Assembly: GCF_018398935.1 (NCBI RefSeq)
Contig: NZ_CP074694.1
Span: forward strand, 3,690,001-3,722,000
Source of the DNA: Telmatocola sphagniphila
GTDB lineage: Bacteria; Planctomycetota; Planctomycetia; Gemmatales; Gemmataceae
Direction: 5' to 3'
Length of the DNA stretch: 32,000 nucleotides
The notes under the pieces are model-generated. The model did no database searches, had not been told where the DNA came from, and saw nothing but the letters and a program-made list of their open reading frames with translations. Numbering within the stretch: position 1 is the first letter of the stretch; every line of letters begins with the position of its first letter. Below are positions 1 to 32,000 of the stretch, one piece after another. Made by a program: the position numbers and the translations under genes.

Positions 1-1
1 T

Positions 2-1582
2 CTGGCTCTTTGCTACGATCCGGATCAAGTCGAGTTGTATTTGATCGACTTCAAGAAAGGCGTCGAATTCAAAGTTTATGCCACCGAAGGGCTGCCGCAC
101 GCCCGAGTTGTGGCTGTGGAGAGCGAACGAGAGTTCGGCCTCAGCGTGTTACAGCGATTGGACGCGATCCTCCGCGAGCGCGGGGAACAGTACCGCGAAG
201 CGGGCTGTAACGACCTGGCCGGTTTCCGGGAAGCTCGGCCCGATTTGCCCTCACCGCGAATTATGCTGATCGTCGATGAGTTTCAGGAATTTTTCGTCGA
301 AGACGACAAGATTTCGCAGGAAGTCGCCCTGCTCCTGGATCGTCTGGTTCGTCAGGGTCGTGCCTTCGGTTTGCATGTCCTAATGGGATCGCAAACGCTC
401 GGCGGGGCTTTCTCTCTGGCCCGCAGCACGATCGATCAGATGGCGGTGCGTATCGCCCTTCAATGTTCGGAAGCCGATGCTCAGTTGATTCTCAGCAAGG
501 ACAACGTCGCCGCTCGACTTCTCTCGCGACCAGGGGAAGCCATTTACAACGATCAGAACGGTCTGGTCGAAGGGAACGATCCCTTCCAGGTCGTCTGGCT
601 ACCCGAAGAGAAACGAGAAAATTATCTTCACGAAATGCGCCAGCGGGCCGGTACGAAGCATACCCGCGAACCGCTGGTATTCGAAGGCTCGGCCTCGGCG
701 GAAGTGCAGAAGAATGAAAAGCTGGCGAACCTAATTGCCGCAAGAAGCTACCCCGAAAAAGTGCGAGCAACGTACGGCTGGCTGGGAGAAGCCATCGCCA
801 TCAAAGACCCGACGGCGGCCGTGTTCCGTAATCAGGGCGGCGCCAATCTGATGATTCTGGGGCAGAATGAGGAAAATTCGTTCTCGATCGCTGGTTCGGT
901 GCTGGTCAGTCTGGCTTTGCAGCACTCACCAGATAAACTTCGGGTCGACATTCTGGATAGCACTCAGGAAGACGATCCCCGGCATGGCCGGATGGAGAAG
1001 ATGACCAAGCAATTGCCTCATTCGATTAAGTTCGGCGATGTGAATGCGATTGGGCCCATCTTCCAGGAATATGCCAGCGAGGTCAGCAAACGTCAGAAAG
1101 GGGAATCGGAAAAGACACCGATGTTCCTGTACATTCAGGGTCTGCAGCGATTCCGAGATTTGCGTAAATCGGACGATGATTTCGGCTTTGGCCGCCGTGG
1201 AGCGGACAAGCAGGCCAGCCCGGCCGAGAATTTTGCCACCATCCTGCGGGAAGGTCCGCCTATGGGCGTTCACGTGATTTTCTGGTGCGATTCGCTGACG
1301 AACCTGAACCGTTCGATCGACCGCCAGGGAATGCGCGAGCTCGGCATGCGTGTGCTATTCCAGATGAGCCAGAACGATTCCAGTGCGTTAATCGACAGCC
1401 CAGCCGCTTCCCGGCTGGGTCGATATCGCGGCCTGTTCGTTTCGGAAGACCTGACCTTCCCTGAAAAGTTCCGGCCTTATAACTTCCCGAGCGACGAATG
1501 GCTATCGGGTATCAGTAAGAGTTTGAGCGAAAGAGTGGCCGAGATCCCCCAAAGCGATGCGACGCTCTCGCCGGTGGGGTGA
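2..1582 (+). CDS. FtsK/SpoIIIE-family (EssC-like) ATPase, C-terminal part; 5' end lies outside the window
   Basis: Frame 2 is open from base 2 (LALCYDPDQVELYLIDFKKG...), so the listed 35..1582 ORF is only the visible part. Motor-domain motifs: LYLIDFKKGVEF, Walker B-like IMLIVDEFQEF (D-E codons 275-280), GRAFGLHVLMGSQ, RIALQCSEADAQLIL. A second domain follows with LGQNEENS (860-880) where a GxxGxGK[ST] P-loop is expected and FLYIQGLQ where hhhhDE is expected. Confidence 0.85.
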   Translation: MALCYDPDQVELYLIDFKKGVEFKVYATEGLPHARVVAVESEREFGLSVLQRLDAILRERGEQYREAGCNDLAGFREARPDLPSPRIMLIVDEFQEFFVEDDKISQEVALLLDRLVRQGRAFGLHVLMGSQTLGGAFSLARSTIDQMAVRIALQCSEADAQLILSKDNVAARLLSRPGEAIYNDQNGLVEGNDPFQVVWLPEEKRENYLHEMRQRAGTKHTREPLVFEGSASAEVQKNEKLANLIAARSYPEKVRATYGWLGEAIAIKDPTAAVFRNQGGANLMILGQNEENSFSIAGSVLVSLALQHSPDKLRVDILDSTQEDDPRHGRMEKMTKQLPHSIKFGDVNAIGPIFQEYASEVSKRQKGESEKTPMFLYIQGLQRFRDLRKSDDDFGFGRRGADKQASPAENFATILREGPPMGVHVIFWCDSLTNLNRSIDRQGMRELGMRVLFQMSQNDSSALIDSPAASRLGRYRGLFVSEDLTFPEKFRPYNFPSDEWLSGISKSLSERVAEIPQSDATLSPVG

Positions 1583-1610
1583 GGCTATCGTATTTCGGTT
1601 GACCCGAAAC

Positions 1611-2113
1611 GTTCCTTAGCCCAAAATGTTCGTTAGCTCAAAATGTTCGTTAGCCCGACACGTAAGTGAGGGCAACAATATACGACTCCACAGCCATTCA
1701 CGGAATACAGCGGGCGATTGTTTTGAAACGGGACTTTTTCCCGTCTTAATTTCCGGTTCCGGTTAGCCCGACACGTAAGTGAGGGCAATAATATACGACT
1801 CCACAGCCATTCACGGAATATAGCGGGCGATTGTTTTGAAACGGGACTTTTTCCCGTCTTAATTTCCGGTTCCGGTTAGCCCGACACGTAAGTGAGGGCA
1901 ACAATTTACGACTCCGAAGCCATTCTCTGAATATAGCGGGTGATTGTTTTGCAACGGGACTTTTTCCCGTCTTAATTTCCGGTTCCGGTTAGCCCGACAC
2001 GTAAGTGAGGGCAACAATATACGACTCCACAGCCATTCACGGAATACAGCGGGCGATTGTTTTGAAACGGGACTTTTTCCCACTTACTGCCCTCACTTAC
2101 GTTTCGGGCTAAC
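1611..2113. repeat. Tandem array: 3 x 17-bp lead-in units, then 3.8 copies of a 113-bp unit, closed by an inverted partial unit
   Basis: The 17-bp units start at 1611, 1628 and 1645. The 113-bp unit (gttagcccgacacgtaagtgaggg...) starts at 1649, 1762, 1875 and 1988, period exactly 113. Copies 1 and 4 are identical, copy 2 has 2 substitutions and copy 3 about 8. Copy 4 stops at unit position 94 (base 2081). 2088..2113 is the reverse complement of unit positions 1-26 with 1 mismatch. Each unit carries the hairpin acggga-ctttt-tcccgt. Confidence 0.95.
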
Positions 2114-2244
2114 GAAAGCAGGCTAACCAAGACGGCCCAACCAACTCTGTTTTTCTTTGCAAATTCTGTCCCAATGTAAGGTCGAACCGCGATTTCAGGT
2201 AAAATAAAGGAGTCGCTAAAAAGCTGAATGACGAGAGCTCACGC

Positions 2245-3585
2245 ATGGCTACGATCCCGCTGGAAACCACGTCCGCCGAGCAGCAAAAAGAAAAGACCGG
2301 GCTGGGCAATTACTTCATTGCCAACTATCCGCCCTTTTCTTTCTGGAAGCCGGATTATCTTTCGGAGGCGAAAAAAGCTCTGGAATCGCCCCCTACCCCC
2401 AACACTCCGCTGGGGCTCTATCTGCACATCCCATTCTGCCGGAAGCGCTGCAAGTTCTGCTACTTCCGCGTCTATACCGACAAGAACGCCAAGGACATCG
2501 AAGTCTATCTCGATGCCCTGGTGAAGGAAGTCTCCATCCTCGCTCAACAGCCGGTGGTGGCCGGTCGCCCCTGGGACTACGTCTACTTCGGCGGCGGCAC
2601 CCCTTCCTACCTCAGCGCCAAGCAACTCCAGTCGCTCATGGAACGCTTGCAGGAAATCAAGCCGTGGGATCAGGCCCGGGAAGTGACTTTCGAATGCGAG
2701 CCGGGCACCTTACAAAAACCGAAACTGGAGACTTTGCGAAAGCTCGGAGTCACCCGCATCAGCCTGGGGGTCGAAAATTTTAAACCGGAAATTCTTCAGT
2801 ACAATGGCCGGGCGCACCTGGAAGAAGAAATTCACCGCGCATTCGGCTGGGCTCGCGAACTGGAATTCCCGCAAATTAACGTCGACTTGATTGCCGGCAT
2901 GGTTGGTGAAGATTGGGAAAACTGGCGGGATTGCGTTCGCAAAACGATTGCGCTCAGCCCTGACAGCGTGACCATTTACCAGATGGAACTTCCTTACAAT
3001 ACGGTCTTTTCGAAAGAAGCCAAGGAACTGGGGGCGGACGAACCACGCCTGGCCATCGCCGACTGGCCGACGAAGCGGGCCTGGGTGGAGTATGCCTTCA
3101 AAACCTTCTGTGAAGCGGGTTATGAAGTTTCCAGCACGGTAACAGTTGTGAAGAAGAAAACCCAGTTCGTCTACCGTGACGCCCTCTGGCGCGGTGCCGA
3201 TATGTTCGGTACTGGCGTAGCCTCTTTCGGCCACATCAACGGCGTTCACATTCAAAACTTGGACACCTGGGAAGCCTACATCGACAAACTCAATCATGGT
3301 GAACTCCCCTTAGGGAGAGCGTTTCCCACTACACCCCGCGATCGCCTGATTCGCGAAATGGTGCTTCAGCTGAAGGAAGGCCATTTGGACGACCGCTATT
3401 TTCAGCAGAAATTCGGCGTGGATATCCTCCAGGAGTTTGCCCCGGTTCTGCAGAAACTTCAGGACGAGGGCTGGCTGGAACGCCGTAGCGATAAGATTCA
3501 AATGACCCCCGCCGGTTTACTTCAGGTCGATAGACATCTGCCCAATTTCTTCGATCCGCAATATATCAGCCAACGATATACTTAA
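2245..3585 (+). CDS. HemN-family radical SAM protein (coproporphyrinogen III oxidase-like / class C rSAM)
   Basis: 446-aa ORF. CxxxCxxC cluster motif in HIPFCRKRCKFCYF, followed by YFGGGTPS and the HemN-type C-terminal region. Overall length and layout match HemN/HemW/ChuW-type enzymes; the subfamily cannot be assigned by eye. Confidence 0.85.
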   Translation: MATIPLETTSAEQQKEKTGLGNYFIANYPPFSFWKPDYLSEAKKALESPPTPNTPLGLYLHIPFCRKRCKFCYFRVYTDKNAKDIEVYLDALVKEVSILAQQPVVAGRPWDYVYFGGGTPSYLSAKQLQSLMERLQEIKPWDQAREVTFECEPGTLQKPKLETLRKLGVTRISLGVENFKPEILQYNGRAHLEEEIHRAFGWARELEFPQINVDLIAGMVGEDWENWRDCVRKTIALSPDSVTIYQMELPYNTVFSKEAKELGADEPRLAIADWPTKRAWVEYAFKTFCEAGYEVSSTVTVVKKKTQFVYRDALWRGADMFGTGVASFGHINGVHIQNLDTWEAYIDKLNHGELPLGRAFPTTPRDRLIREMVLQLKEGHLDDRYFQQKFGVDILQEFAPVLQKLQDEGWLERRSDKIQMTPAGLLQVDRHLPNFFDPQYISQRYT

Positions 3586-3604
3586 ATCCTCTGTAAGTGG
3601 ATCG

Positions 3605-4060
3605 ATGTCGAATCTGACTTTCCTGATGGGCAAATTCCCCGCCGAATTGCCCACCGATAGACGCTATTGCCGCAATCACATGTGGTGCCGGACCGAAGAG
3701 TCGGGCCTTCTGCGATTTGGCTTCAGTTCCTATGCCGTTCGGCTGATGCAGGACGTGTACTTTCTGGACTGGTGCGTCAACGAAGGGGATGCGATCCAGC
3801 TAAAGCAGCAAATTGGGAATATCGAGACTTCGAAGGCCGTCAGCGACCTCTTTTCGCCGGTGGCCGGGCAGCTCGTGAGCATTAATCAGCAACTTTTGAA
3901 GGATCCCTCGGGCATCAATGTCGATATTTACGGTGCGGGCTGGTTGTTCGATATGAAGGGGGAGCCTGTGCCGACGATGAGCCCCCAGGAATACTTCGAA
4001 TTTCTGGAAAAAGGTTGGGAGAACACCCAGCGGATCCTGAAAGGGCAGATGGGGGATTGA
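3605..4060 (+). CDS. Glycine-cleavage H-protein-like lipoyl carrier protein
   Basis: 151-aa ORF starting 19 bp after the rSAM stop. H-protein signature GNIETSKAVSDLFSPVAGQLVSIN aligns with canonical E[ST]VKAASD[IL]Y[AS]P[VL]SG and keeps the lipoyl-lysine. GAGWLFDMK matches the C-terminal GGW[IL]FK motif. Confidence 0.8.
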   Translation: MSNLTFLMGKFPAELPTDRRYCRNHMWCRTEESGLLRFGFSSYAVRLMQDVYFLDWCVNEGDAIQLKQQIGNIETSKAVSDLFSPVAGQLVSINQQLLKDPSGINVDIYGAGWLFDMKGEPVPTMSPQEYFEFLEKGWENTQRILKGQMGD

Positions 4061-4150
4061 TTCGGCTCTTCCGTTTATTTTTTTCGGAATAGCTCCGAAC
4101 CATCTAAAAAGGCCCCCACTCATTTCCCGGATGCGTACAATTAAAGAGCC

Positions 4151-4547
4151 GGGGGCGATCTGGTATCGACCGGGTAATTTGATGTGTTCGTTGCGTGTCG
4201 TGGAAGATCTGATGGCCACGTAAAAATCAGGTCAAAACGTTAGATGCTGAACCTACATTCAGCCTGGCTGCCTAATTTAGAGTAGCCACCATGTCCGGGA
4301 GCTTAGGTTGAGAGGTCCCGGCGCGGTCGTCAAATCAACCTCGCGGATTCCAGAGTTCTTTCGCAAGAAAGGGCGCTTCGAGGGCGGAATCGGCTAAAAA
4401 AACTGATCGATAGTCTGGCAAGAATCCCGCAGGTGGGAGTAGTGTCGGACGAACGGGCTGGTTCGGCCAGCCGGAATACGCCTGATACACACGTAGATAC
4501 GGGCACTTCTGTGCCACGGGACGCGGGTTCGATTCCCGCCGCCTCCA
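4151..4547 (+). ncRNA. ssrA: tmRNA (transfer-messenger RNA)
   Basis: The 5' gggggcgatctggtatcgac resembles the canonical tmRNA 5' end. The 3' ggacgcgggttcgattcccgccgcctcca is the canonical T-arm plus acceptor. Acceptor stem GGGGGCG/CGCCTCC includes a G3:U70 wobble (AlaRS identity). CCA is not encoded (tta follows). The internal tag frame ends ...gct gaa cct aca ttc agc ctg gct gcc taa = AEPTFSLAA* (4246-4275). The resume codon could be AAA at 4234, by analogy with the E. coli AAAAAU-AGUC context. Confidence 0.9.
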
Positions 4548-4554
4548 TTAATCC

Positions 4555-4588
4555 AAGCACTTGCGATTCGTCGCAAGTGCTTATTTTA
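4555..4588 (+). terminator. Rho-independent terminator of ssrA
   Basis: Perfect 12-bp stem aagcacttgcga / tcgcaagtgctt with loop ttcg, followed by atttta. Confidence 0.8.
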
Positions 4589-4627
4589 CTGAGAATTAAA
4601 GAAAATAGATTACTGCATTTTTATCGT

Positions 4628-4921
4628 TCAAACCGTCGAACCTATTAATTGACTCCGAATTTCGGAGCCAAGCGGGACGTCTTCCTTCAGCACATTCAGA
4701 GGTAGGAGAATCGCAAAAGGATGCTTCGATGTCCACGGATCGCAGTGTTCGATTCCTGCGACAGACGTTTTCAATATTATTCGACTATTCTCCACAACTT
4801 CGATTGGATCGCCAATCTTCACTTTGAAGTTGCTAGGTAGCGATTCAAAATCAAGGTCTGAAATTACGATTATCCCACGACCAGTGATCTGAAAAGTTTC
4901 GCGAACGTTGAACAAATGCAT
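4628..4921 (-). CDS. Small standalone protein resembling EF-Tu domain II (translation-factor beta-barrel)
   Basis: 97-aa ORF. FQITGRGIIVISDL...KVKIGDPIEVVEN...SVAGIEH parallels EF-Tu domain II (F.I.GRG.VV.G.V..G.IKVGD.VEI....V.G[IV]E). ATG start with a weak GGATGA upstream. Confidence 0.5.
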   Translation of the reverse strand: MHLFNVRETFQITGRGIIVISDLDFESLPSNFKVKIGDPIEVVENSRIILKTSVAGIEHCDPWTSKHPFAILLPLNVLKEDVPLGSEIRSQLIGSTV

Positions 4922-5062
4922 TTTATGATCATCCGTTCAGAGTCGAGTCGTTCTTTGTATCGTCGAGGTTGTTTTACTAAAATTCTGAACCTTTCGGTTT
5001 TTGGCGCACTCTAGACAATTGTTATTTTCGATGCGAGATTTTCCGTCCTCTGTAATTCCGAG

Positions 5063-5452
5063 GTGCTGATGGTTCAGTCCGAATGTCGTGACCTGATCTT
5101 ACAGTACATCGCAGCCTACAACTGTTTCGACGTGGATGCAATGCTCGCCCTGATGACCGAAGATGTGAATTTCCGGAATATTTCGGGTGGGCAAGTCACT
5201 GCAACGGCATCGGGGAAAGCCGAATTACGAAAATTAGCGGAGCAGACTGCAAAATTATTCCACGAACGCGAGCAGCAGGTGATTGGTATCGAGTTTCGGG
5301 GAAACGCCGCTATCGCTTCAATCAAGTACCGCGGATTACTGGCGTCGGACATTACAGGTTTGGCGGTAGCTGGCACTTGGTTGGAACTTCAAGGACTGTC
5401 AGAATTTATTTTCTCTGGAGCAAGAATAGCCTCTCTCGTCGACCGCAGTTGA
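5063..5452 (+). CDS. SnoaL-like / NTF2-fold family protein
   Basis: 129-aa ORF. YIAAYNCFDVDAMLALMTEDVNFRNISGG is the typical N-terminal helix pattern of SnoaL-like/NTF2-like proteins. A GAGGTG Shine-Dalgarno lies 4 nt before the ATG at 5069, so the true start may be 5069. Confidence 0.6.
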   Translation: MLMVQSECRDLILQYIAAYNCFDVDAMLALMTEDVNFRNISGGQVTATASGKAELRKLAEQTAKLFHEREQQVIGIEFRGNAAIASIKYRGLLASDITGLAVAGTWLELQGLSEFIFSGARIASLVDRS

Positions 5453-5529
5453 GTAGCTACTTCTGCTGGTTGAGATTGGACAGTTCACGCTCGAAGTAGA
5501 TCGAAGTGTTTTTGTAGGAGAAGTAACTG

Positions 5530-5754
5530 ATGACGAAAATCCCACGCCAATACAGTCTTGTACGATTTCTCTTCGATTCAATGGAGCTTAAGTACCACAG
5601 CCAATACCCCTTCACTCGAAAGGGAGTTTATATCTTCTTCGGTGAAATCCCGAATATGCCCGGGCACTGCGTGGTAGCAGACCATCAAACCGGAAAGTTA
5701 TACTCCGGTTTTCATACTGAGAATTTCGCCGAACTATCGGAAGACGAAACTTGA
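5530..5754 (+). CDS. Hypothetical protein (74 aa)
   Basis: ATG preceded by AGGAGA at suitable spacing. No family recognised. Confidence 0.4.
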   Translation: MTKIPRQYSLVRFLFDSMELKYHSQYPFTRKGVYIFFGEIPNMPGHCVVADHQTGKLYSGFHTENFAELSEDET

Positions 5755-6069
5755 GTTTTTGGTTCTGATAGCCTAAGCAGATCGACTTCCACTTATCACC
5801 TGAAGCTCTGGATCAATTAGTTTTCCGAAACTCGGATAGAGAATTTTTTAGTCCAATAGCTTTCAAGAGCGGGAAAAGTGTTCGAACTTTCTCTCTCAAG
5901 AGTCTTCGCATCGAACAGAATTTTGCCCCTCAGTCCAACACTCAATTCGACTTCTCCCGGAGAATCAGGGTAGGCGATGGACCGAATCTCGAATTCTCAT
6001 CGCGGCGATGGGGCCGTTGGTATTTCAGAGTTCGGTCGAAGGCATTCGAGTTACGATTCGCAGATTCGG

Positions 6070-6079
6070 GCCCATTTGG
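6070..6079. repeat. Left copy of 10-bp target-site duplication gcccatttgg
   Basis: Identical 10-mer directly abuts both IS ends (6070-6079 and 7371-7380). Confidence 0.8.
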
Positions 6080-7370
6080 CAGGGAAATCGCGCTTAAATT
6101 CCAAGAAAACATCTAATGTCATTAATTGTATTGCGCATCGTTCTTCTTTAGTGGAGGATGTGGAAATCGCTCGCTAGATCGCCCTGGGGTTCCTCGATGT
6201 TTCAGCTTTCCGAACTATCTCCCGCGCCGGCGAAAACTCCGTTGACCGATCTCCTCGTCCACTTCGCGGATTTGCCCGACCACCGCCTCGATCGTTGCCA
6301 ACAACACACGCTTTCGGAAATCATTTTCATAGCCATTTGCGCCGCGGTTTCCGGAGCCAACGACTGGGTGGCCGTCGAAGCTTTCGGCGTGACCAAGATC
6401 GACTGGTTCCGGAAGTATCTCCCTTGCCCAACGGCATCCCGAGCCATGACACTTTCGGCCGAGTTTTCCGCTATCTGGACACGGATGCTTTCGAGGCCTG
6501 CTTCGCTTCATGGATGGCGGAAATCTGCGTCGGGACCGACCTGCTTCAGGTGGCGATCGACGGCAAGACGATGCGTTCGTCAGGCGGTCCGGGTCAGAAG
6601 TGCCTGCACGTGGTCAGCGCGTTTGCGACGGCCAACCGCGTGACGCTGGGCCAAGAGGCGGTGGACGATAAATCGAACGAGATCACCGCGATCCCGGAAT
6701 TGCTGAAACGGCTGGACATTGCCGGAAAAATCGTGACTATCGACGCGATGGGCTGTCAAAAAAAAATCGCCGAGGCGGTGCGGGAACGGGACGCGGATTA
6801 CCTGTTGGCGGTGAAGGACAATCAACCGACTCTCTTGGCCGAGATCAAGGCTCATTACTTCAAGCATTTGGAGTCCGGATTCGCCGATGTACCGACGACG
6901 TTCTGCGAATCGACGGAGAAGAATCGAGGCCGAGTGGAGTACCGTTCGTGCCTCGTGTTTTCGGACGTCAATTTCTTATCGATGAAGGACGATTGGAAAG
7001 GCTTGAAGACGGTGGTCGTGGTGGTGACCGACCGCCGAGAAAACCACAAGAGCGCGAGCGAAATCCGCTACTATATTTGCAGCCGAGCGTCGGACGCTCC
7101 GGTGTTGGCGAAAGCGGTCCGGGAACATTGGACGATCGAGAATAATTTGCATTGGTCCTTGGATGTGACATTCGGCGACGACGACAGCCGGGTTCGAAAA
7201 GATAACGGCCCTCAGAATTTCGCCAGGATTAAAAGGTTGGCTCTGAGCATAGTAGCGAATGCGAGCGGCAAGGAATCGATGGCAGTCAAACGACTGAAAG
7301 CCTGCGCCAGCGATGAACGCCGAGAATTAATTATTCGAGAATTCCTTCAGCTTTAAATGCGATTTCCCTG
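6080..7370 (+). mobile_element. ISAs1-family insertion sequence (1291 bp) with terminal inverted repeats and TSD
   Basis: IRL cagggaaatcgcgcttaaa (6080-) versus the reverse complement of the right end, cagggaaatcgcatttaaa (-7370): 12 perfect bases, 17/19 overall. Flanked by the direct repeat gcccatttgg. Encodes an ISAs1-type transposase whose stop codon lies inside IRR. Confidence 0.85.
6197..7356 (+). pseudogene. ISAs1-family (H-repeat-associated type) DDE transposase interrupted by a 1-nt frameshift
   Basis: The N-terminal part (MFQLSELSP...DHRLDRCQQHTLSEIIFIAICAAVSGANDWVAVEAFGVTKIDWFRKYL) is in frame 2 up to 6421. The rest (LPNGIPSHDTFGRVFRYLD...AIDGKT...AIDAMGCQK...YLLAVKDNQPTL...HWTIENNLHWSLDVTFGDD) is in frame 1 from 6424. 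Only 2 nt (cc, 6422-6423, within a c-run) separate the two, which implies one missing base. Confidence 0.75.
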
Positions 7371-7380
7371 GCCCATTTGG
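7371..7380. repeat. Right copy of 10-bp target-site duplication gcccatttgg
   Basis: See left copy. Confidence 0.8.
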
Positions 7381-7500
7381 GCATCCTATATATGCTTAAT
7401 CTTGGCGTTGAGACCAAACTCAGGACTGAAATTTTATTAGCTGTGAGCCGGAATGCTGTTTAGAATATGATCCTATTCGATCCGATACAGGAACCTCGAC

Positions 7501-7902
7501 ATGTCTCCCACGAAAATTCTGAGCCTGCTCGTACTTCTCTCAATTAATGGAGTCGCCTTCTCCTATCCTCCGCCCCCCAAAAGCAAGGTGAAGACGCTAG
7601 CCCAATACACCAAGGAAGACATCATCGAGCGACTAATAGGGAAATGGGAAGTTGAAAAAACCAACAACCCCGGGCTGTTACCAGGCTATACATTTAATTT
7701 TGAGAAAAACGGAAATTATCACCACGCCGCTCCGATGGGAAACGCTGCTCAGGGGACCTACGAGATCGTGGATGGCAAACTGAAATGCACTTTAGTTGGT
7801 GGTCTGAGCGATACCGACACCTTTTTTAAAAAATTAACCTTCGATGAAATGGAAGTCGAAAACGATCAGAAAATTATGATGATTTTGAAAAAGGTGAAGT
7901 AG
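7501..7902 (+). CDS. Small secreted protein, lipocalin-like (resembles the Gemmata/planctomycete TIGR03066-67 paralogous families)
   Basis: 133-aa ORF. Signal peptide MSPTKILSLLVLLSINGVAFS. GKWEVEK...YTFNFEKNGNY...GTYEIVDGKLK is the G.W...F.K.G....G.Y pattern of small lipocalin-like domains. The family assignment is from memory, not from a search. Confidence 0.6.
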   Translation: MSPTKILSLLVLLSINGVAFSYPPPPKSKVKTLAQYTKEDIIERLIGKWEVEKTNNPGLLPGYTFNFEKNGNYHHAAPMGNAAQGTYEIVDGKLKCTLVGGLSDTDTFFKKLTFDEMEVENDQKIMMILKKVK

Positions 7903-7948
7903 TCACTCCTTTAATTAATTGAACAGAAATACGTGCCCATCAAATAAC

Positions 7949-7986
7949 AAAGCCCGAGTTAAGCAACTGCCTGACTCGGGCTTTTG
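7949..7986. terminator. Bidirectional terminator between convergent genes
   Basis: 11-bp stem aaagcccgagt / actcgggcttt (7949-7959 / 7974-7984), T-rich on both strands after the GC core. Sits between the 7902 (+) and 8020 (-) gene ends. Confidence 0.6.
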
Positions 7987-8019
7987 AAATTCTGAATAGA
8001 ACTCTTTAAGCACCCGAAA

Positions 8020-11000
8020 TTAGTGTGCCATGCTGCCCGAACCCTGCGGCGGTTCGCGATGCCCGTAGAAGCTGTAAAGCACCGGCATCAGATACTGCGT
8101 TAAGAGCAGTGAAGTGATCATCCCTCCCACAACTACGATCGCGAGTGGGCGCTGAGTTTGCACGCCGATCGGTTCAATGAAGCGGAAGTGCCCGGTGTGA
8201 TCCCAGGCCGGTCGAAGTGCCAAGGCCGCCGGGAGCAACCCGAGAATGGCGGTCATGGCCGTCATAACGACCGGGCGAAGACGTTTTTCTGCCCCTTCCA
8301 GAATGGCTTCCCGCAAAGGAACTCCGTGAGCCCGTAAAGCATTGAAGTAAGAGACCATCAGAAGACCGCCCATGATCGCCACGCCAAACAGCGACACAAA
8401 CCCCACGGCGGCGGAAGTGCTGAAGTTCGTTTCGGTCAGGATCAAAGCCCAGATGCCACCGACAGTAAGAGCTACCACGTTCGATAGCACCACAATCGCA
8501 TCCAAGAGGGAATTGAATGCCATGTAAAGCAGCACGAAAATCATCAGGAGAGCCATCGGGATAATTAACATCAGACGCGCTTCGGCGTCTTGCATCTGCT
8601 CAAACTCACCGCTCCATTCCGTGCGGTAAGGTGCGTTAATGAGATCGGCAGTCTTGGCCTTCGCTTCCTCCACGGCACCTGCCAGGTCGCGATTTCGCAC
8701 GCTGAATTTAACTGCAATCATGCGTTTGCCCTGCTCCCGGAAGATCATTGAGGCCCCGGGACGTACGAAGCTACCGTCTTTCCCCTGCTCGCCGTTGGAA
8801 TCCACAAAAGGTGTCACCAGTTTACCAAGTGGAACTCGTGGCGTATTTCCGAAATAATTCGTGGTGCCGTTGAACTGGCTGCCCGTCAAGGCGGGCCCAA
8901 GATTCTGCGTGCCGTTGGGTGCTAGACCTACGGATTGGCCAATCCCCCGATTAGAGCCGATCTGAGGCTGCCAGCCGCTGAAAACCTGATTGTTGATGAC
9001 ATCGACGGGAATGTTCAGGATCGAATGAACGTTATCTCGAAGCGGTTTGGGGAATCGAAGGCTGATGTCGAATCGCTTTTCCCCTTCGATCATCGTCGAG
9101 AATGCCTGACCCCCAACGGCAGTTTGCACCACGTTTTGCAGATCGGCGACGCTGACTCCCCATTGCTGGCACTTTACGGGATCCCAGGGGATTTCCAGGT
9201 TGGGCTGTCCCATGACGTTCATCGTGCCGACGTCTTCGATACCCTGAATATCTCGGAGTCTCTTCTCGACCTGCGCGGCCAATTTTTCGAGTTCTTCCAG
9301 ATCGGGGCCGAAAATTTTGACAGAATTATCACCTTTAACTCCCGAGATCGATTCCATCACGTTGTCGCGAATGTTCTGCGAAAAGTTCCAGTCGACCCCA
9401 GGTGTGGCTTTACGTAGATCCGACGTCATTTCTTCGATCAATTCGGTCTTGGTTCTGGGTCGCGTACCGTTGAAGTGGGACATCCAACCCTCGGTTTGCT
9501 TGACGGCAGGCCATTCACCGCGCGGCTTCAAGGGAACGAAAAATTCCGACTTATAGAAACCTTCGGGGTCGGTACCGTCGTCCGGGCGCCCCATTTGATT
9601 GGCTATGGCATCGATTTCCGGATATTTCATCATCACTTTGCGCGCTTCTCGCGAGCCATTGGCAACCGTATCGAGGGTAGCATTTCGAGGGAACATACCG
9701 CGTACCCAGAGATTCCCCTCTTCCAGTTCCGGCATGAATTCGCGACCCAAATGATCCTTGGCATAAACGATTGTGAAGGCCAGAAAGGCCAGCATGCCCA
9801 AGATGAAGAACCAGCGCAGGGCCAGCATATAGTCGAGAATGTGAAGGTAGACGGCCTTCATGGTACGGACCAGAAAGTTGTCCCGGGCTTCTTTGATATG
9901 ACCGAGAAATAACCGGCAGAGGACGGGAGTCAAGATGGTGGCCAGCATAAGCCCTCCCGCCAGAGCAAATGCGTAAGTATCGGCCATTGGCCCGAAGAGT
10001 TGCCCCTCGGCCCCCTTCATGGCAAAAAGAGGGATAAAGGCCACGACCATAATCAGAGTCGAAAACAGCAGTGGACGCGTGATTTCACCGCTGGACTGTT
10101 TGATTCGCTCTTTTAGTGTTAATTCGGAGTGTTCATTGGAAGTGAGTTTACGGAAGATGTTTTCCGCCATGATCACTGAGGAGTCCACGATAATTCCGAA
10201 GTCGACTGCCCCGATAGACAGAAGATTTGCTGACTTGCCCCGAGCATAGAGCATCGAGAAGGCAAACAGCAATGCCAATGGAATATTGATCGCCACAATC
10301 AGAGCTACGCGAACATTTCCGAGGAACATCAACAGAATCACGGCGACCAGACTGATTCCAACGACAAGATTTTCCTGTACGGTCTCGGTGGTGATTTCGA
10401 TGAGTTCTGTTCGGTCGTAGTAAGGTTCCAGTTTGACCCCGGGCAGAGTCGTCCCGGTTTTGGGATCATTCAATTCCGCAACTTTATCTTTCACGGCTTT
10501 CAGAGCGGGCAAAGAGTCTTCGCCTTTCCGGAGTAGTACGATGCACTGAACTTTTTCGTCTTCATCCTGCCAGACGACCGAACCGTCTTCACGAGTGATG
10601 TCGAGTTTGTTCGCATCTTTCTTCGGCGTACTGAGACTCACTTTACCCAGTCTGGTCTGATTACTGACCACTACCCCTTTCTGGCCGATTTCAATGCTGT
10701 TCAGCAGAGGACCGCCTTCGACCAGATCTTCGACCCGAATCGGCACGTTGTTGTAGGTGGTTACCACAGTTCCGCGGATTGATCGAATACGCCGTTCGTC
10801 TTCGGATCGGAGAATCTTCGCGGCCTTGAGCGGATCAGCCGCGATCACACTTTTGGACTGCATCGGATCGGACCCGCCCCCATAGAGACCCACGTTACGA
10901 ACGTTGATGGCATTCGCCCCTTGCAGCAGCACATCGCCGCCGCTGTTCATATTGGCGTTAGCGATAGCATTCTGAATCTGCGAGAGGGTCACGCCGTAGC

Positions 11001-11601
11001 GTCGCATCCGATCGGGATCGGGAAGAATCTCATAACGTTTGACGGTGCCACCGGCACTGGTCACGTCGATAATTCGCGGCACCCGCCGAAATTCTCGTTC
11101 CAGTGCCCAGTCTTGAAGAGCTTTCAAATCATTCAAGGTGTAGACATCCCGGCCACCTTCTTTGGGGCAGCTCAAGGTGTAGCGGTAAATTTCGCCCGTG
11201 GGGCTGGTGGGAGAAATGACTGCGTTGACGCCGTTGGGTAGCGGTTGAGAAATGTTCGCCAGACGATTGAGAACTTCCTGTCGAGCTTTGGTGTACTCCA
11301 TGCCATATTCGAATTGCAGACGCAGGTGAGCCAGACCGAACAGCGAACGGGTTCGGGTATATTTCAGATCGGGCATCCCAGCGAGGGTGATTTCCAGTGG
11401 AATGGTCACCTGCCGTTCGACTTCTTCCGCACTTGCACCCGGATACTGCGAAATCACCTCGACGATCGAAGGAGAAGGATCCGGGTACGCTTCGACATTG
11501 ACGTTCTTGAACGAATATGCGCCAAAACCGATCAATACCGCAGTCAGGAGCAGCACTACGAGTGTATTTTCGAGAGCCCAACCGATGAGACGCTGAAGCA
11601 T
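8020..11601 (-). CDS. Heavy-metal-efflux RND inner-membrane pump (CzcA/CusA family), unusually long (1193 aa)
   Basis: N-terminus ...VNVEAYPDPSPSIVEVISQYPGASAEEVERQVTIPLE is the CzcA/CusA hallmark. TM4 proton-relay motif AVDFGIIVDSSVIMAENIF. 12-TM RND layout with two large periplasmic loops. Confidence 0.9.
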   Translation of the reverse strand: MLQRLIGWALENTLVVLLLTAVLIGFGAYSFKNVNVEAYPDPSPSIVEVISQYPGASAEEVERQVTIPLEITLAGMPDLKYTRTRSLFGLAHLRLQFEYGMEYTKARQEVLNRLANISQPLPNGVNAVISPTSPTGEIYRYTLSCPKEGGRDVYTLNDLKALQDWALEREFRRVPRIIDVTSAGGTVKRYEILPDPDRMRRYGVTLSQIQNAIANANMNSGGDVLLQGANAINVRNVGLYGGGSDPMQSKSVIAADPLKAAKILRSEDERRIRSIRGTVVTTYNNVPIRVEDLVEGGPLLNSIEIGQKGVVVSNQTRLGKVSLSTPKKDANKLDITREDGSVVWQDEDEKVQCIVLLRKGEDSLPALKAVKDKVAELNDPKTGTTLPGVKLEPYYDRTELIEITTETVQENLVVGISLVAVILLMFLGNVRVALIVAINIPLALLFAFSMLYARGKSANLLSIGAVDFGIIVDSSVIMAENIFRKLTSNEHSELTLKERIKQSSGEITRPLLFSTLIMVVAFIPLFAMKGAEGQLFGPMADTYAFALAGGLMLATILTPVLCRLFLGHIKEARDNFLVRTMKAVYLHILDYMLALRWFFILGMLAFLAFTIVYAKDHLGREFMPELEEGNLWVRGMFPRNATLDTVANGSREARKVMMKYPEIDAIANQMGRPDDGTDPEGFYKSEFFVPLKPRGEWPAVKQTEGWMSHFNGTRPRTKTELIEEMTSDLRKATPGVDWNFSQNIRDNVMESISGVKGDNSVKIFGPDLEELEKLAAQVEKRLRDIQGIEDVGTMNVMGQPNLEIPWDPVKCQQWGVSVADLQNVVQTAVGGQAFSTMIEGEKRFDISLRFPKPLRDNVHSILNIPVDVINNQVFSGWQPQIGSNRGIGQSVGLAPNGTQNLGPALTGSQFNGTTNYFGNTPRVPLGKLVTPFVDSNGEQGKDGSFVRPGASMIFREQGKRMIAVKFSVRNRDLAGAVEEAKAKTADLINAPYRTEWSGEFEQMQDAEARLMLIIPMALLMIFVLLYMAFNSLLDAIVVLSNVVALTVGGIWALILTETNFSTSAAVGFVSLFGVAIMGGLLMVSYFNALRAHGVPLREAILEGAEKRLRPVVMTAMTAILGLLPAALALRPAWDHTGHFRFIEPIGVQTQRPLAIVVVGGMITSLLLTQYLMPVLYSFYGHREPPQGSGSMAH

Positions 11602-11703
11602 GAGATTCTCTAGGATGCGGGACGATATTCGAAAGGGAACCGAGTTCCCAGCCCCACATATGAAGGGCTGGCGATAACGATTATGCGATTCCCAGCGGGT
11701 TAA

Positions 11704-13260
11704 TTATTTCTTGTCGCTTTGCGATTGCAGGTTCTGCAACTCTCCAGCGAGTTCCAGGGCTCCCCGCTGAACGACGATTTCGCCCGGTTTGATTGCTTCC
11801 GCGCCGTTCTTCTGATCTTTGGTCGAAGGAACCTTCCGCAGAAAAATCTTTTCGCGACCGCGAACGGCCACTGACACGATTCGACGAGTGAATTCATTGT
11901 CAGCTCCCGTTTTTACGAACACGACGGGACCATCATTATCCTCGACTATCGCTTCGGTAGGTACTGCAACCAGATCGGGATCGGGTAGCAGGTTGATTGC
12001 AGCCGAAACCGCTTCGCCCACGAAATGGTTGCCCTTCAAATTATCGACCCAGCCGGTGATGGTACCGGTGTGCTGAGCGGGATCGATCACAGACCCCAGT
12101 TTATCGAAGGCGCCGACTTCCTCGCCAGCGGCGGGATTAGCCTGGAAGGTGATTCGCCAGCTGCGGTGCTTGGCGGCAATTTCTTTTTCCATTTCCACAC
12201 CCGGGCTATTGTTGGTCGGGTAGGTTTCGTCCCAACGCGAGATTCGCTCCAACTGTTGAATTTTGAAAAGATCTTCTTCATAGGCGTGAACCAGCACTTG
12301 CAGCCGATCCAGTTTAGCGATTTTAAAAAGATCCACCGTCGGATCGACGATATCGCCGATCGTCACATTCTTCTCGACAATTTTTCCATCGAAAGGGGCT
12401 CGAATAGCGACTTCCGCCCAGCTTCGTTCGACTTCGAGATCCGCCACGCCTTTGCTATCCGGCAGTTTTATCACGGGGGCTTTATCGCCTTTGAGCCGTT
12501 CGACTTCCTTGTTCAGAAAATCCATTCTCTCGGCTTCCCGCTTCACGGCGGCAATCTCTTCCTCGGTCAACTGCCAGGAACGCAGTGTGCGTTCCGCCCG
12601 CCCCACGGCAATCACATCCTGCATGAAGGAGCGAATGGCCGTGGTTAATTGATTCAGGGACACAATGCCCGTTTCAACCGACAGATATCGCTCCAGAACT
12701 CGCTTGTCGGCCATCATTTGCGAAGTTTGATCGACCAGTTCGCTTTTCTTTTCGCCGATATCCTTGCAGAACACGACGGCCAGGATCTGACCCTTTTTCA
12801 CGTAATCGCCGGGACGCAAGCCATTCTCCGGAACTATAGAAAGCCGTTCGGAGGTACTGGAGCTGTCGCCTTTCAGACCGATTTTGGTGATTTGACCCGC
12901 AAACAGGCTGTGAACTCGAGCTAATCGATTCGGATCGAGAATCGTGGTGCCCGGGAGTTTCAGCGCTTCGGGAGCGGGGGAATCTTCCACCTTGGCCAGG
13001 GTGAATCTTGGGCTAGTGAGCAGTTCCTTATCGAGAATGATGGCATCCTTGATAACTTTGCCTTCTTTATCTCGAGCCAGCTCAACCAGCGATTTTGGTT
13101 CTTCGTGCTTTTCCGCGGTTACGGTTTTCGGCTTCAATGATTCGTATTTTTCAGTGAGCCACGACCAGTTGAAACAAACCGCTACCACCAGGGCCACGAA
13201 AATCGCCGGCTTTAGACCCCGTTTGAGCCAAGTTCCAATAGAACGCTTGTTCTCAGCCAT
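11704..13260 (-). CDS. RND efflux periplasmic adaptor (membrane fusion protein, CzcB/HlyD-like)
   Basis: 518-aa ORF. N-terminal membrane anchor (PAIFVALVVAVCF). Lipoyl/barrel-sandwich-like segments (GDYVKKGQILAVV, IRAPFDGKIVEKNVTIGDIV), a coiled-coil hairpin region, and position directly upstream of the RND gene. Confidence 0.85.
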   Translation of the reverse strand: MAENKRSIGTWLKRGLKPAIFVALVVAVCFNWSWLTEKYESLKPKTVTAEKHEEPKSLVELARDKEGKVIKDAIILDKELLTSPRFTLAKVEDSPAPEALKLPGTTILDPNRLARVHSLFAGQITKIGLKGDSSSTSERLSIVPENGLRPGDYVKKGQILAVVFCKDIGEKKSELVDQTSQMMADKRVLERYLSVETGIVSLNQLTTAIRSFMQDVIAVGRAERTLRSWQLTEEEIAAVKREAERMDFLNKEVERLKGDKAPVIKLPDSKGVADLEVERSWAEVAIRAPFDGKIVEKNVTIGDIVDPTVDLFKIAKLDRLQVLVHAYEEDLFKIQQLERISRWDETYPTNNSPGVEMEKEIAAKHRSWRITFQANPAAGEEVGAFDKLGSVIDPAQHTGTITGWVDNLKGNHFVGEAVSAAINLLPDPDLVAVPTEAIVEDNDGPVVFVKTGADNEFTRRIVSVAVRGREKIFLRKVPSTKDQKNGAEAIKPGEIVVQRGALELAGELQNLQSQSDKK

Positions 13261-13602
13261 TAAAAAACCTTAATCAGAATTTTCTGCAGTTGGTATTCAC
13301 TGCACTGCAATTTATGCGCCTAACTCCTGGAGCTGGTCGCTAGCAATCCATGGTAACCAAATCACTTACGTTTCTTGGGTATTATCTGTTCGATTGAAAT
13401 TGAATCTGAGCGAAAACACGCCAGGAGTGGTCGACTGGAAACCACAGAGGTCGGCAGACGACCTCAGCAATTGTGAAGATTTGCTATCGATTTGGGCAGA
13501 CAACTAAAAAAATAGGTATTAAGCCGGAAGTCAGAATAGAGGCTCTGTTCTTCATTCGCGAACAGATCCTCAAATATTTTTTTTTGTGACGTAAACTCGG
13601 CT

Positions 13603-15108
13603 TTAAGGAAACTTCTCCATCTGCATTAAGCCTGAAAGCTGGGCAGCGTTTGTCCAAAGATTCTGCAGGGCATCAATGTAGTCGCTATTAGCCTGAATGG
13701 CCGTTCGTTGAATCTGCAGATAAGTGGCGAAGTCAAAGATACCGTTATCCAGGCCGGCTTTTATCAGACGGGCCGCCTCTTTAGAGTCTGCCAGAATACC
13801 CTTTTCGAAGCTATCCACCGTCTCCTTGGCCGCCAGATACTGGCTCAGGAGATTCTCAGCCTGGTTAACCAACGTCAGACGAATTGAATCGATATTCTCG
13901 ATGGACGAGGAGACGTTTGCCCGAGCGGCCCGAATATTCCCCTGGTTGCGATCCCATACTGGAATCGTAAAGCTCAGATTCAACCAGAACTGATCGGTAT
14001 TTTGTTGACCGGGCACCAGGCCAAACTGGTAGGCTGGCCCAATGGTGGGATTCGGGTATGGATCGATCTCCGCTCGGCGTTGCAGTAAACGATTTTGCTG
14101 TACGACCGACTGGGCCGCCTTGATCTGAGTGTGCTCCTGAGTGACGAATAGCAGCACCGCTTTTTCATCGAATACAGGATAAGGCCCCGTGACATTTCCG
14201 ATCAGCGTGCCAGTCACACAACCGGGCACACCGACAAGAGATTCGAGTTGCTTGCGATCGCCATCGAGAATGGCTTCCGCATTTTTCAGCTTCGCTCGCG
14301 TGGTATCGTAATCGACTTTCAAAGCCAGAACATCGTAGGTCGCTTTATCCCCCGCCTTCTTGATCTTCTCCACGGTCTCGTACGATTTCTTAACGATTTC
14401 CACGATCTCTTTCAGAACTTCGATGCGCTTCTGATCGATCAGCACCTGATAATACTGCTGCCGGACTTGAGCGAGCAGGGACAGCCGATTTTGCTTATAG
14501 GTCAATTCCGCCTGTCGAGTCGCTTCGTTGGCCGCGGCCTGATCGAGCCGCTTCTTACCCATCACGGGAATTTCCTGGGTGAAACCGGCGTTCAACGTGG
14601 TATTGCGGCCGTTATAGGTGAACGGATTATTGGCGTTGAATTGCGGATTGGGCATCACACCGGCCTGAATTGCCGATCCTTTGGAAGAGTCGATGGCCGC
14701 CCGGTCCCGCTTCATGATCGGGTTCATCTGATCGGCCAGATTTTCGAAATACTCGAGCGTCAGAGGTTGATTGCTTTTTGAAGCATCGACCAAACTCTTC
14801 ACTTCCGTCTGCAGGAAGCTGGTTTGCCGGATATCGCTCGCCGCCGGAAGCTGAGTTTTCATGCCGATAGGTTGCTCGACCAGCACGGCGGCGGGTTTTG
14901 CACCCGAGCTGGCAACCACTGGGGCAGTGGTGGTTCCGGCCACCGAAGGGGGTACTTGTGCAGAAGCGGACGAGAGAGCCGGCTTCAAGGATGTGGTGGC
15001 CGTCGGGATCTCCGGAGCGGAGGTGTTGGCTCGCGGCACTTGTGCGCATCCCACGCCGATGGCACCTGCTGAGGCGGCCAGCAATCCTTTTCGAATCAGG
15101 CTGTACAT
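13603..15108 (-). CDS. TolC/NodT-family outer-membrane efflux lipoprotein (CzcC-like)
   Basis: 501-aa ORF. Lipoprotein-type signal ending AIGVGC, an A/S/T/P-rich linker, then two OEP-type repeats (e.g. LTLEYFENLA..., AELTYKQNRLSLLAQVRQQYYQVL, ...YLQIQRTAIQANSDYIDALQNLW). Confidence 0.85.
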   Translation of the reverse strand: MYSLIRKGLLAASAGAIGVGCAQVPRANTSAPEIPTATTSLKPALSSASAQVPPSVAGTTTAPVVASSGAKPAAVLVEQPIGMKTQLPAASDIRQTSFLQTEVKSLVDASKSNQPLTLEYFENLADQMNPIMKRDRAAIDSSKGSAIQAGVMPNPQFNANNPFTYNGRNTTLNAGFTQEIPVMGKKRLDQAAANEATRQAELTYKQNRLSLLAQVRQQYYQVLIDQKRIEVLKEIVEIVKKSYETVEKIKKAGDKATYDVLALKVDYDTTRAKLKNAEAILDGDRKQLESLVGVPGCVTGTLIGNVTGPYPVFDEKAVLLFVTQEHTQIKAAQSVVQQNRLLQRRAEIDPYPNPTIGPAYQFGLVPGQQNTDQFWLNLSFTIPVWDRNQGNIRAARANVSSSIENIDSIRLTLVNQAENLLSQYLAAKETVDSFEKGILADSKEAARLIKAGLDNGIFDFATYLQIQRTAIQANSDYIDALQNLWTNAAQLSGLMQMEKFP

Positions 15109-15163
15109 GAGACCCTCTCCGCTTTCCGAACGAACTCGAAACCAGGTGTTAGAGAATCGAGAT

Positions 15164-16288
15164 TTAATAGGAGAACTCCGCTCGGGCTACGATTCCTTGC
15201 AGAAACAGCTTTGCTTTCGAGTCGTCGGTGTTAACGTTCCACCATTGTTCCAGGCTGTAGGCGAGCGTGAAGCGCAGGCGATTCTCAAACCCCAGAGGCG
15301 TATAGGTCAAACCCGCTTCAAAGCTGCCGATGCCGACCCCGGTGTTATGGCTGCCAGTGTTATAAGCGGCCGCTTGCGGCATCCCGGCATTCAAAGCGGT
15401 CTGGTAAAACTTCTGATCGATCGAGCCGACCACCCCACTCGCTTCCAAACGGGTATGGAGAGCGAGGCCGTTGTCAGTCAGCGCAGGATTCCATTCGACG
15501 AAAGTTCGCGGTCCGATACCGGTGAACATGCTGCTGATATCCTGATTCAGCAGTTGTCGTCCGGCCCCCTGCGTATCGAAGTAGAGTGTTGCCACTCGCA
15601 AACCGATGCCGAAGCTCAAGTAGCGGAAGTAACTGTGCGAAGTTTCGCGTCCTTCACCCAGAAATTCGGGGGCTACGTAATCGAGATCGATGGTATTTGC
15701 ATTCAACCGGCTGCGAATCAGCCCCGGTCCGGCGGTATCGTAAACGCCCAGCGTCTCGCTTCCCGAAGAGGCTAAGAGGCGGTAGCTGAGCTGCAGTTCG
15801 CCCATTCCCTCCGAGAGCCGGTACCCGGCGGTCAGCTTGGGGGCACCGGCCCAGTCGATACTGGATACCGTCTGAGAAATCACCGGGCCGTTGAACGCAG
15901 CTGGCGTCGTCAGCGAAGTGAACAGTTTTGGTTTCAGGAATCCAATTTCAAACCCGCCGTACCAGCTGGAGACTTCCGAACTGTCGATCAGAACCGGTCC
16001 CCAGGGCGGTGAAGGGGGAATCTGAGCGTTCATCAACCAACTGGTATTGGTGGGCGGCAGTGCACTGGAGGTGTTACCCATTCCCGCCGCCGCGGGCGGG
16101 GACGACTGCAAGGGAGTTTGAGTTTGATTGGTCGGGGCCGCGGGAATTACCGGCAAGCCGTTCGATATGGCCGTTGTATTGTTAACGGTGGGTGCTGGCG
16201 TATTGAGAGTCTGGGCCAGAGCACTCGGCGGAGCCACCGCCTCGCTCAATGAAGCGAGAGCACATAGAGAAATTAGCCAGGTGCGCAT
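15164..16288 (-). CDS. Putative outer-membrane beta-barrel (porin-like) protein
   Basis: Start moved to the ATG at 16288 (MRTWLISLCALASLSEAVA signal peptide, GAGGGG SD 6 nt upstream). P/T/S/N-rich linker. Alternating amphipathic strands. C-terminal beta-signal ...GIVARAEFSY. Ends 55 bp upstream of the OMF gene. Confidence 0.6.
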   Translation of the reverse strand: MRTWLISLCALASLSEAVAPPSALAQTLNTPAPTVNNTTAISNGLPVIPAAPTNQTQTPLQSSPPAAAGMGNTSSALPPTNTSWLMNAQIPPSPPWGPVLIDSSEVSSWYGGFEIGFLKPKLFTSLTTPAAFNGPVISQTVSSIDWAGAPKLTAGYRLSEGMGELQLSYRLLASSGSETLGVYDTAGPGLIRSRLNANTIDLDYVAPEFLGEGRETSHSYFRYLSFGIGLRVATLYFDTQGAGRQLLNQDISSMFTGIGPRTFVEWNPALTDNGLALHTRLEASGVVGSIDQKFYQTALNAGMPQAAAYNTGSHNTGVGIGSFEAGLTYTPLGFENRLRFTLAYSLEQWWNVNTDDSKAKLFLQGIVARAEFSY

Positions 16289-16389
16289 ATTTGACCCCTC
16301 ATCCAATCGATACAAGCGGTATAATCGGCAGATCAGGAGGAAGGGCTGTATTTAAAAAGTGTTAAAAGATTCAAGTTAAAAGAAAACGT

Positions 16390-16418
16390 AAGATTTCAGC
16401 TCGTTGAACTGAAATCTT
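16390..16418 (-). terminator. Stem-loop with a T-run on the minus strand (candidate terminator/insulator)
   Basis: 10-bp stem aagatttcag / ctgaaatctt with a 9-nt loop. On the minus strand it is followed by acgttttctttt. Lies in the long non-coding gap upstream of the beta-barrel/efflux operon. Confidence 0.4.
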
Positions 16419-16904
16419 CTATTTTGCCCATTTGGTGACTCAATCTCGCTATTTTATCTGGCAGTCGTTAGTCTGGAAAAGATAGGTAATGGACTCCGCA
16501 GAATAGATAAGGCCAGTTCAACAGGGTGAACAATTACAAGAAAACTAAGACGACATGCGATCGACATTCCTTCCCACTCTATTAAAGGTGCTGAGGCAGC
16601 GAGCGTCAGCCAATCGCGAAGTCCCATCGAACAGGCGCCGTAATTTCAGACAGCCCTTCGGAATTTCCGGCGCTGTCAGAAGCACATCCAGACATCGCCA
16701 AAAAAATTATTTCGACGCAAGTATAGATTTGGTAGGTACTTAAAAACAATTAGAAAAAAATTATCGATATGGCATAGTGTGTGCCCGTAGCTGGCCATCT
16801 AGCTAACAATTCCGAATTCGCCTTTGTCGTCCAAGGCGGCTCGCGCGGGATCCGAGGAAGCGTCCACCTCGTCTGCACTTTCTTCGGGTCCCGCTCGATG
16901 CTAT

Positions 16905-18188
16905 TTAGTCGACCGCTTTGACTTTCGCATCCTTCAGCGTGAAAACGTAGTCTTCGGGATCATTTTTATTAAGTACCAGTTTGCCCACCACTTGCACCGG
17001 CCCGCGCTGCAATGTGGTCGCCTTGCCGGCCGCTAATTCAACTTGGATTAACCCGGTCGGCTCCGGACTTTCACAGAACCAGCACCCTATCGGAAATTCC
17101 AGAAGCAGGAAATTATTGATTTCCACGGCCTCGGCGGTGCTGAACTCAAAACCGGTGATCGTCACCGTCGTCCCGTCTAATTTTTCAAGATAGGGAAGAT
17201 ACTGAATTTTGAAAGGCTTTTGGATGGTCGTCTCTCCCAAGGCCGGCCAAGGCAGGAGATTGATGGCTCCTTTTTTAATCTCCGGTAAGTTCGCCGGATT
17301 GATTCGGCGCACGAGAGGACGAGCACTCAGGAACTTGATATCGGACCGGAATTTCGCATGTTCCGAATCGGGTAATTTAGCGATCTCGTCGGCGGCTTCC
17401 TTGTAGATACGCCGCCGTTCGCGGATATCCCCCTGCCCCATGCCAAACTCGCTGACGCAACCTTCTATGATGCTGGCCGCGGTTCGCACATCGCCGTGCG
17501 CGTTCGCTAACTCGGCCATTTGCCAGAGAAGTGGGCCATCCGAAGGGAGCCAGAGAGCAAGCTGTTCGATCAGGGCGACGTCGTTGGCGGGTAGTTTCTT
17601 CTTTTGTTCCGGGTCGATTTGTCCCGCCGTGGGACGATTTAAGCTACCGGTAAAGTCTATGCCGAAAAAGTTATCTCGAGGGGTCGCTTTCGCTTTTCGC
17701 AGCCGGATCAGTTTCAGATGGGTCGCTTCATAAGGTTTCCATTTCTCCGGAGCCAGGCGAACGGATTCCTCCAATTGCTTCTCGGCCTGATTCAAATCCC
17801 CGGTTAATTGCCACGCCGTACCCAGATTCGCTGCGATGGCGAAGTTTTTAGGATGCTGTCGAGCGGCCTCCCGCAACCAATCCAGAGCCTCGGTCAATCG
17901 ATTGAGTCGGATCAGTACCGCACCCAGATCGGCCGCTTCCTCGGCGGAGAGACTGCGAGACTTGGCTAGTTCCCTCAACTGTTTTGCGGCGGCTTCGTAT
18001 TGTTCCCGCTGAAGAGTCGCAGGGAATTTATCTGTGGGGGTGATGCCGATGGTCCGCAGCGCCCGATGGTCGAGCAGGAACCCCCGAAAATTGGCGGGAA
18101 GATCAGCATAGATCTCTTTGGAATAGTAGACGCCGGCCTGACAGTAGGCGGGAAGTAGAAGCAGGACAAGTAGAGGAATATAGCGCAT
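16905..18188 (-). CDS. Secreted TPR-repeat protein with C-terminal DUF3299-like domain
   Basis: Start moved to the ATG at 18188 (MRYIPLLVLLLLPAYCQA signal peptide); the 51-aa upstream extension is arginine-rich and implausible. TPR-like helices (AIAANLGTAWQLTGDLNQAEKQLEESVRLAP). C-terminus LDGTTVTITGFEF...NNFLLLEFPIGCWFCESPEP...IQVEL resembles DUF3299. Confidence 0.7.
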   Translation of the reverse strand: MRYIPLLVLLLLPAYCQAGVYYSKEIYADLPANFRGFLLDHRALRTIGITPTDKFPATLQREQYEAAAKQLRELAKSRSLSAEEAADLGAVLIRLNRLTEALDWLREAARQHPKNFAIAANLGTAWQLTGDLNQAEKQLEESVRLAPEKWKPYEATHLKLIRLRKAKATPRDNFFGIDFTGSLNRPTAGQIDPEQKKKLPANDVALIEQLALWLPSDGPLLWQMAELANAHGDVRTAASIIEGCVSEFGMGQGDIRERRRIYKEAADEIAKLPDSEHAKFRSDIKFLSARPLVRRINPANLPEIKKGAINLLPWPALGETTIQKPFKIQYLPYLEKLDGTTVTITGFEFSTAEAVEINNFLLLEFPIGCWFCESPEPTGLIQVELAAGKATTLQRGPVQVVGKLVLNKNDPEDYVFTLKDAKVKAVD

Positions 18189-18410
18189 TTTGAAGCTTCC
18201 GGTGAAATTCGGCCTCCCGGTCGATCGGGCAATTAAGGCAAGTCGAAAACGTCCTTTCGATAGCCTACCGGGCGAAAATTCGGCTCGAACAAGCTTTTTT
18301 CTTTTTCGACACCTCGAAATTCCTATCGACATCTTACGCAAGTTCGGCTATGCGACGCTCCAACGGTGGGGGAGCCGTACCTATTTGGTCCCACACTGGG
18401 GGGGGAAATC

Positions 18411-19772
18411 ATGATCGTTCAAGCCGGGAATATTCCCATGCTGAAAAATGCTTTTCGCGCGGCGCTGGCACTCACGCTGGGCCTGGGGGCGACGCAGGTT
18501 CACGCACAAAACATCGTTGGCGGCGGTGCTTCGGGGATGCCCACGATGAGTGTCCCGGCCAGCAACATCCAAGGAATGTCCGGATCCTCCGGCGTCAGTG
18601 GCCTCAGTTCTCCTCCAAATCCGTTTAGCAGCCCGTCGAGCGGCAGCTCGTCTATTACCAGCGGCAGCACCGATACAAGCCGCATTTATGCCGGCTTCGA
18701 ATACCTGCTGTGGGATATTCCCAATCGTTCTGTCCGAATTCCCGTGGGGACAGTCGGAGATACCAATTCTCTCGGCGTCCTCAACCAACCCGCCACATCC
18801 TTGCTCGGGGGAAACAGTACCAATTACGGGAACTGGACTCCCGGAATGAAGCTCAACTTCGGAGTCTGGTACGACGACAACCATAGCTACGGATCCAACC
18901 TCAGCTTCCTCTGGATGTTCAGCCAGAAGTCTACGTACATGGCCCAGTCCGACGGAAACGGTAATCCTGTAATCTCACGACCATTCTTTGATACTCTATT
19001 CGCAACCGAGGATGTTCGACTGCTCTCCTTCCCCGGCGCCAACACCGGCGGTTACCTCACTCAATCGACGGTACGGATGTGGGGTGCAGAAGTGAATCCG
19101 CTGATTTGCAGTATCTTCGGCGATTCCACTTTCAATTTGAGTTTCTTGACCGGTTTCAAATATCTGTATTTCAATGAAACCTACAACATTCGGGATTCAT
19201 CGAATGCAATTGGTCCAGGCAGTATCTTCTACCTCGGCAACGCCTTCGGTGCCGGGTACGGCACCAGTGTTCTCGATCACGTAGTGGCGGCCAATCACTT
19301 CTACGGATGGAATCTCGGCTTGCAGTTCCACGGGGAATTGAGCAACTTCCTGTTCGATGTGGCGGGTAAGGTCGCCATCGGTGCGAACGAAGAAGTTGTC
19401 GATATTTACGGAGCCACGACGCTCTTGAGAAACAATGTCTACGTTCAAGGAACGCCGGGCGGTTTGCTTGCTCAGCCGAGCAATAGCGGCTCGTTCGACA
19501 AATTTAACTTTGCAGTCATGCCCGAATTGAATGCCTCGATTGGTTACCGGATTATCCCGGGGGTCGAGATCCATTTGACGTATTCCTTGATGTACGTCAG
19601 CAGTTTTGTCCGGGCACCGGATCAACTCCTGGCACGTCAGATTAATTCCGGCATCGTGCCCAGCAGTCCCAATTACGGCGTCGGCGGCAGCGGCCCGGCT
19701 CCCGTGACTTACCTCGATCGATCCGACTTCACGGCTCAATCGATCGGAATCAACTTAACTCTGTCTTATTAA
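18411..19772 (+). CDS. Putative outer-membrane beta-barrel protein (BBP7/DUF1551-like)
   Basis: Signal peptide ...AFRAALALTLGLGATQVHAQ (start at 18411, or the ATG at 18438). S/G/P-rich linker. IYAGFEYLLWDIP motif typical of the planctomycete BBP7-type barrels. C-terminal beta-signal SIGINLTLSY. Confidence 0.6.
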   Translation: MIVQAGNIPMLKNAFRAALALTLGLGATQVHAQNIVGGGASGMPTMSVPASNIQGMSGSSGVSGLSSPPNPFSSPSSGSSSITSGSTDTSRIYAGFEYLLWDIPNRSVRIPVGTVGDTNSLGVLNQPATSLLGGNSTNYGNWTPGMKLNFGVWYDDNHSYGSNLSFLWMFSQKSTYMAQSDGNGNPVISRPFFDTLFATEDVRLLSFPGANTGGYLTQSTVRMWGAEVNPLICSIFGDSTFNLSFLTGFKYLYFNETYNIRDSSNAIGPGSIFYLGNAFGAGYGTSVLDHVVAANHFYGWNLGLQFHGELSNFLFDVAGKVAIGANEEVVDIYGATTLLRNNVYVQGTPGGLLAQPSNSGSFDKFNFAVMPELNASIGYRIIPGVEIHLTYSLMYVSSFVRAPDQLLARQINSGIVPSSPNYGVGGSGPAPVTYLDRSDFTAQSIGINLTLSY

Positions 19773-19794
19773 TCGCATAAAATTGCTCACAATT

Positions 19795-19843
19795 AACAGG
19801 CGGTGGGAGGGCTCCGGTTCTCCGCCGCCTGTTCGCGTTTTCT
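19795..19843 (+). terminator. Rho-independent terminator
   Basis: aacaggcgg...ccgcctgtt stem (9 perfect bp plus G-U/G-C extension) followed by cgcgttttctc, 22 bp after the stop at 19772. Confidence 0.6.
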
Positions 19844-19927
19844 CTGTAAGATTTCCTGTATGGGACTGAATTCTCGATAGATTATTAGAGAGCCGAATTG
19901 CGCCAGTTTCACCCAACTGAGGTTACT

Positions 19928-20470
19928 ATGAAGCATCTTCTCAGCCTGTTCCTCTTTAGCGGGTTAGCCTCTATAACTCTAGCCGGCGAGCCGCATCTGA
20001 AGGTCAGTGCGACCTTCGAGCCTGCGGACGCCAAGCCGGGCCAGGTAGTCACCCTGAAAATCAAGGCCGAGATGGATCCCGAATGGCATACCTACCCAAC
20101 TGTACAGCAGGATAAGGCCGCCAAGGATCAAGTGAATAAAGTGTTGTTCGATCCCAATGGCCCCTTGGTATTCGTGGATAAGATGATCGAACCAGCCAAT
20201 CCCACCATTAAAGAAGAACCCGACTTGGGAATCAAAGCCATGCACTACTATCCGGGTGGAGGCGTCTGGGAAAAAAAGGTGGTCATTTCTCCTAATGCTC
20301 CAGCGGGCAAACTGACGACCAAGTTCACGTTCACCGTACTGACCTGCGACAAGAATAATTGCCTTCCGCCGAAAAAAGTTCCTCTGGAAGTCAGCTTGAA
20401 TGTCTCCGGCGCACCCGTGCCGGTCGATCCCAAGTACAAAGAGGATGTAGCTAAGGCCCTCAAAAAGTAA
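19928..20470 (+). CDS. Secreted DsbD-alpha-like (DsbD N-terminal domain) thiol-disulfide protein
   Basis: Start at MKHLLSLFLFSGLASITLA (signal peptide). GQVVTLKIKAEMDPEWHTYPT and the C-terminal FTFTVLTCDKNNCLPPKKVPLEV match the immunoglobulin-like DsbD alpha domain, with its paired Cys and C.PP motif. Confidence 0.7.
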   Translation: MKHLLSLFLFSGLASITLAGEPHLKVSATFEPADAKPGQVVTLKIKAEMDPEWHTYPTVQQDKAAKDQVNKVLFDPNGPLVFVDKMIEPANPTIKEEPDLGIKAMHYYPGGGVWEKKVVISPNAPAGKLTTKFTFTVLTCDKNNCLPPKKVPLEVSLNVSGAPVPVDPKYKEDVAKALKK

Positions 20471-20501
20471 CCAGTATCCCATCGACAGCATCTAAGATCT
20501 T

Positions 20502-20535
20502 AGACGGGTATCATGCACAAGCCTGATACCCGTCT
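20502..20535 (+). terminator. Intercistronic stem-loop (possible attenuator or processing site)
   Basis: 12-bp perfect stem agacgggtatca / tgatacccgtct with a 10-nt loop, followed by cttgtt (weak T-tract). Lies between the alpha gene and the beta-gamma gene. Confidence 0.35.
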
Positions 20536-20577
20536 CTTGTTAATACCTTCGCTGTTCCACATACTCTCTGGCGAATC

Positions 20578-22134
20578 ATGACTTCAAAACTCCATCCGCT
20601 GGTGCTGATTGCCGCCCTGCTCACTTTGGCTGCTCTCCCTCAGTTAGCCAGCGCGCAGGACATGGCCCTGGCAGAAATTGGCTTCAAACTCCCGGCCACC
20701 CGGGATCTGAAACCGGATCTGGATGTCATCGCCGAAAATATTGTGAAAGAGGAATCGAACACGGCTACTTTCGCCGCTTTCGTACTCGCGGCCGCCGCGT
20801 TTGGCATAATCACGCTCCTGACACCTTGCGTGTTCCCGATGATTCCCATCACCGTGAGCTTCTTTTTGAAGCAGGGAGAGAAGAAAAAAGCGAATCCGCT
20901 GGCACTCGCCACAGTCTATACGGCCACGATCGTGATCGTGCTCGGTGTGGCCGCCGTGACCTTGATCAAGGAGTTTCGCGACCTGGCCGTGAATCCCTGG
21001 GTGAACGTGGCTCTGGCGTTTCTCTTTGTCTTCTTCGCCATGAGCCTGTTCGGGATGTTCGATATTGTGCTGCCGAGCTTTCTGGTGCGGGCTACATCGT
21101 CCCAAGAAGGTCGTGGCGGTTACCTCGGCACCATTTTCATGGCGCTTTCGTTTACAATCGTCAGTTTCACTTGCGTCGCCCCGTTTATGGGAGGCTTTGC
21201 CGGTCTGGCTGCCTCGGGTAAGATGAGCCGGCTGCAACTTTATAGCGGCGGATTGGTATTCGCCGCCACCTTCGCGGCCCCATTTTTCCTTTTGGCGCTA
21301 TTTCCGAGTCTGCTCAAGAAACTGCCCAAGAGCGGTTCCTGGATGAATACTGTGAAGGTATTCATGGGCTTCTTGGAAATGGCGGCGGCCCTCAAATTCC
21401 TTCGCACAGCGGAAATTCGCTGGTATAGCCCACCTGTGCTTTTCACCTACGATTTTGTGCTCGGTATCTGGATCGCCCTTTTATTGCTGGCCGGGCTCTA
21501 TCTTTTGGCGATGTATCGGCTCCCTCATGACGAACCGATGGAGCACATCGGCGTTTTTCGGCTATTTTTCGCCATTGCGGCGTTCTCCCTGGCGGCCTAT
21601 CTTTTTCCCGCTTTATTCCCGGGCAAAAACGGTGAGAAAAATCGCCCGGCCGGAATCGTGTTCGCCTGGGTGGATGCGTTTCTACTGCCGGAGTCGGAAG
21701 AAACCAGCTCTACCGGCCTCATCATTTCGTCCGACTTGAAACGAACGCTCGAAGAAGCCCGTCGTAAGAACAAGCTGGTCTTCCTCGATTTCACAGGTGT
21801 CACCTGCACGAACTGCCGGCTCAACGAGAAAAACGTTTTCCCGAAACCGGCGGTGGCCGATTTGATGAAGAAGTATCTGAACGTGCAGATGTATACCGAT
21901 ACGGTTCCAGCGAATCTTTACGAAGGCACGGCCTCCGACGAGAAGCGGGAGAAAGATGCCGAGGCGATTCTGGAATTTCAACAGAAGGTGCTGAATACGA
22001 TTCAGTTGCCAACCTACGCGATTTTGAAGCCGGTTGAGGGGGGAAAGTATCAACTGGTGGGCACCTACGAGGAAGGCAAGATCAACAATGTAGAGGCTTT
22101 CGTTAACTTCCTCAAGAAACCTCTCGAAAAATAG
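20578..22134 (+). CDS. DsbD-like thiol:disulfide electron transporter: CcdA/DsbD-beta membrane core fused to a C-terminal thioredoxin-like (gamma) domain
   Basis: 518-aa ORF. Signal peptide. Conserved membrane Cys motifs LTPCVFPMIPITVSFF and SFTCVAPFMGGF. Multiple TM helices. C-terminal LVFLDFTGVTCTNCRLNE (CxxC thioredoxin-like site). Confidence 0.85.
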   Translation: MTSKLHPLVLIAALLTLAALPQLASAQDMALAEIGFKLPATRDLKPDLDVIAENIVKEESNTATFAAFVLAAAAFGIITLLTPCVFPMIPITVSFFLKQGEKKKANPLALATVYTATIVIVLGVAAVTLIKEFRDLAVNPWVNVALAFLFVFFAMSLFGMFDIVLPSFLVRATSSQEGRGGYLGTIFMALSFTIVSFTCVAPFMGGFAGLAASGKMSRLQLYSGGLVFAATFAAPFFLLALFPSLLKKLPKSGSWMNTVKVFMGFLEMAAALKFLRTAEIRWYSPPVLFTYDFVLGIWIALLLLAGLYLLAMYRLPHDEPMEHIGVFRLFFAIAAFSLAAYLFPALFPGKNGEKNRPAGIVFAWVDAFLLPESEETSSTGLIISSDLKRTLEEARRKNKLVFLDFTGVTCTNCRLNEKNVFPKPAVADLMKKYLNVQMYTDTVPANLYEGTASDEKREKDAEAILEFQQKVLNTIQLPTYAILKPVEGGKYQLVGTYEEGKINNVEAFVNFLKKPLEK

Positions 22135-22179
22135 GCTGGAATTGACCCGAGATCGAAATTAAGGTATGATTTAATAAGC

Positions 22180-22635
22180 ATGTTGCGAAGTCTCTTCTGC
22201 GTCTGGTTTACCATTTTCAGCCTTTTCGGGCCGGTGCTCTGCTGTTGTATTTTGAAGCCACTGGCCGCTGCTGAACCGTTGAATTTCAGTTCTGAAGCGA
22301 CGCCGGAAGCGGAGCCAGTCGATGAATGCCCTTTCTGCAAGGCCGAAAAAGCCAAGACGACCCATCCTGCTAAACCGCAGCCCTCTCCGCCCAAAGAAAG
22401 TCCGATTAAGTGCCCCTGCCAGGGACAGATCACTCAGGTGGATCTGAACATTCCGCCCGCAAATACCTCGGCGGAACTGAGCTGGAATCTCAGTCAATGG
22501 GATGGGGTTTGGGTTTATCTCGTTCAAAATCCGACAACTGAAAATCTAACTCCCCTTGATTTCGCATTCGAGCGGCCCCCCTGGCCGATGGCTCTTCGCG
22601 ATTCACTCGCTTTGCTGCAGATCTTACGCTGTTAA
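22180..22635 (+). CDS. Hypothetical signal-anchored protein with CPFC and CPC motifs
   Basis: 151-aa ORF on the same strand, 45 bp after the DsbD-like gene. Hydrophobic N-terminus (FCVWFTIFSLFGPVLCCCIL), then DECPFCKAEK and IKCPCQGQ. No family recognised; SD is weak. Confidence 0.45.
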   Translation: MLRSLFCVWFTIFSLFGPVLCCCILKPLAAAEPLNFSSEATPEAEPVDECPFCKAEKAKTTHPAKPQPSPPKESPIKCPCQGQITQVDLNIPPANTSAELSWNLSQWDGVWVYLVQNPTTENLTPLDFAFERPPWPMALRDSLALLQILRC

Positions 22636-22728
22636 CGGACAGTAGATTCTCAAATTGGATCTTTAACCTCGTCGTTCAGGAGCTAGGCTTCCTGACACCA
22701 AGATTTGTTCGACACTATTTCAAGTGAG

Positions 22729-23037
22729 ATGAATTCCATGATTACGAAACTAATCGCGGCCTCGGCCGCTCTGATGATGGGTATTACCCTGGGTTTCAGC
22801 GGTGCGAGTTCCAGCAACCGAAATTGCTGCACCGAGGGTGCGGCCTGTTGCTTCGAAGGTTCGCCTTGCTGCGAATCGTATGGAAACTGCTGCTATGAAG
22901 GTGCGGCCTGTTGCCTTGAAGGTTTGCCTTGCTGCGAGTCGGTGAAAGCTACTTCGGCGACGAGCAAATCCTGCTGTGGCGCAGGCTCGGCTTGCTGCGA
23001 AGTGGGCGCTGATTGCTGCACCGAAAGCAGCAAGTAA
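22729..23037 (+). CDS. Secreted cysteine-doublet repeat protein (nine CC pairs, CC-x5 heptad register)
   Basis: The ORF track gives 22705..23037 (TTG start); the ATG at 22729 or 22738 precedes a signal-like segment ITKLIAASAALMMGITLGFSGASS. Mature part: CCTEGAACCFEGSPCCESYGNCCYEGAACCLEGLPCCES-(linker)-SCCGAGSACCEVGADCCTESSK. A 63-nt tandem duplication at 22825-22887 / 22888-22950 preserves the frame. Confidence 0.6.
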   Translation: MNSMITKLIAASAALMMGITLGFSGASSSNRNCCTEGAACCFEGSPCCESYGNCCYEGAACCLEGLPCCESVKATSATSKSCCGAGSACCEVGADCCTESSK

Positions 23038-23094
23038 GAATGCGAAAGGGGTGGGTTTGAAAACCCACCCCCCATCATCACATTAAAAAAAGAG

Positions 23095-23120
23095 GGCCCT
23101 GCCGAAGCAGGGCCTTTTCG
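23095..23120. terminator. Bidirectional rho-independent terminator
   Basis: Stem ggccctgc / gcagggcc with loop cgaa, an A-run upstream (aaaaaaaga) and ttttcgttt downstream. Lies between convergent gene ends 23037 (+) and 23152 (-). A second hairpin ggggtgggttt / aaacccacccc is at 23048-23071. Confidence 0.7.
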
Positions 23121-23151
23121 TTTAAGTTTATTTTCTCGCTCTGATTAGCAC

Positions 23152-24426
23152 TTAGCCCACCAGTTCCTTGATCGGCAACACATCGGCTTCCTTGTCGGCG
23201 GCCAGATAGGTAGGACGACCCAGGTTGTCGCGGATCTGAGCCTTGGGATCAAGACCCAGTGCGGCATAGATCGTCGCATAAAGATTGTTGATCTTAACCG
23301 GGTTGTCTTTGACCATTTCGCCGCCGGCATCGGTCGAGCCGACCACTTGGCCGCCCTTGATGTTACCACCAGCGACAACCACCGACCAAGCTCGAGGATA
23401 GTGGTCGCGGCCACCGTTCTGATTGATGCGAGGAGTTCGGCCGAAGTCGCCCATCCACACTACAACCGTGTCTTTCAAGCGGCCCGACTTTTCGAGGTCT
23501 TCAATCAAAGATCCCATGGCTTTATCGAGCGTCGGCAAAGCCCGAGTAGCGAGAGCATTGAAGATACCGGCGTGCATGTCCCAACCACCCAGTGACACTT
23601 CGACGGCGACAGCTCCGGCTTCGGTTAATTTCTTGGCCAGCAAGCAGCCTTTGCCGAAGTTGTTATTACCGTAGCGGGTAATGTCGGACTGATTGTTCAG
23701 AGCAAAGAGATCCTTCTTGCTGCTGACCACCAGATTCATGGCCTTGCCGTAAACTTCCTGGTGGGACTTCGAAGCGTCCTTATCCAGGTGGGTGCTGTGC
23801 TGGAAACCCGCTTCCAGCTTGTTGAACATGCTTTCGCGGGTTTTCATGCGGTCGGCCGTCACATCCGAAGGAGTCTTGATATTTTCGGGAGGAAGACCGG
23901 GGTTTTGTACGTTGAACGGAGCATAGCGCATCCCGAGGAAGCCGGGGCCGCGTGATCCGCCGCCGGCCGAGATGAAGGAAGGCAGATCGGTTTCATTTTC
24001 GCGATTGAGGTAGCTCAGAACCGAACCGATCGAGGGGAAGTCGACCAGCGGATTCGGGGAGCGGCCGGTGTTCATGAGGGTGGTGCCCCGCATGTGATCG
24101 CCTTCGGTCGTCGTCAGGCTGCGGATGATGGCCATGTTCTTCATCTGCTTGGCCACGGTCGGCAGGTGTTCGGAAATTTGGATGCCGCCTACCGAGGTGC
24201 TGATTGGCTTGTGTTCGCCGCCGTTGGCGTGACCGGGTTTCATATCCCAGAGGTCGATCGTGGAAGGTCCGCCGCCCATCCACAGGATGATCAGGCTCTT
24301 CTGTTTCTTTTTCAATTCCTTGCTTTGTGCGTGAATCGAATTCAAGAAAGCCAATCCCGGAAGGGACATGGCCGACATCCCTGCCATGTGACTCATAAAA
24401 TGCCGACGATTCTGGGTACCGAACAT
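23152..24426 (-). CDS. DUF1501 domain protein (sulfatase-fold, Tat-exported)
   Basis: 424-aa ORF. Twin-arginine signal QNRRHFMSHMAGMSAMSLPGLAFL. LIILWMGGGPSTIDLWDMKP and GRDHYPRAWSVVVAGGNIKGGQVVG are the DUF1501 hallmarks. Confidence 0.9.
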   Translation of the reverse strand: MFGTQNRRHFMSHMAGMSAMSLPGLAFLNSIHAQSKELKKKQKSLIILWMGGGPSTIDLWDMKPGHANGGEHKPISTSVGGIQISEHLPTVAKQMKNMAIIRSLTTTEGDHMRGTTLMNTGRSPNPLVDFPSIGSVLSYLNRENETDLPSFISAGGGSRGPGFLGMRYAPFNVQNPGLPPENIKTPSDVTADRMKTRESMFNKLEAGFQHSTHLDKDASKSHQEVYGKAMNLVVSSKKDLFALNNQSDITRYGNNNFGKGCLLAKKLTEAGAVAVEVSLGGWDMHAGIFNALATRALPTLDKAMGSLIEDLEKSGRLKDTVVVWMGDFGRTPRINQNGGRDHYPRAWSVVVAGGNIKGGQVVGSTDAGGEMVKDNPVKINNLYATIYAALGLDPKAQIRDNLGRPTYLAADKEADVLPIKELVG

Positions 24427-24639
24427 TTGAATCCCCTTCGAGGTTGGTAATCTCTTTTATTTCTTGTTATCAGCTTAGGTTCTAAACTTCATTTGAGCAA
24501 TTGGAATTTCTTATCTGAATATGATAAAAGACGGGTGGCCCGGCGGATTAGTTCCAAAAACGATAAAAAGATTCGGACAGAATTTGTCCGATATTCGATT
24601 ATTCCCGTAACAGCGGCATTTGGCTCTGGAATTACAAAT

Positions 24640-25683
24640 ATGGCGACGACAGAAAAAGCTCCGGACGGCCAGATTGCCAAGGAAATTGCCGCGATTTACG
24701 AGCGGATGACCGCCCAGATCGGTCAGGTGATCGTCGGGCAGCAGCAAGTCATCGAACAAATGCTGATCGCCATGTTCAGCCGCGGGCACTGCCTGCTGGT
24801 CGGGGTGCCCGGCCTGGCCAAAACCCTGCTCGTCAGCACCGTCGCCCGGGTCATGCACCTTTCCTTTAAACGAATCCAGTTTACGCCCGATTTGATGCCC
24901 GCCGACATAACCGGCACCGAAATCCTTCAGGAAGATCCCGAAACCGGCAAGCGGAAGTTCGACTTCCTGGCCGGTCCGGTCTTCGCCAACCTGATCCTGG
25001 CCGATGAGATCAACCGGACGCCCCCGAAAACGCAGGCTGCTTTGCTGGAAGCGATGCAGGAGCATAGTGTTACGGCTGGCGGTCGGACTCACGCACTGCC
25101 AACTCCGTTTTTTGTCCTGGCCACCCAGAACCCGATCGAACAGGAAGGAACCTACCCGCTGCCGGAAGCCCAGCAGGATCGCTTCATGTTCTCCGTGAAG
25201 GTCGACTACCCGACCCGTTCGGAAGAAATCCAGATCATGAAGTCGACCACGGCTTTGGAGAAGCCCAAGGTCGAAGTGATTGTGGATGCCAAACAGATTA
25301 TCCGTTATCAGGATTACGTGCGGCAGGTCGTTGTCGGCGATCACATCTTCAACTACGCGGCCGAGATCGTTCGCTCCACCCGGCCCAAGGAAGTCGGCTC
25401 CACTAAATTCGTGCAGGAACATCTCACCTGGGGGGCCGGCCCGCGAGCCAGCCAGTTTTTGATCCTCGGCGGCAAAGCCCGGGCCATTCTGCGCGGTCGG
25501 CACCATGTCACCACGGAGGACATTCGCGAAATGGCCTATCCGGTACTACGGCATCGCATCATGCCGAGCTTCCAGGCCGAGGCCGATGGCATTTCAACGG
25601 ATATGATCATTAAACGAATTCTGGAAAACACCCCGTTGCCCCAGGAAGAGGCGGCCAATCGGCTGCGGAAATCGAGCGCATGA
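24640..25683 (+). CDS. MoxR-family AAA+ ATPase
   Basis: Start moved to the ATG at 24640 ([10 protein letters not shown]...); the upstream 49 codons are AT-rich and non-homologous. Walker A GVPGLAKT, Walker [44 protein letters not shown]. Confidence 0.9.
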
Positions 25684-26573
25684 GCAGCGTCTTCGATCCC
25701 ACCGAACTGAAACGCTTTGGCGGCCTGGCTTTACAGGCTCGCCAAGTCGTCGAAGGTTTTCTGACCGGTTCGCATCGCAGTCCCTACAAGGGGGCTTCGA
25801 TTGAATTCGCCGAGCATCGCCAGTATTCCCCGGGGGACGAGATCCGTCACATCGACTGGCGCGCTTACGGCAAAACCGACAAATATTTCGTCAAAGAGTA
25901 CGAGGAAGAGACCAATCTCCGCGCGTGGCTAGTGGTCGATGCCAGCGGTTCGATGAAATATCGGGGGAAAAGCCCGCTCAGCAAGTGGGAGTTTGCTCAG
26001 CAGGCGGCGGCCGCACTTTCCTACCTGCTGTTGCATCAGATGGATGCCGTGGGGCTGATCCTGCACGATTCCACGATCGGATCGGTACTCCCCACAAAAG
26101 CTCAACCTCGGCAACTCCTGCGAATCTGCAAAATGCTGGAAAGCGTCACTCCGCAGCGCGACACCGGTTTGTCCCTCGTCTGGACGGAAATTGCTAAACG
26201 CTATCTCCGTAGCCGATCCATCGTGATTCTGATCACCGATATTTTCGACGATGCGGCCCAGGTTCATCGAGCTTTGCAGCAATTTCGCTATCAGAATCAG
26301 GAAGTCATTCTGCTGCAGATTCTGGCGCCTGAGGAGGTCGAATTCCCGTTCACCCGGCCTTCCGAATTTCGATCTCTTGAGGGTAAAGATCTGCAGAGAA
26401 TTCAGCCTCGTCAATTGCGCGATGAGTACCTGCGTCGGCTCCAGGAACATACGGATGAGATCAAAAGAATCACCCGTCAGTTGCGAATTGATTACCTGAG
26501 AATGCGAACCGATGAGCCGATGGATCGATTACTGGGGGCTTTCTTGCGTCGTCGGCACGGCCAGCGCGGTTAG
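25680..26573 (+). CDS. DUF58 (vWA-like) protein, MoxR partner
   Basis: 297-aa ORF overlapping the MoxR stop by 4 nt (atga). [48 protein letters not shown] is the DUF58 signature. VVDASGSM is a MIDAS-like motif. Confidence 0.85.
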
Positions 26574-26578
26574 CGGCC

Positions 26579-27712
26579 TCAGTTGATATCGAAAGTCCAG
26601 TCTTGGGTCCCATACTTCGCGGCAACCTTGCTCTCAGCCAGACCAAACTCATTCTGAGTGATGGCATCCAGCGTGCCGCCAAACTGCGTCTGAAAAAAAG
26701 CGAACAGCCTCTCCGCAATTTCACCGCGTTCTAACCCGGTTTGCCGTTTCAAAGGGCTGACTCGCTTAGAGGCGCTGGAAACCCCCTTTTTATCCGAGAG
26801 TTTCTCCCGGCTGATTCGAAGCACCCGGAGCATTTCTCCCGGGTCCATGTCGTAAGCGAGCGTGGTGTGATGCAGAACGTGACCGCCGCGACGGCACTGG
26901 GCCGCACCGCCGATTTTGCCGTCCGAACAAGCGATATCGTTGATCGGTACATGGTGGGCATCTACCCCGAGATTTCTCAATCCGGCAATCAGCCAGGCTT
27001 CGCAAATTTCGTAAGACTGGCGAATGGATAAGCCGCTTAAAAGTGTTTCAGGCAGATAGAGCGAATACGTGATGGCCCCGTGCGGCTGAAGAAACATCGC
27101 TCCGCCGCCGGTCATGCGACGGACGAGACGGATTTTTTCCCGTTCCACATAATCCAGATCGACTTCGTTGCTCGGCGATTGCGAACGACCGATAATCACG
27201 GCCGGGGCATTCCAGCGCCAGAAGCGCAAAGTGGGGGGGCGATGCCCGGCGATCACTTCTTCCAGCAGAATTTCATCCAGGGCCACGTTGAGTTCGGGAC
27301 TGAGGGCTTGTTCGGGAATCAATTTCCAGGACTGGGATTTCCAACGCTCGGTTAAATCGCGAATCTCATCCGCTGTAAACGCCCCGATGCGAGGCAGCGG
27401 TAATTCGAGATTTACCGCTAGATCGCCTACAGCCCGGCGGATGGCGATCGCCATCGCTTCCGACGAGGTGCCTAGCAGTTCTACCTCGACGGGTAACGCG
27501 GCCCTTATGCGGGCGGCCAGCGCCGCCACATCGGCATCCGCCCAGTATCCCTCGAGAGCTCGCGAGACATTTTCGAGGCTCGTTTTCGCCGCCGCTTCCG
27601 GATGAACGAAAAAATCCCCCGAAAAACTCACGTTTTTGAGCTTGTTCTCCAAGACTTCGAGATGAACGGAAACCAACTTACCACCCGGACTTTTGCACTC
27701 GCCCTGCTTCAA
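26579..27712 (-). CDS. Lipoate-protein ligase family protein with the accessory (LplA C-terminal / LplB-like) domain at the N-terminus
   Basis: 377-aa ORF with an apparent TTG start. Catalytic core: LRFWRWNAPAVIIGRSQ, RRMTGGGAMFLQPHGAITYSLYL, KIGGAAQCRRGGHVLHHTTLAYDMD (the lysine motif of LplA/LipB-type ligases). The first ~100 aa, KSPGGKLVSVHLEVLENKLKNVSFSGDFFVHPE, match the LplA C-terminal domain motif (GG.v.v...v..g.I....i.GDF). Confidence 0.85.
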   Translation of the reverse strand: MKQGECKSPGGKLVSVHLEVLENKLKNVSFSGDFFVHPEAAAKTSLENVSRALEGYWADADVAALAARIRAALPVEVELLGTSSEAMAIAIRRAVGDLAVNLELPLPRIGAFTADEIRDLTERWKSQSWKLIPEQALSPELNVALDEILLEEVIAGHRPPTLRFWRWNAPAVIIGRSQSPSNEVDLDYVEREKIRLVRRMTGGGAMFLQPHGAITYSLYLPETLLSGLSIRQSYEICEAWLIAGLRNLGVDAHHVPINDIACSDGKIGGAAQCRRGGHVLHHTTLAYDMDPGEMLRVLRISREKLSDKKGVSSASKRVSPLKRQTGLERGEIAERLFAFFQTQFGGTLDAITQNEFGLAESKVAAKYGTQDWTFDIN

Positions 27713-27799
27713 GTGACAACCTTGTTACAAGAAACCATTTACCATTGAAGATCGTCTCAGTTACAACTAAGCATCGGCCCAATCGTCTGAGAGATCCTC

Positions 27800-30367
27800 A
27801 TGTTGACCCGATTTTTCCTCTATTCTATGGTCCTGGCCCTGCTTTCGAACCCCTCGGTCCGAGCAGCAGACGCCTCGGATAAAGAAATATCCAAGATTCT
27901 GAATACCCACTGCCACCGCTGCCATGGCCAGAACGGCTCGATCGAAGGCGGAATGAATTACATCACCGATCTCAATCGGCTCTTGCAAAAACGGCTGATT
28001 GTGGCCGGCAAACCTGAGGAATCGCCTCTTTTAAAGAGAATGGTCAAAGGGGAAATGCCCCCGGGCGATGAAGTGCCTCGCCCTTCGCCGGCTGAGATAG
28101 AAAAACTTCGCAAGTGGATAGCCGAAGGGGCCAAGCTGGAAAACTCTTCCGCGGCCGCCCCTTGGATCGCGCCGTTACAGGAACTGCAGTGGATTCAGGA
28201 CGATCTGCTGAAAATCGAGTCCCGTTCTCGAAAATTCCAACGCTACATCAGCTTCACGGCCATTTCGAATGCCGGAGCGAACGAAGACGAGTTGAAGACC
28301 TATCAGAATGCTCTTTCGAAGTTGATCAATTCGCTTTCCTGGCATCCGGAGATTCGAATTCCCCAGAAGGTCGATGCCCGGGGTACGCTTTATCGCATCG
28401 ATCTCCGCTGGTATCTCTGGGATGCGGTTCTCTGGAATCGAATTCTCCAGGATTACCCTTATGGCATACAAACCGACAGCTTCCTGGAACGCGTTATTGC
28501 CAGCCTCTCGTCCAGTCGGCTTCCCGTGATTCGCGGGGACTGGTTGATTGCCACGGCGAGCCGGCCACAGTTGTATCAGGATATTTTGCGCCTGCCAGCC
28601 GCGTTACCGGAGTTGGAACGACAACTCCGCGTGGAATCGGAAATTGACATCCAACAGGACCGCGTGATTCGTGTGGCATTCAACGGATCGGGCATCTCTA
28701 AAAACAATCGCATACTCGAACGGCACGTCGGCTCGACGGGATATTATTGGCGAACGTATGATTTCGAGGAAGTTCCCCAGAATCTGGTGGATCGCGGCAA
28801 TCTCCTCCCCGATCGCCGCAATGTGTTTGCCTATCCCCTGGGGCCGGGAAATCTGGTCGAGCAGTTCCAGCACGCGGGCGGAGAGGCCATTTTTCGACTG
28901 CCCAACGGTTTACAGGCCTACTTCATCATGAACGCCGTGAATAACCGCCTGGATAAAGCGCCGGTGGCAATCGTCAGCGATCCGAAACGACCCGACCGGG
29001 CCGTGGAGCTGGGCATCTCCTGCATGGGCTGTCATATCACCGGGATTCTGCCCAAGGCCGATCAGATGCACGATCATCTTTTGAAAAATGCCCGGGCTTT
29101 CAAAAAAGGGGATCTGGAGACCGCTCTATCGCTTTACCCGGATAAAGAACGGAGTTTGAAACAGATGGAGCAGGACAGTCAGCAGTTTCAAAAAGCGCTG
29201 GCAATGACCGGTACGCCGAAATCGAAAAATGAACCCATCATCGCACTTACGCAGCGTTACGAGGGAGATCTGACGGCCATCCAGGCCGCGGCCGAATTGG
29301 GTTTACCTTTCGAAGAGATGCAAAATCGTCTGGCAAATCTCCACGACTTGAATCGCAATGTGGGGGCACTTCGCGTGTCCGGAGGTGTGATTCCTCGCCA
29401 GGTCTGGCTTCAAGCCTATCCGGATCTGGTCACGGGCCTCCAGGTAGGCCATATTTTCCAGGCGAACCGGGATAGTGGCCGCTTGCCCGACAACACCGGG
29501 GATGTCGATCCTTTGGAAAATATTTCGGGAACGGCGAACGCGATGGTTTTTACCGGCGATGGTCGGACAGCCTTTCTGGCTTCCGGCGACAAAACGATTC
29601 GAGTGATGGATGTGGAAGGCCAAAGAGACGGGAAAAGATTCATCGGGCACTCCGCGGCGGTGTGGGCGATTGACCTCTCAGCGAACGAAGAATGGCTGGT
29701 TTCGGGGTCTGCTGACCGCTCGGTAAGAGTTTGGGAACGAAAAATATTCGAGGAAAAAATTCGCTTTGAAGGTCACGACAGTACTGTCACGCAGGTGAAA
29801 TTTGGACCTTCGGGGACAATTTTCTCAGCCGGGATGGATGGAAAACTGCTCGCCTGGGAGAGAAAAAATCCGAAAGAATATTTTCGAAAATGGGATTTTG
29901 GCCTGCCGATCTCCTTTTTTGCCCTAGATTCAGCGGGCGACAAATTAGCCGTTGGGTTCGATTCGAAAGTCCAAATTCTTGATATCGGTACCCAAAAAAT
30001 TCTTTCGGAACTGCTTCCAGGCGGGGGAACTATTCGCGGAATTATTTTTTTAAACGACCAGGAATTGGTGCTGGCGGGGGAAAAAGGAACCGTTCAGCGG
30101 TGGAATTTTGTTTCAAAAAATAAATCTAATGAGTGGCAGACCGGCCATGGAATTCTGACTTTCCTGGCCGTCTCAGCGGACAAAAAACGATTTCTGACTG
30201 CGGGATCCGATAACAAAATATCCGTTTGGAACTTCGGGAACGCCAAACCGCACAAAACATTTGGCCCTTTACCACAATCGGTAGCCGGAATTTTTTGTAC
30301 CTCGAGCAACAAACAAATTATTGCGGGGACAAAAGAGGCGGGATTTAAATTCTGGAAGAATGATTGA
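27800..30367 (+). CDS. Secreted PSCyt1-type cytochrome c domain protein with a second CxxCH site and a C-terminal WD40 beta-propeller
   Basis: 855-aa ORF. Signal peptide MLTRFFLYSMVLALLSNPSVRA. CHRCH (27911-27925) followed by ...IVAGKPEESPLLKRMVKGEMPPG (planctomycete cytochrome c pattern). CMGCH at 29021-29035. WD40 repeats from ~29520 (GHSAAVWAIDLSANEEWLVSGSADRSVRVWE, GHDSTVTQVKF...). Confidence 0.8.
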   Translation: MLTRFFLYSMVLALLSNPSVRAADASDKEISKILNTHCHRCHGQNGSIEGGMNYITDLNRLLQKRLIVAGKPEESPLLKRMVKGEMPPGDEVPRPSPAEIEKLRKWIAEGAKLENSSAAAPWIAPLQELQWIQDDLLKIESRSRKFQRYISFTAISNAGANEDELKTYQNALSKLINSLSWHPEIRIPQKVDARGTLYRIDLRWYLWDAVLWNRILQDYPYGIQTDSFLERVIASLSSSRLPVIRGDWLIATASRPQLYQDILRLPAALPELERQLRVESEIDIQQDRVIRVAFNGSGISKNNRILERHVGSTGYYWRTYDFEEVPQNLVDRGNLLPDRRNVFAYPLGPGNLVEQFQHAGGEAIFRLPNGLQAYFIMNAVNNRLDKAPVAIVSDPKRPDRAVELGISCMGCHITGILPKADQMHDHLLKNARAFKKGDLETALSLYPDKERSLKQMEQDSQQFQKALAMTGTPKSKNEPIIALTQRYEGDLTAIQAAAELGLPFEEMQNRLANLHDLNRNVGALRVSGGVIPRQVWLQAYPDLVTGLQVGHIFQANRDSGRLPDNTGDVDPLENISGTANAMVFTGDGRTAFLASGDKTIRVMDVEGQRDGKRFIGHSAAVWAIDLSANEEWLVSGSADRSVRVWERKIFEEKIRFEGHDSTVTQVKFGPSGTIFSAGMDGKLLAWERKNPKEYFRKWDFGLPISFFALDSAGDKLAVGFDSKVQILDIGTQKILSELLPGGGTIRGIIFLNDQELVLAGEKGTVQRWNFVSKNKSNEWQTGHGILTFLAVSADKKRFLTAGSDNKISVWNFGNAKPHKTFGPLPQSVAGIFCTSSNKQIIAGTKEAGFKFWKND

Positions 30368-30398
30368 GAATTGCAAAAATCGGACGGAGTAAAACAGG

Positions 30399-30563
30399 CT
30401 ATTTGCGAAGTTCGCTAATATGCGGAATATGTATCGGCTTTTCCAGGGTTGTAATCGGTTGGAGTGCCTGAGTCTTAGAGCCGCTCCAGGGTGTAGGCAT
30501 GGCTAGGACAGGCCCGATGAGCAGGGTCCAGAGCGAAAGCAGCACCACAGGACGGAAACGCAT
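30399..30563 (-). CDS. Candidate small secreted peptide (54 aa), below the ORF-track cutoff
   Basis: My own translation of the minus strand: MRFRPVVLLSLWTLLIGPVLAMPTPWSGSKTQALQPITTLEKPIHIPHISELRK*. Signal-peptide-like N-terminus, weak AAAGG SD, promoter-like TTTACA-N17-TATCAA upstream. Confidence 0.25.
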   Translation of the reverse strand: MRFRPVVLLSLWTLLIGPVLAMPTPWSGSKTQALQPITTLEKPIHIPHISELRK

Positions 30564-30600
30564 TTTAGAACCTTTGCATTCCTACAAAAACCAGAAGTCC

Positions 30601-30629
30601 TTGATAGTTCATAATTCGCACTTTGTAAA
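30601..30629 (-). promoter_or_regulatory. Sigma70-like promoter candidate (TTTACA-17 nt-TATCAA) on the minus strand
   Basis: On the plus strand this reads ttgata (30601-30606) and tgtaaa (30624-30629) with a 17-nt spacer. Promoter consensus in this phylum is poorly known, so this is weak. Confidence 0.2.
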
Positions 30630-30683
30630 GCAAAATAAAGCCGGATTTTCAGGGAAAATTCGGTTTAATTATGAGAATTAAGC

Positions 30684-30725
30684 TGGAAAAAGAAAAAACC
30701 CACGCTGGGGGTTCAGCGTGGGTTT
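30684..30725 (-). terminator. Strong rho-independent terminator on the minus strand
   Basis: 12-bp stem aaacccacgctg / cagcgtgggttt with a 6-nt loop. On the minus strand it is followed by ttttttctttttcc. Confidence 0.7.
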
Positions 30726-30830
30726 GGGAGGAGGTAGCCCAAGGGGGTTGGGCTTTCGCATAAGAGCACCGGGGGAGGTGCTGTTTATTCAAATCAGCAA
30801 ATGATCGGGGGGAAAACTCGCTGAATACTG
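30684..30830 (-). ncRNA. Candidate small RNA: three hairpins with CCCCC loops, a single-stranded ACCUCCUCCC stretch and a terminator
   Basis: Minus-strand reading: ...uuuuccccccgauc...agcacc-UCCCCC-ggugcu...agcccaa-CCCCC-uugggcu-ACCUCCUCCC-aaacccacgcug-AACCCC-cagcguggguuu-UUUUUCUUUUU. Hairpins at 30765-30782, 30736-30754 and 30696-30725. The 5' end is unknown. Confidence 0.35.
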
Positions 30831-30855
30831 AGGGATTCCTTCCTGTTGGTGGATA

Positions 30856-30947
30856 CCTTGTGAAGGCAGATTTTAAGATCTGCCTTCACAAGGTCCTGTC
30901 CTGAGTTCCGGCTCAGGACTCTAATTCTCTGTTCCGACCCAGGTCGG
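30856..30947. repeat. Cluster of three palindromic stem-loops
   Basis: 16-bp perfect stem ccttgtgaaggcagat / atctgccttcacaagg (30856-30893, loop tttaag). 8-bp stem gtcctgag / ctcaggac (30898-30919). Short stem ccgac / gtcgg (30934-30947). Confidence 0.8.
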
Positions 30948-31127
30948 CTTTAAGTGAAATAAAGTGATGCAGCTGTCATGCCAAAGAGAAGATTTCCAGT
31001 CATCTACATCACAAGTGGTTGTTATGATGGGACTTATGAAAAGTCAGCCAATTTCTCGAGGAGGAAAATTGTATCCCGTGTGCAAAAAGTACAGAGACAA
31101 ATTGTAAAATTGTAAATTGTATAGGGC

Positions 31128-31183
31128 GCTTTCAGCGGTCAGCTTTCAGCGGTCAGCTTTCAGCGGTCAGCATTCAGCTTTCA
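31128..31183. repeat. Heptad array, 8 units (GCTTTCA/GCGGTCA alternating)
   Basis: gctttca gcggtca gctttca gcggtca gctttca gcggtca gcattca gctttca, read directly. Preceded by attgtaaa-type 8-bp repeats at 31099-31124. Confidence 0.9.
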
Positions 31184-31360
31184 TTGCAGATAGTCGTGTG
31201 AATACTCTTCAGTGAACGAACTGGCAATGATTTGATATGAGCCAGGGCTCCTAGACAACTCACCCTTACGTCAGCAGACACTTGATCACTGGCCTCTTTT
31301 TTCTCATTTCCTGAATATGTCGTTTACTGCTCATCTGGCCAGAGCTCTTATAATCCTAGC

Positions 31361-31388
31361 TGACCGCTGAAAGCTGAAAGCTGAAAGC
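31361..31388. repeat. Inverted heptad array, 4 units (reverse complement of the left array)
   Basis: tgaccgc tgaaagc tgaaagc tgaaagc. The 17-mer agctgaccgctgaaagc (31358-31374) is the exact reverse complement of gctttcagcggtcagct, which occurs twice in the left array. Confidence 0.9.
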
Positions 31389-31411
31389 TAATAAATAGAT
31401 TCTAAGCGCAT

Positions 31412-31445
31412 AAAAAAAACCCACCTCGTTACCGAGATGGGTTTT
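31412..31445 (-). terminator. Rho-independent terminator of the rRNA operon
   Basis: Minus strand: aaacccatctcg-gtaa-cgaggtgggttt followed by tttttt, immediately downstream of 5S. Confidence 0.75.
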
Positions 31446-31456
31446 CTTGTAAAAAA

Positions 31457-31564
31457 GCCGGCAATAACCTACTTTCGCGCTGGAAGCACTATCATCGGCC
31501 CTGGAAGCTTAACGACCGTGTTCGGAATGGGAACGGGTGTGGCCTTCCAGGTAAGCTCACCGGC
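31457..31564 (-). rRNA. rrf: 5S ribosomal RNA
   Basis: The reverse complement reads gccggtgagcttacctggaaggccacacccgttcccattccgaacacggtcgttaagcttccagggccgatgatagtgc...ggttattgccggc. It contains the universal CCCGUUCCCAUUCCGAACACGG...GUUAAGC core and a helix I closing stem. Ends are uncertain by a few nt. Confidence 0.9.
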
Positions 31565-31649
31565 AAATCGCCTGTATATCAGAAACAAATTGGTTGGGTT
31601 GTTGCAATCAAACTTCCACGATCTCTTCAAGAACTCATTGAGTTTGAAA

Positions 31650-32000
<351 letters not shown>

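Follow-up and report, generated by a model that had tools for sequence, protein, structure and literature searches.

The window analyzed here is a stretch of 32,000 nucleotides from Telmatocola sphagniphila. It holds, on its + strand, a cassette of four co-directional open reading frames (ORF1 to ORF4, 19928-23037) separated by gaps of 107, 45 and 93 bp, just as an initial annotation had described them. Two hairpins close the cassette, also as described. The first (about 23048..23072, + strand; GGGGTGGGTTT GAA AAACCCACCCC) was read from the sequence. The second (23091..23118) resembles an intrinsic terminator on both strands, with a 12-bp stem and a T-run on the + strand and an 8-bp stem and a T-run on the - strand. 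It is common to the end of ORF4 and to a convergent gene assigned to the DUF1501 family (23152-24426, - strand).

A consensus scan for sigma-70-like promoters found three sites, where shuffled sequences would lead one to expect 2.3. With the count so near expectation, the match 5' of ORF1 (19755..19783, + strand; TTAACT-17-TAAAAT, 9/12 positions, consensus scan only) must be considered weak. The region's best site lies within the 45-bp gap between ORF2 and ORF3 (22142..22170, + strand; TTGACC-17-TATGAT, 10/12 positions, a consensus match only). This is consistent with ORF3 and ORF4 having a promoter of their own, as they necessarily do at loci that lack DsbD.

The annotation also placed an HME-RND efflux operon 3.6 kb upstream. 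The operon is indeed there (8020-15108, - strand), and its pump (8020-11601, - strand) is of the CusA/CzcA type (TIGR00914, 750 bits; cut-off 701). The distance, however, does not hold; the edge nearer ORF1, which is the operon's upstream end at 15108, lies about 4.8 kb away. The 3.6-kb figure fits the next minus-strand ORF, an OMP-like gene reaching 16315.

ORF1 and ORF2 as a split DsbD

ORF1 (19928..20470, + strand, 180 aa) carries a signal peptide and a stand-alone DsbD-alpha-like domain. Its match to the Pfam family DsbD_N (PF11412) is weak (E 3.5e-4), with 21 bits where the cut-off is 25. Against residues 57-215 of a fused DsbD from another locus (L031), its identity is 45% (E 2e-36). ORF2 (20578..22134, + strand, 518 aa) has a signal peptide of its own, followed by a DsbD-beta membrane core (PF02683 DsbD_TM, E 6.4e-26) and a gamma thioredoxin-like domain (PF13899 Thioredoxin_7, E 1.7e-7); it is 56% identical to residues 242-731 of the same fused protein. 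ORF2 has no alpha domain. The NCBIfam model for DsbD (PRK00293) is covered only at positions 160-517, with 119 bits against a cut-off of 330.

The domains named in the annotation (alpha in ORF1, beta and gamma in ORF2) are thus borne out by the Pfam matches, by identity to a fused homolog, and by the positions of the Cys residues. Because ORF1 and ORF2 align to parts of one fused protein, with the break in the linker, and because ORF2 has its own signal peptide, the two are one DsbD split within its alpha-beta linker.

Together, the two proteins contain exactly six Cys, all at canonical places. ORF1 has two only (C140 and C145, in TCDKNNC), and ORF2 exactly four, in the membrane core (C84 and C199) and in the CTNC motif of the gamma domain (C410/C413). 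This is the pattern of E. coli DsbD, with its two-Cys alpha domain, two-Cys beta core and CxxC in gamma. Unlike E. coli DsbD, the alpha domain here is a separate secreted protein having its Cys pair spaced C-x4-C, ORF2 has its own signal peptide, and both curated cut-offs are missed. ORF1 and ORF2 thus form a putative DsbD-class transmembrane disulfide reductase. By analogy with the E. coli protein, electrons would pass from cytoplasmic thioredoxin to C84/C199 of beta, then to C410/C413 of gamma, then to C140/C145 of the free alpha protein, and from there to periplasmic clients.

The split layout is not new. Independent ScsB-alpha proteins accompanying ScsB-beta-gamma, as well as DsbD/ScsB proteins that have no alpha domain, were documented by Cho et al. 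(2012; PMC3322552). ORF1 and ORF2 share with split ScsB the alpha domain as its own protein and the beta-gamma fusion. They differ in that ORF2 has Thr92 where ScsB has a characteristic Lys, eight residues beyond the first Cys of beta, and in that ORF1 resembles DsbD_N, not ScsB-alpha. Among DsbD proteins, the three nearest relatives (54-56% identity) are all alpha-beta-gamma fusions.

A conserved pair of Cys-rich genes

ORF3 (22180..22635, + strand, 151 aa) is a small signal-anchored protein with Cys motifs. Hydropathy finds in it one hydrophobic segment, at the N-terminus (residues 2-31), with CCC inside (GPVLCCC). Further Cys lie in a CPFC motif (50/53), in a CPC motif (78/80) and at the C-terminus (..ILRC). 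No Pfam or NCBIfam family matches ORF3 at E<=1, nor does any PDB entry, and its AF2 model is mostly disordered (pLDDT 61, pTM 0.20).

ORF4 (22729..23037, + strand, 102 aa; alternative starts TTG 22705 and ATG 22738) has a signal-peptide-like N-terminus followed by nine CC doublets in heptad register. All of its 18 Cys are in these doublets, spaced 7,7,7,7,7,14,7,7. The mature part consists almost only of C-C-x-E-G-A-x heptads, and 21 aa (63 bp) are duplicated internally at 22825-22950. Shuffling the mature part 100,000 times never reached nine doublets. Here again, no match was found in Pfam, NCBIfam or PDB, and AF2 gave no confident fold. Thus, the annotation was right both in calling ORF4 an 18-Cys heptad-repeat protein and in assigning neither protein to a described family. 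The source assembly's gene caller skipped the ORF4 gene, and the protein collection searched holds no exact entry for it.

Beyond the window, 29 loci in Planctomycetota and Acidobacteriota encode CC-heptad proteins with a signal peptide (the homologs P0001 and P0002, plus 27 genome loci). The spacing from one CC to the next is seven in 126 of 183 cases, the fifth heptad position is Gly in 72% of heptads, and 11 of the 29 members have exactly 18 Cys. At 23 of these 29 loci, the gene directly 5' of the CC gene, on the same strand, encodes a signal-anchored Cys-motif protein of 120-190 aa; the gap is 69-119 nt in 17 of the 18 loci measured. The reverse look-up gives the same picture, with a small gene following each of three ORF3-family proteins, CC-rich in the two that were read and 89 aa long in the third. 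Because an ORF3-like gene so often stands directly upstream, ORF3-ORF4 is a conserved, previously undescribed two-gene module.

How far the upstream proteins are homologs of one another is a separate matter. The gene 5' of the CC gene at locus L028 matches ORF3 by BLASTP (E 7e-6), and those at L011 and L024 align with it; the three are true homologs of ORF3. A larger family, PPGWCC...CVWxC (937 clusters at E<=1e-3), matches ORF3 with an hhalign probability of 90%, across the anchor only. A CC or CCC cluster within the sole hydrophobic segment is nearly invariant across the ORF3 family. Between acidobacterial and planctomycete upstream proteins, the hhalign probability is 1% and homology is not demonstrable. 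Thus, for the upstream partner, the conservation of the pair across phyla rests on architecture and position.

Relationship of the DsbD proteins to the pair

The annotation had taken the four genes as one dedicated operon, in which the split DsbD would keep ORF4 (and ORF3) reduced, ORF4 being a specific client and a periplasmic thiolate sponge. Several observations favor this. All four genes are on one strand, only 45 bp separate ORF2 from ORF3, no terminator lies inside the block, and a single terminator closes it. An exported protein with 18 Cys plausibly needs a source of reductant. Further, the pair in Acidobacteriota repeatedly has as neighbors TlpA-like thioredoxins, proteins that CcdA or DsbD supplies with electrons in other bacteria; at five loci they are encoded on the pair's own strand no more than 2.4 kb away, and the remainder of the 369 kb of flanks has none.

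The comparative evidence, however, runs the other way. Over flanks reaching 8 kb at most, phmmer (E<=1) and tblastn find homologs of ORF1 and ORF2 at none of the 29 other CC-gene loci, and the loci closest in ORF3 subgroup (L011, L024, L028) have none over flanks of that length. Three further places reached via ORF3-family proteins have no DsbD gene, and DsbD_TM is absent from the 25 most frequent families among 132 neighboring ORFs. Conversely, neither ORF3 nor ORF4 was found after the three closest, fused relatives of this DsbD. Thus, the synteny with DsbD-like genes that the annotation had named as its own check is not seen, a result that it had itself named as refuting the proposal; what is kept is the pair. 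The best promoter-like site, as noted, falls between ORF2 and ORF3, and DsbD-class proteins are normally general hubs, each serving several clients. A dedicated four-gene operon is accordingly unlikely.

Since the pair recurs without DsbD in other genomes, the DsbD and the pair are probably separate modules. We therefore hold, with moderate confidence, that the cassette is two modules set side by side, a split DsbD and an envelope thiolate pair made of ORF3 and ORF4. The adjacency of DsbD is lineage-specific, and DsbD is outside the conserved system. The short gap free of a terminator would, of course, permit co-transcription with DsbD and therefore functional coupling at this locus. Here, DsbD may supply reductant, with electrons passing to the pair so that the thiols of ORF3 and ORF4 stay free. 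In a weaker form of the first proposal, for which the nearby TlpA-like genes and the 45-bp gap here speak, the pair may draw on the envelope thiol-reducing pathway.

Salmonella scsABCD, a copper-induced envelope reductase operon, likewise has a DsbD-family reductase next to small Cys proteins of the envelope, and its context is copper. ORF3 and ORF4 differ in having no thioredoxin fold and no resemblance to ScsA, ScsC or ScsD, and their adjacency to DsbD is not conserved.

Possible functions of the pair

Placed beside the DsbD as a module of its own, the pair probably serves as an envelope thiolate buffer, for soft metals or for redox, with a membrane partner. Here, ORF3 would be a largely disordered membrane protein, its N-terminal anchor bearing a cluster of Cys at the outer end. 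We infer that ORF4, encoded ~90 nt downstream, would be Sec-exported and would bind thiophilic metal ions (Cu(I) being the foremost candidate) or, with its 18 thiols, act as an oxidant buffer. At the membrane, ORF3 would serve as its partner in hand-off, loading or control. Since AF2 gives neither protein a confident fold, structure speaks neither for nor against this model.

Some neighbors and fusions hint at a metal or envelope-stress role. The CC region is fused to Met/His-rich MKHD repeats at L015, L018 and L029, and the CC protein of L030 has a His/Met-rich N-terminal domain; such additions occur in only about five of the 29 family members. The CC gene of L002 is flanked by genes for His/Met-rich and TRASH-like proteins, and at L028, which belongs to the window's ORF3 subgroup, the genes immediately upstream are of the DUF4142 and LTXXQ (Spy/CpxP/ZraP-type) families. 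The CusA/CzcA operon near the cassette is a further hint. Most contexts of the pair are unrelated housekeeping genes; the 25 commonest neighbor families do not include the metal-handling Pfam families HMA, YHS, CusF or multicopper oxidase, and homology of ORF3 or ORF4 to proteins of known function was not found.

ORF4 resembles the metallothioneins and copper storage proteins (SmtA/BmtA, MymT, Csp1) in its very high Cys content and in having no other obvious function. It differs from them in matching no Pfam or PDB entry, in being Sec-exported (as Csp1 also is), in having strict CC-x5 heptads, with abundant Gly, Ala and Glu, where the others have CxC/CxxC motifs or helical Csp Cys ladders, and in its family's pairing with a membrane Cys protein (23/29 loci).

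The Cys might, of course, be oxidized. ORF4 would then be a disulfide-rich product, either a cross-linked structural protein of the envelope or a secreted Cys-rich peptide, with DsbD and the TlpA-like proteins serving isomerization. The strict register and the recurring number of 18 Cys suggest a defined structure over a loose sponge, and planctomycete envelopes have long been described as cystine- and proline-rich. However, adjacent Cys-Cys pairs make poor disulfide partners for each other, AF2 finds no confident fold, and the His/Met-rich additions point to metal binding. These make a disulfide-rich ORF4 rather improbable.

ORF3, in turn, need not be a stable partner. In Rhodobacter capsulatus, the gene for CutF (DUF2946) lies upstream of cutO, and an mRNA stem masks the downstream Shine-Dalgarno (SD) sequence (PMC9973294). 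Were ORF3 a regulator of this kind, its exported nascent chain would sense metal via its Cys motifs, and its conserved C-terminus together with mRNA structure would control translation of ORF4. The architecture fits: a small, exported protein, predicted to be disordered, with Cys motifs and a conserved extreme C-terminus, encoded directly upstream of a putative envelope metal-handling gene at a near-uniform distance. An equivalent anti-SD helix exists in acidobacterial loci, where the final codons of the upstream gene (CCVLLI-stop) pair with the CC gene's SD. Among about 165 windows, this tail takes rank 2-3 in six of ten loci, and cognate duplexes are at -14.6 versus -12.4 kcal/mol for non-cognate ones (permutation p 0.00025). 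At the present locus, RNA 22600-22790 reaches z = -2.8 in a fold where the 3' end of ORF3 pairs with the AUG region of ORF4. A different sequence frame, however, gives z = -1.4; the tail-SD duplex here does not stand out (rank 41 of 144), the ORF4 start is at least as accessible as that of ORF3, and pairing across planctomycete-type loci is not significant (p 0.19). SD masking is therefore unsupported in the window. Nor is there a sequence relationship to CutF; DUF2946 homology was not found (one of 28 members at E 0.027, none of 134 further members), and the C-terminus of ORF3 is not proline-rich. CutF-like control of ORF4 thus has a low probability.

Still less probable is a relay resembling MerT and MerP, in which ORF4 would pass a soft metal to the vicinal Cys at the outer end of the ORF3 helix, the metal then moving across or along the membrane. 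The gene order is that of merT-merP (membrane protein first, periplasmic Cys protein second), and the nearly invariant CC/CCC cluster recalls the vicinal Cys pair of MerT's first membrane helix. However, no MerT, MerP or HMA match was found, ORF3 has a single anchor helix (the C-terminal helix in its AF2 model is too short to span a membrane), and neither MerA/MerR genes nor a conserved gene for a reductase or cytoplasmic acceptor lies nearby.

Last, that ORF4 is a chance reading frame in a repeat rich in Cys codons, as its omission by the gene caller and the missing exact entry might suggest, is scarcely credible given the shuffling result, the terminator directly 3' of the gene, and homologs at 29 loci in two phyla that conserve its signal peptide, register and position.

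The conserved unit in a four-gene block

Four genes lie in a row on the forward strand: ORF1 (19928-20470), ORF2 (20578-22134), ORF3 (22180-22635) and ORF4 (22729-23037, the CC-heptad gene). These are separated by gaps of 107, 45 and 93 bp. The row is closed by a hairpin at ~23048-23072, read from the sequence, and by a stem at 23091-23118, which is scored as an intrinsic terminator in either direction and is common to a convergent DUF1501 gene. The initial annotation had described the four ORFs, their gaps and their hairpins accurately, and every motif that it quoted was found again. It had also unified them as one reducing module, with ORF4 as the client of DsbD. Synteny does not support that unification, since no homologue of ORF1 or ORF2 was found in the flanks, up to 8 kb, of the other loci that carry a CC gene (a gene for an ORF4-like CC-heptad protein). 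There, all ORFs of 40 amino acids or more were searched by phmmer with ORF1 and ORF2, which gave nothing at E<=1, and tblastn agrees.

The best-supported description is of two juxtaposed modules. Module A is the split DsbD made by ORF1 and ORF2; Module B is the pair ORF3-ORF4. Judged from gene order, ORF3-ORF4 is a conserved two-gene module whose wider neighbourhood varies between loci. The pair occurs without an adjacent DsbD in all of the other loci sampled, and on the same comparison it is evidently the evolutionarily conserved unit. The DsbD may nevertheless reduce the pair in this genome, because the gap between ORF2 and ORF3 is only 45 bp and contains no terminator. However, the strongest promoter-like site of the region falls within that same gap. 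For annotation, the lesson is that the two-gene pair, not the four-gene block, is the unit to study. Module B is a new and fairly widespread pair with an unusual sequence design, and it merits experimental work.

The CC-heptad protein and its upstream partner

ORF4 contains 18 Cys, all of them within nine CC doublets that are spaced by 7, 7, 7, 7, 7, 14, 7 and 7 residues (seven of the eight spacings are 7). Nine doublets were reached in none of 100,000 shuffles of the mature part of ORF4. The repetition is at the level of protein, together with one 63-bp duplication in which 47 of 63 bases are identical; Tandem Repeats Finder gave no rows for the ORF4 DNA.

Two relatives came from a word-based search, and 27 more loci came from a pattern scan of one genome per species; they are labelled Planctomycetota, Blastocatellia, other Acidobacteriota and, for a few bins, something else. 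In phmmer, ORF4 matches ORFs in 30 loci (29 distinct) with E values from 5e-18 to 2e-3. Every member has a signal-peptide-like start. Consecutive CC doublets are 7 residues apart in 126 of 183 cases, and the heptad has the consensus C-C-[A/K/E]-E-G-A-A; its fifth residue is Gly in 72% of heptads. ORF4 itself has what defines the family: a signal peptide, repeated CC doublets at 7-residue spacing, and Gly at heptad position 5. By these sequence comparisons, the ORF4 family is real. Exactly 18 Cys are found in 11 of the 29 members, mostly as nine doublets, across differing lengths and phyla. This recurrence is a hint that the protein forms a defined assembly and is not just a loose tail rich in Cys.

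Neither ORF4 nor its relatives match any family in Pfam or NCBIfam, and the ORF4 profile finds no relative in the PDB at E<=0.1. ORF4 is in this respect set apart from bacterial metallothioneins and Csp, having no sequence or profile match to the described families in these three libraries. Literature searches brought up no relevant paper on exported Cys-doublet proteins or on metallothioneins of planctomycetes. As far as Pfam, NCBIfam, the PDB and the searched literature go, the initial suggestion that ORF3 and ORF4 are undescribed stands. The source assembly has no gene call for ORF4, and among 5.8 billion protein clusters it lacks a separate entry. The composition of ORF4-type proteins is so unusual that at least one gene caller overlooks their genes. 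CC-heptad genes are probably under-annotated generally (ORF4 at 22729-23037 in the window; L043). Another small Cys-doublet protein in a metal context, with a sequence layout unrelated to that of ORF4, is encoded by a "GDCCVxC domain-containing (seleno)protein" gene within the mer operon of the Xanthomonas plasmid pWG16.1 (L045, 15368-15595).

Directly upstream of the CC gene, and on the same strand, 23 of the 29 distinct loci have a gene for a Cys-motif protein of 120-190 amino acids. The gap between the two genes is 69-119 nt in 17 of the 18 loci measured, and 263 nt in one. At its N-terminus, each of these upstream partners has a hydrophobic anchor with a Cys cluster at its end; it also has more CC, CxxC or CxC motifs, and its C-terminus contains Cys. 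The family was defined by a length of 120-190 amino acids, a CC cluster where the N-terminal anchor ends, a CC or CxxC together with a CxC in the middle, and Cys at or near the C-terminus. ORF3 shows every one of these motifs, as well as the position directly upstream of a CC-heptad gene. The reverse lookup gives the same picture: three of three ORF3-family proteins precede a gene for a protein of 89-103 amino acids, and both of those for which DNA was read are CC-rich.

The upstream proteins sort into three types. The large planctomycete type reads LLLALPPGWCC ... CC ... C[PC]C ... LLCVW[RL]C-stop, and none of its members has a Pfam domain on record. When 1.84 billion representatives were searched with a profile dominated by this type, 937 clusters matched at E<=1e-3 and 598 at E<=1e-10; almost all are 120-140 amino acids long. 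In public data, the upstream-partner family by itself comprises some 900 clusters at 50% identity. The acidobacterial type ends in TYLRCCV[LF]LI. The third is a small subgroup that includes ORF3, with the pattern GPxLCCC ... C(P)xC ... CxC ... PPA ... HVL[RH]C; ORF3 is significantly similar to its member at locus L028 (BLASTP E 7e-6). The profile of the subgroup aligns with a 134-member PPGWCC planctomycete profile at an hhalign probability of 90%, over 22 anchor columns only; ORF3 alone matches that profile weakly (17%). Homology between the planctomycete and acidobacterial types was not detectable (hhalign probability 1%), architecture and position alone being common to them. No match to the MerT or HMA (MerP) families was found for the pair.

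Two further observations concern genes next to these. A further Cys-rich, signal-anchored type, with the motif ..CCGCC[VL]..C.., lies upstream of CC genes at L012:5183-5623, L013:3018-3488, L017:2115-2651 and L016:3485-3853. At two places where the ORF3 family occurs, an isoprenylcysteine-carboxyl-methyltransferase-like (ICMT/PEMT) gene is found directly upstream of the ORF3-family gene (L036:4786-5565, and also L037), whose own product ends in a C-terminal Cys. These two represent a single lineage, and the ICMT-like methyltransferase was treated as a coincidence.

The split DsbD

The domain assignments that had been made for ORF1 and ORF2 prove correct. The beta core of ORF2 matches DsbD_TM (PF02683) with an E value of 6.4e-26 (91 bits against a cut-off of 27), and its only Cys are C84 and C199. 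The gamma domain, fused to beta, matches Thioredoxin_7 (PF13899; E 1.7e-7, 31.7 bits against a cut-off of 27). Its CxxC is C410-T-N-C413, and it matches the PDB entry 3f9u with E 2.7e-6. Against the NCBIfam DsbD model PRK00293, ORF2 scores 119 bits, below the curated cut-off of 330; the match spans model positions 160-517 only, that is, the model without its alpha domain.

ORF1 is assigned by alignment to homologues. It scores 21 bits against Pfam DsbD_N, under the cut-off of 25, and a PDB sequence search gave nothing meaningful. It is 45% identical (E 2e-36) to the N-terminal domain, residues 57-215, of a full-length homologue, and 47% identical to a stand-alone paralogue that itself reaches the DsbD_N cut-off with 25.1 bits. 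By these alignments, ORF1 is an alpha domain homologous to DsbD_N, with two Cys. ORF2 is 56% identical to residues 242-731 of the same fused homologue. Since ORF1 corresponds to residues 57-215 and ORF2 to residues 242-731 of one protein, the break lies in the alpha-beta linker. ORF1 has exactly two Cys (C140 and C145) and ORF2 exactly four (C84, C199, C410 and C413); going by their positions, these six are the redox Cys of DsbD, with none besides.

Alpha, beta and gamma are nonetheless not in one polypeptide. ORF1 ends in its own stop codon, the 107-bp gap follows, and ORF2 begins with its own signal peptide; as this peptide is well formed, a sequencing frameshift is a less likely cause. When metagenomes were scanned with ORF2, three relatives came up at 54-56% identity, each a single protein of 725-763 amino acids. 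Two of the loci with these closest relatives have a separate alpha-like paralogue upstream of a full-length fused DsbD (L031, 718-1590 and 4278-6473; L032, 113-385 and 428-2605). Because these loci contain both an alpha-like paralogue and a complete DsbD, the layout in the window may reflect an internal alpha domain that was lost, and not a simple fission.

Two related classes differ from what is found here. ScsB is marked by a Lys eight positions after the first beta Cys (PMC3322552), while ORF2 has Thr in that place (C84-VFPMIPI-T92). CcdA is a membrane core without a fused thioredoxin domain, while ORF2 carries gamma. Independent alpha proteins with beta-gamma fusions, and DsbD/ScsB proteins lacking alpha, have already been described (PMC3322552). 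The DsbD half is therefore ordinary, and its split layout already known; Module A is a DsbD-class addition to the split alpha / beta-gamma layouts earlier noted for ScsB.

Possible translational coupling, neighbourhoods and putative function

A small exported Cys-motif protein encoded just upstream of another gene recalls CutF (DUF2946), where translation and export of such a protein control the downstream gene via a stem that masks its Shine-Dalgarno (SD) sequence (PMC9973294). ORF3 might regulate translation of ORF4 in the same way. In the window, this has a low probability. What favours it is one fold of the mRNA around the ORF4 start with z = -2.8, a value that becomes -1.4 depending on the sequence frame chosen. 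The duplex between the ORF3 tail and the SD region is ordinary (rank 41 of 144), and start accessibility is alike for CC genes and ORF3 genes (p = 0.33). With a frame-dependent z, an ordinary duplex and an unreduced accessibility, it is not claimed for the window that ORF3 mRNA masks the start of ORF4. Nor was homology between ORF3 and DUF2946 (PF11162) found: ORF3 itself gave nothing at E<=1, and among family members one of 28 scored E 0.027 and none of 134 others gave a hit, so that the single hit is attributed to chance. DUF2946 sequences on metal-resistance plasmids were sought for a profile-profile test, and none was found annotated. At the planctomycete-type loci, cognate pairing is variable and not significant (p = 0.19).

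The acidobacterial loci are different, and such a structure is clearly present in them. Here, the codons for the conserved C-terminus of the upstream protein (UGY UGY GUN YUC CUG AUU stop) can pair with the SD region AGGAGAC[G/A]C, ~90 nt away. The tail ranks 2-3 among ~165 windows in six of ten loci, and where Cys and Val codons differ synonymously, bases beside the SD differ to match. Pairing is stronger in cognate than in non-cognate duplexes (p = 0.00025, a figure inflated by the kinship of the loci). The helix between the CCV[L/F]LI-stop codons and the SD lies at L004:7870-7997, L006:6914-7039, L005:7667-7802, L008:7783-7910, L015:7792-7937, L018:7801-7943, L029:7746-7889, L020:2959-3086 and L021:7860-7991. 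From this covariation, it looks like a built-in translational coupling, with the coding sequence doubling as a switch. Such an anti-Shine-Dalgarno helix would be a compact and testable case of a coding sequence serving in that role.

A Pfam census covered 132 ORFs lying up to 3 kb from the pair at 24 representative loci. The most recurrent families are thioredoxin/redoxin (TlpA-like) and VWA, with four members each; DsbD_TM and the classical metal families are absent from the top 25. The census does not support a conserved metal-resistance neighbourhood. TlpA/ResA-like genes lie on the same strand as the pair at L015:6300-6968, L018:6317-7009, L029:6387-6983, L020:4873-5412 and L021:6354-7007 and 9853-10356, with one either side of the pair at L021. 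All seven TlpA-like matches in 369 kb of locus DNA fall within 2.4 kb of a CC gene; the seven represent about four independent events, and the enrichment is therefore modest. MKHD repeats follow the CC region at L015, L018 and L029, a His/Met-rich domain is fused to the CC protein at L030, and His/Met-rich and TRASH-like proteins flank the CC gene at L002. At L028, home of the closest ORF3 relative, DUF4142 and LTXXQ (Spy/CpxP/ZraP-type) genes stand directly upstream of the pair (5416-5979 and 6010-6999). Like the CusA/CzcA operon on the other strand of the window, these features are scattered hints that the role may concern metals or envelope stress.

Of the two modules, B is the more useful result: a gene pair that belongs to no described family. 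The favoured function is a putative binding of soft metals, Cu(I) first, or thiol buffering. This reading is preferred because several relatives carry His/Met additions, because thiol-redox and envelope-stress classes recur among the neighbours, and because no enzyme partner suggests peptide modification. In this reading, Module A would work as a DsbD relay whose alpha domain is free. Module B would be a thiolate system of the envelope, in which exported ORF4 would present 18 thiols in fixed register, and ORF3 would be held at the membrane, its Cys clusters facing the side where ORF4 lies. AF2 models ORF3 as mostly disordered (pLDDT 61, pTM 0.20) and is uninformative for ORF4 (pLDDT 50); both models were too poor for a fold search.

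A more ambitious proposal would make ORF3 and ORF4 a new kind of envelope system. In it, a secreted protein consisting solely of Cys-doublet heptads holds thiolates and metal (or polythiols for redox) in a defined assembly. Synthesis of this protein is coupled to a Cys-motif "sensor", exported during its translation and encoded ~90 nt upstream, and the final codons of the sensor gene can cover the ribosome binding site that follows. A dedicated split DsbD has been recruited in this genome to supply reductant. Taken whole, that proposal is quite unlikely. Planctomycetota and Acidobacteriota are abundant in soil and water, and the metal biology of their envelopes is poorly known. Were ORF4-type proteins periplasmic thiolate buffers, they would constitute an exported class of metal- or oxidant-handling proteins in both phyla, a class of which no description was found in the libraries and literature searched.

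In the window itself, a bona fide CusA/CzcA operon (RND pump, CusB-like adaptor and outer-membrane factor) occupies 8020-15108 on the reverse strand, and the next gene after it is OMP-like (15164-16315). There follow a TPR protein with a weak match to DUF3299 (16905-18341) and a BBP7 porin (18366-19772) directly upstream of ORF1. A DDE_Tnp_1 transposase gene (6295-7356) separates the metal-efflux operon from a HemN-like radical SAM gene (2245-3585).

Follow-up and report, generated by a model that had tools for sequence, protein, structure and literature searches.

What does a bacterium gain from a small exported protein in which every cysteine belongs to an adjacent pair? The question is raised by a gene on the forward strand of a 32,000-nucleotide stretch of Telmatocola sphagniphila DNA, the whole of which we analysed and refer to as the window. 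An earlier note had drawn attention to the open reading frame at 22729..23037 (+), and its translation proved to be exactly as given there; we call the product the CC protein, after its Cys-Cys doublets. Initiation at the alternative ATG 22729 would give a product of 102 amino acids. We favour ATG 22738, which gives a gene at 22738..23037 (+) with a TAA stop at 23035-23037 and a product of 99 amino acids, because the resulting N-terminus, MITKL, matches the family consensus M-x-TKL; this methionine, Met4 in the 102-residue numbering, is almost invariant in an alignment of family starts. The exported protein, 99-102 residues long, begins with a Sec-type N-terminus, and its nine CC doublets keep to a 7-residue lattice. 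Its Sec-type signal peptide or N-in signal anchor is visible in the sequence itself (22738..22806 (+), MITKLIAASAALMMGITLGFSGA) and has a possible cleavage site after SGA. Beyond the stop codon, an intrinsic-terminator-like hairpin of 12 bp with 7 G-C pairs, followed by a T run (23091..23118 (+)), is the predicted terminator that closes the transcription unit. Exact look-ups of the 102- and 99-residue versions matched no record.

All 18 cysteines of the protein lie within the nine doublets, at residues 33, 40, 47, 54, 61, 68, 82, 89 and 96 of ORF 22729..23037, and the mature region has no histidine. The linker rich in Ser, Thr and Lys between doublet positions 68 and 82 (22936..22971 (+), ESVKATSATSKS) is 12 residues long, exactly two heptads in length, so that all nine doublets share one lattice; it keeps the register as two degenerate heptads, with a degenerate 'TS' in the doublet slot at 75-76. 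When the mature sequence was shuffled 200,000 times, no shuffle produced more than eight doublets, which excludes a chance origin of the pattern. Translation and shuffling thus uphold the earlier description of nine doublets in strict 7-residue register, though not its choice of the single heptad as the repeating unit: the real unit is a three-doublet module of 16 residues. The protein contains three such six-Cys modules, at 22825..22872 (+) (CCTEGAACCFEGSPCC), 22888..22935 (+) (CCYEGAACCLEGLPCC) and 22972..23019 (+) (CCGAGSACCEVGADCC), the last followed by the tail TESSK. The first two evidently arose from an in-frame 63-nt direct duplication (22820..22941 (+)), and the earlier claim of such a tandem duplication is real: the copies agree at 47 of 63 positions at the coordinates originally proposed (22825-22887 against 22888-22950), are 85% identical over 59 nt when 22820-22878 is set against 22883-22941, and reach about 92% over the central ~39 nt by our own count from the alignment. 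Tandem Repeats Finder called no array in 22600-23150, and the duplication was visible only by seed-based repeat search.

The same architecture recurs in more than 400 homologues from Planctomycetota, Myxococcota, Bacteroidota and Acidobacteriota. A family profile search gave 428 matches, and in a library that had been clustered to 50% identity 74 representatives matched at E<=1e-3; related loci were located with a 15-sequence alignment, a 30-sequence alignment containing no stretch conserved enough to serve as a probe. Cultured carriers include Limnoglobus roseus PX52 (NZ_CP042425.1, near 4.975 Mb), Fimbriiglobus ruber and Gemmata sp. IIL30. The homologues keep the doublets, in which 94.6% of family cysteines sit. 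A doublet-to-doublet spacing of 7 is by far the commonest, with 825 intervals against 70 for the next, and the doublets occur in runs of three (298 runs) or six (32 runs). The family unit is the 16-residue six-Cys module CC-x2-G-x2-CC-x2-G-x-P-CC, at residue level CC-[YFA]-[PE]-G-[SA]-x-CC-[FY]-[PE]-G-S-P-CC. Outside the cysteines, modules resemble one another more within a protein (0.47) than between proteins (0.365; 142 proteins), and 94 of 158 members end in lysine. They keep the reading frame as well: dN/dS of related pairs ranges from 0.10 to 0.71 with a median of ~0.27 and lies below 1 in all 44 pairs examined, and changes in Cys codons are synonymous in 99 cases and non-synonymous in 25, a substitution pattern by which the members are real genes under purifying selection. 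The N-terminus of 143 of 145 members contains a hydrophobic stretch of 12 or more uncharged residues (median 20), with an n-region net charge of about +1 and a small-x-small motif after the stretch; none of the 145 N-termini surveyed carries a twin-arginine (Tat) motif.

Known families offer no name for this protein. The CC protein matched nothing in Pfam at E<=0.01 and nothing in NCBIfam at E<=1, and its homologues likewise gave no Pfam, NCBIfam or PDB match for the family. Our search of the literature on bacterial, periplasmic and Planctomycetes Cys-rich metallothioneins, and on Cys doublets with copper, turned up no description of it. AlphaFold2, run with 46 sequences, predicted no fold for the metal-free protein (pLDDT 54.9), as we would expect of a metallothionein-like protein without its metal; the low confidence may also reflect a repetitive family that is hard to align.

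The clearest pointers to function come from fusions and neighbours. In 34 of the best 120 homologues (~28%) an HMA domain is fused in frame at the C-terminus, confirmed by Pfam in protein P0004 (E 8e-10) and in the protein of locus L013 (E 1e-15); in the CC protein of the window a Pfam scan found no such domain (PF00403, with its ferredoxin-like fold and GMxCxxC motif). CC genes are flanked by TRASH/YHS-like and His/Met-rich proteins. CusB-like fusion proteins and RND pumps lie downstream of the CC-HMA gene in loci L004 and L013, and in L013 a Csp1-family copper store occupies the same island. A fusion protein is likewise encoded downstream of the CC gene in L017, multicopper oxidases lie nearby in L017 and L051, and L051 also has an HMBD protein. 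By these neighbourhoods the CC family belongs to copper and heavy-metal resistance gene clusters. The window itself contains an RND pump operon of the CusA/CzcA family (8020-15108), whose pump passes TIGR00914 with 750.6 bits against a cutoff of 701.45. The methionine triad of E. coli CusA (M573/M623/M672) is missing from the RND pumps near CC genes, its positions being R/K/E in the window pump and G/S/H and N/V/H in those of L013 and L004, so that these neighbours do not qualify as CusA-type Cu/Ag pumps and do not settle the identity of the metal. Since HMA, TRASH and HMBD domains are not copper-specific either, Zn, Cd, Hg or Ag would also be possible ligands.

From these lines we infer, with a probability that we put at roughly 0.6, that the CC protein is a metallothionein-like periplasmic binder of Cu(I) or another soft metal; a large family lodged in copper and heavy-metal resistance clusters most likely represents metal sponges or chaperones of a new kind, at work in the periplasm. 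In the mechanism we propose, the protein would be exported by its Sec-type N-terminus, and its mature part, three six-Cys modules of the form CC-x5-CC-x5-CC with no fold of their own, would use the reduced thiolates within each module to enclose a soft metal, most likely Cu(I), in metal-thiolate clusters. So loaded, the protein could buffer the metal or pass it to other export and detoxification proteins. The earlier note had inferred a periplasmic protein of a new type, rich in thiolates and engaged in metal binding or redox chemistry. Selection, the export signal and the lack of Pfam, NCBIfam and PDB relatives support this reading, the HMA fusions and metal-gene neighbourhoods speak for its metal-binding side, and its redox side would fit a DsbD-type reductase encoded upstream in the window.

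The CC gene appears to be the second half of a two-gene cassette. Upstream of it at 22180..22635 (+) lies a conserved neighbour, which we call the partner gene, for a 151-residue exported or membrane-anchored protein with a transmembrane helix ending in LCCC, followed by CPFC, CPC and a C-terminal LLQILRC directly before the stop. A sigma-70-like promoter match, TTGACC-17-TATGAT (22142..22170 (+)), lies just upstream, as a consensus match only. About 30 Planctomycetota loci have a partner immediately upstream in the same orientation. In two partner alignments, A4 and A5, the cysteines at the end of the transmembrane helix (C21 in A4; C22 and C23 in A5) and C80 are invariant, and C53 and the C-terminal cysteine are invariant or nearly so. 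The distance from CPC to the C-terminus is 57-73 residues, that from the transmembrane helix to CPC varies from 36 to 69, and the C-terminus reads HHVLRC or HCVWLC directly before the stop; Bacteroidota partners end in HPPE, in three of five loci with two more residues before the stop. Pfam and NCBIfam scans of the partner protein found no match, and AlphaFold2 was confident of its N-terminal helix alone (pLDDT 49.4 overall). A 99%-identical copy of the partner is present on two short contigs, both of which end before the CC gene.

The two genes may also be joined at the level of their message. A long-range RNA helix is predicted across 22600..22735 (+), in which 22600-22615 pairs with 22722-22735 and inner hairpins form between them, so that the start of the CC gene, with its Shine-Dalgarno-like sequence, faces the last ~12 codons of the partner gene (MFE -42.9 kcal/mol, z -2.57). 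The mean folding z over 31 loci is -1.74; the ribosome-binding window pairs with the partner 3' end over 7.6 nt, compared with 3.7 nt in controls (Wilcoxon p 5e-5), and at least 7 nt of it are so paired in 22 of 30 loci. This pairing is a thermodynamic prediction without covariation support, and an Rfam scan of 22000-23300 gave nothing significant. It suggests translational coupling of the pair: by masking the ribosome-binding region of the CC gene, the 3' coding end of the partner would make translation of the partner necessary to open the CC gene. The partner protein may possibly sense metal as well, in the manner of CruR and CutF. Taken jointly, the two halves lead to a fuller proposal that we advance only tentatively and consider unlikely to hold in all its parts. 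In it, the CC-heptad family would be a previously unrecognised class of exported bacterial metallothioneins, each six-Cys module forming a polynuclear Cu(I)-thiolate cluster (for example Cu4S6) that buffers periplasmic copper or feeds an HMA domain or RND pump. Synthesis would be gated by a new metal-sensing leader unrelated to DUF2946, acting through its C-terminal HHVLRC or HCVWLC (HPPE near the stop in Bacteroidota) and the start-masking mRNA helix.

Directly upstream of the pair the window encodes a split DsbD-type periplasmic thiol reductase (19898..22134 (+)), and here the strongest rival to metal binding arises. The first gene encodes a DsbD-N-like protein (19898-20470 (+)), whose match to Pfam DsbD_N is weak (E 4e-4) and below its cutoff; the second (20578-22134 (+)) combines DsbD_TM (91.4 bits, cutoff 27.1) with Thioredoxin_7 (31.7 bits, cutoff 27). 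The reductase matches NCBIfam DsbD at E 1.7e-34, and its two halves match a single fused 704-residue protein in locus L005. With predicted transmembrane and thioredoxin-like domains, and the weakly matched N-terminal one, the pair of genes has the composition that defines DsbD. The DsbD sequence of the window is also present on a Logan contig from SRR14506984. In an oxidising periplasm the CC doublets could become disulfide-bonded, and the split DsbD could keep the 18 thiols reduced. The CC protein might then be a redox protein in its own right, its thiols cycled by DsbD to serve as a reductant or disulfide buffer, for instance for Cu(II), oxidants or thiol proteins. The position of the reductase, on the same strand with no terminator predicted between 22134 and 22180, and a DsbD homologue within 4 kb of the CC gene in L005 agree with this. 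Yet only 2 of about 80 loci have DsbD nearby, and it is rejected as a general partner of CC genes; the neighbours that recur, like the fusion partner, are proteins that bind or export metal; and vicinal Cys-Cys disulfides are strained and were judged poor general redox couples. We regard a purely redox role as unlikely.

A signalling role, in which the CC protein would sense metal stress in the envelope and report to a regulator with no bulk sequestration, draws on nine Myxococcota loci where a one-module form with a His/Arg tail immediately precedes the gene for an ECF sigma factor and/or for a Cys-motif membrane protein, and on the bufferin operons, which are likewise controlled by SigF/NrsF (PMC11626156). 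The protein of the window, however, is of the three-module form and no sigma factor is encoded near it, forms with several modules or an HMA fusion resemble proteins that provide capacity or act as chaperones, and first place in an ECF operon may simply mark a regulated effector, all of which makes signalling a rather improbable function.

The Sec signal, the small Cys-rich product and the copper context also resemble the bufferins (PMC11626156), and repetition of the core motif is a typical trait of certain RiPP precursors, so the cysteines might instead be converted or crosslinked by enzymes. Such a precursor would be expected to travel with its enzyme: among 80 loci no modifying-enzyme family (MNIO/DUF692, DUF2063, radical SAM or other) is a conserved neighbour, Pfam and NCBIfam scans found no MNIO/DUF692, DUF2063 or radical SAM gene near the CC gene in the window, and the sole radical SAM gene of the window is HemN-like and lies 19 kb away (2245-3585). 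In-frame fusion to a folded HMA domain would be atypical for a RiPP core. We therefore hold enzymatic modification to be very unlikely, and the precursor for heavy crosslinking that had been suggested as an alternative finds no conserved modifying enzyme beside it.

Less probable still is a secreted disulfide-knotted peptide with a structural or bioactive role (toxin, antimicrobial or adhesin-like) and none in metal handling. The protein is small, secreted and Cys-rich, and the only matches of a PDB profile search with the family were Cys-rich toxins and the complement C5/C5a anaphylatoxin; these borderline matches (E 0.03-0.05) are at chance level, AlphaFold gave no fold, and the genomic contexts are metal-related rather than of the toxin/immunity kind, with which the HMA fusions agree.

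That the frame is no gene at all, a chance ORF in GC-rich repeat DNA or the shadow of a real antisense frame, can be dismissed as next to impossible: antisense frames are frequently open because TGCTGC reads GCAGCA on the opposite strand (the -1 frame in 48 of 57 homologous genes), and since the plus frame shares its wobble positions with the same-phase antisense one, the two cannot be told apart by variability per codon position, but by the stop-codon counts, HMA fusions and signal peptides used to judge the frames, the Gln-Gln frame 22893..23081, which the earlier note had held out as perhaps the conserved one, meets a stop within the window's Cys-rich region and stays open in just 13 of the 57 genes, whereas the plus frame is fused to a bona fide HMA domain in many homologues, carries the signal peptide (143/145) and dN/dS below 1 (44/44), and ends before a terminator-like hairpin.

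Bacterial periplasmic copper handling is currently explained by Met/His chaperones such as CusF and PcoE, by HMA proteins, by Csp1 and, more recently, by the bufferins. If metal binding by the CC protein is true, an unmodified, exported, metallothionein-like family would join them as a new and chemically distinct player, with more than 400 members spread over four or more phyla and, for the proposed binding, a six-thiolate module of great regularity. That module is a compact natural unit, putatively metal-binding and open to engineering. The conserved partner in turn suggests that leader-protein control of metal genes, so far the province of DUF2946, has independent versions in Planctomycetota and Bacteroidota.

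Comparison with known systems places the proposed metal binder among several of them. CusF, PcoE/SilE and CopK share the role that we propose, as small periplasmic binders of Cu(I) or Ag(I) encoded with RND efflux genes; they use Met, His and Trp ligands and are unrelated to the CC family in sequence, and the RND pumps near CC genes lack the methionine triad of the CusA system. Csp1 (TIGR04401) is, like the CC family, exported, thiolate-rich and linked to copper handling. It folds into a four-helix bundle, spaces its cysteines in the CxxxC manner and carries a Tat signal in methanotrophs, whereas members of the CC family are predicted to lack order and have Sec-type signals without twin arginines. 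SCIFF or ranthipeptide precursors are cytoplasmic peptides with six cysteines in 45 residues, next to a radical SAM maturase; the CC protein has a signal peptide, no NCBIfam match and no adjacent radical SAM gene. The HMA metallochaperones CopZ and MerP are connected to the family through the HMA domain, a recurrent C-terminal fusion of CC modules, and export is a trait that the fusion proteins share with MerP; between the CC modules and the ferredoxin-like HMA fold there is no relationship, and the protein of the window is without an HMA domain.

The bufferins (BufA; DUF2282, BUF_6/12Cys) have been found experimentally to bind excess periplasmic copper and are defined by the modification of Cys to 5-thiooxazole, with MNIO (DUF692, BufB) and DUF2063 (BufC) encoded alongside (PMC11626156). 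They share with the CC family a Sec signal on a small Cys-containing protein and, in some lineages, an association with ECF sigma factors. The sequences are unrelated, and the genetic link to MNIO and DUF2063 is absent from CC genes both in the window and in the 80 loci, so that we do not count the family among the bufferins. For the partner, the closest parallel is with CruR (Bordetella Bp2923) and CutF (Rhodobacter), copper-sensing leader proteins of the DUF2946 family (PMC9426467; bioRxiv 10.1101/2025.02.05.636593). Both kinds are proteins of 120-160 residues, exported or, for the partner, exported or membrane-anchored, that occupy the first position of a metal-related operon. Both carry Cys motifs at a conserved distance from a conserved motif at the very C-terminus, and in both an mRNA structure, predicted in the case of the partner, takes in the ribosome-binding site downstream. 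That C-terminal motif reads HHVLRC or HCVWLC in the partner and RAPP or PPP in CruR and CutF, and the spacing is 57-73 residues compared with ~45. None of 26 partner proteins matches DUF2946 (PF11162) at E<=1, and one subtype related to the partner does so only at E 0.56.

The metallothioneins (SmtA/BmtA, MymT and the eukaryotic MTs) are the likeness invoked for the CC protein itself. There is no sequence similarity between them, and the lack of a Pfam or NCBIfam match, the absence of histidine from the mature region and the confinement of all cysteines to CC doublets set the protein apart from the SmtA/BmtA type. Known bacterial metallothioneins are cytoplasmic and use CxC or CxxC motifs with His, whereas the CC family is exported by a signal peptide and has its cysteines almost solely in doublets at 7-residue spacing. 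In composition and design the two are alike: both are small, about a quarter cysteine, almost without aromatic or hydrophobic core residues and, by prediction for the CC protein, unfolded without metal, and both carry short fixed Cys motifs, CC pairs among them, in modules that have grown by internal duplication.

Comparative evidence from sequence supports the interpretation of an earlier note that the CC protein, a small exported protein with nine Cys-Cys doublets, is a periplasmic thiolate-rich metal-binding or redox protein. We propose, with a probability of roughly 0.6, that it would bind a soft metal, probably copper, outside the cytoplasm in a metallothionein-like way, and that it would be made from a two-gene cassette in which an upstream partner gene and the CC gene are translationally coupled. 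The product of the open reading frame at 22729..23037 (+) begins with a hydrophobic segment, after which come 18 cysteines, every one of them part of a doublet, which makes nine pairs; our translation reproduces the earlier one exactly. The pairs start at residues 33, 40, 47, 54, 61, 68, 82, 89 and 96; the 12-residue Ser/Thr/Lys linker corresponds to exactly two heptads, so that all nine fall on a single lattice, as the strict seven-residue register first described would have it. Shuffling the mature sequence 200,000 times never produced nine doublets. The 63-nt duplication, which keeps the frame, is genuine, with 47/63 identities between 22825-22887 and 22888-22950 and 85% identity over 59 nt (22820-22878 against 22883-22941); it is not called by Tandem Repeats Finder. 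Judged by the family consensus M-x-TKL, translation probably begins at ATG 22738 and not at 22729. A contig of the Logan assemblies carries the same DNA.

When 1.8 billion cluster representatives were scanned in full with HMMER, 74 proteins scored at E<=1e-3, and a profile built from 30 of these matched 428 proteins in a 5.8-billion-protein set, among them one from Fimbriiglobus ruber. Scanning one genome per species gave 80 loci with a CC gene, the majority in Gemmataceae, Isosphaeraceae and Pirellulales and the remainder in Polyangiales and other Myxococcota, Bacteroidota and one Blastocatellia; two are from isolates (Limnoglobus roseus PX52 and Gemmata sp. IIL30). The homologues are labelled hypothetical in their source records, no Pfam or NCBIfam model matched the family, and no relative was found in the PDB.

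Across 158 members, 94.6% of all cysteines lie in doublets, spaced by seven residues in 825 intervals (the next commonest spacing occurs 70 times), with 298 runs of three doublets and 32 of six. This grouping in threes or sixes defines a 16-residue, six-Cys module, CC-[YFA]-[PE]-G-[SA]-x-CC-[FY]-[PE]-G-S-P-CC, repeated with variable linkers. The window protein comprises three modules, and its register looks unbroken because the linker between modules 1 and 2 has exactly heptad length. Outside the cysteines, modules are more alike within one protein (similarity 0.47) than between proteins (0.365), so growth by internal duplication is recurrent, in agreement with the view that the window array grew by unit duplication. 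A C-terminal Lys is found in 94 of the 158 members, including the window protein (23032-23034). Of 145 members, 143 start with positive charge and continue into a hydrophobic run free of charged residues (median 20 residues); a small-x-small motif is present at the family N-termini, and the twin-arginine motif is absent from these 145. These features mark the N-terminus as a Sec signal peptide or else as an N-in anchor, and the Cys part would lie outside the cytoplasm in both cases.

The links to metal are several. A C-terminal heavy-metal-associated (HMA) domain is present in 34 of the best 120 homologues, with Pfam confirming the fusion in homologue P0004 (E 8e-10) and in the protein of a Fimbriiglobus MAG locus, L013 (E 1e-15); some sources name such proteins CopZ or cation transporter. 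The genes that recur beside the CC gene across the 80 loci encode metal proteins: TRASH/YHS proteins that resemble lipoproteins and carry His-rich stretches, a small protein of TRASH-like type, and RND pumps accompanied by CusB-like fusion proteins. One homologue (L002) is flanked on one side by a TRASH protein and on the other by a protein that has His/Met-rich runs. Multicopper oxidases are encoded near the CC gene at two loci, L017 of Gemmata sp. IIL30 and L051 of Bacteroidota, the latter of which also encodes an HMBD protein. The Fimbriiglobus locus is a dense metal island (3925-16137). Genes for a TRASH-like protein, for a leader-like Cys protein and for a TRASH/His lipoprotein come first; that of the HMA-fused CC protein is next, and behind it lie those for a YtkA-like protein rich in His, a copper store of the Csp1 family (E 8e-10), a CusB-like fusion protein in duplicate and, last, an RND pump. 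Copper is most likely the metal, but the choice between metals is unsettled, as the neighbouring RND pumps lack the CusA methionine triad and HMA, TRASH and HMBD domains are not copper-specific.

In the window, a heavy-metal RND efflux operon on the minus strand (8020-15108) combines an outer-membrane factor and a CusB-like fusion protein with a pump of the CusA/CzcA family that has R/K/E at the positions of the Cu/Ag methionine triad of E. coli CusA. A DDE transposase gene just past its end (DDE_Tnp_1; 6295-7356, +) is a hint of possible mobility in part of the region. Between the operon and a plus-strand string of genes sits a TPR protein (16905-18341, -) whose C-terminus matches DUF3299 weakly. 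The string, in which neighbouring genes are 45-125 nt apart, consists of a BBP7 porin (18366-19772), a DsbD-N-like (alpha-domain-like) protein (19898-20470), a DsbD transmembrane and thioredoxin protein (20578-22134), the partner (22180..22635) and the CC gene. BBP7 and DUF1501, along with the closest homologues, assign the window to Planctomycetota. The partner gene has a promoter-like site immediately 5' of it, and the single predicted terminator of the string follows the CC gene, where a strong terminator-like hairpin (23091-23118) lies 3' of the stop. DsbD could keep the thiols of the CC protein reduced, and a redox buffer is one alternative to the metal-binding reading, less well supported by the metal-rich surroundings of the family. 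The two DsbD parts, split here, form one 704-aa protein in L005 (1964-4078); with linkage in only two loci, DsbD is a local feature and no family rule.

The CC protein might instead be a sensing peptide. The Myxococcota members have one module and a His/Arg-rich tail, and at nine loci (L053, 7998-9299; L063, L065, L071, L073, L075, L077, L080 and L083, around the CC gene) the next gene or genes encode an ECF sigma factor, a four-helix membrane protein that carries CC motifs (~190 aa; LLPMSLLRPCC...CC..P..C), or both; with the peptide these could together form a metal-sensing sigma/anti-sigma unit; for the family as a whole this has less behind it than metal binding. A precursor of a modified peptide is likewise less well supported, since no modifying enzyme is a conserved neighbour at the 80 loci. 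The same grade applies to a disulfide-knotted bioactive peptide; AlphaFold2 with a 46-sequence alignment predicted no fold for the CC protein (mean pLDDT 54.9). That the frame is no gene is also less well supported: dN/dS between related locus pairs is 0.10-0.71 (median ~0.27) and Cys codons show 99 synonymous against 25 non-synonymous changes, both in line with purifying selection. The antisense frame, suspected of being the conserved one, is interrupted within the window and open in only 13/57 homologous genes. The strongest evidence for the frame is that in many homologues it runs in-frame into a bona fide HMA domain, and the comparisons show a real gene of a large unnamed family.

Immediately upstream of the CC gene, on the same strand, about 30 planctomycete loci (L001, L005, L008, L009, L014-L016, L018-L020, L024-L026, L028, L031, L032, L036, L037, L039, L040, L043, L047-L050, L052, L057, L068, L078, L082 and the window) encode a partner of ~120-165 aa, which in larger islands is the first gene of metal-related operons. 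In these unannotated exported Cys-motif proteins the N-terminal helix, the sole part confidently predicted by AlphaFold2, closes with LCCC or GWCC. CxxC/CCC and CPC motifs lie inside the chain, and the very last residues ahead of the stop codon are conserved as HHVLRC or HCVWLC. The distance from CPC to the C-terminus is constrained (57-73 residues); the N-terminal spacing ranges over 36-69. For the window, RNA folding predicts a helix between the partner's last 12 codons and the stretch of the CC gene that holds its Shine-Dalgarno-like sequence and start. At 31 loci the intergene stretch folds better than shuffles (mean z -1.74), and the ribosome-binding window pairs with the partner 3' end over 7.6 nt against 3.7 nt in controls (p 5e-5; 22/30 loci). 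This recurring pattern supports translational coupling of the two genes.

In the exported leader proteins CruR and CutF a Cys motif serves as the copper sensor, and an arrest motif at the C-terminus acts with mRNA structure to govern the downstream genes (PMC9426467; bioRxiv 10.1101/2025.02.05.636593). The partner parallels them in layout, despite no match to DUF2946 in 26 copies, and may be an analogous leader or arrest peptide, with metal-dependent stalling on it only an analogy. In five Bacteroidota loci the one-module CC peptide (47-75 aa in this phylum) is preceded by a different exported Cys-motif protein of ~115 aa (L029 7595-7945; L051 7599-7967; L064 3718-4056; L070 7607-7954; L072 7603-7962), which has sub-threshold DUF6660 matches, motifs CC...NNCC...CNPF...C.CC and the end (C/F)(F/W)HPPE. 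HPPE is followed by two residues and the stop in L029, L064 and L070, and recalls the RAPP-xxx-stop arrest motif of CruR. The CC family itself is homologous to no described family, and pairs a new architecture with a task of a familiar kind.
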